Below are positions 1 to 64,000 of a stretch of DNA of 64,000 nucleotides, one piece after another. Made by a program: the position numbers and the translations under genes. This DNA comes from an uncultured Methanosarcinaceae archaeon (GTDB taxonomy: Archaea; Halobacteriota; Methanosarcinia; Methanosarcinales; Methanosarcinaceae): assembly GCA_963833425.1 (NCBI GenBank), contig CAWHXP010000007.1:291584-355583 (forward strand), read 5' to 3'. The notes below the pieces were generated by a model, which was given only the letters and a program-made list of their open reading frames with translations, did no database searches and was not told the origin of the DNA. How positions within the stretch are numbered: the stretch's first letter is position 1; every line of letters starts with the position of its first letter.

Positions 1-753
1 AACTGTAAACTCAGGCAAAAGAACCACGTAAGAACTTCCTGCAATGCTGCCCAGAGCAGCCAGAAGCAGGATATTTCTTAAAGGCACGCATGTAACAACA
101 TGATGCACGCCTTCTCGCAAGCTGGTATGCAGGCTCTTGTGAGGGCTTTCCTTGATAGGGCGAGTAGGTAAGCGCATCGCCAACAAGGCTGCCAGAACGG
201 CAAGATAAGTGATTCCGTTAGCCAGAAAACAAATGCTTGGGGATGTTACGGCCAGAAGAAGACCCGCCAAGGAAGGTCCAATCAGACGTGCGACATTGAA
301 CATCGATGAATTGAGGGCAATGGCATTCCCTAAATCTTCACGGCGAGAGATCATCTCCGGAGTAAATGTCTGCCGGGCAGTTATATCGAAAGCGTTCACA
401 ACTCCAAGAAAGAGGCTAAGAACGTAAACCTGCCATATGGCAATCGTTCCTGTCAGTCCCAAGAAAGCGAGCACAAAAGCCTGAACCATCGACAGAGTTT
501 GGGTCAGAAGGATGACTTGCTGCCTGTTCCAACGATCTATCAAGACGCCAATGAAAGGTGACAACAGCAAGGAGGGAATACTGGCAAGGAACAAAACCAA
601 TCCCAACTTAAAGGAAGAGTTTGTCAATTGAAAAACAAGCCAGGACATGGCTATTTGCTGCATCCATGTGCCAATCAACGAAAAGCCTTGGCCGAAGAAG
701 AACAAGCGAAAATTGCGGTTAGACAATGATCTCAACAGGGATTTTAGCCTCAT
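1..753 (-). CDS. MFS transporter, runs off the window start
   Basis: Manual translation from ATG at 753: MRLKSLLRSLSNRNFRLFFFGQGFSLIGTWMQQIAMSWLVFQLT...LIDRWNRQQVILLTQ, with an MFS motif A-like segment and hydrophobic helices. Confidence 0.85.
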   Translation of the reverse strand, partial: MRLKSLLRSLSNRNFRLFFFGQGFSLIGTWMQQIAMSWLVFQLTNSSFKLGLVLFLASIPSLLLSPFIGVLIDRWNRQQVILLTQTLSMVQAFVLAFLGLTGTIAIWQVYVLSLFLGVVNAFDITARQTFTPEMISRREDLGNAIALNSSMFNVARLIGPSLAGLLLAVTSPSICFLANGITYLAVLAALLAMRLPTRPIKESPHKSLHTSLREGVHHVVTCVPLRNILLLAALGSIAGSSYVVLLPEFTV

Positions 754-1869
754 AGGGATTTTCTCGACATATTTAATAGAGTAAAATGATATTGTTAAAT
801 TCTAAAGATAAAATAAAAAGATATTCCATGCCACAAATGCCTTCAAAATGGATAATGAAGCTGCCTTCCAATTTAGTGGGGCATACATATAGGGTGCTAT
901 GTATATTTGGCAATTAAAAGAGACAAAAAAAATCAAACGATTTAGTAGTCACCTCGAAAGATATCAATTCATTTATACCTATTTCAAATCAGGCTTTTCC
1001 GAAAGCATTGGACGGGTTAGAAAAATTAGGGGGTAAAACAACTATAAGACAACGAAATAAAAGTTCTGATGTAACTGTGTTATTTGACAATTGTCATGAA
1101 GAGTATCCCACTTTAAAAATCCACAATAAATTAGGAATCACGTATTTGAAATAAAAATAAAATGTTTTAGACATCGTAGTTAATCAATTTCCAAAAATAT
1201 CGATTAGCAATTGGAGGATAGATATTTCCTTGAAAAGATATAAATCTGGATTCACTTTTCCTGCGTGATCAGAAGCACAGTGGACAAGTCAAAACCAGCC
1301 TGGCTGGAACCTCTGTACGCTAAAGAGAACGCATCTAATAGCTGTTCATTTTGCTGGACGGCACAGGATTTGGACAACTTGGATGCTATGGTAGCTCTAC
1401 ACATACACACAACCTTGATAGTTTGGCCTCGTGAGGCCTTGCCTATCCAAATATGCATACCACTGCTCTGTGCTCTCTTAGTCTTTAGTACATGCTTACC
1501 GGCCACAAAACCATTGCCCGAATAACGTTGCCTGCATTACCGAAGACTCAACTGGCTTCCAGGCTATAATGGTTATATACCTTTTGAGAACTATTTTTTT
1601 GTCGGAGATACTTCTCCGCATTTTACAACACCTATGCAATCGGCAAGTGGCATCTGAAGCCTGCAGAACAGGACCGATGGACTTGGAGACTGGGTTTTGA
1701 ATACTTCTACGATTTTTTAGGAGATGATACAAACAGTATTTTCCTGAACTGATTTGATATCGTTCCATAGCCTCTCCCAAAACTCAGAAGAGGGCTGCAC
1801 CTTGAATAAGGACATAGTGAATGGACTATCCAGTTCATTGCTAACTCCAAGCAAATCGCACCAAACAAA

Positions 1870-2060
1870 ACTTTTTATGTACTTCTGCCCAGGTGCCACG
1901 CAGGCTATTCATCATGTTCCTATGGAATGGGCAGATAAATACAAAGGTAAGTTCGATGATGTTTGAGGCGTTTATCGGGAGAAGACATTGCGCGGCAGAA
2001 AGAACTAGGCATTGTCCCAAAAGAAATCGAGCTCTCTAGCCATGATCCGGATGTCCCATT
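1870..2060 (+). pseudogene. Arylsulfatase internal fragment
   Basis: [29 protein letters not shown] followed, after a frameshift, by IARQKELGIVP...SHDPDVP, resembling the mid-region of arylsulfatases; the rest of the gene is absent. Confidence 0.6.
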
Positions 2061-2949
2061 CCAAAATGCCGGCATTTGCAGCGTCCAGTGCTAAGATCAA
2101 CTGATTAATACGCAACCCCATCTCCTTTTCTGCCCCTTTTCTTTTTTAGAGCCTGCAAAATTGCTGGAGTCATAGTTTCCAGATCTTTCTGTTGCTCGCA
2201 ACTATAACCACCTTCAAGATTTGCAACCCAAGCATGCCAACTATATTCCTATCTAAGATGAGGGGTACGCCAAAAAATGAAGTGAGTTGGGGATGACCAT
2301 GCAACATACCATACTTTCTAGATGTGATACTAGATCATTGGTAAATAAATTTTTCTCACTGTTAATGATATTCATACAAGCCATGAAGAATAAAACTTCC
2401 CTCAGGACGGCCGATTGCCAGTCTTGTCATACATCAGACACTGCCCCATCCCATGTCGCTGATCGCAATATCGTGCAGTAACTCGTCATCATCCACTAAA
2501 TTAACGAAAACGAGCTAGTCTCCAGTTACTTCCAGCGCTACAGAAGAACACTCATTTCCCAGATCCTCTTTTGTATTATCTTGATCACAATGTTGAAGAT
2601 CTTATTGATTCCTTCAAGAATAAGGTTGTGATGAGCATTCTTGCGACTTTAAGTTTATCCTTATAAGTTTAATCCACTCATTCTCGATACTTAAGACCTT
2701 ATTGACTTTTTTCAGCTCAACTATCCTTCTTGGAGCCGGACCTCCAGTTCATCGCTCTTGAACGTTTAGAAATAGTTATAATTCCTCAATTCTACTTTAA
2801 CAGACATCAACATATCTACACAGGTATAGATTCAGATTTTAAGTATTTTTGATTTTATGTCTATATTAAATTTGGAACTAAATTTTCTTATTTTTTTAGC
2901 AGCTTTCCCACTTAATTTTAACTTTTTGTGATTTTGTATCACCCAGTCA

Positions 2950-3310
2950 TTACCCCACAGAAAGCAGCCAATAGCACTTAAGGTAAATTAGATCTATTAG
3001 TGCTTCTAGAAGCCAGCATAAAGAAAGTAGCAAGAGAATATCAAAGTCAAAGATAATCAGATAGACATCAAAGATATTAATGAACTCCAACAAGTCGTAA
3101 TAGACGATCTGAAAAATTCAGATCCAAGCATTTTATGGCCAGATGATCATTAAGGACCAGCAGCTGCATACTAAGGACGAGCAGATAGAAAAGCTAAATA
3201 GAATGTGCACAAACAGGCTGTGAATATTCAAAGTTTAATCCAGAAAAATAGCAGGCTAAATATTAAGCTGCTTCAGGCTATTGCAGAAAAAAGTAACTTC
3301 TTGCTAATAT
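2950..3310 (+). pseudogene. Decayed coiled-coil protein of the mobile-element type also seen at 62019-62562
   Basis: Broken frames give KDQQLHTKDEQIEKLN..HKQAVNIQSLIQKNSRLNIKLL. Confidence 0.45.
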
Positions 3311-4401
3311 TTTAGTAAGCAATGCTACAAAGAAACTAAGATGGAATATGAAAAACAAAGTATATTGAGTAAACCGGTCTAATTTGGATGAGAAATTTAA
3401 ACAATTTATGACTGTGACCTACCCCAATTTGAACAAACTTCACTAGAATTTGTTTCTAATTTCACAGCGGACATGACGATTGTCTCAACTTTCTCGTTTT
3501 TATTCTTTGAGTAAACGTTATTTACCGATTAATAGCTCCCTATTATTAATGAAAAATATATTATTGGTAAAATTTTGTTATCATACTATGCATTCAAGGT
3601 TTAATATGTCGATGAGGATGATTCAAGCTGTATCTATCACAGTTGATAGGGGCATTTTAACTTCACAAAGTAGTAAAACTTTTTCATAAATATAATGTAG
3701 AGATGTTAATTGTAACAATCAGCAGCGTATCCAAAGGAGCCCGTCAAGACCTACATCATGAATTAACTTGCGATTTACTAAGATTAAAGAACCTTTTTGT
3801 CGTGTGCAAAAGTTATTGGGCAATTTTGAAAAAAAGTACTACCCCTATATAGGAGGATTAAATTTGGAATTTTACAAAACTTCCACTTATCGCCTAAATG
3901 ATTAAATAAATCCGGTTGTAGGTTGAATAGCTACATAATTTTCATTTAATTTTTATCATTCGTGAGATAAATAGAGCAACTTTTTGGCTTTTTAACATAA
4001 CGCATGTTTTACTAAAAACTAATTATTTTTTGCAAAATCAATTAAAAATGTTCTATAATTTTGGCTGAAAATGAGAAAATGCATAAGTTTTATAACAAAA
4101 AAACATGTGTATCTTATCCATAAGCGTAACAGTTTGCAAATCGTAGTTTCATTTTACAGTGCAAAGGTAGGTTAAAAAATAAATACCGTAGTTAATAGTA
4201 GATTTCAGGAAGTTTCCATCTATATAGAAAGCTGCATTGTATTCAACTGAAATAATCCTTTAAGGTAAAATACCCCGCAAAAAAATAAGCATGCACAGCA
4301 AAAAATATTCACGTTCTAATTTGCAGGGAAGGGGGATTTTTCAAGAAAAATATTCGCAGAAAGAAATAATTAGAGAAGAAAATTACAACTAAGGAAGTAT
4401 C

Positions 4402-4860
4402 ATGGAAACAAAATTGATAATCGCAATTGCCCTTATCATTTCAGCTGTTTTACTGGCCGAAAAATTTTTTCAAGAAGTCAGCACTGAACAGTTCAGGGAA
4501 GGCAAATATATCCACATTAACAGTGTTGAAATCGAGTTTAATAAAGCGAATGCGAATGTCAATGTAACATACCGCCTTAGCCCTTTCGCTGAAGCGTACA
4601 TATTCCTGTTTGGGAGCAAGCACCTGGAACCCAAGATGCAAGAGATTTTTGCTGATTTCAGGGATGTAAAGATTCTTGAGATCGGAAGTAACCGTGCTTT
4701 ACTTCTTGTGCCAAATATTTCCCGGAAAAGTGACCAGTTTTACCTGCATGAATCCAGAAAATTCGATGTGCGGCCTGATATCCTTACATTGGTTTATCCT
4801 GATGGTGCAAGAAGGAATATCATAAATACAAAATCTACCCCGAATACCTTCTATACATAG
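4402..4860 (+). CDS. Hypothetical protein with N-terminal membrane anchor or signal peptide
   Basis: Intact 152-aa ORF with hydrophobic N-terminus and purine-rich upstream sequence. Confidence 0.75.
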   Translation: METKLIIAIALIISAVLLAEKFFQEVSTEQFREGKYIHINSVEIEFNKANANVNVTYRLSPFAEAYIFLFGSKHLEPKMQEIFADFRDVKILEIGSNRALLLVPNISRKSDQFYLHESRKFDVRPDILTLVYPDGARRNIINTKSTPNTFYT

Positions 4861-5475
4861 GAAAGATTTGGCATAGCTTTAAATTACTTTTAATTAATCT
4901 AGCATCGTCTTTTCATCAATTTTGTTTTTCGTTTTAATTGTCTCCTAATTGACATAGCTGCAATTTATAGATTCTATCTCATTAATTTTATCTTAATCAT
5001 ATTTTTTATAAACATTTTTTTCCTTTCAGAATGACTGAATATACGAACTTGATCCGTTATTTGAATAGATGACAGAAAAAAATCTATATTTAACAACTAT
5101 TTTAATTCTCCGAAATGCCCTCATTTATACAGATATAAAATTTTTTTACTCATTTGCTCATTATTATTCATTGAAAGTTAGATTGATTTTTAAGTTACTG
5201 TCATTCGGAAAAATGGATTGAATTGTTGTCTACAGAAAGCGATGTATCCATTACATTGATTAATTTTCAAATAATTCTGTGAGCATCTTTTTTTCCAAAA
5301 ATTCATTCTCCATTTTTAGTGCTCTGTGCTCTCGGCAAAATTTAAAAATATGTTCATTAAAGCTCAATTTGATTGTTTAGCAGCCGAATTCTTTTTGAAA
5401 AACCTATTGATTTAATTTTATTCATATTTCAGGAATATATATTTAACAAGAGAAACCCAATTTGCTTTGATAGCA

Positions 5476-6729
5476 ATGGGAAAATTCAAAATAAAATGTC
5501 TGAAGTGCGGAAAAGAATATGGTCATCAGTACAGGCTCACTTGTGAGAATGATGACTCCATCTTGAGGGCGGAATATTTTGAAAAAATGCTGAATCTACG
5601 AAATCAGCCAGGTATGGGAAGGTTTCATTCCTGGCTTCCGATCCAGGAAGAGACTTACTACGGATGCAGGTCCCACTACCTACAAAAGTGAGGCTTTTGC
5701 AAAGGAACTCGGGCTTTTAAACCTTTACATAGGATTCAGTGGTTATTGGCCCGAAAAAGGATCTTTTATCAAAACCTGCAGTTTCAAAGAACTTGAAGCT
5801 TACCCTACCATGCAGTTTCTAAAAGAAAGCGGGGGAAAAGCTATAGTCCTTGCCTCCGCCGGAAATACTGGTAGGGCATTTGCTCACGTCTCGGTCTTAA
5901 CAGGGGTAGAGGTCTACATAGTAGTGCCAAATTCTGGAATTTCACATTTGTGGCTGCCCGAAGAACCGAATCGAATCCGTTCATTTGATAGATATGAGCC
6001 CAGGGAACGACTACACTGACGCTATCAACCTTGCAGCAAGAATTGCACAACTGCCTGGATTGATCTCCGAAGGCGGCGCCAGAAATATCGCCCGAAGAGA
6101 TGGGATGGGCACTGTGATGCTGGATGCAGCAGTAACCATAGGAAAAATGCCTGATCACTATTTCCAGGCAGTAGGGAGCGGGACCGGGGGGATTTCGGCA
6201 TGGGAAGCTTCCTTGCGCTTAAAGGCCGACGGGCGATTCGGGCAGAAACTTCCGAAAATTGCAGCTTGCTCAAAACCTTCCTTTTGTACCCATCTACAAT
6301 GCCTGGCAGGCAAAAAGAAGGGAAATTATTTCTGAAATTGATATGAAGGATGCTAAGAAGCAGATAGAGGAAACTTATGCATCGGTCCTTACAAATCGGA
6401 CTCCTCCTTATGGCATAAAAGGAGGACTATACGATGCACTTGTCGATACTGATGGGGTAATGTATGCAATAACCAGAGAAGAAGCCCTCGAGGCTAAGAC
6501 CCTTTTCGAATCTCTGGAGGGAATTGACATACTGCCCCCATCGGCAGTTGCTGCAGCCTCCCTGTTAAAAGCAGTAAAAACCGGAAATGTTGGGCTGGAA
6601 GATATCATTCTCCTGAATATTGCAGGTGGGGGTTACATACGGCTAAAAGAAGACTTCACACTTTTTCAGATCTCACCGGTAGCTCATGCCAAAAACCCAG
6701 ATGTTCCCTTAGAATATCTAAAAATTTGA
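5476..6729 (+). CDS. Cysteate synthase (PLP-dependent, coenzyme M biosynthesis), split by about 3 frameshifts
   Basis: CxxC N-terminus, TCSFKELEA PLP-Lys motif, ASAGNT, HYFQAVGSGTGG; lies directly upstream of comDE. Confidence 0.9.
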
Positions 6730-6818
6730 GTGTGGAGAACTATAGAACAAGCATCACATAATAAAGGAACAAGCCCTGTAAATAAAAGCTACAGAATATA
6801 AAAGAAAGCTGAAGAGGT

Positions 6819-7967
6819 ATGTGCGTGGTAAATCCCGAAGAAGAAGTTATAGCAATCATGAAAAAAGAAGATATTGACCTCGCTGCAACGTTGCCCTGTG
6901 ACCGAATCAAGAATCTGCTTCCTCTGGTCTCAGAAAATTTTCCAGAAATCAGATTGACTAGGGAAGAAAATGGCGTGGGTATTTGTGCCGGGGCTTACCT
7001 TGCAGGGGGAAGACCCATGATGCTGATCCAAAGTACAGGGCTTGGGAATATGATTAACGCTTTAGAATCCCTAAATGTAATATGCAAAATTCCATTACCT
7101 ATACTTACTAGCTGGCGTGGAGTTTATGGAGAATATATTGAAGCGCAAGTTCCTCTGGGGGTTCACCTTCCAGCCATCCTCAAAGGAGCAGAGCTAGAAT
7201 ACACAATAATTGAAGATGCTGAAGATATCTCCCTCCTTGAAAACGCGATTAAAGATGCCTTTGAAAATTTAAGGCCTCATATTGCCCTGATCTCACCTAA
7301 AGTATGGGAAGCTTCTGGCTGCTGCACCTGGGAAGCTAGCAGCATTCCAGAAAAACCAAAGATTATGGAAAGAACATGCAGATTTAACCTCAAGATGGAA
7401 AATATCAAGCCATTAATGCTCAGGAACGAGGCGATTTGCGCAGTTGCCTCTCAACTTAGTGACGAAATTACAGTAACAAATCTCGGAATACCCTGTAAAG
7501 AACTTTATGCCTACAAAGACAGAAATCTCAATTTTTATATGTTTGGTTCAATGGGACTTGTTTCCTCGATAGGCCTTGGCCTTGCACTCCGCACAGAAAG
7601 GATTGTTGTAGTTTTTGATGGGGATGGAAGCCTGTTGATGAATCCTAATGCCCTTCTTGAAGCTGCAAAAGAAGCCACTAAAAACTTGATAATTATTTGC
7701 CTTGATAATGGTTCATATGGGTCCACAGGTTCGCAGGAAACATGTGCTATGCGTTATATAGACCTCGAAATTTTTGCAAAAGCATGCGGAATCCAAAATA
7801 CGGCTAAGGTAAACAATAAAGAAGGACTAATAGAGGTTTTCAAGAGGTTTCGTGTCATTCAAGAGCTTTCATTCATTCATGTAATCCTTAAGCCAGGAAA
7901 CACAAAAGCTCCAAATATCCCACTTAGTCCAGAGGAAGTTACAAAACGTTTTAAAAAGGCTTTGTAA
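6819..7967 (+). CDS. comDE: Sulfopyruvate decarboxylase, fused ComDE
   Basis: TREENGVGICAG and QSTGLGN (alpha part); ThDP motif DGDGSLLMN...DNGSYGSTG (beta part). Confidence 0.92.
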   Translation: MCVVNPEEEVIAIMKKEDIDLAATLPCDRIKNLLPLVSENFPEIRLTREENGVGICAGAYLAGGRPMMLIQSTGLGNMINALESLNVICKIPLPILTSWRGVYGEYIEAQVPLGVHLPAILKGAELEYTIIEDAEDISLLENAIKDAFENLRPHIALISPKVWEASGCCTWEASSIPEKPKIMERTCRFNLKMENIKPLMLRNEAICAVASQLSDEITVTNLGIPCKELYAYKDRNLNFYMFGSMGLVSSIGLGLALRTERIVVVFDGDGSLLMNPNALLEAAKEATKNLIIICLDNGSYGSTGSQETCAMRYIDLEIFAKACGIQNTAKVNNKEGLIEVFKRFRVIQELSFIHVILKPGNTKAPNIPLSPEEVTKRFKKAL

Positions 7968-8602
7968 GCCGAAAAACTATGAATTTTTAAAATCAAAACT
8001 GTTATGAAACCTTGAAAGTAGAACACATCTTAATTATTGAAAATTCGAACCTAACTTTAACAATTGAGTAAAAATAAGTGCTTTTGTTTATATTATTCTT
8101 TCAAATAAATATAAACACAACGCAAAGAAAATTTCATATACTTTCTAATAGAAATATATTCGTTTCTCTCATATCTATTTTTGTTTTTAATCCTGTTATG
8201 AAAAATCTAATTTTTGTGGGATTTTACGTAATCATGCAGGAATGGTTTGGGTATATAATTTTATAGATAGGCCTGGTGAGCGATTAGCTAATTGATAACT
8301 TCATCATCAATAAATATGGCAAATGTTTAAGCAATGAAGAAATTCTCAATATCTTTATACCTTAAAAGATTTCATAAAAGAATCCCTTACCTAGCATTTG
8401 AAATCTTGGAGAGTGATTAAAAGTCGACATTCTGCTATGTACACAAATGTAGAATTTGTTTGCCGATTTAACAACTCTAATTCATTTGAAGTTGAATTAA
8501 TTTTGGAGCTACTGTCATAATGGAACAACAGATGAATTCTTGCGTACATCTATGGACAAGTGGAGTAACTAATTATGGATTCTAATCAGGTATTGGAATT
8601 TA

Positions 8603-9073
8603 TTAAGATTCTGTTTTTTTTAAAAGTCTGCCATGCCTATCAATTTCTTCTTGTGCAATTCTTGTTGAAGAAATCGGAATTCCATCTTCAGCCATTACAT
8701 ATTCAACGTATATAATTTTCAGAGGTTCCCTTCCTTTTTCTTCTCTTATAAGATTGATTTTAAGGGCAACTGGATAAGTTTCGGGAGAGACAATTATATA
8801 ATCAAAATCTTCTTCTAGAGTGGGACCGTAGGGATCATTCAGCCTTGTAACTTCATATGTGTCTTCAGGGAATCCAATTCCCATTAAATACTGCAGCAGC
8901 TGAGACCTCCGACTTTCATAATTCTCGATGTTATGTACTTTTTGCAACATTTCGTCCGAGGTAAGCCCTATATGAACTTTTCCATCCCCTGCTATCTCAA
9001 ATGATTTTTTAATTAATTTGGCATGTCCATCATGAAGATACTGAAATGTACCACCAACTGCGACCTTTGGCAT
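8603..9073 (-). CDS. coaD: Phosphopantetheine adenylyltransferase, archaeal type
   Basis: VGGTFQYLHDGH (HxGH), IIVSPET and ISSTRI motifs. Confidence 0.9.
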   Translation of the reverse strand: MPKVAVGGTFQYLHDGHAKLIKKSFEIAGDGKVHIGLTSDEMLQKVHNIENYESRRSQLLQYLMGIGFPEDTYEVTRLNDPYGPTLEEDFDYIIVSPETYPVALKINLIREEKGREPLKIIYVEYVMAEDGIPISSTRIAQEEIDRHGRLLKKTES

Positions 9074-9630
9074 GATGGGTGATAATCCACTAAGTAAAAA
9101 GAAGTTTTGGTTTTTGTTACGGTTTTTTGAAAATATTCTCTATTTTTTGTATTTTCACAAATTTTCTGTGAATTCAAAGTTAAATTTTTGAGTACTTTGT
9201 GTGACGAAGTCTTATAATTTAGAATTATTCCCTTTAATGACCTATTGAGGTTTATGATTTAACAGAAAATTAGGCACGATGACATTAATTTCCTCCTCTT
9301 GAAATTGCAAATATAAAAATAAGACATCTTATTTTACTTTTGACATTCTGTAGATGTGCACATAGGCATTTGCTTGCCTATTTTTCAAATGTTATTTATT
9401 GAAAGTTGGATTAATTTTGAAGCTATGTAAAATTGAAAAAGTACATGGCATTGTTGCGTCATTTAGAAGTAGGTTACTTCTTTTTGTTAGGTTTTTCGGA
9501 CATTCCACTATTTTTCACAGGCTCTCCATTAATACTTTCACTCTGGCTCCTCTAGTTATATATACATGCAAAACGAAGTGGAACAACCGTTATGCACCTT
9601 ATATAAACTGTGCATCTAGGAGGATTTTTA

Positions 9631-10608
9631 ATGAGCGAAATATCACTCGAAGAGTTGCCCGGAGTTGGTCCCGCAACTGCAGAAAAACTCAAAGAAGCCG
9701 GATTTAATACAATTGAAGCAGTGGCTGTAGCTTCTCCATCTGAACTTGCAACAACAGTCGAAATCGGAGAATCGACTGCTGCAAAAATCATCAATGCTGC
9801 TAGGCAGGCAGCTGATATCGGAGGTTTTGAGACCGGGGACTTAGTTCTTGAAAGGCGAAAATTGGTAGGCAAGTTGACCACAGGTTGTACGGAATTTGAT
9901 GAAATGATGGGGGGTGGAATAGAAACCCAGGCTATCACCGAACTTTATGGAGAATTTGGTTCCGGAAAAACTCAGCTGGCTCACCAACTAGCAGTGAACG
10001 TTCAGATGGACAGAGAACATGGTGGTCTAAGTGGTTCTGTTATCATAATAGATACTGAAAATACATTCAGGCCCGAAAGAATAACCCAGATGGTGAAAGG
10101 GATTTCCGAGAAGTACGGTATGGAACTTGACCCTGAAGAGTTCCTTCAGAATATTCATGTTGCCAGAGCATATAATTCCAATCACCAGATACTTCTTGTA
10201 GATTCCGCAACAGATCTAGCAAACGAACTCAAAGAAATTGGCAAACCTACCCGTCTGTTAATCGTCGACTCACTGATGGCTCATTTTAGGGCTGAATATG
10301 TCGGTAGGGGAACCCTTGCGGACAGACAACAGAAACTCAATAAGCACATGCATGGCTTGCTTCGCTTCGGTGACTTATTCAATGCCTGCGTAGTTGTAAC
10401 AAACCAGGTCATGTCGAAGCCCGATACATTCTTTGGAGACCCCACAAGACCCATTGGAGGGCATATTGTGGGGCACACTGCAACCTTCAGGCTTTACCTA
10501 AGAAAATCCAAAGGAGAAAAAAGAATCGTACGTCTGGTCGACTCACCCAACCTTCCAGAAGGAGAAGCTGTTATCGCAGTCACTACAGCTGGACTGGCGG
10601 ATCAATAA
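9631..10608 (+). CDS. radA: DNA repair and recombination protein RadA
   Basis: HhH N-terminus [12 protein letters not shown], Walker [25 protein letters not shown] before ATG at 9631. Confidence 0.97.
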
Positions 10609-10809
10609 AAATTAGAACCAGATTATATATCCTCATTGGTAGGGAAAATATTTTGTTTCCACCATCCAATCGTTTTTAATGAAATTTAGAGTTATATTTG
10701 TTTACATTGGCGGGACAATTACTAGCGAGAAAAGGTAATTCCTGCTAGTGAACATCAAGAAAATATGCTTTTTAAAGTCTCAGTCGCTCTTGAACGAAAA
10801 GTATTCTAT

Positions 10810-10899
10810 GGAGAATTTTGATAAACTCTTAAGTTCTGTCAAATGCTTATAAATGTTATATGAATAATTCTTGAAAATCGAGGTTTATCGAAATCTTCC
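10810..10899. mobile_element. About 90-bp MITE with IS5-type terminal inverted repeats
   Basis: ggagaattttgataaac ... gtttatcgaaatcttcc; TIRs match the IS at 19848-20980; homologous copies at 46334, 50261, 19485 and 27862. Confidence 0.7.
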
Positions 10900-11248
10900 A
10901 TAATTCATCATTAATGTATATCGAAGCATTCTTTTATGTTTCTATGCACGAAATGCAGCAATGTCGCAGATTTGCTGCAAATTTGACATCATAGTTTTTG
11001 TATACTTCATGCAATTAGATTCGTCATAATTGTTCTTTCATTACTTATGATTTATTTAGATGTGTGATTTTACAGAAAAATCTGGTACATTGCTCCGAAT
11101 GTAAGTGTATATCTTTTTAGGTAGTAAGAGAATAAATAATCGGCAAATTTTCAGATATTTCGCATTTTGTTAGGATTATTTACAGTTTCATCGCAATATT
11201 TAACTACAAAAAGTTTCTATTTAATTCTGATAGGAGGGTTGTTAAGTA

Positions 11249-11422
11249 ATGAAATTATGGGAATATGATTCTCGCAGGATTCATGGTGTTCATCTGGCAC
11301 AGCAGATGACAGATCTCGAAAGAATAGGAAACGAGGGTTGGGAGTTGGTTTTGATGAAAAACGATCTCGACGAAGATGGAGCAGTGACAGCAATTTTCAA
11401 AAGAGAAAAAGAAAGTGAGTAA
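11249..11422 (+). CDS. Small 57-aa DUF4177-like protein
   Basis: MKLWEYDSRR...LERIGNEGWELV...IFKREKESE with GGAGG upstream; below the ORF-track size cutoff. Confidence 0.75.
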   Translation: MKLWEYDSRRIHGVHLAQQMTDLERIGNEGWELVLMKNDLDEDGAVTAIFKREKESE

Positions 11423-11599
11423 CTATATTCAATTGATCGCCTTTAAATTTTAAGATTCCTCAGCTCAAAAAGTTCCATCTTCTTAATATTTATTTCCCAA
11501 ATAATTTTATGAGTGCATTCTTAAATAGATAGACAGGTTAGTCGATAGACAAGGAATCAGTTATAAAGATTTTCTTTTTTTGAAATTCTCCTTTTTGGA

Positions 11600-12400
11600 T
11601 CCTGTTTATGTTTTACATCTCCTCATTTATAAGAGGATACTATATTATAATGGCAACTTGGCTTCACATGTCTAATAAATTTCTTTCCCAATTTAAAAAA
11701 TCTTTTTAATGTATTGTTTTTCTTTCTTGCTGATACTTTGGCGATCAGTATTAAAATTCATTTTGCTATTTTTGATCCCTTTTTGTGCTTATGTCATTGT
11801 AGAATTTATCCGCTGCTTGGTGTATATTCAGAACAACTTCAATCCACAAAAAGTTATTCATTAAGTTTGAATTACAAAAAATAGAGCCCTTCATAGGGTG
11901 ATTTGGAATTTTTTCATATATAAAACTCTTTTTCCTCTTATACAGTTTCTATATTCCATTTTTTTCTTATTGGTAAGGTATTTGTTTGGCAGATTTGTAT
12001 ATTAGATCCATTTTTTATTCCAGTTTTAGATTTCTTAGAATGCTGTGGAGATGGAAACTTTCGTGAGAATCGTTATCAACTAACTTATTTGCGTTTCAAG
12101 TCACCTTTGAACTTTGAAATTGTATTACGTTATTTAAACTATTGTATCCACAACATAATATATTATATGTTTTTTATGATGCATCAAAAAAATTTTGAGA
12201 TATCTTTAAACGTGATGTCTGCCTCTTTTTCTTGTCGGACACTTTTTCACCCACGATAGCTGCTTTATTCTTCGATGAAATTCTTTAATTTTTCGTACTT
12301 TTTGGCTATATATTTTTTTCTTGGATTTAGCCATATCCAGATATTTGTTAGCTAATATTTAGAAGGGGACTAAAGAGGCAAAAATACTATTTAAAAAGCA
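11600..12400 (-). pseudogene. Highly decayed DDE transposase, possibly ISH3/IS4-like
   Basis: Minus-strand KKWNIET near 11950 resembles the YxxRWxIE signature; otherwise full of stops. Confidence 0.3.
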
Positions 12401-12564
12401 AATAAAGTGTTAACAATACAAAATATTATTAAACTCTAATATATTATACTAATCCGAAATTCATATTTCTGACATGAAAACCCAGAGTCTAATAACCTGA
12501 GATCAATACAACTCCAATCCGACATCTGAATAATTCAAAATAATCAGACACAGGAGCAAATTTA

Positions 12565-13813
12565 ATGTATTCTCTGAAATGTATCGAATGCGGTGCAGAG
12601 TATTCCAAAGATGCAATAATCTATACTTGCAGCAAATGTGACGGTCTGCTTGATGTTATTTATAATTATTCCTCAATCGAGATCGATATGGATAAACTAA
12701 AGACTGAATGCCCCTCAGTCTGGAAGTACGCAAAACTTCTTCCTGTAAAAAGAATGCCAGTAACTCTCAAAGAGGGAGGGACTCCTCTTTACAAATGCGA
12801 CCGTCTTGCCGAAAAAATAGGAATAAAAAAACTGTACGTAAAACACGAAGGTATGAATCCAACAGGCTCCTTCAAGGATAGGGGAATGACAGTCGGGGTT
12901 ACGAAAGCACTTGAACTCGGAATGAAAACATTTGCTTGTGCGTCTACAGGGAATACCTCTGCAGCTCTTGCGATCTATGGGGCAAAAGCAGGCGTTCCTG
13001 TAGTTGTGCTGCTACCTGCAGGAAAAGTAGCTCTTGGAAAAATTGCACAGGCTTTGATGCACGGGGCAAAGGTCCTAAGCATCCGTGGGAACTTTGATGA
13101 CGCACTCGCTCTTGTGCGTACTCTCTGCTACCAGGAAAATATCTACCTTTTAAACTCAATCAATCCTTATAGATTGGAAGGCCAAAAAACCATTGGTTTT
13201 GAGATTGCAGACCAGTTAGGTTTTAGGGTGCCTGACAGAGTTGTCCTTCCCGTAGGGAATGCAGGGAATATTACTGCTATTTATAAAGGCTTCAAGGAGT
13301 TTAAGATACTCGGTATAACGAATTCTCTTCCGAAGATGACAGGAATTCAGGCAGAAGGCTCCTGTCCCAGTTGTAAAAGCTATAAAGAGTGGAGCTCCAG
13401 AGATAACTCCGGAAGGCAATCCTGAGACAATTGCAACAGCAATCAGGATAGGAAACCCTGTCAACTCCAAAAAAGCTCTCAGAGCAATACGGGAATCCGG
13501 TGGAACTGCAGAGTCAGTTACTGACGAAGAAATTCTCGCAGCCCAGAAGGATCTTGCAAGGCTTGAGGGGATCGGGGTCGAACCTGCGAGTGCAGCATCG
13601 GTCGCAGGACTTAGGAAACTTGTTAAAATGGGCATAATAAACATAGATGAAACCGTGGTATGCATCACTACCGGACATCTTCTAAAAGATATATCTTCTG
13701 TTAGTGAGATTTGCGAGGAGCCTACTGTAGTGGATGCAAATATCGAATCTATCCGGGAAGCTATCCTTGGAAGGATGAGTAAAAAAGAAAACAATTTAGT
13801 GTCGTGTCCTTGA
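12565..13813 (+). CDS. thrC: Threonine synthase, one frameshift near 13368
   Basis: NPTGSFKDRG, ASTGNTS, PVGNAGN; C-terminal TGHLLKD lies in the shifted frame. Confidence 0.93.
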
Positions 13814-14134
13814 GTCATTGATCAAATCTGAAAAACGAGTAGCTCTCGTATTTATGGAAAAATGTAGATGAGTCTAGTGCTGGAGATTTTCAACAACTCA
13901 TGGATGCGACACAAGTTGGATTATAAATTAAATTAGAGTGATACGAAGATGAATATTTACGTGCAGAATCTTAACAGTTAAGAAATTGGCGTAACAAGGC
14001 TCCAGTACCTGCAATCTATAATATTTTTTAAGACCGCTTACTGGTTTCCTGTAATCGTTTTGACATGATTCATTATTATACTCTACATTTAGATTAAGTT
14101 CTTTTATCATAATTTTCGGTGGGTGTGAACACGA

Positions 14135-17042
14135 ATGGAGCATGACTATAAACCTCATGAGATTGAACAGAAATGGCAAAAAAATTGGACTGAAAGCCGA
14201 ATTTTCCAGGCAGAACCGAATAAACGGGAAAAATTTTTCATAACTATCCCCTACCCTTACCTTAACGGAAATCTCCATGCTGGGCACACCAGGACTTTTA
14301 CTATAGGGGACGTAGTAGCCCGGCATAAACGGATGCTAGGATATAATGTGCTTTACCCCATGGGCTTTCATGTAACCGGTACTCCAATCGTGGGACTTGC
14401 GGAACTAATTGCAAGCCGGGATCCCCAAACAATGGATGTCTACGAACATCTCCATGGAATTCCAAAAGATATTCTCCCTACCCTTGAAACGCCTGAAAAT
14501 GTCGTTGATTACTTTAAACATGAGGCTGAGAAAGCAATGCGCATGATAGGGTATTCTATTGATTGGAGACGGAAGTTCACAACCACGGACCCTACTTACA
14601 AAAAATTTATACAATGGCAATACATACGTCTTGCGGAAAAAAACCATAATAGTCAAAGGCTCTCACCCTTTAAAATGGTGTCCTCACGACAACAACCCTG
14701 TAGAAGACCACGACATACTTCATGGGGAAGACGCCACTATCGTGGAATATACCCTCATCAAATTTAGATATAAAGACCTAGTCTTTCCTTGTGCAACCCT
14801 CAGGCCGGAAACAACTTACGGAGTAACAAATCTCTGGGTCAATCCGAACGTGGATTACTTAAAAATCAGGGTTGAAAAAAACAGATGCGAAGAGTTCTGG
14901 GTTGTAAGCAGGGAAGCTTTCCGAAAATTAACCTTTACGGACAGGAAAGTCGAGTATATTGAGGATATACCTGCAAAATCCCTAGTAGGAATTAAACTCA
15001 CAAATCCGATAACAGGAGATAAAATAATTTCCCTTCCTGCTTCTTTTGTCAGGCCTGAAAACGGAAGCGGAATCGTAATGAGTGTGCCTGCACATGCGCC
15101 CTTTGACTACTTGGCACTTCGTGACCTTTATGATGTTGATTTGCGTGATTATGGAATAACCGAAGACTTGAAAGAGATCAAACTGACTTTCCCTTATAAA
15201 AGTACCTGAATTTGGAGAATTCCCGGCAAAAGAAATCGTAGAAAGTATGGGAATAACAAGTCAGAGTGATAAAAGAGCTGATGAAGCCACGAAGATTGTA
15301 TACAGGAGAGAATTCCATGGTGGAATACTCAAAAAGATCACTGGAAAATACGAAGGATGTTCAGTCTCGAAGATCAAGGATATCCTTACTAGGGACTTAA
15401 TCAGTTCGGATGCAGGAGAACTATTTTATGAACTCAGTGAGCCAGTGGTTTGTCGCTGCGGTACACCATGTGTCGTAAATATGGTAAAAGGCCAGTGGTT
15501 CCTTAATTATTCAGATCCTGAATGGAAATCGAAAGTTTATAAATGCCTTAGCAAGATGCGGATTATTCCTGAAGAGTATAGGGTTGAGTTTGAAAACAAG
15601 GTTGATTGGCTAAAGGACAAAGCATGCGCTCGCAAAAAAGGCCTTGGAACCCGTCTGCCTCTTGATAAGGAATGGCTAATCGAGTCCCTAGGGGATTCGA
15701 CAATTTACATGAGTTATTACATAATTGCCAAATTCATAGAGAAAGGCGACCTGGCTCTGGAGCAGCTTACCCTTTCTTTCTTTGACTACATACTGCTCGG
15801 AAAAGGTAATAATGCAGCTGTTTCTGCAGAAACTGGTATTGAGTCAGGGATCCTGGAAGAAATCCGCAGCGATTTTACCTACTGGTATCCTGTGGACTTA
15901 CGTTCTTCCGGGAAGGATCTTGTTCCGAACCATCTTCTTTTCTTCCTCTTCCACCATGTAGCCCTTTTTGGGGAAGAAAGCTGGCCCAAGGCTCTTGCTG
16001 TAAATGGATTTGTTTCCCTTGAGGGGCAAAAAATGAGCAAATCCAAAGGGCCGATCCTCACTATGGAAAGTGCAGTAAGAGATTACGGTGCTGACATAAC
16101 AAGAATGTACATACTTTCCACAGCTGAACAGACTCAGGATGCAGACTGGCATAAGACAGGAATCGAATCCACCAGAAGGCAGATGGATAGGTTTTACTCC
16201 TTTGCAGAAGATGTTATAGAGAGTGGAAAACGTGGCTACATAAGCTCTGAGCTCAAGCAGATTGATCGCTGGATGCTTTCGCGGATACAGGGCTACATCC
16301 ATAAAACAAATATTGCCCTTGACTCCATCCAGACAAGGGAAGCCATCCAGAATTCTTTCTTCTTGCTCATAAACGATGTAAAGTGGTACCAAAGGAGAGG
16401 GGGAGAGAATCTGCTATACTATGTGCTTGATAATTGGGTCAGGCTCCTAGCTCCCTTTATCCCACATATTTGTGAAGAAATTTGGGAGGCTATGGGACAT
16501 GAAGATCCTGTTTCCCTTGTACAGTACCCTCTCTATAATGAAGATCTAATGAACGATGGCGCAGAACTCATTGAAGAAATAATTAAAGATACTTCTGGAT
16601 GACATTGAAGAAATAATACGAGTAACAAAAATGACTCCTCAGAAAGTCCACCTCTATACAGCGCCTGCCTGGAAAGTATCAGTCATAAAAAAATATATAT
16701 GTGAAATTAACCTAAAAGCTTCTATTGAGGCAGGTACTTTTATTAAAACCCTTATGGTAAATCCTGAACTAAGAGTATTTGGAAAAGAAATTCCAAAGTT
16801 AGTCCAAAAGATTATTACCGAGTTCAAAAGCGGAGGTGCAGAAAGATATGAGATTTTTGATGGTCTTGGTTTAGATGAACAGGACCTTCTGAAAGAGTCA
16901 GCTTCCTTCCTGGAAAAAGAAATAGGCTGTCCCTGTTGAGATTCACAGTGCAGATTCTCCAGCTTATGACCCTGAAAAGAAGTCCAGGTTTGCAGAGCCT
17001 CTTAGGCCTGCTATTTACATTGAAGGAAGAAATGGAGAGTAA
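14135..17042 (+). CDS. leuS: Leucyl-tRNA synthetase, several frameshifts
   Basis: PYPYLNGNLHAGH (HIGH), GKDLVPNHL, KMSKS, C-terminal AEPLRPAIYIE. Confidence 0.95.
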
Positions 17043-17830
17043 AAGAAGCCATTTATGCTTCTTGGCATTTTCTTCCTCTTTTATACTATTTTGATGCTTT
17101 AGTTCTAAATCATTTCTCTATTTTACATTGGAAACAGTAGTCTCGAATTGCTGTAGTTTCGAAGACTACTCTGGTATTTTTTCCAATTTTTCCTCAATGG
17201 TTCACAAGAGAAAACTTCATCTATCCGATATTCTGCAGATGTACATAGATATAGAATTCATTTGCTTATTTATCCACCATTGTTCATTGAAAACTAGATT
17301 AATTTTTAAGCTACTGTCATATTGAGGGAATAGATGGTATTCTTGTGCACATTTGCATAAAGTGAATTTTCTCCTTAAGGTTTTTCAATTTTCTGTCTTC
17401 TTCAAGTGAGATTTATGTTCTTTATTTTTCTTAAGAGAATGTTTATCTATAAGAGACGTGTTCACATAAGGCAACCTCTTATGTTTACTCTGCATATGGG
17501 AGTTACCTCAATCAAGGCTCGAAATAGGAATAATTCTAAAATTATATTGATTTTTCAGGAAATAAAGGAATATGCAATCTTGAAATACAGGTCCATAGAC
17601 TCTTGAGCATCTTATAAGGAATCGGAAAATTCATCATTATTTCCCACTTTCTACGGCTCAAAGAATTCAAAAACAGAAAATAATAAAAATTTTAAGATTC
17701 AGGATGAATACTCTCACTTTAAAAAATGTTTACTTTAAACGTAATTACTTATGTACAAGCTTATAGTCTGATTGGTAAAGCTTATGTCCGAATATTCTTG
17801 TAATTAATCTTGTAATCTCAGAGGGAAAAA

Positions 17831-18790
17831 ATGGATTTTCAAGCTTCTGCTAAAAAACTTACAACTTCAGTCAAAAGTGCAAAAATAGTCCCGAATATGA
17901 CTGTAGATGAGCTTGTAACTGAATACGGTGGTTGTGCCTTTGGAGCAGGCAGGCTGGCTGAGGCTGTGGACATATATTATGAGATGCTGGCTTCCGAAAA
18001 AACGACTAAATTTTTTGGACTTGCAGGTGCCATGACTCCTGCAGGCATGAGAATAATCATTGCGGATCTCATACGGGATGGACACATCGATGTCCTTGTA
18101 ACTACTGGAGCTAATATGGTTCATGATACAGTTGAAGCTCTGGGTCTTCACCACTATAAGGATACAGATTGTTCAAACGATATCCAGCTGAGACATGAAT
18201 GTATAAACAGAATTTATGATGTATATCTTCCTGACCAGCATTTTGCCGATCTTGAGGAGTTTTTGCAAAGAGTTTATGCCGGGCTTCCGGAGGAAAAGCT
18301 CTCTATCCGGCAAGTCCTTACAGAAATAGGGAATAACTTGGATGACGACTCTTCCATCCTGAAAATCGCAGCAGAGATGGATGTTCCGATTTATTGCCCT
18401 GCTCTTCAGGACTCTGTGATGGGGCTTCAAGCATGGTTGTACAGGGAAGGAAATCCTCTGCATGTAGACGCATTTGCTGATATGCACGAATACATGGAAA
18501 CATGCTATGAGGCTGAAAGTGCTGGTGTGATGTTGCTAGGGGGTGGAGTTCCAAAAAACTATATTCTCCAGTCCATGCTTGTGACTCCTAAGTCTTTTGA
18601 CTATGCAATTCAACTTACAATGGATCACCCGGAAACAGGTGGCTTGAGTGGAGCAACTCTTGACGAAGCCAAGTCTTGGGGAAAGGTAGGAGAAAATGCG
18701 AAATCAGTGACGGTATACGCAGATGCAACTATCACTCTTCCGATCATTGTCGCAGCTGTGCGGACTCGTCTTGTAAAAGATGTGATTTAA
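17831..18790 (+). CDS. dys: Deoxyhypusine synthase
   Basis: [17 protein letters not shown] and [16 protein letters not shown] motifs. Confidence 0.93.
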
Positions 18791-19454
18791 TGGAAAAGAA
18801 TACGTGTATAATTCTTGCTCTGGACGTACTCGAGAGGGAAGAAGCACTGAGAATTGCGGAAGATGTTCAGGAATTTGTAGATGGAATAAAAGTAGGTTAT
18901 CCCCTAGTACTTGCTACAGGGCTTGGAATTATCAGGGAACTTGCCAATTTTGCTCCTGTAATTGCAGATTTCAAGGTTGCAGACATCCCAAACACCAATC
19001 GCCTGATCTGTGAGCAGGTTTTTGAAGCAGGAGCAAATGCAATTATTGTTCAGGGTTTTACTGGGAGAGACAGCCTTGATGCCTGCATTGAAGTAGCTTC
19101 TGAGTATGGAAAAGATGTTTTTGTTGTAACCGAAATGAGCCATCCGGGTGGAGCCGAATTTCTGCAGCCTGCGCAGAAATAATCGCAAAGATGGCCGCTG
19201 AAGCAGGGGCTTTCGGGCTTGTTGCCCCTGCCACCAGGCCTGAAAGGGTAAAAAAGCTACGAAATATTATTGGAGACGAACTTGCTATTATAGCCCCGGG
19301 AGTGGGGGCTCAGGGAGGGACAGCATCTAAAGCGATTTCTGCAGGAGCAGACTGGGTAATTGTAGGAAGGATTGTCTATAGGGCAGAATCACCAAAAAAG
19401 GCTATTTGCGAGATTGTTAAGGAAATTGATACTGAGCTTAAAGGAGATAGCTAA
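18790..19454 (+). CDS. pyrF: Orotidine 5'-phosphate decarboxylase, frameshift near 19178
   Basis: [38 protein letters not shown]. Confidence 0.93.
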
Positions 19455-19550
19455 AGAATACTTTTCTGAAATGTATTTCTTATTAAGATTTTGATAAATC
19501 CATAAATTTAGCTATATGCTTATTAATGGTATACACATAACTCGTAAATC

Positions 19551-21686
19551 GGATCTGTAGAAATCCTTAATTTGATGCAAATTGTCTCTATAACTTTTTT
19601 GTTTATATTGTATACTATTAATTTAATTTTAATCTCTTTTACTTGATAACGGAATTTCCTTGCCCTAAGTGTCTCTCGTAATTTTCTTTTAACTACAAAA
19701 AACATCTTCTCTGTTATATTTCTTTGATTACATTTGATTTTGTCAAAGACCAGGTTCAATTGCTTTCTGTATTTTCCACTTATTTTCTTCCTTTTTCTCT
19801 CTCTTACAGGTATAATTAAATCTGCTTTGATTTCTTCTCTAATTATAGAGAATTTCAATAAACTTCGGATTTTATTTCTTAGCAGTAATTTCTCATATCT
19901 TCCCATCAATTTCTCTATTTAATTCCTCTTTTTGGCTTTACTTTATTCTCAATTCTTTGATTTTAAAGATAGCTTCCGCTATCTTCAATATACTTTTTTT
20001 ATTTTCAATTTCCTCAATTGATGGAGATTATAACAAAAAGCCGTACACAACATTTTTAGATTTACTCTTTTAACAGTAGTAACAAAAACTCTTCCTGCTT
20101 TGAAAATTTCTTTAGTTACTGAATTGATTCTTTCCCGTTGAACTCTTTTTGAGCTAATTTTCTTATTTCTGAATATATCCTTTATTCCCAGCGTATGTCC
20201 TTTGACTGCTCTTTTCATTGTTGCATTATACCCTTTAGTTTTTGCTCCAAAGTATCCTCTGTCCTTATAAACCACTTCATTTTCCTCTGTCAAATCTACA
20301 TACGAATCATGTACTGACGCAGTTGTTGTTTGAATCTTCTGATCAGCTCATAATCTCTGTCTATTATATTATGAAGCTTATATCCAAAGTGAGACTTACC
20401 TCCCTTCTTTGTCCATGTTCCGTCTCTGTTTCTTCTTGTTTTTGCCTCATCTCTCTCCTTTTGCATGTCCTGAATCTGAATGGATAAAAGTAGCATCCTG
20501 AATCATTCCCTGCTTTATCTGTAAACCCAGAGCATCAAGTTGGCTTTGCAACTTTCCCTATATTTTCTTTGAAATTCTCGATAATTCTCTCCCTAAATAG
20601 CCATACAGTAGTACTGTAAGGTACGTATTCCGGAAATCCAAGGAATTTCCTAAAAGAAATTCGATCTATACACTGTTTCTCAAGTTCAAAATCAGAGAGA
20701 CCATGCCATTGTTGTAAAACAAGCATTTTGAATATCACAATGACATTAGTTTCAGGTATCCCTCCTGAAACGGTTTTGTTAATATACATAGACTAAAGAA
20801 TAATACGAAACGTTTTCCAATCAATTAAGGAAGCAATTTCAGAAAGCTTATCTCCAACAGATTCAAGAAGTTTATACTATTTTTAAGAGCAAAATCAGTA
20901 AGAGTTTTCATGAATATACATAAATATTGACAAATTTAAAGCCAACCATGCTCAAGAGCAGGGAGGTTATCGAAATTCTCTATAGAATGTATTTTTTCTG
21001 AATCGTATCCTTATCCATTACATAACAATCAGACTTTCTCATCTTATTTGATTGCCTTATCAGAGCACTTGCATGTTTGATTTCATGGTCTATTTTTTGG
21101 CTAATTTTCCATCCCAATATTACCTTTTTACTTGTATCTACTGATATTGAAGTTCTCAGGAAGCTTCTTCGAAGCTTCTCTGTTCTTCTGGAATAATAAT
21201 TATAACTTGCATATGAACTCGTAAATCCTGTTGCATCAATCGCTGCAACAGAGGCATTTTCTCGATATGAGTAAAACAACTTTAGAATCCTTGACAGAAG
21301 AAGGTTAAACAGAGAGGAAGGAATCCTAGTTATAAACTTTTGAAGGGTAATGAGATGTGGAATCTTATCAAGAGCAAATTTTTCTTTTATATCCTCATAA
21401 AATCAATGAGTTCTACAAAATCTTGATAGGCTATACTAATATACCCTTTCAATAAAATCAGTACAAGAAGCTGATGCTGGGTATAAACATATTTTGAATA
21501 CTTGCAGGAATAAAACTTCAGTCTCGAAGACTGAACTGTTTCAAGGCTAGTATCAACAAATTTAATGTACTTATTAAATTTTAATATTGAATATTCCTTC
21601 ATTTTTAGTGAAAAAATAAGAAAATATTAGAACGGAATAGTTATAATATAGTGTAAAAGTCCAGTTTGGAGCATTTCTACAGAGCC
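19551..21686 (-). mobile_element. IS5-family element (ISH1/IS903-like), about 1.0 kb net, interrupted by a second IS
   Basis: TIRs ggatctgtagaaatcc and gcatttctacagagcc; 8-bp direct repeat CGTAAATC at 19543-19550 and 21687-21694; transposase pieces with AIDATGF, VMDK and ITEKMFFVVKRK. Confidence 0.85.
19848..20980 (-). mobile_element. IS5-family element (IS5 subgroup), 1133 bp, frameshifted transposase
   Basis: TIRs gagaatttcaataaac and ggttatcgaaattctc; TATA target duplication at 19844-19847 and 20981-20984; LQQWHGLSD, HFGYKLH and YKDRGY motifs. Confidence 0.9.
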
Positions 21687-21791
21687 CGTAAATCAGATGT
21701 TTATCAAAATATCTTTATATTAACCATTTGTTATTTGAATATAAATCAGATGCCTATGATGAAAAATTTAGCTGATTTTATGATGAACCCT

Positions 21792-22540
21792 ATGAGTTCT
21801 GAGGCATCAAAATCGAGTGTCACATAAATTAAATATTAAGAAAACCACGAGTAGAATATTTAAACTAGTGAATGCTGAAAACTTCCTAAAGTCTGAAGAG
21901 CTTTCAGGATGTAATCTGGAAATTTTGAGAAAGTATTTCAGATATTTGAGGCATGAAGGGAATAGAGAAAGAACCGCTTTAAACCATATGGAGAATATGA
22001 TATGGATATCGAAGGCGATTCATGAGTGCAATTTGGGAAAACTTACATAGGATGATCTGTATCTCTTTTTTGATGCTTTAGAAAACTATACTTACACAGA
22101 TAGGGCAAGTAAGGTAAAGAAATATTTTAATCCAACAAAGGAAACTCGAAAAGTATCTTTTAGGAAGTTCTTAAAATGGAACAAGAATTACGAGCTTCAT
22201 GAAAAAATAAAATGCAAACGACTCAAAGGACAGAAGCTTCCTAAAGACATCGAGTGTAAAGAAGATATTGTAAAAATGACTGAAGCAGGCGGCAATAGTC
22301 TGGATAGAGCCATTATAGCTTGTTTTTACGAGTCTGGCGCCAGAAGAGGAGAACAACTGGCTGTTAGCTCAAAAACATAGAGCTTGATGAATATGGGACT
22401 GTGATTACATTCCCGGAAGGTAAGACCGGAGCTCTGAGAGTTAGATTGATTTTCTCTGCTCCATACTACGGGAATGGATAGATGATCACCCCAGAAAGGA
22501 TGACAGAGATGCACCTTTATGGTGCACATTGGAAAAAAGG
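21792..22540 (+). pseudogene. Tyrosine recombinase/integrase, C-terminally truncated
   Basis: Across frames: DRAIIACFYESGARRGE (catalytic Arg box), EGKTG (catalytic Lys), DHPRKDDRDAPLWCTL; the HxxR and Tyr region is missing; internal TAG at 22048. Confidence 0.8.
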
Positions 22541-22547
22541 GATCGCT

Positions 22548-25040
22548 ATGGAATGTGCTATAAAAGAAATACTGAGGGGTTCTACACCGCGCGTGCAGGA
22601 ACTCTTAAAAGAACTCTTAAATAAGGCATTTTCAGATAGATCTTCTGAATGGTTTAAGGATAGTATGTTTCCTCCGGTTGGAAATGAAAATCTTTCTGTA
22701 ATTGAAAGACGCGCCATAAGCTTCAAAATAATGCTTGAGGCAATGGCTTCAAAAGAGAACTCAAAAACTACAAATACATACAGAATAAAAGAAAATGAAC
22801 TTATTGTAGGAAACCTTCCAATGGGTTCTGTAGGCTTTGGAAAAGTTTATCCTCAGTACCTTACAGAGGAAGAAAGAAGACTTATCTCTGTAGCCAACAG
22901 GGATATGCAGTCTACATTCGGTCATAATATACCTGATCATAAAAGGGTATTGGATAAAGGTATCAACTGGATAATCCAGCATTGCAAAGAGAAAATAAAT
23001 GAAACAAAAAAATGGTACTGAAACCAGTGAAACTAGAAAGAATAAAAAACTCGAATTTTACAAGTCAGTTATTATTTGCGGCGAGGCACTCATAAATTAT
23101 GCAAAAGCATTTGCTGACCTTGCAGACAGCTATGCTGATACGGAAAAAGATGCTTCAAGACAAACAGAACTAAAAGAAATTGCTAGGATATGCAGAAGAG
23201 TGCCTGCAAATCCCGCCGAAACATTCCATGAGGCAATACAAAGCGTTTATTTTGTACATCTGGCACTACATAGTACATTGGATTATATATCTCTTGGAAG
23301 GCTTGACCAGACACTTGATCCATATCTTCAGAAGGACTTAAAAAAAGGTACAATTTCGGAAAGTAAAGGTTTAGAACTCTACGAATGCCTTCTTATAAAA
23401 TGTGCTGAAAGAATGAACACAAACCCCGAATACTTCTTAAAATATGATCACTCTTCATTTGGAGGAGTATTTGGAGACAGCCCCGTATTCCTTGATCAGA
23501 TAGCATCTGCAAATAATTTTCTTCAGAATATTGCATTAGGCGGTCTTACAAAGGACGGAAAGGATGCATCAAATTTGAGTACTATTTTTACTATTTTAAT
23601 ACTGAAGGCATCCGGCAATCTGGGTCTTCCAACTCCTATAATAAATATCAGACTAAATAAAAAAAGTTCTTCAGAAATCATAAATGAAACAGTAAGGTCA
23701 CTGAGGCATGGCAGAAACGGTATGCCTGCTGTGTTCAATGATGACATAATAGTAGATGGGTTAAGCAAAAATGGAATACCTATAGAAGAATGCCGCGACT
23801 ATGGGGTTGACGGATGCTGGGAGCCTATTTTGAACGCTAAATGTGACTGGGTTTTCGGAATGGTAAACTTTCTTACAATACTCGAATGCAGTTTGAATTC
23901 AGGCTGTACCTTCAGTATTGATTCAAGTTTGTTAAGAGGTGGAAAAGCCAGTTATATAACAAAAAGTCCAGCAGAAATAACGAAGTTTGATGAACTCCTG
24001 GAAAATGTGAGAACTCACATTCAGTTCTTTGTTGACAAAACTGCTCTCCAGGCCTATTCATTTTATAGCGTAGAGGGCTCTGTTAATCCGACCCCTTTTT
24101 ATCTTCACTTCTTGGAGGCTGCCTTGAAAAAGGAATGGATAAGACATGGGGCGGTACACAATATCACATTTCCGGTCTTCTTGCTGTTGCAATGCCTAAC
24201 TGTGCAAATGCCCTTGCAAATATAAAGAAATTTGTATTTGAGCAAAAGAAATATACACTGCCTCAAGTTGTCGATGCTCTGAAAAATAATTTCAACGGCT
24301 ATGAAGAAATGAAAAATGCCTTCTGGAACGATAGTAACAAATTTGGAAATAACGTTAAAGAAGTTGATGCAATAATGAAGCAATTATTGGACTTCTCATA
24401 TAATGCAGGGCTTAAAGCAAAAAAACTAGGTGATGAAACTTTTATATTAAATCCGAAAAAAGACTTTAAAAGAATTGAAAGCAACCGGACTATCTGCCAT
24501 TATGAAGGTCAGTCAATGCATAAAAAATACGGTGATGATTTTAATATGATATTCAATTTGGGCTGCGGTACATTCGGTCAGTACACCCTGATGGGCAAGA
24601 GTGTAGGAGCTTCGGCTGACGGCAGATGCAGTGGCAAGCCTGTTGCAGCAAATTTCTCACCTGTAACCGGAACTATGAAAAATGGGATAGGAAATGCCCT
24701 TGCTTCATTGAAGAATTTGGAATTGGGCAGATTCCCGGCAGGTGTTGCTGTTGACTATTGTATTGATGATACTAATGGCGAAAATGACGATGCTTATTTT
24801 GAGAACATTGTAAGAGAATTCATAGAAGAAAACGGTAGTATCATGACTTTGACTTTTGCAAATACAGATGAACTGAAAAACGTATTCCAGATGTGTGAAG
24901 GAGTCCGAAATAAATTCCTTTCTTCGGAAGCATTGCGTCCGTATTCGCATATAGCAGTCAGAGTCGGAGGTTTTAACGCGCCATTTATAACAATACCAAA
25001 AGAGCAGCAATGTACATACTTAAACAGGATTACTAAATAA
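22548..25040 (+). CDS. Glycyl radical enzyme, uncharacterised PFL2-like subfamily, about 830 aa, 2 frameshifts in homopolymer runs
   Basis: PAETFHEAIQS, SLGRLDQ, single-Cys loop DYGVDGCWEP (Cys 23815-17), GASADGR, Gly loop VRVGGF (Gly 24969-71). Confidence 0.9.
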
Positions 25041-25055
25041 TATTATAAGCTTTAT

Positions 25056-25965
25056 ATGAGTAATTGGTAATACGAAATACTTTGATATTTTATGGAACTC
25101 TACGAAAGATGGCCCTGGTACCAGGGTTGTCCTTTTTTTACAGGGCTGCTCATTGCGTTGTGAATGGTGTCATTCTCCGCATTCTCAGCCCAAAGATGCT
25201 CCTGTGCTTTTTTATAGAGAGTACTGCACAAGCTGCGGCATATGCCAGGCTGTCTGTAAGGCAGGTTGCATCAGCTCCAATCAAAAGGGTTATACTTTTG
25301 ACAGAACCGCATGCACAAGGTGCGGCAAATGTGTGCTGAATTGTAGTCAGGAAGCTCTGGTATATAATTTACGAGAAGATACACCTAAAGATATTTTTGA
25401 TAAAATTATGCCTCAGCTAAAGCTCTTGAGAAACTTCGGAGGTGTTACCTTATCAGGCGGAGAACCCATGCTACAGTATATTGAAGCTCAAGAACTATTA
25501 AAGCTGTGCAAAAAAGCGGGCGTCCATACTGCAGTCGAAACTTCCGGATCCGTAGACTTAAAATGCTTTGAGGAACTGATTGAATATGTTGATTGTTGGC
25601 TTTTTGGTTTAAAACAGACGGATGTTGATAAGTGCCACGCCATGACAGGTGCAGACTTTAATAGCATAAGGGAAAATCTATCATTTCTTGCTGGTAATGT
25701 GCCTTCTAAAATTATAATAAGAACTCCAATAATTACAGGGTTTACCGATGACATTTGTAACATTCACGGAATATCTGAAATAATGTTGTCATATGGTTTG
25801 AACACTATAGAGCTGCTTCCATACAACCCTTATACTGGACATTATTACTTGGCAATGGGTAAAGGCTTTGATGAGCAAAAATTCGAAATTCTTGATCAGA
25901 ATAGACATCAGGATATTGTGAAAATTTTTGAAGGCAAGGGGATTAGAGGGAAGTTGCTTATATAA
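25056..25965 (+). CDS. Glycyl-radical activating enzyme (radical SAM with 2x[4Fe-4S] insert), frameshift right after the start
   Basis: DGPGTRVVLFLQGCSLRCEWCHSP (CxxxCxxC), CTSCGICQAVC and CTRCGKCVLNC, GGVTLSGGEP, IELLPY. Confidence 0.92.
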
Positions 25966-26084
25966 AATTGCTAAGGAGTATTAATTTAAAAATTGGAGGT
26001 AATTAAGATGAGAGAACTAATAAAAAATTTCAAAGCCATCTGGAATAAATAAATGAAAGCATTCCCTGGTCTAGACAGGCACCC

Positions 26085-26351
26085 ATGATACAAATTAGTC
26101 TTTTTATTGCTGTAGCTGGTTTAAATAACAAAATATATGCAATGGGCAGAGAATTCACCTATCAGGACATTACAAGCCGTTTGGAAATTGTAGATCCCAT
26201 TTCTGGAGTAGGGACCGCAAAAGCTCCTATGCCTACAGCAAGGACAATGCGTGCAGCAAGTGCAGCAAATGGTAAGATATTTGCGGATCCAAAAATAGCT
26301 TTTGTTGGTGAGCTTTGGAATGAAGAGGCTAAATTGAAACTGAGGGGATAG
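26085..26351 (+). pseudogene. Kelch-repeat protein fragment
   Basis: LNNKIYAMG...LEIVDP...KAPMPTAR...AANGKIF, about 1.5 kelch blades only. Confidence 0.6.
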
Positions 26352-26786
26352 GTACTCTTTCCATGTAATTAAAAACTATTTGATAATCAAGGGGTACTAG
26401 AGAAAAAAGAGTTCTAAGATAATTAAAATATTTAATTTTGAACAATTTTATATTAAACAGGCAAATGGAAAAAAACCCGTTGCTTGCAGAAAAGTGTGAC
26501 ACCTTAACGTTGATTTTGTTAAAAATATTAAGTATTAATATATTGTTAATGAAATGCAGTATTAATAATATGAATAAGCATAATTTAGTGGTTATAAGTC
26601 TCGATCAAAATTTGCTTTTATTCATCTACAAATAATTTTACGTTGAGTGCTTTGTTGCCTAAAATTTACTTTATAGGTTCTCCAGAATTTGCTTTTTTTA
26701 AATCACAAACTTTATTAATATAAACGCAATTTAATTTGTTTTAATTTAAATAATATTTACTTGATTTGATATTTCTCGGTGATCCT

Positions 26787-27494
26787 ATGCATATAATGGA
26801 AGGCTTTTTACCGATATTTTGGTGTTTAGTGTGGTTTGCAGCATCAATACCAATGATCGCATTTGGTGTTTACAAACTGAACAAGTTAGTAAAAGAAAAA
26901 CGCGAGATATTACCTGTCCTCGCTGTCGCAGGTGCATTTATCTTCGTACTTTCCTCCCTAAAAATGCCTTCCGTTACAGGAAGCTGTTCCCACCCTACAG
27001 GAACAGGTGTAGGTGCAATCATTTTTGGGCCTGCGATTACTGCAGTTCTGGGGACTATTGTGCTGATATTCCAAGCTTTATTCCTTGCCCATGGAGGGCT
27101 TACGACTCTTGGAGCAAATGTATTTTCCATGGGCATCGTTGGTCCTATGGTGTCATACCTAATTTATAAAGCCGGAATGAAAGCCAAAATTAACTTTTAT
27201 TTTATTGTTTTTCTGGCTGCAGCTTTCGGAGACTGGGCTACTTATATTACAACTTCTACGGAACTTGCCTTGGCATTTCCTGCAGGAGGACTCCTTAATT
27301 ATATGGGTTTCCTCAGTTCATTCAGCAAATTTCTTGCAATCTTCGCAATTACTCAGGTACCCCTGGCAATCGTCGAAGGCGCAGTTAGTGCCCTACTATT
27401 CAAATACGTGATTGAAGTCAAGAGTGATATCCTTGTTGAAATGAAAGTATTGAACGAATCTTTAGTTCGCAAACTCAGGGGGCTTTCTTCATGA
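26787..27494 (+). CDS. cbiM: Cobalt ECF transporter S component CbiM
   Basis: MHIMEGFLP N-terminus, GSCSHPTG, AHGGLTTLGAN. Confidence 0.95.
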   Translation: MHIMEGFLPIFWCLVWFAASIPMIAFGVYKLNKLVKEKREILPVLAVAGAFIFVLSSLKMPSVTGSCSHPTGTGVGAIIFGPAITAVLGTIVLIFQALFLAHGGLTTLGANVFSMGIVGPMVSYLIYKAGMKAKINFYFIVFLAAAFGDWATYITTSTELALAFPAGGLLNYMGFLSSFSKFLAIFAITQVPLAIVEGAVSALLFKYVIEVKSDILVEMKVLNESLVRKLRGLSS

Positions 27495-27835
27495 GCAGAA
27501 AACTTGAATTTATTGTGATTGCTATAATTCTGATTTTTGCAGCTCAGTTCTTTTATACGTCTTCTACCACACATGCAGACTATAGAGGAGCTGATGACAA
27601 ACCTGCAGATGTTATTGATCAAATTACAGGTGGGGCTTACAAACCCATTGCAAAACCTATCTGGAGACCGCCAAGTAATGAAATCGAAAGTCTGCTTTTT
27701 GGCCTTCAGGCAGCTACCGGCGCAATAATTATCGGTTACTTCCTTGGGTATTATAGAGCAAAAAATCGTTTTGAAAGCGATTTCGGTATCCAAAGGGACA
27801 AAAAGCTGCAAAGGGACGAAGAAATTCAAACATAA
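27491..27835 (+). CDS. cbiN: Cobalt transport protein CbiN
   Basis: GADD...PIWRPPSNEIESLLFGLQAA; overlaps the cbiM stop. Confidence 0.93.
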   Translation: MSRKLEFIVIAIILIFAAQFFYTSSTTHADYRGADDKPADVIDQITGGAYKPIAKPIWRPPSNEIESLLFGLQAATGAIIIGYFLGYYRAKNRFESDFGIQRDKKLQRDEEIQT

Positions 27836-28029
27836 TAGATTATCCTTAATATTTAGCCTTTAGAGGATTCAAAAAATCCTAAATTTTGGTCGATTATTTG
27901 TAAAGAGCATCCATTTAATTTATTGAGCTCAGAGATTTATCGAAATACACTTTAATTTTTAGTTGGCTAAGCTCAATTGAAACAGCGAATAATTTTTTAA
28001 TTTTCATCCATTTATCCGCAGGTTTCCCA

Positions 28030-28812
28030 ATGAACAATATTCTTGACGACTATGCTCTTATTAGCCCTCTAAGGCACCGAAACAACTGGTTGAAACTGGC
28101 AATAGTTTTCTTCGGATTAATTGTAGGAGTCTCATGTACATCACCTATCACTCCTGTATTCATAGCTCTCTGTATGAGTTTTACGACAATTGCTTTTGGG
28201 AGGGTGTCTCCTAGACTCTATTCCAAACTTTTACTTGCGCCTATGGGCTTTGCAGCTACTGGTATCCTTATAATTGCTTTTTTCTCAGGTTCGGGACAGG
28301 AGCTGTTATCCTTCAAACTTATAGGTCATCCTTTTTCGATAAAGGCAGATGGACTTGAGCTTGCTCTTCTAGTCCTTTCTAGGTCCTTAAGTGGGATGTG
28401 TTGCCTTTACTTCCTTGCACTGACAACACCTATGATCGAACTCTTTGCTGTTTTCAAAGCTTCCAGATTACCAGAGTCTCTGATCGAGCTTACTATGCTA
28501 ATTTATCGTTACATCTTCGTCTTTCTTGAAATTGCCATTTCCACAATGTATGCCCAGACAATAAGATTAGGATACTCGAATTTCAGGCGTTCCATTAATT
28601 CTATTAGCATGCTTACAAGCACACTTTTTATAAGATCTTGGGAACAGGGAGATAAGCTCTTCCTTGCAATGAATTCCAGATGTTATAACGGAAAAATGAC
28701 TGTTTTCGAAGTTCAAAAGCCTATAAAAGCAATAGAATTGCTTTTAACTTCTGTTTATTTCATCTCGACTATTTCACTCTTTTATTTTACAAAAAATATA
28801 TCCATTGTTTGA
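28030..28812 (+). CDS. cbiQ: Cobalt ECF transporter T component CbiQ
   Basis: IYRYIFVF, AQTIRLGY, AMNSRCY. Confidence 0.93.
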   Translation: MNNILDDYALISPLRHRNNWLKLAIVFFGLIVGVSCTSPITPVFIALCMSFTTIAFGRVSPRLYSKLLLAPMGFAATGILIIAFFSGSGQELLSFKLIGHPFSIKADGLELALLVLSRSLSGMCCLYFLALTTPMIELFAVFKASRLPESLIELTMLIYRYIFVFLEIAISTMYAQTIRLGYSNFRRSINSISMLTSTLFIRSWEQGDKLFLAMNSRCYNGKMTVFEVQKPIKAIELLLTSVYFISTISLFYFTKNISIV

Positions 28813-28823
28813 GGTAACATATT

Positions 28824-30186
28824 GTGATCATTCTTGAGACTAGAAGCCTTAAATATACCTATCCAGACGGGACTGTAGCTTGTAAGGATCTGAATATTGA
28901 AATCAAAAAAGGGAAAAAGGTCGCTTTTGTAGGGCAAAATGGCTCAGGAAAGTCCACACTTTTTCTACTTATGAATGGGACCTTAAAGCCTGACGAAGGT
29001 GAAGTTCGTTTTCATGGAATTCCGTTTAAATATGATTCAAAGTCCCTCAGAGAAATCCGAAAATCCATCGGAATCGTTTTTCAAAATTCTGATGACCAGA
29101 TCTTTGCTCCCACTGTATACCAAGATATAGCTTTTGGGCCTGCAAACCTGGGTTATTCAAAAGAAAGAGTCGATGTCTGCGTGAAGCATTCCCTTGAGCA
29201 AGTTGGACTCTCTCACTTGCAGGACAAGCCTCCCCATCATCTCAGCGGAGGCCAGAAAAAAAGGGTTGCACTTGCTGGGATTATGGCAATGGAACCCGAA
29301 ATAATCATTCTGGATGAACCCCTCTCGAATCTTGATCCGATTGGTGCGGATGAAATAATGGATCTGCTTAACGAATTTAACCAATTCGGAACCACTATCA
29401 TAATCTCCACTCATGATGTGGATCTGGCATATCGCTGGTCTGATTATGTGTACATCATGTCAAACAGCAAACTTATAGGCCAAGGAACACCTATCAGAAG
29501 TTTTCAAAGAGCAGGAACTTCTAAAAAAAGCAGGCCTCCGTCAGCCAACTACTCTTGAAATTTATTATGAAATAGAACGACGAGGGCTTGCTTACGGGAA
29601 AAACTCCCCAAAAACAGTACCAGAGCTTGTTAATACCTTCAAACCACTAGATCTTATGTGGGTTGATGTTCCGCCAAAGGTCAAGGAAGGAGACAGTCTG
29701 AACCTTGGAGTTATGTATGGGGATTATGCAACTCATTCCCCTTACGAGGCCATTAATGCTAAGGTTCTGCATATCCATCCCGATGGAAGAGCCATTGTTG
29801 AATTGAAGCGTAAGGGCATTAAAGCCGGTGGAGTTTTACTTTATGATACTGACAATTATTCCCTCAAAGAGATACGACAAATCCTGAAAGAGGGGGAAAT
29901 GGTTTTTGTAGGGGCAATGGGCAAGAAAAGTAAAACTTTTGCCGAAAAGAACGGGATCCACTTAGATGTCACCTCAGGCGTTATAGACAAATCGATCTTA
30001 ATGGCTCTTTGTGGAAAGCGTTGCCTTATCCTTGCAGCCGGTGGTATGGTAGACCACGCTCTGAGAAGAATAAGAGAATACGTGGAAAAAAGTGGGATAG
30101 AATTTACTATGGGTATTGTCAACCGGGAAGAAAGCTGCAAGTGGCTTGAGGAATCAGATGATGGACCTGAAATTCTTGAGCTATGA
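28824..30186 (+). CDS. cbiO: Cobalt ECF ATPase CbiO with C-terminal extension, frameshift near 29495
   Basis: [21 protein letters not shown]; the second frame continues into ORF 29656-30186. Confidence 0.9.
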
Positions 30187-31065
30187 TTATAAACTAGAAC
30201 TTACTCAGTTTACTGCTTTGAAAATACTTCTCAATCCTCATAATTTTGATACTGAATGCATCGATTCCAAACATGTGCATAATTCAGAAGATAATTACAC
30301 TTTTGTGCTCTATTCATACTGTCTGACCTATGCACTCGAGGAACAAAATTAAGTATAATGAGTTGTGGTTAAAGCTGCGTGTGAGACAGTTTAAAGTTTA
30401 ATTGTATTGATTTCCCATCTCAACTTCTTTGGTCCTATAGAATTTATGTTGTTGGGAGTTCTGTAAAGTCAATGAGATGTTGAGAATCCCTCGCTCTAAC
30501 TTCAAAAATAGCTAGGACTACTCAGTATCCAAAGACTTAACAGAAACATATTCACCAACTCCAGCTGGGAGCCTCAATTAATCTACTAATATCATTTTCT
30601 TTTCATCATTATGTATATTTGTAACTATTCAATTTACCAAAAATCAGTTGGAATATATTTATTTTGATGCGATAAATACTTCTAATTATAACTGATGGAA
30701 AAATTAAGAAAAATACTTTGAAGGAAAAACAATATTCAATATTGACTTTATGTAAAAATAGTGAAAATTGGTAAAATTTTGCTGAATATCTAAGCCAGTT
30801 GATGAAGTACTGAAGTTGGACAAAAGGACAAATCTCAGTTATTTTTAAATTTAAAACTATCGAAAATCTGAACTCGAAAAATTAATAACTGCTTCTTTTT
30901 ATGGTACTCAAATTAGTTTAGAAGATACTCATTAAATTTTCAACATAGTATTGAGATTCATTATAAATCTTGATTTTTTTTGCTTTCATCCATACCTTTT
31001 AATATTGCCAATACATTAATTAATACGCATCATGCATTCAAAATCATATTCAGGTGACTTTAATA

Positions 31066-32224
31066 ATGTATTCTAATCGAATCAATGCATTACCACCATA
31101 TCTTTTTTCAGTTATCGATGAATCAAAGGATAGACTGATTGCGGCAGGAGTGGACGTTATTGATCTTGGAGTGGGAGATCCGGACCTTCCGACATACCCG
31201 CACATTGTAGAGTCCCTACGAGAAGCGGTTTGTGACCCAAAAACACATCACTATCCTTCTTATGCTGGGATGCAGGAATTCAGAAAAGCTGCAGCTGAAT
31301 GGTGTGAGAAATATAAGGGAATTGAGCTTGACCCTGCGAATGAAGTGCTCGCTCTAATCGGTTCAAAGGAAGCTATTGCCCACATTCCTATCGCATTTAT
31401 CAATAGCGGGTGATGTTGTGCTTTATACAGATCCGGGTTATCCGGTTTATAAAATTGGAGCTCTTTTTGCGGATGGGGAGCCATATCCTCTTCATCTAAA
31501 GGCCGAGAACAATTTCCTGCCTGATCTCGACTCTATTTCGGAGGAGGTCCTGCAAAAAGCGAAGCTTTTCTTTTTCAATTACCCTAATAACCCAACTACT
31601 GCAACAGCTGACATGGTATTCTTTGAGAAAGTTGCAAAGTTCTGCAAGAAACATGGCATCATTGCAATACACGATAACGCCTACTCCCAGATTACCTACG
31701 ACGGATACAAAAGTCCCTCTTTTCTTGCAGCAAAAGGGGCAATGGACATCGGAATAGAACTTTATTCACACTCAAAGACATATAATATGACGGGGTGGAG
31801 ATTAGGATTTGCGGTCGGAAACAAAGCTATTATACAGGGGCTTGGAAAGGTTAAATCCAACATAGATTCAGGTGTATTTGATGCTATTCAGATTGCAGGC
31901 ATTGCAGCTCTCAACTATCCCCAAACCAGTGTTGAAGAAATGAATAAAATTTATGAGGACAGACGGAATGCTCTCATCGAAGGACTCCAGGCTATGGGTC
32001 TTGAAGTAAAGCTGCCTAAAGCTACTTTCTACATATGGGCTCCTGTACCAAAGGCCTTTAACTCAATCAGTTTCGCAAAACTCCTGCTTGAAGAAGCCGG
32101 AATCGTTGTAACTCCGGGTGTCGGCTTCGGAGAAGCTGGAGAAGGTTACATCAGGTTTGCTCTCACTAAACCGGTTGAGAGAATTAAGGAAGCTGTAGAA
32201 AGGATGAAGAAGTTGAGCTTATAA
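31066..32224 (+). CDS. dapL: LL-diaminopimelate aminotransferase, frameshift near 31405
   Basis: [34 protein letters not shown]. Confidence 0.85.
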
Positions 32225-32392
32225 CGATCTCGAATGTCATCTTGGTAGGAATTTTGCATGAAATAATTCAGGTGGGTAAAATCTGACCTACATTCTACAA
32301 ATTTATGAGGAAGTATAATTTGTTAGTCTATTTAGCCATTGTTATTTATGTAAGTTATATTAGTTTTTAAGTTATGCTATGTTAAGAAATAT

Positions 32393-33246
32393 GGTTCTGT
32401 TGTAAAAAATTCAAAAAAAAATGTAAATCTATAAGTAATGAATAAAAATCAGAATATTCAAGGAAAATGCACTAACATTATAAAACTATGTCAAACAATC
32501 AATTAATGTATTTGACTTCATTAAGAACAGAGTAATTCAAATTATTGACTTGTCTTTTTTTAATCATATTCATAGCTTCAATTCTTTTTAAAGTTTTATT
32601 AGCAGATCGAAAAGACTGAAATCCTAACATTGGATTAACGATTCGCTTTATAGATCTGTGATCTTTTCTATAAGTTATTCAAATACTTGATTTGTCGAAT
32701 GCCTACGTTTTTAGGTAGTATTTTATCAATTTTTAGTTTATCTATAACAGGTGGATAAGCTTGATTCTTATCAACGGTTATTAATCTTGGAATTTGATTA
32801 TGATTAGAACTTGAAGCTTTCTTAAAGAATTTCTTCGCTGCCTTTCTATCTCGTTTTGAACTTTGCATGAAATCAATTGTATCTCCATTTGAGTCAACTG
32901 CTCGGTAAAAATATTTCCATTTACCTTGTACTTTGATATAGGTTTCATCAACTCTCCAAGAATCATTTGTTGGTCTTAAATGTCTTCTTATCCTCTTTTC
33001 TATTTCAGGGGAATATCGATGTACCCATCTCATGATTGTTGTATGGTCGACTTTTATTCCCCTTTCTGCCATCATTTCCTTTAAATTTCTATAACTTAAT
33101 GCATATTTTAAGTACCATCTTACATTTAATAGGATAATTTCCCCTTCATAATGCTTCCATTTAAAGGAATTAGATAGCATGTTACTATCTTTGGTTTTCT
33201 TTTTATTCTATTGTATCAGTAGAAAGGATTTTTTGCAACGGAATCC
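32393..33246 (-). mobile_element. IS6-family element, transposase frameshifted near its 3' end
   Basis: WRVDETYI, YRAVD, ITVDKN and KYLNN motifs; ends ggttctgttgtaaaa and ttttgcaacggaatcc. Confidence 0.9.
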
Positions 33247-33936
33247 TCTATCCTTTATCGCGAAATTAATGTCGTTACCGATTAAATGCCAAGTAAATGC
33301 AAAAAAATAGCAAGAAAAAACATAAGCAATTCTATTAAATCCCAATTATATCGATTTCAAATTAAAAATAATCCTGGGAAAAAAATCTGGGGACTAGAAA
33401 ATATAAAAGATCTAATAACCAAAAAAGGAAATTATACATATAGCCCAAAATTAAAAGAGATATTCAGAGTAGGAAAAATGCTAGTAAATTTTGGGACTAC
33501 AATGAACCTGAACTTGCTCCAGAGACTTGGGTACTCATTCTTGAAAATGAAATGTGATATCAACCGAAGACTATGCAGAACCAAAAAACTCAATATATAT
33601 ATATCAAATCTAGAAAATTACACCTCTTTCCTACAATTGCCGTGACATTTTCAGAGTCACAGAATAAATAATATATTTGTTATTATGTGACAAAAACATT
33701 AATTAATTTTCAATTAGTAGCAAATTGTAGCTACAAACAATATATGTATTTATGGTAGTTACTTGAAAACTATAAATGTGATAACGTCAAGAATAATGGG
33801 AAGATTTGAAATAGGATATAAATAGAATCAGGCTAAACACTTCAGAGAATGGCTGAGATATTTTATTTCCCATTTCATCCTGTAGCTTGGAGGCCTGTCA
33901 CTGAAAGAAAACCTTATAGGGATTAAATCCACATTT

Positions 33937-35406
33937 ATGAGCTATTTCAAAGAGCGAGAAGCTGAAATTAGTGGTTCTCTCCTTGCCGTACTGTCTGGGG
34001 AAAACATACTTTTTCTTGGTCCTCCAGGAACGGCAAAAACCCAGCTCGCAAAAAACATATGTCAGTCCATTGAAGGAGGAAATTTTTTTAATTACCTCCT
34101 TACAAGCTTTTCAACTCCAGAGGAGATATTCGGCCCTCTCTCATTAAAAGCTCTGGAAGAAGACGAATTCCGCCGAAAAATAGACGGATGTCTCCCAACT
34201 TCTCATATCGCTTTACTAGATGAAATTTTTAAGGCTAGCAGTGCAATACTTAACAGTCTCCTGACAGTCCTGAATGAACGCAAATATCATAATGGTAAAG
34301 AGATTATAGATGTTCCTTTGCTCTCTGTTTTTGGAGCATCAAATGAGTTTCCCGGGGAAGACGAAGGTCTTGAAGCTCTTTATGATCGTTTTCTGTTTAG
34401 GTACAGACTCACCTATATTCAGGACGATGAAAACTTCCGAGATCTTCTGTTCAGAGGTCATGACGATTTCATACCTTCTGTAAATATTCAAGTTTCGGAG
34501 ATATACAAACTTCGAGAAAGCGCAAAAAGCATTCCTATTGACCCTGATGTTGAGCTTATTATGCTCGAACTTAGGAAAAATATTCAGTTTCAGGAGATTG
34601 AAATTTCGGACAGACGCTGGAAAAAATTTATCCGGGTCCTAAAGGTTGCGGCCTGCAGCAGTGGCTGTATGGCAGTAGACAGAACAATGGTACTTTTGCT
34701 CCAGCATATGCTCTGGAATCTGCCTGAAGAGAAAGAAAATATCCGAAAAAAGGTATTTGAACTTGTAGTATCTGGAGGGATTAACACGGAGAAACTGCGC
34801 CAAGAAGCAGACGACCTGCACGCTGCAGCAATCATTGCTCTGAAAAACGAAATCCCTGTAAAGGTTATCTGTGATAGCTGCGGGGAAGAATTCCTACTGA
34901 GACAGGAAATCGAAACACATCATCTATCACATAAGACCCACAGCTATACCTTAAAAAAAGACGGGATTTCTAAGATATATCCTTACGATAACCTAGTAAC
35001 GGAAATTGATTCGATCAATGAAATGGTAGGAAAAAAAAGCACATTAACCTCAGCTCAGAAGGAAGTTTTTGAAACCGAAATCAATTCCGTGGTCAATAGA
35101 ATCATGCGCGTAAAATGCAAGCTTGAAGGAGAAAGAGAACATCTCAGATGCTTGATAGAGAAAAATATCTGGCTTTCAATCCTTGACAGAAAAGAAGCTC
35201 TCATGCTTCATGATTCCAAAATTATTGAATTAATCGATATCGAGGCTATTATCTCGAAAACTCAAGCAATGATTGGGCTAGAGAACAGGAAAGTAAAACC
35301 GAAACCACAGCTTGCAGAAGAAAAAGCAAAAATTACTGTGGTCGATTCTTTCAGCAGTGTCAACAGTTTTATGAAAGAAATAGGGGCTCGATTAAGACTT
35401 AAATGA
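33937..35406 (+). CDS. RavA/MoxR-family AAA+ ATPase with a C2H2-like insert
   Basis: GPPGTAKT, LLDEIFKASSAILNSLL, ALYDRF, ISDRRW; CDSC-x12-HxxxH near residue 310. Confidence 0.88.
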   Translation: MSYFKEREAEISGSLLAVLSGENILFLGPPGTAKTQLAKNICQSIEGGNFFNYLLTSFSTPEEIFGPLSLKALEEDEFRRKIDGCLPTSHIALLDEIFKASSAILNSLLTVLNERKYHNGKEIIDVPLLSVFGASNEFPGEDEGLEALYDRFLFRYRLTYIQDDENFRDLLFRGHDDFIPSVNIQVSEIYKLRESAKSIPIDPDVELIMLELRKNIQFQEIEISDRRWKKFIRVLKVAACSSGCMAVDRTMVLLLQHMLWNLPEEKENIRKKVFELVVSGGINTEKLRQEADDLHAAAIIALKNEIPVKVICDSCGEEFLLRQEIETHHLSHKTHSYTLKKDGISKIYPYDNLVTEIDSINEMVGKKSTLTSAQKEVFETEINSVVNRIMRVKCKLEGEREHLRCLIEKNIWLSILDRKEALMLHDSKIIELIDIEAIISKTQAMIGLENRKVKPKPQLAEEKAKITVVDSFSSVNSFMKEIGARLRLK

Positions 35407-35657
35407 ATCTTTCAAAAGATAATTTTAATGGATCATATCTTTGAGTTATTGATTTCTTTTTATATATTTCCCTGCTTTCTATACATCAAAGCAGAGGCAG
35501 ATGGTTTCATAGGGTGCGAAATTGAATGCTTTTTCGCGGATCCTTTAATTAGGACATTGAGCTTAAATAGTTTGGATGTTAGAATCTCTACTCTCATTGT
35601 TATTTCACCTCTTCAGAAATCAGCGTTACAATTCTTTCTGATTATGAAAATTGAATT

Positions 35658-36782
35658 TTATTCTTTTTTTTGCTCTTCACTTTCTGTTCTTGTTCCTATT
35701 CGCAAAGTTGTCCCTCTTAAGACTCCAGGACTTGAGGGGTGGATATCTCTCTCACACTCTTGCCCAAGTTCACACTCCACTACAATTCCACGGAGCAAGC
35801 GACCCAGAATATCCGAACCTGTTATAATCCTTTTTTCCTGACCCCAGTAGAGGATAAGATCCTGGTCGATTACGTCATCTTCTGGATACTGCGGAAACAC
35901 CTTAAATTGCCGGATTACTCTTTCAAGCCTGGTCTTCGGAGACGTCACCACAACCGGGAAATGGCAATAAGAAAGAGGAGGGAATGGACCTTTCTTGTAA
36001 ACCGCATCACGAAGAAAATGGTCCGCATCAAGAACCATAATAGGCTCATCAATGGGACTAGTGATTATCACCCATTTCTTTCCAGAAGCTTCTATTTTTT
36101 GCAGAAAAGGGTCAGATGGTTCCATGCTAAATGTAGGAAAAACTGGCCGATTATTTTTGACAGGAAGAGATATTATGCTTCTTGGGTCTATTATCGAGCC
36201 TTCATCTGAAATATTAACGTCATCTATGGAGAGAAAATTCAAGGCCCCTCTTCCTTCAAAGGCATTAATATCGGATTTTCCAGATTCTATATGCTTTTCG
36301 AGCATAATCCTTACAGCATGTTCCTTGAAGAGTTCAAGTTTTTCTTTCCCAAGCCACCAGTCAAGGATAAGAGCCGTCGGTTTGGCCACAGGATAGAGAA
36401 TAAACTGATAGAAACGAATTAGAGGAGTTAGTTTTGCCCCAAGTGAGAGAGCATTTCGCGAAAAATAAGCCTGAGGTGCAATTTCTCCGAAACATGTGAT
36501 TCCAAAGGTCGAAAATAGGAAAGCTGATGTTCCTGTAAGTATAGAATCCGTAAGCAGGGTAATCAGAACATTTATGCCTATATTTCCCCAGAGCAATGTG
36601 GTAAGCAGAAAATTTGAGTCCTTTCGAATCTGCAGAATTTTTATAGCTTCTTTATTGTTTGCCTCGGCCTCGATTTCAAGCTTAAGTCTCCCAAGGCCAA
36701 AAATTCCGATAGTCAGCCCGGCAAAAATGGCTGACTGAATCAGACAGAGTGTTATCAATATCCAAGTAATCATTTCATTCAT
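35658..36782 (-). CDS. CNNM/DUF21 membrane protein (CorB-like metal transport)
   Basis: LLTTLLWGN, FGEIAPQA, N-terminal transmembrane helices. Confidence 0.85.
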   Translation of the reverse strand: MNEMITWILITLCLIQSAIFAGLTIGIFGLGRLKLEIEAEANNKEAIKILQIRKDSNFLLTTLLWGNIGINVLITLLTDSILTGTSAFLFSTFGITCFGEIAPQAYFSRNALSLGAKLTPLIRFYQFILYPVAKPTALILDWWLGKEKLELFKEHAVRIMLEKHIESGKSDINAFEGRGALNFLSIDDVNISDEGSIIDPRSIISLPVKNNRPVFPTFSMEPSDPFLQKIEASGKKWVIITSPIDEPIMVLDADHFLRDAVYKKGPFPPLSYCHFPVVVTSPKTRLERVIRQFKVFPQYPEDDVIDQDLILYWGQEKRIITGSDILGRLLRGIVVECELGQECERDIHPSSPGVLRGTTLRIGTRTESEEQKKE

Positions 36783-37424
36783 TATGAGTCTGTAACCTCT
36801 ATAATATTCATATAAGTCACATCAAATGCCTTAAGCCATCGATAAATCTTTTAGATTTAATATAAATTTGGTATAAAAGCCTTGATTCTAGTAAATTTAA
36901 TCTTATAATTCACCACTGTTAAAACCATTAATTTTTTTGAAATTTTTTGCATTTTTTAATGACATTAGAAAGTCTAAGATTAGCTTTAACGTAAATTTTT
37001 ATTACCTTCTTCCTTCTCTTGGCAGAGTGAATATAGCTGTAATTAATCTTTATCTTATAAATAATTTCATTCCAAAATAAAGTTCTGATGACACATCCAG
37101 GTGCAAGTGACTGATGCGACGTCACAACTTTGATGTTACGGTGATGTCATTTAGTTACCTTTTCTGTAAGTTCAAAAACAGTGATGTGATAATACTTTTA
37201 TCCTATATATCTTGAAATAGTTCTTTAAATATATAAATAATTAATCTATAAAACATATATCTTGGTAAGATCTAAAAGCTATTTCAAATAAAATGGCAGC
37301 ATTAATAATTTTCTGTAACATCATAAATATAAACAAGTTATTGAGTAGATAAATATCGTATCTCAAGAACAAATTCCAAGCGGCGAGCAAAAATTTGACT
37401 TGAGTTCACAGCAAATTCGCACAA

Positions 37425-38793
37425 CTATCCAGTTATAAGAAAGTAAAGGCACACTGAAATTCCTGCACCTGCAAAAGTTGCCAGTAAATTGACTCCGCTG
37501 TTTGAAAGTATACCGTTCTTTTGAAGCGTAGCTCCAAGTAGACTATCCATATTAGTTCCAAAAAAACCACCTACAGTTGCGATAAAGACTGAAAGCAGAA
37601 GGTGGTCAGACACCCCTAATACGTAAGCAAGCAATCCTATCACCGCAGAGGCAAAAGTTGAAGAAATTTCGCCAAGTAAAGAAACAGCTCCATCAGTTCC
37701 GGGTTTTGCAAACTTAAGAGTTGTAATCATCCTCGGTCTTTCTTTCGACGTTGTCCCGATTTCACTTGCCAGGGTATCACCGGTAGCTGTTGCAATCGCG
37801 CCCAGATACGCATAAACGATTGGAATACTATGTTCTGGAAAAATTCCAGATGCTATTGCCAGGATAAGGGCTGCAGTGCTATTAGAAAATACATTTTCGT
37901 AACTTCTGATTCCTTCCTTATTCTGTGCAATTCCTAGTGATTTTTTGTATTTATACTTATATCGAGTAAACCCCCCTCCTAGAATAAAAAAAATTAACAG
38001 AAGCAAGAACCAAGAAAGATCAGTGAAGACAATTATCAAGGCTCCAAGAAGAGCAGCACTTAGAAGAGCCGAAACGTCGGCAATTTTCGCCCTATAGGCC
38101 AACGCCCCAAGGAAAAAAGAGAAGGTGAAAGCTATTAGCATTTTTTCAGGAGGGACCCAGTACCTAAACTCTTCAAAAATCCACATCGTCATCCCTGCAC
38201 CCAATGGTACTGATATATTTCTTTCTATTCTGGATGGAATCGACTCGAAAAGAGAGCCTGTGACTGCTCCTATTACGGCTATAAAGAATACCATATTATA
38301 TGAAACCGAAATCTTTTCCCAGTAAACAATCCAGCACGCCGCAAGGAATGCCGCAACAATGCGAATCCCCAAGACAGCCGAACTCCAGAATATTGAGAAA
38401 CTTCTCCTTTTAATCCTACTACATTTCAGCTTAAAATCAGAACCCGATTCATTTTCCACAAACGAAGAATTATGGTTTCCGACCGCTGCGACTGCAAAAG
38501 CGGCAAATACGATATATAAAGGATATGTGTATGAAGAATTTCCTGAAATAAAGGATACAAATAACATCAAAGATAGAGAAAAACAAAGACTAATGACATC
38601 CCTGTAATGGTAAATATGATTTTCCGAAAGACCTAATAGCTAGGAAAAGTATAATCGACAAGAGAAAAACAAGATTCTTTCCCGCAAAAGGGGCTATTAG
38701 AATGAGTAGAAAATATAGCATGTGGATTACAGGAATTCCGTGGTAGAAATTATCTCTTTTGAAGGGAATGGAAGCTCTGTTCATATAAGACAT
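37425..38793 (-). CDS. TIGR00297/DUF92 membrane protein, frameshift near 38600
   Basis: RSYENVFSN, ATGDTLASEIG, GTDGAVS, DSLLGATLQ. Confidence 0.88.
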
Positions 38794-39329
38794 CTTTTAC
38801 TTTTTACACTTTCAGGAAAACTAAACCGAATGGACTTTTATTAATAAATACATAGTTATTCCCCTTTCACTTTTATCCAAAAATACTTTCGCTTCAAGTT
38901 GTTTCATCTTATGTACATATTCACAATTCAAATAACTTCATGGATTATATATTCATAGACTAAACATATCGCTTCGTCTATGACTCACAAAACTTGTTAA
39001 TTCTTCTAGGCTTGCCAAAATTTATCATTAATTCCACTAGTAATTTGCTGCGATTAATTCTATAACTTAAACAGCAACAGGCTATACATATTGATTCAAA
39101 CAAACTTTTTCGATATTAGACTGAATTTGACTTACATCTTGGTTGGCTTAGATTGATGTTGCTTCCAACTTGGGATTTTTTTTCTTCGATTTTTCAGAAC
39201 TTGTCCTTAAGATATTTTCTCTTGTATTCATCTATTGCCCGGTCTATTCGTAACCTAGTATTGCAGATATCTTCACTTTTCTGATCTATCTAATAATCTC
39301 ACGATCAATATGCTTTCAGATGGACCCTG

Positions 39330-39560
39330 ATTTCTTTGTTAGAGATTTCAACTTTTTTGAGTGGCATATTTTTTGTATTATCAGCATTCATCAAACAATT
39401 TGATTTCAATATTGTAAAAGATATAATTGTTTTTCCCTAATAGCTTTGAGGTTCTTTAGGCTTGCATACCACGTATCAAACTTGACGAATTTAAGTTTAT
39501 ATATTTTATATTGGCTTTATCAAAATATCATGGGAATATTATTCTTGGTTTTATTACTTC
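39330..39560 (-). pseudogene. IS701-like transposase remnant
   Basis: Minus-strand FVKFDTWYASLKNLKAIREK. Confidence 0.45.
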
Positions 39561-40229
39561 TGGAGTGGGAAATATCACAAATACCCATCCTTTAAGTCGT
39601 GGATAGAGTGAACATTGACCTTTATTTGTTTTCTTTTGACCCTCTAAATCGTCGCTTATTTGTGAAATGAGTTTTTGGCACCATTGTCAAGTGAGATCCC
39701 CTATCTCCACGGGATTTGATATGCATTGAAGTTAAATAGCTTTATCCATGTTTATGGCCATAACGTATTTCAAATCGTTTGGTGCCTGAGTATCGATACA
39801 ACATATCCTACAATTAGCGATTAAAAAAGATTGATTGTCTGTAGTTACCGCTATTCGCATGGATCAAGGCGACTAAATTAATGCTATCTCAGCGATAAAA
39901 AATCAAATTCATTATTTCTAGAATTTCATCCGAGCAGCTCTCTATCGATATAGTCCAATAATTAAAAAGAGGTAAATCTCACAGATATTTTGAGCTTCAA
40001 CTTGAATTTAAAAAAAGATATTGTGACGTGAGTCTATGGTCAAGTGACAAGCTTTATCGATCGTTGGAAATGCGACAGATAAACAATAATGCTTTAGAAA
40101 GGATTCCAATTCGCCTTTCATTTTTTTTCTTCTCGGGAATGCGGGCCAAATTTTTCTCTCTGCTTTATTTATTTGGCTCTATTTTTTCTTTTCTGGTTCA
40201 CTATTCTTTGATTTTAAAGACAGCTTCTG

Positions 40230-41200
40230 CTATTCTTTAAGTATTACTTTTATTTTCAATGTCATCAATTGATGAAGATTATAATAAAAAGCTGTACATA
40301 ACATCTTTAAATTCATTCTTTTAACATTATGAACAAGAACTTCGCCATCTTTGAATACTCTTCTTAGTATTTGCATAAATTCATTCATCCATGTCTCTTT
40401 CTAATCTGATACTCTTGTTCTTAATACATAATTCATTCCAAGAGTATTTTATTTTACTACTCGGTTCATTGTAGCATCATAAACTTTTGATTTGGCTCCA
40501 AAGTACCCTCTGTATTGAAACAACTTCATTTTATTCTGGTAGATCTACATGAAAATCATTAAATGATAAAGTAGTTGTTTCGAATCTTCTGTAATCTAAT
40601 AGTCCCTGTATATTTATGTGATGTGACTTAGACCAGAAGTATTGATTTCAATGTTTTTTTATAATATTCCGTCTCTGATTTTAACTTTCCTTGCTTCATT
40701 TTCTTGAGATTTATCTGCTTTTGTATGTCCAGGATCTAAATGGAGAAAAGTAGCATCCTTGGTGATTTCGGGTTCCATTTTTAAATCAAGGCATTCAAGT
40801 TGGCTTTGGAACTTTGACTATTCATTTTTCTTTATATTTATCAATTATTCTTTTTCCAAATAACAAAACAGTGGTACTTTATTGTATCCACTCAGGAAAA
40901 CCAAAAAATTTTATGACAGGAATTCGATCACCAAATTGTTTCGCAAGTTTGAAGTCTAAAGATCATGAAATTGCTGTGAAAAGAGCATTTTAAAAATAAT
41001 TATTAAATAAAATCGGGTCTGCTTTCGGGAACTATTCTGCTAAATATAATGGATCCAAAAATTATACAAGTAGATATCCAACCAATAGGAATTAATCTCA
41101 GCAAGTTTGTTTTAATTAACTGAAGACATTTATATTCTTCTTTAAGCAAAAATAATTAAAAATTTTCATGAGCAAAAATAATGTTACGAGATTTAAACTA
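40230..41200 (-). mobile_element. Heavily decayed copy of the IS5 element at 19848-20980
   Basis: Colinear nucleotide similarity, e.g. ttggctccaaagtaccctctgt, aaaagtagcatcct and caagttggctttg. Confidence 0.75.
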
Positions 41201-41495
41201 CCAATACCTAAATGCAGATTAGGCATTCATTTTTATAGAATTGATCAATAACTCAAGAACGCGACTCATGAAAGAGATATCAAAAAGATAAGTTTTACCT
41301 GGAATAAAGACAAAAGAAATTCCAGATAAAGGCAAGGTTAAACAAAAATTTTTAATTTTCTTGATTTCGCTTTACTGCTGAGTTTTACTTTTCAATTATT
41401 AAATTACAAGATGCTTCTTATTATTTTTCTGGAATTTAGATTGATTGCGACCACGAAATGCTGGGAAAATCTAAATTTTGTCGATTCAAAAAATC

Positions 41496-42242
41496 TTAAG
41501 GAGCAAGAGCCGCATTGTACCCTTTGGCCAGGTTGTCATTTACATATACTACAGCTGCATTCGTTTTTTGATATGTATAGCCTTCGAAAACTGTTGGCAG
41601 ATTATCAGCATCCTTCTGCTTAGTGATAACCATACCTGCGGAGATGTATCTACCTTCAGGGATTGTTACGCCAATAGCTGCTGATTTTGGCTCAAGTACA
41701 CAATTGTTTCTCCTACATGTGGCTTAAAAACGAATGCTTGCATGCCAATAAATGTATCTTTACCTATCAAAGCAGGACCATGCACCTGATACTGATGTGC
41801 AAGAGAAACCCTTTCTCCCACGTAAACCGCGTATTTTTTACCGTCGGGACCAACAACAAGGTTATTTTCAACGAGCTTGCCGTGTTCGTCAATTGTCTCA
41901 AGTCCGTGAATCACAACTCCATCCTGAACATTACTATCTTTACTTAGGAAAATCGGCATTTCCTCGTCACCGCGAACAGATGCCATGGAGAAACCATTAC
42001 ATTCGCACCGATTGTCACGGCACCTATAACCGAAACCATGGATGGACAAAAGCTGTGTGATCAATAACAGGGCTAGTGGGCTTTGGATTCCATGGTGTCA
42101 CAGCATTAGGTATGATGTTGGAAAACCCAGCATGATTTGCATTTTGTTCTTTTGTCCCATCAGTATGTGTGCTCGCGCTCACTGAGAGAGGCACTAAAAG
42201 AGCTAGAATCAGGATTGTAAAGATTTGCTTGTTAAACTTATA
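41496..42242 (-). pseudogene. cam: Cam-type gamma carbonic anhydrase with signal peptide; start codon damaged, several frameshifts
   Basis: KFNKQIFTILIL, VTPWNPKP, SNVQDGVVIHGLE, SLAHQYQVHGPA; three His ligands retained; may be intact in vivo. Confidence 0.85.
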
Positions 42243-43173
42243 GAAGTTACACCTACTCTTTCTTTTAAAGCCTTCTTTACTCTACCCTCTTTACCGTATA
42301 ATCCCATATGTTTTTAAAGAAAGCAGCTTTCAAAAAATGTCATTCCCTAAGGTAGAACAAGAAGCTCTAAGAAAGTAAAAAAGAAGATTATTGTACTTTA
42401 ATTTAGTGATAGTATCTTCAACTTAGAATATTCAGCTTGTAGACATAAATATATATTACAAAATATATGAAAGCCATTCTCGAATAAGATGCAACTGATT
42501 CCAGTATCAATTCACTAACCTTCATAATTCAATCGGGCCTCAAAAGATGCTAGAATGAATATTGTACAATCGAAAAACAGTGAACTCTCAATATAATGTG
42601 TATAAATAAATAGATTAAGCTATGAAGGTTTGATAAATTTGTATAGTTGTCTTCGTTGGAATTTTTTCATCTCTTCGATACCAAGATCATTTTCTCGAAT
42701 TCTATGGATCAGCCTACGACAATTTAGGATGTAACTAACTCGTGAAGTTACCACAAATCCAATTTTCGCAGATTACACAAAAATGGCATATATTTTTCTT
42801 AATATGGCAATAGATTAAAATTTAATCTAATTTTCAATGAATATATAGCTTGCAATGGACAAACGAATTCTAGATTTGGGTACAGTAACGAAATAACTAT
42901 CACGACTTGTAAATGGAATCTTAAATGATCGTGAAGATCAGAGGTTCAATCTAAATCCTCTACATGTCAGATGAGCACCTAAAAAGTTAGCAATTTACAT
43001 AATATAAGAAAATATTAATATGTATTACACAAATAATTATTATACTTACAAAGTAGAGATCAGGGATATCACCATAATATATTTAAGAAAAAAGAAAAAA
43101 TGTGTGCACTAATAGTGTTGATTACTAGAAATAGTAGGCTCCAAAATGAATTTATATTAAAAAAATTGGGGAG

Positions 43174-44751
43174 ATGTATATGAAAATAGATCACAATATA
43201 AAAAATGAGGTAAATATAGTAGAAAAATTAGTAATTTTCAGTGAACTTATTGTTTTGTTTCTGGTTATAAGCTCGTCAATCGCTATGGCATATGTAGGAT
43301 TTTCAGAAGAAAACAAATCATCTGATAATCACAAAAATATTGTAAAACAAATTAAATTTTATCCAAAGTTTGGACTTGCACCAGAAAATCCTAAATTGGC
43401 CGAATACATAAAAAACAACAGATACAGTCAAGAGATTATAGTACCTTCACCTATAGATTTTAGTTATCTAAAAAATATTTCCAACAAAGGCTTAAACAGT
43501 TTAGCAAGCACACCTTTACCAACTTCCTATGATCTGCGGACATTGAACAAAGTAACCCCTGTAAAAAACCAGGGCCATTCAGCTACATGTTGGATATATG
43601 CAACTTACGGATCTCTGGAATCGAATCTCATGCCTGGACAAAACTACAACTTTTCGGAACAGAATATGAAAAATCTTCTTTCTGACAACTACACAAATGG
43701 TTTTGATCGCCGTTCAAATGGCGGAGGAAACTATTTAATGACAAGTGCCTATTTGACTAGCTGGGCCGGACCAATGAATAATAGCTCTGATCCTTGGAAT
43801 CCAAAACTATACACCTCACCAACAGAACTTCCGATACAAATACATGTACAAAATATAACTTATCTTGCACTTAGGTCCAATTCTACAGATAATCAGGAGA
43901 TAAAAGAGGCAATTATGAATTATGGCGGGGTTGGAACTTCAATTTATATGGATTATAATAATACTACAAACTGTAACAAAAATACATACAGTTATTACTA
44001 TAATGGAACGTTAGATTCCTATCATGACGTAACCATTGTGGGCTGGAATGATTCTTATAGTAGAAACAATTTCTCCACAATTCCACCAGGAAATGGGGCA
44101 TTTATCATCAAAAATAGTTGGGGTCCACAATGGGGTGATAATGGATATTTTTACATTTCCTATTATGATTCCAATTTAGGAAAACAAGGTGAAAATGTAG
44201 TATTCACTGCTGAACCACTTAATGATTATACAAACATCTACCAACACGATCCTCTTGGATGGACCGGATCATTAGGAGAAGGAGATTCCATCAATACATT
44301 TTGGGGTGCCAGCGTCTTTACTGGAAGATCTAACGAAACTCTCAAAGCAATAAGTTTCTACACTCCGGTCTATAACTCCAATTATACAATTAGTATCTAC
44401 AATAATACGGGATCCAAACCCATTAGTGCATCTGGTCCTATTGTTACGCAGACTGGAACAATTCCAACTACTGGCTACCACACAATCCCCCTGAGTTCTC
44501 GAGCTAATATCCAAGCTGGCCAAAATTTTTCCGTAGTCTTGGAACTGACGACCCCTGAATATACTTACCCGATATCAATATCAAAACCCATAAGAGGCTA
44601 TAGTAGTAATGCAAACGCAACTACGGGAGAAAGTTTTGCAAGTGCAGATGGAATTACGTGGTACGACATAACATCAGTGATACCAAACGCAACTATATGC
44701 ATCAAAGCATTTACAGACCCAATAAATATATCTCAGATCAAGATTGACTAA
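43174..44751 (+). CDS. Secreted papain-family (C1A) cysteine peptidase with C-terminal lectin-like domain
   Basis: VKNQGHSATCW (Gln and Cys), HDVTIVGW, IIKNSWG. Confidence 0.92.
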   Translation: MYMKIDHNIKNEVNIVEKLVIFSELIVLFLVISSSIAMAYVGFSEENKSSDNHKNIVKQIKFYPKFGLAPENPKLAEYIKNNRYSQEIIVPSPIDFSYLKNISNKGLNSLASTPLPTSYDLRTLNKVTPVKNQGHSATCWIYATYGSLESNLMPGQNYNFSEQNMKNLLSDNYTNGFDRRSNGGGNYLMTSAYLTSWAGPMNNSSDPWNPKLYTSPTELPIQIHVQNITYLALRSNSTDNQEIKEAIMNYGGVGTSIYMDYNNTTNCNKNTYSYYYNGTLDSYHDVTIVGWNDSYSRNNFSTIPPGNGAFIIKNSWGPQWGDNGYFYISYYDSNLGKQGENVVFTAEPLNDYTNIYQHDPLGWTGSLGEGDSINTFWGASVFTGRSNETLKAISFYTPVYNSNYTISIYNNTGSKPISASGPIVTQTGTIPTTGYHTIPLSSRANIQAGQNFSVVLELTTPEYTYPISISKPIRGYSSNANATTGESFASADGITWYDITSVIPNATICIKAFTDPINISQIKID

Positions 44752-45300
44752 TATCAAATTTTGATTTAGTTCTCTATAATCATCTTGTGAGTGTTAAGGT
44801 GATAGTGCATAAAATTGTAATAAAACGGTGATCTAGACTAGATATGCTTTTACTTCAAAATATATATAAATCAGAACAAAAGAAACCGAAGCTAAATAAA
44901 TCAAACTGTTGGCTCAACATCCTACTTTTTGCAGTGCAAGAAAAGGATAAAGAGCCAGTTATATTTTACAGAACTTTAGCTACACTTTCAAAACATGCAA
45001 AACCAAAAATGACTATAAAAATTAACTTCACTTTGCTAGTTGAAGATGTATTCTCCTCAATTGGCTAAATAATCTATGATCAATGTTATATGACTTTTTT
45101 TTAAAGCGCTTTTAACGGCATAAATCACATATTTTGCTATCTAATTTAGTGATGTGAGAAAGAAATTAATTTTAAAAGACAATGATTCTTATTAGTAGTA
45201 TTCGTTGTAGCTTCATTGACAGCTATTACCCCAACAAATAAGATTTATTCAATCTATTTAGGCAATGTTCCTTCATTGTACAAAGCGCCTACTACCATAT

Positions 45301-46266
45301 TTATTTAGATAAAGTTTTATTGTGCCAAGCTTTTAACTTTTGCAAATTAATTTCAATCGCTTTGAAATATGCTTTTTTTGCTTCATCTTGTTTATTTAAT
45401 TTATATAAAGCCAATCCTTTATCTTTCCAAGCCATTGAATCCTGAGGGTTAATTTCAATTATTTTGTCAAATGCTTTGCTTGCTTCATCGTATTTATTTA
45501 ATTTATATAAAGCGTTTCCTTTAAAGTGCCAAGCTATTGAATCATGTGGGTTAATTTCAATTGCTTTGTCAAATGCTTTTATTGCTTCATCGTATTTATT
45601 TAATTTATATAAAGCGTTTCCTTTAAAGTGCCAAGCTATTGAATCATGCGGGTTAATTTCAATTGCTTTGTCAAATGCTTTTATCGCTTCATCGGATTTA
45701 TTCAATTTATATAGAGCAAATCCTTTATTGTTCCAAGCTGCTGAGTCTTGCGAATTAATTTCAATCGCTTTGTCATAAGCTTTTTTAGCTTTATTGTATT
45801 TATTTAATTTATATAGAGCAAATCCTTTATCTTTCCAGGCAGTTGGATTATGCGGGTTAATTTCAATTGCTTTGTCAAATGCTTTTATTGCTTCATCGGA
45901 TTTATTCAATTTATATAGAGCAAATCCTTTATCTCTCCAAGCTACCGAATCATGCGGATTAATTTCAATTGCCTTGTCGAATGCATTTATTGCTTCATAG
46001 AATTTATTCAAAATAATTAGAGCAATTCCTTTATCTTTCCAAGCCATCGAATTCTGTGGGTTAATTTCAATTTCTTTGTTATATGTTTTTATTGCTTCAA
46101 CAGACTTATTTAAATTAGAGATATTGTTTCTTTCGGAGTTTGAAATATCTGCAAGTTGTGCTGCACCTGTGATATTCACAAGGATAAAAAACACCAGCAC
46201 AGTAATCTCTAAAAATGATAAGAAGGTATGCCTGTTACTTGATTTAGCATATTTTTCTTTGTTCAT
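45301..46266 (-). CDS. TPR-repeat protein with signal peptide
   Basis: About 7 tandem 34-aa units AWxxKGxALYKLNKxDEAIKAFDKAIEINP (102-bp DNA repeats). Confidence 0.92.
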   Translation of the reverse strand: MNKEKYAKSSNRHTFLSFLEITVLVFFILVNITGAAQLADISNSERNNISNLNKSVEAIKTYNKEIEINPQNSMAWKDKGIALIILNKFYEAINAFDKAIEINPHDSVAWRDKGFALYKLNKSDEAIKAFDKAIEINPHNPTAWKDKGFALYKLNKYNKAKKAYDKAIEINSQDSAAWNNKGFALYKLNKSDEAIKAFDKAIEINPHDSIAWHFKGNALYKLNKYDEAIKAFDKAIEINPHDSIAWHFKGNALYKLNKYDEASKAFDKIIEINPQDSMAWKDKGLALYKLNKQDEAKKAYFKAIEINLQKLKAWHNKTLSK

Positions 46267-46333
46267 TTTAAGCCTCTAATTTTTGTTCAGATATTAATGC
46301 TGAAAAAAAAACTACAACTTGCTATATCCTATG

Positions 46334-46421
46334 GAAAATTTTGATAAATTTCTTATCTTCACGACTTATTTAGTTACTATTTATAAGCACATGAAGAAAT
46401 TTATGGGTTTATCGAAATTTT
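46334..46421. mobile_element. About 90-bp IS5-type MITE
   Basis: gaaaattttgataaat ... gtttatcgaaatttt; homologous to 10810-10899 in reverse orientation. Confidence 0.65.
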
Positions 46422-46601
46422 ATATAATTATATATGTAAAATTATAAGATCTTTTGCATATTTTTCTTTAAACTACGTATAACAGTTTCAACTACTTCAG
46501 TACATTAAATCCTATTTATATCCAATCATCAAGAACTGTATCGAGAGTAGATCCAGAAATGTCGAATGTTTCATTTATACCAATTTATTTTATAGACTAT
46601 A

Positions 46602-46935
46602 GAGGATTTCGATAAACTTCGGATTTTATTTCTTAGCAGGAATTTTTCATATATTCCCCTCAATTTCTCTATTTAATTCCTCTTTTTGGCTTTACTTATT
46701 CTCAATTCTTTGATTTTAAAGATAGCTTCCGCTATCTTCAAGATATACTTTTTTTATTTTCAATGTCCTCAATTGATGGAGATTATAACAAAAAGCCGTA
46801 CACAACATTTTTAGATTTACTCTTTTAACAGTAGTTACAAAAACTCTTCCTGCTTTGAAAATTTCTTTCGTTACTGAATAAACTCTTTCCCCTGGGACTC
46901 TTTTTGAGCTAATTCTCTTATTTCTTAATATATCC
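46602..46935 (-). mobile_element. 3' fragment of the IS5 element, cut by an IS6-type MITE
   Basis: Near-identical to 19848-20180 including the TIR gaggatttcgataaac. Confidence 0.9.
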
Positions 46936-47083
46936 GGTTCTGTTGCAAAAAATCTGGCATTTTACAAAACCAATGAAAAACATCACAAATGGGATATTTA
47001 TATGCCATAAACGGGTCAATAATTATACAAAAAGCACTAGTTATAGCCTAAAAAGATAGTAAAATTATTTTTGCAACAGAACC
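46936..47083. mobile_element. 148-bp MITE with IS6-type TIRs
   Basis: ggttctgttgcaaaaa ... tttttgcaacagaacc; copies at 50330 and 51055. Confidence 0.85.
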
Positions 47084-47411
47084 AGAAAAGCTTCCTTTAT
47101 AAATGCAAAGTTTAAAAACTAGTAATGAAATTGTGAATTCCATTTTCCTGATCGAAGAGATAATCTTTTATGAGTGAAAAAACGATTCTACCAAATTTGG
47201 CATGATTGCAAAAAAACTTCATTGATAAAAGATCAAAACTTACCTTTTTTGTTAGTTTAAACAATGTGGATTTTTAAAATATTCTCATATTTATAAATAA
47301 GTAAAGATTTCATATACCTCCTTGCATAATGGGGAACAGTTAAAAAAAACTAATTTTAAAGAAATCTCAGAATAAGCGCGAAATCCCTACAACAGAACTA
47401 GGGGATTCAAA

Positions 47412-48330
47412 ATGAGCTCAGTAGGAACTTACAACACTACATTTAATGACACTTCAGGATTAATCACCGTTTCTGTATTCTCACGCATATATAGTCCTCC
47501 GAAAGAGCATTGGATAGATGAAGAAATATTAGTCGGTGACGGTGATATGCTAACTATCGGCGGTGGTGGCCAAACTACTGATCAATCTCCTTATAAAGCA
47601 TTATTGACTGCCTCTTACCCGAACAATGATCTATCTGGATGGGTGGTTAGTTCTAAAGATCACGAGTATCCTCATACACACGAGCTAATCACCCATGTAA
47701 TCGGAATAAAGATTAAGGAAATGAGTCGGCAGCAGTTGCTAGAGTAAATGTACGTCAGTACGGCTGCTAGTGGAGTGGCGTCACATCCTGAAGCTGAAAC
47801 TGGTGTTCCATCTGATAATTTTGTACTAGTTGGTGGGGGGTTCAGGGTAGATTGGTATGGAGCTGGGAACATTGGAACAACTTCCTTCCTTATAACAGAG
47901 TTTTCTTGGAAGGCTTGTTCTAAGGATCACGGTATCTCAGATGCTATCAACGATGCAAAAGCAAAAGCTATAAAGCATAATGTTAAGGTGAATTTTGTAG
48001 TTGGAAATATATTACAGATGGAACGATTATTCACAGAAGCTGAATTTGATATCGTTATTGATTCGGGTTTGTTTCATGTGATGACGGATGAGGAAAGGCC
48101 AGTTTTTGTATGACAGATACATAGAGTGCTAAAACCAGGCGGCAAATATTTCATGCTCTGTTTCTCGGATAAAGAGCCCGGAGACTACGGGCCCAGGCGG
48201 ATTTCAAAAGCTGAAATAGAGCGTACTTTCACGCCATTTTTTAATATCTATATATAAAAGATGCGGCTTTCGATTCTGGAGTTGGACCATGTAGCATTAA
48301 AGCATACCTGTTGTTAGCGAGAAAGAGTTA
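47412..48330 (+). pseudogene. Chimeric pseudogene: repeat-domain N-terminus fused to the C-terminal half of a class I SAM methyltransferase
   Basis: In-frame stops at 47745 (TAA) and 48111 (TGA); two GGG...W...SKDH repeats, then FDIVIDSGLFH and HRVLKPGG. Confidence 0.7.
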
Positions 48331-48404
48331 ATTAGATTAAGCTAGAGATTTAATGCTCCATCTATGAAGTTTCATGAAATCTTGGATAGGCTTTCTATTA
48401 GCAG

Positions 48405-49916
48405 TTAGGATGTAGGAGATCTAGTATCCCCGTCATTATTTTTCAATCGTTTTTTTTCTAGGTCTCCTTTATTCAGCGTTACTGTTTTCTCCCTCATGAT
48501 TATCCCTTCAGCTGCCATAATCCCAGTAGCAGCTGCATTGACTATGTCCCTTGAAAGTCCTGCACCGTCTCCTGCAGCAAAAAGGTTTTTGATACTGGTT
48601 TCCATTTGCCTGTCTACGTTTAGGTGCATTGCGTAGAACTTGACTTCAGGAGCGTACAGTAGAGTTGAGTCTGAAGTAACACCAGGGATGATCTCGTTTA
48701 AGGTCTCAAGACCTTCGATTATATCCATAACTATTCTGTGAGGCAGAGCCATTGAGATATCACCGGGAGTGACATCTTTGAGCGTATTTACAACAAGATT
48801 TTTAACAATGCGTTCTTTTGTGGATCTTCGGCCGCGCCTAAGATCTCCCATGCGCTGTAGAACCGGTTTTCCCCCGCCGATTGTAGTTGCAAGCTTTGCA
48901 ATTGAACGAGCATATTTAGTGGTATTTTCTATTGGCTCGGTAAGTTCAACACGCACAAGGAAAGCAAAATTTGTATTTTCCGATTCTATGTTTGTCAGAG
49001 AGTGGCCATTCGTTGCTATAAAATCCTCATATTCTTCTTTTACTACAAAACCATGCTTATTGGTACAAAAAGTCCGAACAAAATCATCATAACGGCGGGT
49101 CTGGATGTGAAACTTAGGGTCGCGGTTGATTTTCGTTACTGGATCCATAACAATTGCAGGAATTTCTACTCTTACACCTATGTCAATTCCACCATATCGA
49201 GCTTTTATCCCATGTTTTTCAATCATTTCCGAAACCCAATTGCAGCCTCTTCGCCCTGGAGATAGGAGCACGTAATGAGCGGGAATTAGCTGCCCACTAA
49301 AGAGTATAACGCCTTTTGAGGCTCCTTCTTCGATCAGAAGGTCTTTTACCTCTGTTTCAAGCATGAAGTCCACTCCTTTATTAATAAGATCCTGTTTGAA
49401 GCGCCCTATTACTGCAGGAGCATTATCCGAACCTATGTGTCGCTGTTTTATATCGATAAAACGAGCTCCTACAGCTGCAGCTCTTCGCTTTAGCTCCTCG
49501 ATATCCGACCCTTCAGACAGCATAACTTCATGGGGAGCTCCGAATCCAAGGAAAACGTTATCTACTTTTTCAACAAGTTCCCAAGCTTCAATATTATCTC
49601 CTGTCAGAGCTGACAGATCCCCTCCCACATCTGGCCTCAAGTTCAGAGTTCCATCTGAAAAAGTCCCGCAGCCTCCTACCCCACACATAATGTCACACGG
49701 AATACAGTGCATGCAGTAGGTATGAGCCTTCATTGGACACAGGCGTTTTTCTATATCTCTGCCCATATCCACAATAAGTATTTTGAGCAAATGGGTCATA
49801 GAGAGCTCGTAGGCTGCAAACATTCCAGCAGGCCCTGCTCCTATAATTATAACATCATACCCCGAATTGATCTCATTTTTCTCAGAAAACTGATTTTCAG
49901 TATCCATGCATAACAC
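48405..49916 (-). CDS. FAD-dependent oxidoreductase (COG2509-like)
   Basis: IIIGAGPAG, Cys cluster CMHCIPC, GVRVE, FAAGDGAG. Confidence 0.88.
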   Translation of the reverse strand: MLCMDTENQFSEKNEINSGYDVIIIGAGPAGMFAAYELSMTHLLKILIVDMGRDIEKRLCPMKAHTYCMHCIPCDIMCGVGGCGTFSDGTLNLRPDVGGDLSALTGDNIEAWELVEKVDNVFLGFGAPHEVMLSEGSDIEELKRRAAAVGARFIDIKQRHIGSDNAPAVIGRFKQDLINKGVDFMLETEVKDLLIEEGASKGVILFSGQLIPAHYVLLSPGRRGCNWVSEMIEKHGIKARYGGIDIGVRVEIPAIVMDPVTKINRDPKFHIQTRRYDDFVRTFCTNKHGFVVKEEYEDFIATNGHSLTNIESENTNFAFLVRVELTEPIENTTKYARSIAKLATTIGGGKPVLQRMGDLRRGRRSTKERIVKNLVVNTLKDVTPGDISMALPHRIVMDIIEGLETLNEIIPGVTSDSTLLYAPEVKFYAMHLNVDRQMETSIKNLFAAGDGAGLSRDIVNAAATGIMAAEGIIMREKTVTLNKGDLEKKRLKNNDGDTRSPTS

Positions 49917-50329
49917 CCTTTTATGATTCCTGTTGAACGTTTGAGTGATCTGAATTTTTCAATAGATAGCGTTCAAAAATGTTAAAATATTCAAATTTCA
50001 GAAAAAAATTCTTTTAAAGTTCCCTATCAATACTACTCATTAAAATAAAATATCACCCATCTAAAAGTCATCAAAAAGATATCTTATATTGGAATAATTT
50101 CGCTGTGAAACTTTTTTAATTTTCTAGATTCCACAAACCAAATAATCCAATCCAGATTCAAAATTTATTTGTTCTGACAAACTGTTTAAGAAAGCATTTT
50201 TTGGTAATTCCAGTTTATCAAATTCAAAGGCTTTGTGAAGCATTTATACCGTAGTAATTTAGAGAATTTCGATAAACTTCTGATTTTCACGAGTTGTTTA
50301 TCTACTATTTATAAGTATATGACTAAATC

Positions 50330-50477
50330 GGTTCCGTTGCAAAAAATCTGGTTATTTTACAAAACCAGTGAAAAACATCACAAATCGGATATTTATATGC
50401 TCTAAATAGATTAATAATGATACAAAAAACAATAATTATAGCCTAAAAAGGCAGTAAAATTATTTTTTTACAGAACC
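50330..50477. mobile_element. 148-bp IS6-type MITE truncating an IS5-type MITE at 50261-50329
   Basis: ggttccgttgcaaaaaatctgg ... cagaacc; colinear with 46936-47083. Confidence 0.85.
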
Positions 50478-50498
50478 TTATTTTGTCGCTTTGCATAA

Positions 50499-50867
50499 TT
50501 AATCTGCAACTTCAACTCGGATTCGTTCTCCTTCTTTCATGGCTTTAAAAACCCCAGCATCTCCGGTTACCTTACCGAAGACGCTTACCGCGCTATACGC
50601 CCTGATCTCATTGCCTCTGCTTGAAGGAGTAGGGCCAAAAAAGATGCACATACTTTTGCCCGGCGGCCAGTAGGCAACGTCTCCAATTTCAAGCACTTCT
50701 TTTCCATTCTCAAGTTCAAACTCTAGAGGTACTTCAAAATAAATCTCCTCGCCCCAGCGATGTGCAACAGAATCAAAAGGCAAGGAATTAACTACAGCAG
50801 AGGCTGTTCTTGTGTTACTTAACGTGGCAAAAGCTTCAATGCTTCCAACTACAATCTTTATCTTCAT
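50499..50867 (-). CDS. Cyclophilin-like fold protein (DUF369-type)
   Basis: RWGEEIYF and GDVAYWPPGKSMCIFFGPTP. Confidence 0.85.
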   Translation of the reverse strand: MKIKIVVGSIEAFATLSNTRTASAVVNSLPFDSVAHRWGEEIYFEVPLEFELENGKEVLEIGDVAYWPPGKSMCIFFGPTPSSRGNEIRAYSAVSVFGKVTGDAGVFKAMKEGERIRVEVAD

Positions 50868-51054
50868 GATCTATCAGATTATAAATGGTTTTAAAAGGGT
50901 TTTGATTAACCTACTTTTTATCGATTTACTTATAAACCAATTTATAAAGGAAGAATCAAAAATAGAGGTTTGTTAGGCTCTATGAAGTCTTGGTCGTCTA
51001 ATATTATAGAAACCAGTTTACTGTATTGGTTACCTGCTCGAAAATGATCTTTTA

Positions 51055-51206
51055 GGTTGTGTTGCAAAAATTTTCTTCTTTCACTTTGAGGTTATAGTAG
51101 TTACCTTCCGGTGCTAATTATTTGGTGATGAGAATAATTAACTTTCTTAATTGTGACGGTTTTTCACTTATTTTGTACAAAAAGCCAGATTTTTTGCAAC
51201 GGAACC
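51055..51206. mobile_element. IS6-type MITE, reverse orientation, more diverged
   Basis: ggttgtgttgcaaaaa ... ccagattttttgcaacggaacc. Confidence 0.75.
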
Positions 51207-51549
51207 CCGTCAACAGTATCTATCTCTCCAATTCATGGTGAACTTTGATTTCCATAGTAGCTAATTTTTGCAATTCTCAGACCCATACCCCATGATAGAC
51301 TCTATATCCTTTTTTTCACCGCAAAAACAGAATCCAGAATCGACGAGTAGACTTACAAAACTGGTATTCTAATGCAGTGATTTTGCTATAAAAGCTATGT
51401 ATCATTAAAAATGATAAATAAGATATTTTTAGTGAAAAAAACTAAAAAGTTGTTTTTTATAATATAATCTATATAAATCTATAACCTAAATCTAAATTAG
51501 GATTTCTACAAAGCCAAATTTCTAGAAAGATCCAACTAAAGGTAGCACT

Positions 51550-52506
51550 ATGTTTAAAAGATATTTAGGATACTTATTCCTATTAACATTTCTTAGTTTA
51601 ACTATCATACCTTGTGCATTATGCACACAGAGTACAATATTCGTAGATGTTATATCTGCAACAGATGCACAGACTACAATAAATGATGCAATAAATTCCA
51701 TAGCCTTAGATGCAACATCAAGTAACCCTGGGTATGTTCTCCTTACAGCTGGCACTTATAAAATAAGTGGCCCGATACTTTTAAAATCCAATGTAGTACT
51801 AAAAGGTGCAGGCGACAGTACAATAATTTTTGCTAATGGTTCAGTTTGTAACTCTACGGGAGCACCTGCGTATATATTTGGGTTAAATGTTTCTAACGTC
51901 GAAATATGCAATCTTCAATTCCAGAGTACTGCGAGAGGCCCCCAAGACGGTGGTCATGGCGCTCGGCAGTGCATTAATCTAAACTCAGCTAACAATAGTG
52001 TAGTACATGATATTTTATTTACCCCCTACCTTTACAGTGATGGTGTACGAATAGAAAAGGGTACCAATGTCACCGTGTATAATTGTAGGATTCGCGCAGG
52101 ACATGACGGAATATCATTCCTTTTAGGTTCGTCTAATTGTCGAGCATATAATAATGATATTGATATCAGAGTTAATACTGGTATCCGGGTAAGAGATGCA
52201 AAAGGTATTAGACTTGACCACAACATCTTTTACGGTCTACATAGAAAGGGTTGGTGTTGTACTGAAATGGAAGAGAATGTTCAGATAGAAATAGATCATA
52301 ACATTTTCCATGATTACATAGGTTCTTCAGGTAGCGCTACAGTCCAGCCACGTCATGCAAGTGGTTCTCTTTCTTTTCATGACAATGTTTTGTGGAACGT
52401 TGGTAAAATATCTATGGGTTCAGGTTCAGGGAATATAATAAATCCATCCGATAAAAACGTTAAAGATTGGGTATTCAAAGGATATGGATACCTTTCTATT
52501 AAATAA
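51550..52506 (+). CDS. Secreted right-handed beta-helix (pectin lyase-like) protein
   Basis: Signal peptide; LTAGTYKISGPILLKSNVVLKGAG; parallel beta-helix repeats. Confidence 0.82.
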   Translation: MFKRYLGYLFLLTFLSLTIIPCALCTQSTIFVDVISATDAQTTINDAINSIALDATSSNPGYVLLTAGTYKISGPILLKSNVVLKGAGDSTIIFANGSVCNSTGAPAYIFGLNVSNVEICNLQFQSTARGPQDGGHGARQCINLNSANNSVVHDILFTPYLYSDGVRIEKGTNVTVYNCRIRAGHDGISFLLGSSNCRAYNNDIDIRVNTGIRVRDAKGIRLDHNIFYGLHRKGWCCTEMEENVQIEIDHNIFHDYIGSSGSATVQPRHASGSLSFHDNVLWNVGKISMGSGSGNIINPSDKNVKDWVFKGYGYLSIK

Positions 52507-53071
52507 TCCTATTATAATTCTTAGCTTACAAAGTAGTGACACAAAGGTAATTCCTGAATAATCTAATGTGGTGCTTTTTCTTAATCTGTAAACTAGAGAA
52601 AAAAAAGACAAATGCTAGATAAGTTTAATACATAGTTTTTGTGACAAAAACTGTGCATCAGTGAAACGATAAAAATAAAAGCTTTGTCCGTAAAAACTAT
52701 TGACTCTAAATTATTCTTATGATAAAGTGAAATTAAATAGAGTCAATCAGGTTTATAAAGGACTTCGGTACCTTGCATTTTGTTTATAAGCTACTAAATG
52801 CAGATGAGTAAATATATTTCTCTATGTATTAAATAAATAGTATACTTATCAAATAATAACTAATAATGTACATCCCCCAGTTTCAGAGTTTATAATTATA
52901 ATTATCTCTAAAAATTTTATCTAGATTTTTCAATTTCATATTTATATTTATGTAGTTCATCGGCCACTAGCAAGCGAATTAGAATATCAATAATCGTCAG
53001 ATTTCATCCACTAACAATACAATAATTTGTATGGCCGTTTAACTGCATGTAATTTTGGGGTGAGTATTTGA

Positions 53072-54151
53072 ATGGGGAAACTAATTGTTAACAGAACAAA
53101 AAGGATACTGAGTATTTTATTTGTAGTATTTTTTATTGTATCCGTGATGGCTACAGTAAATGCAGCTAATTGCTGGAATGGAAAAGGCAGTTTTAATAAG
53201 GGTAGTTTCAACGAAAATTCTAATGGAAAATGTGGACGTGGAGACCAAACATCACCGTCACCAAGCACTAAAAATAGATTTACTGATATTGCTTATGCTA
53301 CCAAATCAAAAACACAAAAACTTGATATATATCTGCCAAATGAAGGAAATGGTCCTTTTCCTACGATTATAGTATTTCATGGCGGGGGATTTTATGAAGG
53401 TAATAAGAGTAGACAATACGCAGCTCCTGTGCTCCAGGGCTTAAATCATGGTTATGCAGTGGCAACTGTTGATTATCGTTTGAGTGACGAAGCTAAATTC
53501 CCAGCAGCAATAAATGATGCAAAAGCAGCTATTCGTTTTATTAAAGTTAATGCTGCTCAATATAATTTAAATCCTAATAAGATTGCTCTATGGGGCAGTT
53601 CAGCAGGTGGAAATCTTGCTGCCCTTGCAGGCACAACAGGTGGTACAAACAATTGCTACGATACCTCTCTCGGCAACGCAAACGTTTTGGATAATGTAAC
53701 AGCAGTAGTTGATTGTTATGGGCCTACAAATTTCTGTGTTATGGATAAACAATTCACAGAAAGTGGAATTAGAGAAAAAGTACAGGGAGTTCACATTTAT
53801 AATATTGAAGGTTCTTTCCCATCACGATATTTAGGGCAAAATATCTCAAAGGTACCTGACCTGTGTAAACAGGCAGACCCTACGACTTATATAACTTCAA
53901 AGTGCCCCCCATTTTTAATTCAGCATGGTACACTGGATTCATTAGTTCCAATGCAGCAATCCATTGACCTTGCTGCTGCAATCACAAAAGAAATAGGATC
54001 GGACAAAGTAACCCTTATATTACTTGACGGAGCAGGTCACGGGGGAGTCCCCGTCACTTTACTTAATGGGAAACGTTACTGTGGATACCCATTCGGAACT
54101 GCTGAAAATATGGATAAAGTGTTCTCATTCCTAGATGAGTATATGAAATAA
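53072..54151 (+). CDS. Secreted alpha/beta hydrolase (HSL-type esterase)
   Basis: HGGG oxyanion motif, GSSAG nucleophile, HGTLDSLVP, GAGH. Confidence 0.9.
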   Translation: MGKLIVNRTKRILSILFVVFFIVSVMATVNAANCWNGKGSFNKGSFNENSNGKCGRGDQTSPSPSTKNRFTDIAYATKSKTQKLDIYLPNEGNGPFPTIIVFHGGGFYEGNKSRQYAAPVLQGLNHGYAVATVDYRLSDEAKFPAAINDAKAAIRFIKVNAAQYNLNPNKIALWGSSAGGNLAALAGTTGGTNNCYDTSLGNANVLDNVTAVVDCYGPTNFCVMDKQFTESGIREKVQGVHIYNIEGSFPSRYLGQNISKVPDLCKQADPTTYITSKCPPFLIQHGTLDSLVPMQQSIDLAAAITKEIGSDKVTLILLDGAGHGGVPVTLLNGKRYCGYPFGTAENMDKVFSFLDEYMK

Positions 54152-54557
54152 CTATGTCTACTTTGAACAACCTTGAATGGTACTCACAAAAAATCGAGTT
54201 TATAGTTGATACTTATACATAGATTTTATAATAAACCACTGCACTAAAATAACAGTTTTGTAAGTCTACTCATTGACTATGGATTTTGTTTTTGTGGTGA
54301 AAAAATGAATATAGAGTCAATTGTCGGTATGGGTCAGAGCTTTAAACAAATTAACCACATGGAAATCAAAATTCATAGTTAATTTGAGAGTGAGATACTG
54401 CTGATGCTGCACACACCAAGAGTATTTAATTTACTTCGAAATTTTTATTGTTCTGTTCTGCAAAACATAATTCAATTCCCTTCGTTGTAATTTTTTTTCT
54501 GAATATATTTTTTATAAACGTTACATTTAAAAGAGATGTTTAGATGAAGGTAATAAT

Positions 54558-55496
54558 ATGAAAGAGAATCAAGCAAGCTTTACTGCAATGTCAGTAGCCT
54601 ACATGCGTGCTTATCATTCTATAAATGCTGCGGACAAAATTTTTGATGATTTTCTGGCCTATGAGTTGATACCAGATGATAAAAGGGCACTAGTTGAACA
54701 ATATTTAATTGAACAAAATATGATATGGGATCAAGAATTGAATGATTCTGAATATGCTACATTGCAGTCTGAGCACACAATTTCTTCAGAGTCATTAATG
54801 CGAGCAACTCGTAGATTTGAAGGTTTTTTCAACAGCCGTGCAAGGTATGCAGAAGACGCCCTAAAAATAGCTATCAAACAAGGAGTAAAGCAGTATGTGA
54901 TTCTTGGAGCAGGAATGGATACTTTTGCTTTCAGACAACCTGAAACGCTAGAACAGTTGGAAGTATTTGAAATTGACCATCCCGCTACACAAGAATTTAA
55001 GCTTCATCGTCTTGCTGAGTTGGGGTGGAAACATCCAGCAAAATTACATTTTATTCCTATAGATTTCACGAAGGATAGCCTGATTTCAGTACTAACTAAT
55101 TCATCATCTTATGATCCAAAACTTAAAACCTTCTTTAATTGGCTTGGTGTCACTTACTTTTTGACCCGAGATGAAGTGTTCACAACATTTCGTTCGATCA
55201 AAGAAATTTCTCCTGCAGGCAGCATGATTGTTTTTGATTATCTCGATGCCGATGCATTTATTCCTGAGAAATCTTCTCCACAAATGCAAAAAACATTACA
55301 GTATTTAAGGAAGATAAGCGAACCGATGATTACTGGCTTCGATCCGTCAACTTTAAGAGACGAACTTGCATGTTTAGGATTTAGTCTCCAAGAAAATTTA
55401 GGCCTAGAAGACATCAAAGAAAATTACTTTAAAAGACACACAGAAGAATATCCGATTCACGAACATGGGCATTTTGCATGTGCAGTTGTTGAATAA
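54558..55496 (+). CDS. SAM-dependent methyltransferase (LCM/TIGR00027-like)
   Basis: QYVILGAGMDT, FEIDHP, WLGVTYFL. Confidence 0.9.
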   Translation: MKENQASFTAMSVAYMRAYHSINAADKIFDDFLAYELIPDDKRALVEQYLIEQNMIWDQELNDSEYATLQSEHTISSESLMRATRRFEGFFNSRARYAEDALKIAIKQGVKQYVILGAGMDTFAFRQPETLEQLEVFEIDHPATQEFKLHRLAELGWKHPAKLHFIPIDFTKDSLISVLTNSSSYDPKLKTFFNWLGVTYFLTRDEVFTTFRSIKEISPAGSMIVFDYLDADAFIPEKSSPQMQKTLQYLRKISEPMITGFDPSTLRDELACLGFSLQENLGLEDIKENYFKRHTEEYPIHEHGHFACAVVE

Positions 55497-55693
55497 TTAG
55501 GTATCACGTATGTGCATGAGACTTTTAATTTGCACATGATTTTCTTTTTGTGTTTTTTTTCTATTAAATTATGCACAGGTTTAACATTATAATCTCTGCA
55601 TTATGTATCATTAAGAAGATATCATTCGAAAAAAGGGTTGGCTCTTGAAATACAAGAACTAGATTTTATTAAATCAAAGATAAATGCAGTACA

Positions 55694-56035
55694 TTAGCTT
55701 AATTCTGATTCGTTTGGATTATCTTGAAAGTATAAAGCACATTTTACTACTGCCTGGTATACTTCATCTAAATCAGCAGAAACATTACTAAATTTTGTTG
55801 GCTGTTTATATTTTATTATAATTTCGCTGGCTAATTTCAAATCAGCAAACTCTTTTTCTCGTAGCAGCAGATTATCTGGTTGTATCGAACCACTAGGTAA
55901 AGCGTGATTATCGATTAGTTTTTTTACATAGTAACGCTCATCTTCGGAATCGACTCTAAGTACAATATCATGCTTGAAGAAATGCTCTAAGAGTAAATTG
56001 CATAATATTTTCTCAGAAAGCAGTAAAAAAGCTCC
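55694..56035 (-). pseudogene. C-terminal fragment of a paralog of the wHTH protein at 56175-57226
   Basis: LLLEHFFKHDIVLRVDSEDE versus ILLEHFLNHDMLMGIDSQEE; no start codon; IS6 end at 56138-56152 upstream. Confidence 0.6.
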
Positions 56036-56174
56036 TAAACTCTACGAAGCTTCGAGATAAGGAATTTATATATTTGTTAAATATTCATCATATATATTCC
56101 TAAACTACTACTTATTTCGGTGAACCTTCTTTTAATATTTTGCAACGGAACCGTTTTTAATTAACTGACTTAAC

Positions 56175-57226
56175 TTATCGACGATTCAAAATGACATCCT
56201 GACAAATTTTATGACTTAATTGTGATAAAAATTGTGACAAATCGACTGATTCTCTAAGTAAAGCGATATGATCTTTCGTTTTTTCTGCAATTTCAAGTTC
56301 TTCTTGAGAATCTATCCCCATTAACATATCATGGTTAAGAAAGTGCTCCAATAATATATTTTCTCTATCCGACAAAAAAATCCTTTTCTCCACATTATCA
56401 ATAGTAGTGTGTTAGTCAAATAAGTTACAAGATCCTTTTTATCTATTTCATCTGGATTAATCTAGTGCTGTTTTTATTTCATAATTAGGTCTTGTTGTAA
56501 ATAGTGAGTATTTTATTCCTTTCGGTAATCCAGGTAAATAGTTTTCGATATATTCTGAAACATGCTCTTCAGGACTAATTGGGTCAATTTTCCACGGAAG
56601 TTCTTTCATAGTTTCTATGAATGCTTTTTAGACATTTTAAAATCTGGATAGTATTTTACACAAGTACGATAACATAATTTCAAAAGATTATTGATAAGTT
56701 GATGTTGATGAGATTCTTTATTATTTGTGTAAACTTTCCAAGCTCCTTTATACAATGTTTCAATACCGGGTTCTATACATGCATTGAACAACGAAACCGA
56801 CATACGTAGATTAGTATGGAATTTCAACAATTCAAAAGGGAAGAAAATTTGCTGAAGTTCTGAAAGGAGTAAATGGATAGATTTATCATGTTTGTTTAAT
56901 TGGATTTCAGGAAATTCATGTAGAATATTTTTTAAATGGCTGAATATTGTTATATCCCAGTAATTACCTCGAATCTCTTTACGCAAAATCAGTTTAATAC
57001 ATCTCAGATCCTTCAACTTATTCATATGTTTATTGATGGTACTTGGATCGCAGACTCCATATTTGTTTTTTAAATGTTCTCTTATAGATGACTCTGAGAC
57101 TGGTCCAATGTTTTTTAGTATAAATTCAAGGATGTTCATCTTCACTTCATTGGGTTTAAAGTGATCCCCTTTTGTTTTTTTCTCAACTTCTTTGATTTTA
57201 ATGTGATCTCCTTTTATTTTTGCCAT
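56175..57226 (-). CDS. Winged-helix DNA-binding protein, frameshifted
   Basis: NILEFILKNIGPVSESSIREHL...STINKHMNKL wHTH-like N-terminus; continues through ORF 56175-56393. Confidence 0.6.
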
Positions 57227-57366
57227 GTATTATAATTTACGATATGGGTAAAAATAGTTTCTATAAATTAGCTGTACGTCTATCGAAAAATCATTTATCA
57301 TGGTTATCAATAACCAAGAAATATTTAAATATAGATGCGTTCATAATTTTTAGCTGGAGTTAAAGC

Positions 57367-57537
57367 ATGAGTTTCAATTTAGGTCCACGAAAAATCCAAA
57401 AGGTTGGTTATTCGTATATGATCCCTCTACCAACCAATTGGATCAGAAATATGAATATAGAAAAGGGGGATACACTACATATAAAAATGGCTGAAGACAA
57501 AAGTCTTAGAATTACAGTTGGACTGGAAGGTGACTGA
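57367..57537 (+). CDS. AbrB/MazE/SpoVT-type DNA-binding protein, 56 aa
   Basis: MSFNLGPRKIQKVGYSYMIPLPTNWIRNMNIEKGDTLHIKM; divergent from the wHTH gene. Confidence 0.8.
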   Translation: MSFNLGPRKIQKVGYSYMIPLPTNWIRNMNIEKGDTLHIKMAEDKSLRITVGLEGD

Positions 57538-57816
57538 TTAAGTAAACAATATTCAACTAATTGAAGATGATAGTAAAATTAATACTGGAACGTTCAACGG
57601 GCTGCCCGTAACAACCCGTTGCGACCCAGGTTATCAAAAATTTCAAAGAGAAATGTAATGATAACGGATATTGTATCCATATCAATTTCTGTTTTCATTT
57701 ACTTATAGATTTCTCTTTAAAAATTTTTTGCTTGTTGGCGCAGATTGTACACTAGTCAAAATTGTGGTTTTTGGTTTCCTGGGCTATTCTATTCTCTAAA
57801 TAAATAAAATTTTAGA

Positions 57817-58149
57817 GTGATTAATATGATTACACAAAAAGATAACTTTGAAGATTATTATCTACCGATACCAGAATTTCTGAAGATAATAGATCCCAAA
57901 CGTGCTAATTACCAGATTTGGATAGACAAACCATATTTACTTATCCGGCATGTCAACGAAACCACCCGGTTTCTACATGAGCTGGTAGGAAAGCAATTGT
58001 CTGAAATCGATCCATTGACGAAACCTGAAGCTTACGAAGCACTCAGTTCGATAGCCAAAGAAGTGTCAAAATTATATGAAACAAGTCAATCATGTGGAAT
58101 AGAATATTTTTTAACAAACATTTTTAATAATTTAGAAAAGAAGGCGTGA
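57817..58149 (+). CDS. Hypothetical protein of the integrated element
   Basis: 110-aa ORF co-oriented with the replication gene. Confidence 0.55.
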   Translation: MINMITQKDNFEDYYLPIPEFLKIIDPKRANYQIWIDKPYLLIRHVNETTRFLHELVGKQLSEIDPLTKPEAYEALSSIAKEVSKLYETSQSCGIEYFLTNIFNNLEKKA

Positions 58150-58276
58150 AAATGCCTTCGATTATTTTTTTAAAGAACATTATTCTGGGCATCAGAGATA
58201 TAAGATTTCAATATTTGCATGATCTACACAGTCAGTTTAATAGGGTAAAAGATCAGCAGACTGGATCGGGATTTAA

Positions 58277-60362
58277 ATGAATGTAGACTACAAATTTAAT
58301 AAATGTCCTGGTTTTGATTCAGAATTAAGCAATTGGTCTTTGATATATCCTAAATTAAAAAATGTATTTTTTAATGGTGACAGTAATTCTGAAGAAAAAA
58401 TCTATGCCCTTGCGAATTTGAAAACCATCATTGAACCAATCGATACAAATGGAAAAAAAGATATTGAATATGGTTTTGAAGAAGATCAAATAATAGATAT
58501 TATGGGTTATTACGCTGGAGAAAAAATTAGATTCAAAATACATAAAAACAGTAATCGAAGAATCTAGAAAAATAAATAACATTGTTAGAAAATGGGAAGA
58601 TTACGACGTTCCTGCGGCTGAAAAGGGATTTTACCAGATAAGCGGTTCCGGAGTATTCCGGATTGTTGAAATCTTTAACGCTGTAAAAGGAGAAAATCAG
58701 TCTTTGATTAAAGATGTGTGCAGAACTCCTTTTGTGATTTGTGGAATTAGCGAACCCCTTAATGATGATTCGATTTATTATAAAATAAGGTATAAAACTT
58801 ATAACGGAACGGAAAAGGAGTTCTGGGCTGGTCAGAGTATTTTATTGTCACGAAGAGAGCTTAAAACATTATTTCTATCTAAAGGAATTAATTGTCCTGA
58901 AAACAGTCTCTTAATAGAAACCATAGAATATATAAGTAGAAGTATTTCTGAATTTGGTCCAGCCTTCAAAAAAGAATTCTCTGCAAAAAGGAACGGATGG
59001 AATGCCGACAAATCCATTTTTGTACTTGGAAACCGGGGGATTACTGCAAAAGGCATTCAGCCAGTGTTAGCTGTAGTAGATGAAAAGGGGTTTCCTGAAC
59101 TCGATAAGAAAGGAACTGTCCAAGGATGGGTAAATGGAATAAAATCGTTTTTGGAATATGATACCACTAAGATTCTTCGGTTTAAGAAGTATGACGCCAT
59201 GACAGCACCTTTGAAAGCCATACTTGGTGTAGAATCTCATTGCACAGATCACTATAGCAACACTTCTTGTGGAAAAACACTCTCTTCCTGGATTGCTCTT
59301 TCTATGATTGGAGATGCAGAGCAGTTGACTATAGGGGCAAAGAGTACACAAAAAGGTATTCTTGTACATGGAAGGGACTTTTCGGATTTACCTATTCTTA
59401 TCGACGAATCATCCGACGCTGGTGATAACCTTGCAGATCTTGTTTATACCCTGACTAGCAACAAAGGTAGAGTTAAGAGTACTGTAACGGGTGCCAGGGA
59501 TGGTGGGGAAGAATACCATACGACTGTAATGTTTACAGGGGAAAGACCTATCAGAGACTGCCTTATAAATTCTGGCCAACAATATAGAGTTATAGAGTTA
59601 TGTGGTACGCTTCCTGATATTCCAGCCAAAGAGATTAATAAAGTAAAACAGGTGATCCGAGATCATCACGGTCATGTCGTTGAATTGTATATCAAAAAGA
59701 TATTTGAACTTCGTGAAAATGGTTCTCTTTATACGATGTATGACGAATGTTTAGATTCGTTGCCCGAACACATTTCCAATATTGAAGGTAGATCCCGGAA
59801 TATTTTTGCGTGTATAATGGTTGCTGGAAAGATTCTAGAATCGGTATTTACGGACATAGGGATTCCAAATGAAGATCCTGTTCCGATCGTGAACGAATAT
59901 TACCAAAAGTGTATCCGTGATAATCCTATTGAGTTGGAGTACATCAGAGCTCTGCGCTTAATCTTGGACTGGATACATTCTGAATATGGAAGATTTGGGG
60001 AAGTTAACACTGAGTATGATGACATTACGACAAGGGATAGAAGCAGAAGATATGGGTACATAACAGACGAGTATATCGATATCATAGGGACTGAGTTTAC
60101 TAAAAAGATGAAAGATGAAGGATTTTCACCATCAAAGATTAAACAGGAGTGGCTGGATCACGGAATCATAGTATCCAATGACAAAGAAAGACCCGGTACT
60201 CACAGAATTACAAGAGACAAGGCAACTTTTGTAGGAATTAGGATTATTCGATCAATTGCAGAAGAACTTATTGGCCTTAATGATATAGATACTGACGAAG
60301 ACAATAATCTTCACAATACGAAAAATGAAGTCAATAATGGGAACTATTGGGTTTCTAACTAA
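58277..60362 (+). CDS. DUF927-family replicative ATPase/helicase (Cch-like), frameshift near 58550
   Basis: KRNGW, Walker A variant SNTSCGKT, Walker B ILIDES, KGRVKS, MFTGE, YRVIEL, HHGH. Confidence 0.8.
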
Positions 60363-60489
60363 CATGACAGGATAAACTAAAATACGGTTAGATGGACTAC
60401 AAAAGTCAATGATCTGGAAGACTTATTAAATATTCATTCAAGAAATAATAAAATTTTATAGATAATTCCAATTATTTACAAATCTTTTA

Positions 60490-60836
60490 AATTACACAGA
60501 ATTACACAGAAATTACACAGAAATTACACAAGTCATATAATCATTTTTTCAATATCTAATGAACTAATATAACTAATAAATTACACAAATTACACAGATT
60601 AAAAATAATACCTATAATGCAATATCTTAATTCTAGTTTCTATACGGAAAATATATGTTATATCTAAAATGTGTAATTTGTGTAATTTTGTTTATTTAAT
60701 GTCTCAGCATCTTTATTTTCTTCAAAATCATGTGTATTTTTTAGTCTATGAAATGTATAATTTGTGTAATTGTCATTGATCTCAATAGTCTTTAAAAATC
60801 GGCAGTATATGATTGGTCGTATTTAGTGGTGTAATT
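60490..60836. repeat. Inverted iteron array (AATTACACA), putative replication origin
   Basis: Forward copies at 60490, 60500, 60511, 60522, 60579 and 60588; reverse copies at 60670, 60679 and 60763 plus near matches at 60731, 60754 and 60828; AT-rich spacer between them. Confidence 0.8.
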
Positions 60837-61486
60837 CCTTTAATTGATTTCTTGCCATACCTATCATAAAATCTATTAGAATCGTGTCTGTATTCATTCA
60901 ATATCCCAATAAGTGATCCAAATGATCTAAAATGTCAAAAAAGTTGATCTTGTAGCTGCAGGGTGGTCAAGAATCCTGCAGCATGCCGAAAAGTCTATTG
61001 CAAGGTACTGGAATACCTTTAATATATAATAAGATTACGGATAATATATAGTTTTTGCATATATTCTAAATAGTACTATTCTAAACTAATGAGTTTAACA
61101 CTTTAGGCAGTTAGTACATAATACCTATAATTCCAAACCCAATCAGATCTCAAATCAAAGCACTTATATGGTATATATAATTTATATAATTTTAAAGTAA
61201 TAAATATATGCAAAAAAATATCGTGAAGGTACTTACCGTACATCCAAATTCAAATTATGGGGAATTAAATTGGTCGAAAAGCGACTTAACCTGAGCTCAC
61301 TAGAGAGACTTTTACAATAAGTTCGATGGTTATCATTACCTTTTATAAAAAATAGCCCAGAACGCCTGAGAATGGCTCATCGTTGATCTGACGTGTATGA
61401 ACCCCGCTTCTATGTAAAACAAAACGAACTAAATATTAAAATACAATACTAATTAATATTAATTATAAAGTAAAAACGGTGATAAT

Positions 61487-61928
61487 GTGGCTCGTCCTTC
61501 AAAACTTACTCCTGAAATACAAAAGAGAATCGGTGACGGTATATCGCTTGGATTAACTTATGCTCTTGGCTTCCGAATCAGCCGGTGTAACTTATAAAAC
61601 GTTCAATTCATGGATGCAGCAGGGCAAAAATTCAACATCTGGGAAATATTTTGAGTTTGCACGGTATATCAATAAATGCAATGCTGACGGCGCTAGGGTA
61701 CTACTCGAAAAGCTGAATGATGCGGCAAAAGCAGGAAACTGCACGGTGTGTGCGTGGATTTTGGAGAGACGTTTCCCGGAAGACTTTGGCAGGCGGATAT
61801 ATAGAAAAGCAAATGTTGTTTCAGAAAATATAAACACAAATGTCGAGATAACAGTCCAGGAAGCCGATATACTTAGAAAACAGATTTTAGAGAAGTTCGA
61901 TAGGGTTAGGAGAGCAACTAGTCATTGA
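61487..61928 (+). CDS. Terminase small subunit-like HTH protein, GTG start, frameshift near 61568
   Basis: MARPSKLTPEIQKRIGDGISLG...AGVTYKTFNSWM...AWILERRFPEDFGR; GGTGA upstream. Confidence 0.7.
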
Positions 61929-62018
61929 CTAAATAAGATTTTTCAACCCAATTTAATATATTTTTAATATAAAATATCTCATTGCTCATTTTGTCCTTTG
62001 GTATAATTTCAGCCAGAC

Positions 62019-62562
62019 TTACCAAAATCGCCACCAAGGTTTTTTAGATCCTGGTGCTTCAATGGACTTTTGGTTTATGAGCGTTTGGACCTGCAGGAAG
62101 TAGTTATTATATGTGGTCTTAAGGTCCTCTTTATCTCTCTCTGCATTTTCAAGCTCTTTCTTTAATGTCTCGTTATGGTCGTGTAAATCTTCGGCTCTTG
62201 CCTGCAGGCGTGAGAACTCAGCGATATCCGGAGCTGCCTTTAACTTCTCCTCCAAACTCATTATCTGGTCTGTGTATACCACTTTACTACGTTTTACTTC
62301 ATCCTTACTACGGTTTACTTCATCTTGTAAGATCTGTATTTCTACCTTATACTATTTACTTCATCTTGCAGGTTTTGTATTTCTTTTTCCTTTTCCTGTA
62401 GTAAGATCCTAAACTCTGAGTCCTCTTGATCTTTAGTATACAGTAGTAAATTAAGGCCTTCAATAATACATTCTGTATTACTTATGTATTTCTTGCCTTT
62501 ATAGCTGCCTGGACTTCCTCATAAAGCTTTGTGGGAATCTTTGCACTTATCGAGGATTTCAT
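62019..62562 (-). CDS. RHH-like plus coiled-coil protein with KKPWWRFW tail, frameshifted
   Basis: MKSSISAKIPTKLYEEVQ..., DEVNRSK/DEVKRSK repeats, C-terminal QKSIEAPGSKKPWWRFW. Confidence 0.6.
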
Positions 62563-62715
62563 AGAGTTATAGTAAAGCCTTACTAAATTATAGTCTTTTT
62601 TACTTCGATGTAGTACGGATATATAGCTATACATCAATGCATAACCTTGAGATATTTAAACCAGTGCGAAAAACGGTTAATTCACCTAAAAATGTACATA
62701 TCAATACACTCATGA

Positions 62716-62780
62716 GGATTCCGTTGCAAAAACTTCAGAATAAGCATGTAAATCTATAAGTAATGAATAAAATTAAAAAG
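62716..62780. mobile_element. IS6 terminal fragment
   Basis: ggattccgttgcaaaa...atgtaaatctataagtaatgaataaaa matches 32393-32450. Confidence 0.75.
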
Positions 62781-63106
62781 ATCCTAGAGTCAATCCGATT
62801 TTACAAAACTCTTGATACATTGCTGCAGATATATTTTTTGATATGGTAATCCCATTCTAGTTAGTTGATACAGAACTAAATTCTCATGATGAAAGAAATA
62901 GATTATGTCTATAATTAAAGAGTTGAGACAACTTCATGAAAAAAAAGATGTTTAAAGATTTCTAAGTTGATATGAATACTTACCTTTTAAAAAGATGCAC
63001 ATACTTTTTATTTATAACTTCAATATGATTCACTTAATTTATGTTAGAACTAGAATTTAACTATCAGAAATGCACATGGATGAAAACCTGCTAGTGATGA
63101 GCTGCA

Positions 63107-63807
63107 TTATTTAATGCAGTAAAAACCAGCCTGCATATAAGAATACCAAAATAACTCTACTGTTTGAATCCCGTTGCTCTCAACAGTTCTAAATGTTCTT
63201 CTACAGTTATAGGAAAATACTCAGTATCAAAGCGTTCCAAATGATTCTGTATTTCTTTTTCATCGATTCCATGGCTCAATTGAAAATTTTCCCAATATTG
63301 TTTCCCTATGGCAGTGCCATCTTTTGTTAATGGTCTGATATTCTCAAATATGATGTAAATTCCACCTTCTTTTAGAAGATCGTAACATACTCTGGTTGCT
63401 TTGGCCCTATTTTCACGGCTAAGGTAGTGATGGCACTGTACAGCAGTGATAACATCTGGATTTTCCTTCAAATTCTGAGAGAATTCCTGCGTAGGGGAAG
63501 CTTTCAAAAATTCAAGCCTTCCTATGGGGTATGAAAACATTTTTTCCCTTGCTTGATCCAACATACCTTCTGAAGGGTCAAGTAAAATAAATCTTGTATG
63601 TTGAAATTCCGCAATGGCCTTACTGATTAAGGACCCGGTTCCGCATCCAGTATCCATCCACATTTTTGGGCTGGATGACAGCGATTTCACAAGATTGATG
63701 ATCTCCTGATGGAAAGATAAATAATAAGGCATAACATTGGATATCTTAGCGTCATAATCTTCGGGAAGATAGGGAGTAGAATTTTTTGTAGGTTGTATAG
63801 GAGTCAT
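63107..63807 (-). CDS. Class I SAM-dependent methyltransferase (CmoA-like), frameshift near the 3' end
   Basis: WMDTGCGTG, LDPSEGML, LLKEGGIY; tail VELFWYSYMQAGFYCIK in the shifted frame. Confidence 0.85.
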
Positions 63808-64000
63808 AGCAAAAGATCCTTTGAATTCTAAAATAAGTAAAGTTTACTGACAGTAGATACGTTAATGCAAATACCTGCCGAAGCAGCTTCATTAATATCT
63901 TTTTTAGTTCTCCTTATAGAGCATTATAACAAGCTTAAGCCATCTTAATTACTCCATTTTGAAATGTGATGCATTATTATGTGGTATCACATTTTATGCA

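Follow-up and report, generated by a model that had tools for sequence, protein, structure and literature searches.

The window, that is, the whole 64-kb stretch of DNA analysed here, contains between 56.15 and 62.72 kb a small mobile-type element of Methanosarcina with a virus-type packaging gene and without capsid genes. Its order is a wHTH gene on the minus strand, an AbrB gene on the plus strand, small ORFs, a DUF927/Cch-type helicase gene, iterons, a small-terminase (TerS) gene and a convergent coiled-coil gene. All of the features listed in the initial annotation were recovered, in or near their expected places.

Regulators, helicase and iterons

The wHTH-family regulator gene (56175-57226, minus strand) is represented by three ORFs, 56615-57226, 56457-56609 (orf50) and 56175-56393 (orf72). 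The first, of 203 aa, has no match in Pfam; its AlphaFold model shows a winged-helix topology, and in Foldseek it comes closest to MarR/PadR-type regulators (best E 1.7e-3, probability 0.99-1.0). The wHTH-family protein is 34-41% identical to proteins of 224-410 aa at the equivalent position in relatives, and orf72 aligns with residues 319-356 of a 402-aa homologue (E 0.011). In related short-read contigs, 1-nt insertions behind 56624, 56459, 56453 and 56388 bring all three ORFs into a common frame; the bridging frames between them are open. Judged from these alignments, the three ORFs are probably a single gene of about 350 codons. The gene also has a second copy, of which a C-terminal remnant is left at 55694-56032 (minus strand); here residues 12-50 of orf72 match 55883-55999 (41% identity, E 3.7e-4); by eye, its end resembles the C-terminus of a 346-aa protein of genome G018.

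The AbrB/SpoVT-type (MazE-fold) DNA-binding protein is encoded at 57367-57537 on the plus strand (PF04014, E 1.8e-6, 28.3 bits against a cut-off of 24.7), and homologues occupy the equivalent position in G024, G029, G018 and other copies in the element's own genome. A spacer of 140 nt separates the two divergent genes; the coordinates, the PF04014 match and the wHTH fold matches confirm the divergent pair described earlier, and both proteins would act as regulators. Downstream, two small ORFs of 110 and 44 aa (57817-58280, plus strand) have no family in Pfam, PHROGs, NCBIfam or PADLOC and no paralogue in the genome. The small ORFs that the initial annotation had noted (57817-58567) are present, but the last of them, orf96, is probably part of the helicase gene, just as orf50 and orf72 are probably pieces of the wHTH gene.

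The initiator-helicase gene (58277-60362, plus strand) consists of orf96 and a 552-aa ORF at 58704-60362. The DUF927 ATPase/helicase assignment is borne out by a Pfam DUF927 match well above the gathering score (E 2.6e-34, 119.6 bits against 22.6), by Walker A (SCGKT) and Walker B (ILIDES) motifs visible in the translation and by a C-terminal Cch winged-helix domain (HTH_56, E 5.7e-7, 30 bits against 26.2). In addition, the protein matches the primase/helicase family phrog_8841 (E 2e-47). It shares the DUF927 core, Walker A/B motifs and C-terminal Cch-type winged helix with the Cch helicase of staphylococcal SCC elements and SaPI2 Rep2, the likeness to the former (PDB 5dgk) being distant (E 2.2e-9); Cch is itself described as resembling SaPI2 Rep2 (PMC9371898). 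Since the match to the NCBIfam SCC Cch1 model (E 6.9e-17) reaches 61 bits, far below the 700-bit cut-off, the protein is not a Cch1 equivalog. Outside Methanosarcina-type elements, no relatives of its N-terminal region can be detected. Helicase homology extends upstream of 58704 to about 58557 without a start codon, in a frame which overlaps orf96; a frameshift therefore lies within 58497-58567, in an A-rich stretch. When this is allowed for, the full-length protein probably measures about 690 aa.

The predicted iteron origin (60490-60836) begins 128 nt past the rep stop codon. The exact sequence AATTACACA occurs nine times, all within 60490-60771, first six copies on the plus strand and then three on the minus strand, and nowhere else in the 64 kb. 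When one mismatch was allowed, 42 matches were counted against 27.65 expected, a number reached in none of 100 shuffles. On the plus strand four iterons are spaced by 10-11 nt and two by 9 nt; 3' of them lies an A+T-rich centre of 73 nt, followed by three exact and three one-mismatch copies on the minus strand. The inverted array noted initially was thus verified as two opposed sets directly downstream of the helicase gene. Relatives have different iterons at the equivalent place, downstream of their own rep genes. In the SaPI Rep-ori system, as PMC9371898 describes it, the origin is likewise immediately downstream of rep and opposed iterons flank an AT-rich centre. On sequence grounds, the cassette appears to have its own initiator-helicase with an iteron origin directly 3' of the gene, and it can probably replicate itself.

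The terminase gene, its neighbour and the right end

The gene at 61487-61928 (plus strand) has GTG 61487 as its start codon. A 1-nt frameshift near 61565 divides it into 26 N-terminal codons and a remainder (61560-61928) that is read in a different frame; both pieces align colinearly with intact homologues of 150-158 aa. The larger ORF matches phrog_4102 (E 2.5e-13), as do all 24 members of the family (best E 8.9e-29), and 21 of the 24 also match phrog_309. In the intact G024 homologue the phrog_4102 match covers residues 1-134 of 150 (E 5.6e-18), not the HTH alone. The top match of a fold search with the family was the TerS of phage Sf6; no TerS model of Pfam or NCBIfam matched. Eighty IMG/VR loci hold distant relatives, and in 75 of them a downstream ORF of at least 250 aa is present, the first of which carries a large-terminase (TerL) Pfam domain in 33. 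Within the genus, a family member lies directly upstream of TerL in G073, A1-type TerS being found at 1 of 13 TerL loci, and no TerL adjoins TerS in the window copy or its close relatives. The earlier proposal of a TerS-like gene is supported by profiles and by TerL synteny in distant viral relatives, which point to a small-terminase homologue, and the fold match suggests it as well. Some sources label family members as transposases or give them an HTH_Tnp_1 match.

Around the TerS start, a block from about -400 to +1000 is conserved in 26 aligned loci; the DNA-conserved leader 5' of the gene (61100-61486) is a candidate regulatory or packaging site. On the other side, convergent on TerS, lies the coiled-coil gene (62019-62637, minus strand), the RHH/coiled-coil gene of the initial annotation; the coiled-coil ORF (62019-62282) and the RHH-looking piece (62482-62637) are pieces of this one gene. 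The protein has an RHH-looking N-terminus (by eye only), a long coiled coil and a C-terminal PWWRFW tail, with coiled-coil matches only in Pfam, and an intact paralogue of 236 aa (66% identical) was found at G000:C10. For this paralogue PADLOC returned weak coiled-coil-type matches and nothing else; among the 11 cassette ORFs it detected no anti-phage defence matches.

A dispersed repeat some 81 nt long marks the right end of the cassette (62715-62795). Homology to the close relative G032 begins there, G032:C50 being 98.5-99% identical to the window from 62719 onward. The repeat is present in 81 copies in G000, two of which sit 32-35 nt after the TerS stop codon of integrase-bearing copies. 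Inverted copies of a dispersed repeat flank the window cassette.

Virus genes, integrase and the element family

The reported lack of capsid, portal and large-terminase genes holds for the whole window, in which 15 TerL and 7 structural queries gave no match to TerL, portal or MCP; in the cassette neither Pfam nor PHROGs detected TerL, portal or capsid. Structural genes were also absent from 12 related loci, and TerL, portal and MCP from all 80 peat-metagenome loci with close TerS relatives, searched up to 10 kb on each side. As for a helper, searches with PF03237 and PF03354 found no TerL in G000 (80% complete), and tblastn there with TerL, portal and MCP proteins of the genus gave nothing beyond one weak 54-residue fragment. 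More generally, no TerL of the PF03237/Terminase_6N type was found in five related genomes with many TerS segments, namely G000 (22-23), G019 (33), G032 (32), G034 (30) and G081 (15), or in a sixth, G036 (6 segments); the other genomes of the genus that were searched have 0-3.

The integrase HMM found no match within 14 kb of the window copy. A tyrosine integrase fragment adjoining pyrF (21856-22540, plus strand; HMM match 21796-22621) lies 34 kb upstream, separated from the cassette by 34 kb of cellular-type genes. It is 84% identical to the G024 integrase by tblastn, covers residues 7-235 or so of 395 in three frames, and occupies the very site beside pyrF which holds the integrase of homologous elements in G024, G029 and G018. 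Furthermore, two related metagenome loci, the only ones that reach far enough to the left of the wHTH gene, have no integrase either. The suggestion that the integrase may have been lost is too simple in view of the pyrF-site fragment and of these two loci. As no integrase is nearby, movement, including any excision, would require a recombinase acting in trans, or else this copy no longer moves.

The cassette belongs to a large family of Methanosarcina elements of 6-13 kb, with the layout tyrosine integrase (where there is one), wHTH/AbrB, an exchangeable replication module with its own iterons, and TerS. The elements of G024, G029 and G018 are discrete units of 9.6-11.6 kb filling one pyrF-DUF6908 site, and those of G024 and G029 combine integrase, wHTH, AbrB, DUF927, iterons and TerS without TerL or capsid. 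The initial annotation had proposed a search for relatives with integrase and att sites; integrase-bearing elements were found, but no flanking repeat of at least 11 nt in G024, G029 or G018; a search for repeats of at least 16 nt also gave none. It had also allowed for complete relatives with their own capsid and TerL; those recovered are capsid-less. TerL is carried by two relatives, in G018 and G073, the former without capsid genes inside its bounds; in G073, the A1-type TerS and TerL sit in what looks like another small element and not a full virus.

In G000, 7 of the approximately 23 TerS segments have a same-strand integrase 5.9-12.5 kb upstream, and the interval holds PolA-like, prim-pol or DUF3987 replication modules. 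Identity among the PolA-type copies, at 94-99%, points to recent spread. TerS and the coiled-coil gene form a conserved block of about 1.3 kb; the latter is found behind TerS in 48 of 80 metagenome loci, and many such pairs are solitary, with no regulator or rep nearby. These many solitary pairs, together with 15-33 TerS segments in a genome, do not look like known satellites.

These observations bear on a reading in which the cassette is an integrated plasmid-like element of the kind called a cryptic integrated element, without any link to virions. The TerS-like HTH and RHH/coiled-coil proteins would then serve the element itself (as regulator, partition pair or recombination directionality factor), whether it spreads vertically or otherwise. 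We regard this as rather unlikely, while giving it real weight: neither helper nor TerL was found in six genomes with 6-33 TerS segments each, the 1.3-kb block often stands without rep or regulator, some members bear the transposase labels mentioned above, and according to PMC6563490 archaea commonly contain small integrated elements that carry a replication module but lack virus genes. Against it, the TerS profile match spans the whole length of the protein and not the HTH alone, the best structural match is a TerS, relatives on viral contigs precede TerL, and in two sister elements TerL comes right behind the small-terminase gene; moreover, PMC6563490 states that no terminase was known at its date in non-viral mobile elements.

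Relation to proviruses and satellites

Complete head-tailed proviruses of the genus (G030, G007, G028) carry a replication helicase/primase, terS, TerL, portal, head and tail genes. These and the provirus of G010 share with the cassette family the host genus and the order replication gene, terS, TerL, but differ in their portal, head and tail genes and in their TerS families. The common gene order could mean that the cassette is the decayed left arm (regulation, replication and terS) of such a provirus, whose morphogenesis genes were deleted and which has no present function as a unit. The G018 and G073 elements end after TerL, the window copy lacks an integrase and lies 1.3 kb from the contig end amid repeats and IS fragments, and in the assembly four of its genes (TerS, rep, wHTH and coiled-coil) contain frameshifts, which, if real, would mean decay. 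Furthermore, a thaumarchaeal element with TerS and TerL only was taken by Krupovic et al. for a likely relic (PMC6563490). However, some host genes of the window are split as well (pyrF, a PFL-like gene and an aminotransferase), so the frameshifts may be assembly errors, and short-read contigs hold intact TerS ORFs in many family copies. The truncated layout recurs with different replication modules and ends at the same gene, where random decay is unlikely to stop each time, and both the discrete units at the pyrF site and the near-identity of the PolA-type copies speak against decay. We therefore consider a provirus remnant improbable.

The general layout of bacterial PICIs is divergent regulators, rep, an iteron origin and terS. 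The cassette resembles SaPIs and other PICIs in its divergent regulators, initiator-helicase, opposed-iteron origin directly 3' and terS, and its family does so in its size of about 6-13 kb, its exchangeable replication module and its lack of capsid, tail and lysis genes. PICI regulators are a cI-like Stl/Str pair, whereas those of the cassette are wHTH-family and AbrB proteins. The cassette also differs in its archaeal host, in the missing integrase of the window copy, in having no recognised capsid-size or helper-interference genes, in a far higher copy number per genome and in the convergent RHH/coiled-coil gene behind terS. Archaeal cryptic integrated elements, as presented in PMC6563490, are similarly small, with a tyrosine integrase and a replication module. 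One of the elements described there, NitKor-E1 of Nitrosopumilus, has TerS and TerL without other virus genes; the paper treats those terminase genes as an enigmatic relic in a single element, whereas the Methanosarcina TerS is the conserved end of a many-copy family. According to PMC4158269 and bioRxiv 10.1101/2025.02.15.638363, pSSVx/pSSVi and haloarchaeal SRCE are plasmid-derived and thought to be packaged by helpers. Unlike the cassette, they contain no TerS, and the viruses that help them are spindle-shaped and lack a terminase.

Taken together, we tentatively prefer, with somewhat less than even confidence, to see the cassette as a capsid-less member of its family, probably non-autonomous or immobilised at its present location, that most likely works like a PICI. 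It is a candidate parasite of archaeal tailed viruses, for which the comparison makes a satellite lifestyle plausible. The PICI-satellite reading of the initial annotation stands as regards the layout and the PICI analogy, which are stronger than could be known at that time, but G000 yielded no helper and the relatives no att sites. If the cassette works like a PICI, the divergent wHTH and AbrB proteins would set an on/off switch. Once switched on, the initiator-helicase would bind the opposed iteron sets through its C-terminal winged helix, melt the A+T-rich centre and drive replication of the element. The TerS homologue would then bind element DNA and make it available to the large terminase and the capsids that a head-tailed helper virus provides.

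A bolder proposal, which we regard as doubtful though worth stating, is that archaeal head-tailed viruses have satellites, of which these would be the first: a PICI-like Methanosarcina family with interchangeable modules (DUF927, PolA-like, prim-pol, DUF3987/D5) and either TerS or TerS and TerL. An integrase-less subfamily, including the window copy, would rely on the recombinases of sister elements, and the dozens of copies per genome in a peat lineage would have arisen perhaps through the targeting of a dispersed repeat. In a full-text literature search, archaeal satellites were found described only for spindle-shaped viruses, and no account was found of satellites of archaeal tailed viruses or of this Methanosarcina family.

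Virus satellites of bacteria influence gene transfer and virus resistance. If tailed viruses package the Methanosarcina elements, genes would flow by a new route in the methanogens of peat and soil, organisms that are relevant to methane emission, and the rep-iteron-terS design would have arisen or spread across domains. The SaPI-like self-loading helicase and its clean iteron origin could also serve in the building of Methanosarcina vectors. Even if the elements are plasmids, a terminase gene as the conserved end of a capsid-less family, at 15-33 copies per genome, is unusual on both counts and testable.

Putative regulators and replicon of the cassette

All features listed in the initial annotation, a model's reading of the sequence alone, were located within ~56.15-62.72 kb of the window, which covers positions 291584-355583 of contig C7 in the source assembly, and that observation as a whole was borne out. 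The wHTH ORF (56615-57226, minus strand, 203 aa) had no Pfam match. A structure model computed with seven homologues as input predicted elements in the order helix-strand-helix-helix-hairpin, as in a winged helix, and its top Foldseek matches were MarR/PadR-type regulators (best E 1.7e-3, probability 0.99-1.0). Separated from this gene by a spacer of 140 nt, an AbrB/SpoVT-type gene is present on the plus strand (57367-57537; PF04014, 28.3 bits versus a cut-off of 24.7). Judging from the layout, the wHTH/AbrB pair would regulate the cassette. The wHTH ORF and two small ORFs, orf50 and orf72, probably belong to a single gene of ~350 codons, since the homologues span 224-410 aa, orf72 matches a 402-aa homologue over its residues 319-356 (E 0.011), the frames bridging the three ORFs are open, and related short-read contigs have single-base insertions behind 56624, 56459, 56453 and 56388, which join the three by frame arithmetic. 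Directly to the left of the cassette, a wHTH-family gene of another copy has left a remnant at 55694-56032 (minus strand).

Downstream of AbrB and some further small ORFs, a DUF927 protein (58704-60362, plus strand; DUF927, E 2.6e-34) contains the Cch winged-helix domain HTH_56 (E 5.7e-7). It matched phrog_8841 'DNA primase/helicase' (E 2e-47), the Cch helicase structure 5dgk (E 2.2e-9) and, far under the model cut-off, the NCBIfam SCC Cch1 model (E 6.9e-17). The helicase homology extends 5' of the listed TTG start to ~58557, in a frame that has no start codon there and that overlaps the end of orf96 within an A-rich stretch. When the N-terminal domain of long DUF927 proteins was searched locally against the window, the sole match was a motif at 58557-58661. 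The full product is likely ~690 aa long; five of six helicase relatives measure 657-804 aa, and the protein of the related genome G018 1006 aa.

The iteron AATTACACA occurs in nine exact copies, the first of which lies 128 nt past the rep stop codon. On the plus strand, four copies are spaced by 10-11 nt and two by 9 nt; these are followed by an A+T-rich centre of 73 nt and then by minus-strand copies, three exact and three with one mismatch. No exact copy was found outside the array in the 64 kb, and at up to one mismatch the 42 matches exceeded those of 100/100 shuffles (mean 27.65). The Rep proteins of SaPIs, the staphylococcal phage-inducible chromosomal islands (PICIs), are described as self-loading initiator-helicases whose C-terminal winged helix recognises short iterons; the ori is placed immediately downstream of rep, with iterons in opposite orientations, at least two on each side, flanking an AT-rich centre, and SCC Cch is presented as a relative of SaPI2 Rep2 (PMC9371898). 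The cassette has the same Rep-ori design, with a Cch-type protein. Furthermore, the iterons differ between elements together with the rep gene, which fits the expectation for cognate origins. Replication is the best-founded part of the proposed mechanism.

The small-terminase homologue and its convergent gene

The TerS-like ORF (61560-61928, plus strand, 122 aa) matched phrog_4102 'terminase small subunit' (E 2.5e-13). The true start of the gene is GTG 61487: codons 1-26 match residues 9-34 of an intact 158-aa ORF of the related genome G024 (42% identity), and the 122-aa ORF aligns to the same protein from residue 36 onward (33%). As both pieces are colinear with the intact ORF, one extra base near 61565 splits the gene. 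Phrog_4102 was matched by all 24 aligned members of the family (best E 8.9e-29), spanning residues 1-134 of 150 in the intact G024 homologue, and phrog_309 by 21 of the 24. When PDB sequences were searched with a profile of the TerS alignment, only weak HTH matches emerged (E at least 0.5), and the scores behind the identification are modest for a helical protein. Synteny was followed at 80 IMG/VR loci with distant TerS relatives (22-37% identity). A downstream ORF of at least 250 aa was present at 75 loci; it carried a TerL Pfam domain at E <=1e-5 in 33, was a DNA methylase in two and had no match at this threshold in 40. G+C amounts to 65-73% in the best of these loci, which therefore belong to bacterial phages, not helpers.

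The presence of a small-terminase-like gene was thus upheld: TerS homology of the family is well supported by the phrog_4102 and phrog_309 profiles and by the TerL synteny in viral relatives, and we infer a TerS function. According to the layout, a helper virus would package the element via TerS. The cassette could also be an integrated plasmid in which the TerS-like gene has another role; given the profiles and the synteny, we regard this explanation as possible but rather unlikely.

Convergent on the TerS-like ORF lies a coiled-coil ORF (62019-62282, minus strand). On the basis of sequence, this ORF and a 51-aa, RHH-looking ORF are parts of a single gene, an intact 236-aa paralogue of which is present on contig C10 of the source assembly, G000; the 'RHH' label is a by-eye reading that no tool confirmed. 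The protein ends in a conserved tail, KKPWW(R/Q)FW. PADLOC returned zero matches for the cassette.

A set of 80 peat-metagenome loci was compiled in which TerS is 56-82% identical to one intact G000 copy used as query; as variants of strains from a single habitat, these loci do not count as independent. The coiled-coil gene stood right after TerS on the opposite strand in 48 of the 80 loci, and a strong wHTH-family match lay upstream of TerS in eight. At least 1.8 kb was available to the left of the wHTH gene in two of these eight, neither of which had an integrase there. Within the flanking DNA on the contig, TerL, portal and major capsid protein genes were found in 0/80 loci. In the window (61100-62450) and in these loci (L149-L228), TerS and the RHH/coiled-coil gene convergent on it make up a conserved ~1.3-kb block, which is often solitary, lacking regulators, rep gene or integrase. 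Across 26 loci, DNA conservation was limited to a block from ~-400 to +1000 around the TerS start.

Copies in the source genome and related elements in the genus

In G000, the TerS family gave 29 matches at E <=0.001 and 23 six-frame segments at 1e-5. Seven of these segments have a same-strand integrase 5.9-12.5 kb upstream, and between integrase and TerS a wHTH/AbrB pair and a varying replication module are found: an A-family-polymerase-like protein (contigs C18, C1 and C21), a primase-helicase of the DUF3987/NrS-1 type accompanied by PolA exonuclease and polymerase pieces (C8), or a prim-pol together with a protein of 387-595 aa (C5 and C10). The PolA-type copies are 94-99% identical to one another and lie at contig ends. 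In the copies of C18 (L120, positions 1-14000), C1 (L119), C21 (L121) and the end of C6, a 584-aa replication protein is followed by 22-nt iterons; this polymerase-like protein recalls the polymerase-like primases reported for SCC elements (PMC10061031). The other segments, that of the window included, have no integrase within 14 kb, and around several of them, which are TerS/coiled-coil pairs, no other feature was recognised.

At E <=1e-10, the TerS family was detected in 20 of 59 genus genomes, with 22 segments in G000, 33 in G019, 32 in G032, 30 in G034, 15 in G081, six in G036, three in G025 and one in each of the remaining thirteen. Terminase_6N was found in 11 of the 59 genomes at E <=0.001 (10 above the family cut-off) and in none of the six expanded ones (G000, G019, G032, G034, G081 and G036). 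PF03354 was absent from G000, and when this genome was searched by tblastn for five TerLs of the genus and the portal, head and capsid proteins encoded beside them, the sole match was one weak fragment of 54 residues. The reported absence of capsid, portal and large terminase genes was confirmed for the whole window, where none of 22 queries from genus proviruses and viral contigs (15 TerL; 7 portal, head or capsid) had a match. A crude k-mer scan of G000 for CRISPR arrays showed short tandem repeats only.

Relatives of the helicase were present in 11 of the 61 genomes searched (G000 counted), all of the same genus, and in none of 24 genomes that represent five further families of its order. 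The closest two, at 47-49% identity, are those of G024 and G029, which adjoin pyrF. The gene order there starts with a 395-aa tyrosine integrase that bears a zinc ribbon. A wHTH-family gene of 394 or 410 aa comes next, in the opposite orientation, and after it AbrB, a 791-792 aa DUF927 protein and iterons particular to each element (AGGAATTCGAAGTGACAA in three copies in G024; GTCCATACTTT repeats in G029). An intact TerS homologue of 150-158 aa and a few small ORFs follow, up to the host gene DUF6908. These divergent inserts of ~9.8 and 11.6 kb contain no TerL, portal or capsid gene. A sister element of ~9.6 kb occupies the same pyrF site in G018 (L141, C15:18000-38000), with an integrase, a 346-aa wHTH-family gene, AbrB, the 1006-aa DUF927 protein and AATTACCTAAA iterons, and then a gene of 171 aa that belongs to a different family, and a TerL of 452 aa; as DUF6908 comes directly after TerL, no capsid genes lie within the element bounds. 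A 9.4-kb contig of G073 (L140, C342) encodes a wHTH-family protein, a DUF5906 replication protein, a TerS of the cassette's A1 type (136 bits) and, after it, a TerL 73% identical to that of G018. The small elements of G018 and G073 combine a small-terminase gene with TerL and no capsid genes, with integrase and AbrB in G018. Two more DUF927 loci (G013, a Methanosarcinaceae MAG) have an integrase; an A1-type TerS was not detected there. Defence-type genes were noted just past the pyrF-site elements, namely BrxB in G024 (L015, 16763-18095) and, beyond the G018 element (L141, 107-9336), DUF499, DUF3780, a DUF1156 methylase and a PLD-SNF2 helicase.

The cassette could instead be the remnant of a provirus. 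Full head-tailed proviruses do exist in the genus (G030, G007, G028; G010), with replication gene, terS, TerL, portal, head and tail; their TerS proteins come from other families than that of the cassette, and none was found in G000. The homologous complete elements of G024 and G029 have neither capsid nor TerL of their own, and that of G018 has TerL and no capsid. A provirus remnant appears improbable. Like the cassette genes, host genes of the window are broken: pyrF (18775-19451) lies in two frames, a PFL-like glycyl-radical enzyme gene (22482-25040) in three ORFs and an aminotransferase gene (31054-32224) in two. Together with a genome completeness of 80% over 21 contigs, these splits suggest that the assembly contains indel errors, and the cassette frameshifts were therefore not counted as evidence of decay. 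Each public sequencing run contains at most a 0.19 share of the stretch, and the contigs, being 90-99% alike to the window, derive from relatives; none covers the TerS frameshift site, and the helicase site is reached at a contig edge only. No joint of a circular form was seen in these contigs. An RNA library, in which DNA carry-over is possible, held near-identical pieces, such as 59547-59851 with 2 differences.

Integration site and nature of the element

The initial annotation had proposed that an integrase may have been lost. None was found within 14 kb of the cassette; a fragment in three frames (21856-22540, residues ~7-235 of 395 aa), which may or may not once have belonged to it, lies 34 kb upstream, directly after pyrF and IS fragments. 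The fragment is 84% identical to the G024 integrase and occupies the site used in G024, G029 and G018, whereas identity to the same relatives is 35-39% for the wHTH protein and 46-49% for the helicase. Cellular-type genes fill the 34 kb. Gene order near pyrF differs between G000 and the five complete genomes compared with it. IS transposase fragments (DDE_Tnp_1, IS240-type) occur between pyrF and the integrase fragment (19985-21279) and inside the interval (32668-33180). Between pyrF and the integrase, a non-coding stretch is conserved (window ~21702-21824; L015 ~5790-5870; L016 ~4350-4430), which by eye resembles an archaeal C/D-box sRNA, with GTGCC...GGCAC as the terminal stem and with TGATGA and CTGA boxes, two of each. 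The elements at the pyrF site may have this stretch as their target for integration.

On the right side, G032 is near-identical (98.5%) from 62719 rightward, a start that falls within a dispersed repeat of ~81 nt with 81 copies in G000 (window 62715-62795 and 32393-32457). G032 was rejected as an empty site, as its sequence left of 62719 runs into unrelated DNA at the repeat. The repeat had no Rfam match; a partial inverted copy lies near 56033-56150, and it stands 32-35 nt past the TerS stop in two integrase-bearing near-duplicates (C10:94863-94926 and C5:160218-160281). Flanking direct repeats were looked for as att sites and none was found. The window has no tRNA, its 54-64 kb part no credible Rfam match, and base composition gave no sharp island signal.

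The proposed likeness to PICIs held for layout and replicon design; this copy has no integrase nearby, and att direct repeats were not found. Helper-dependent packaging, the behaviour that defines PICIs, would be predicted for the element. In the literature searched, the archaeal satellites on record are all those of spindle-shaped viruses (PMC4158269; bioRxiv 10.1101/2025.02.15.638363), and an element of a thaumarchaeon that has TerS and TerL alone is called enigmatic and a likely relic (PMC6563490). In the main text of openly accessible articles, no description turned up of this family in Methanosarcina or of any satellite of tailed viruses in archaea. A satellite is, tentatively and at somewhat under even chances, the best single explanation of the cassette. 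The copy in the window, without integrase, at the end of contig C7, where the window also ends, and with genes broken in the assembly, is a poor specimen; the interesting result is the family that it reveals, rather than the copy itself.
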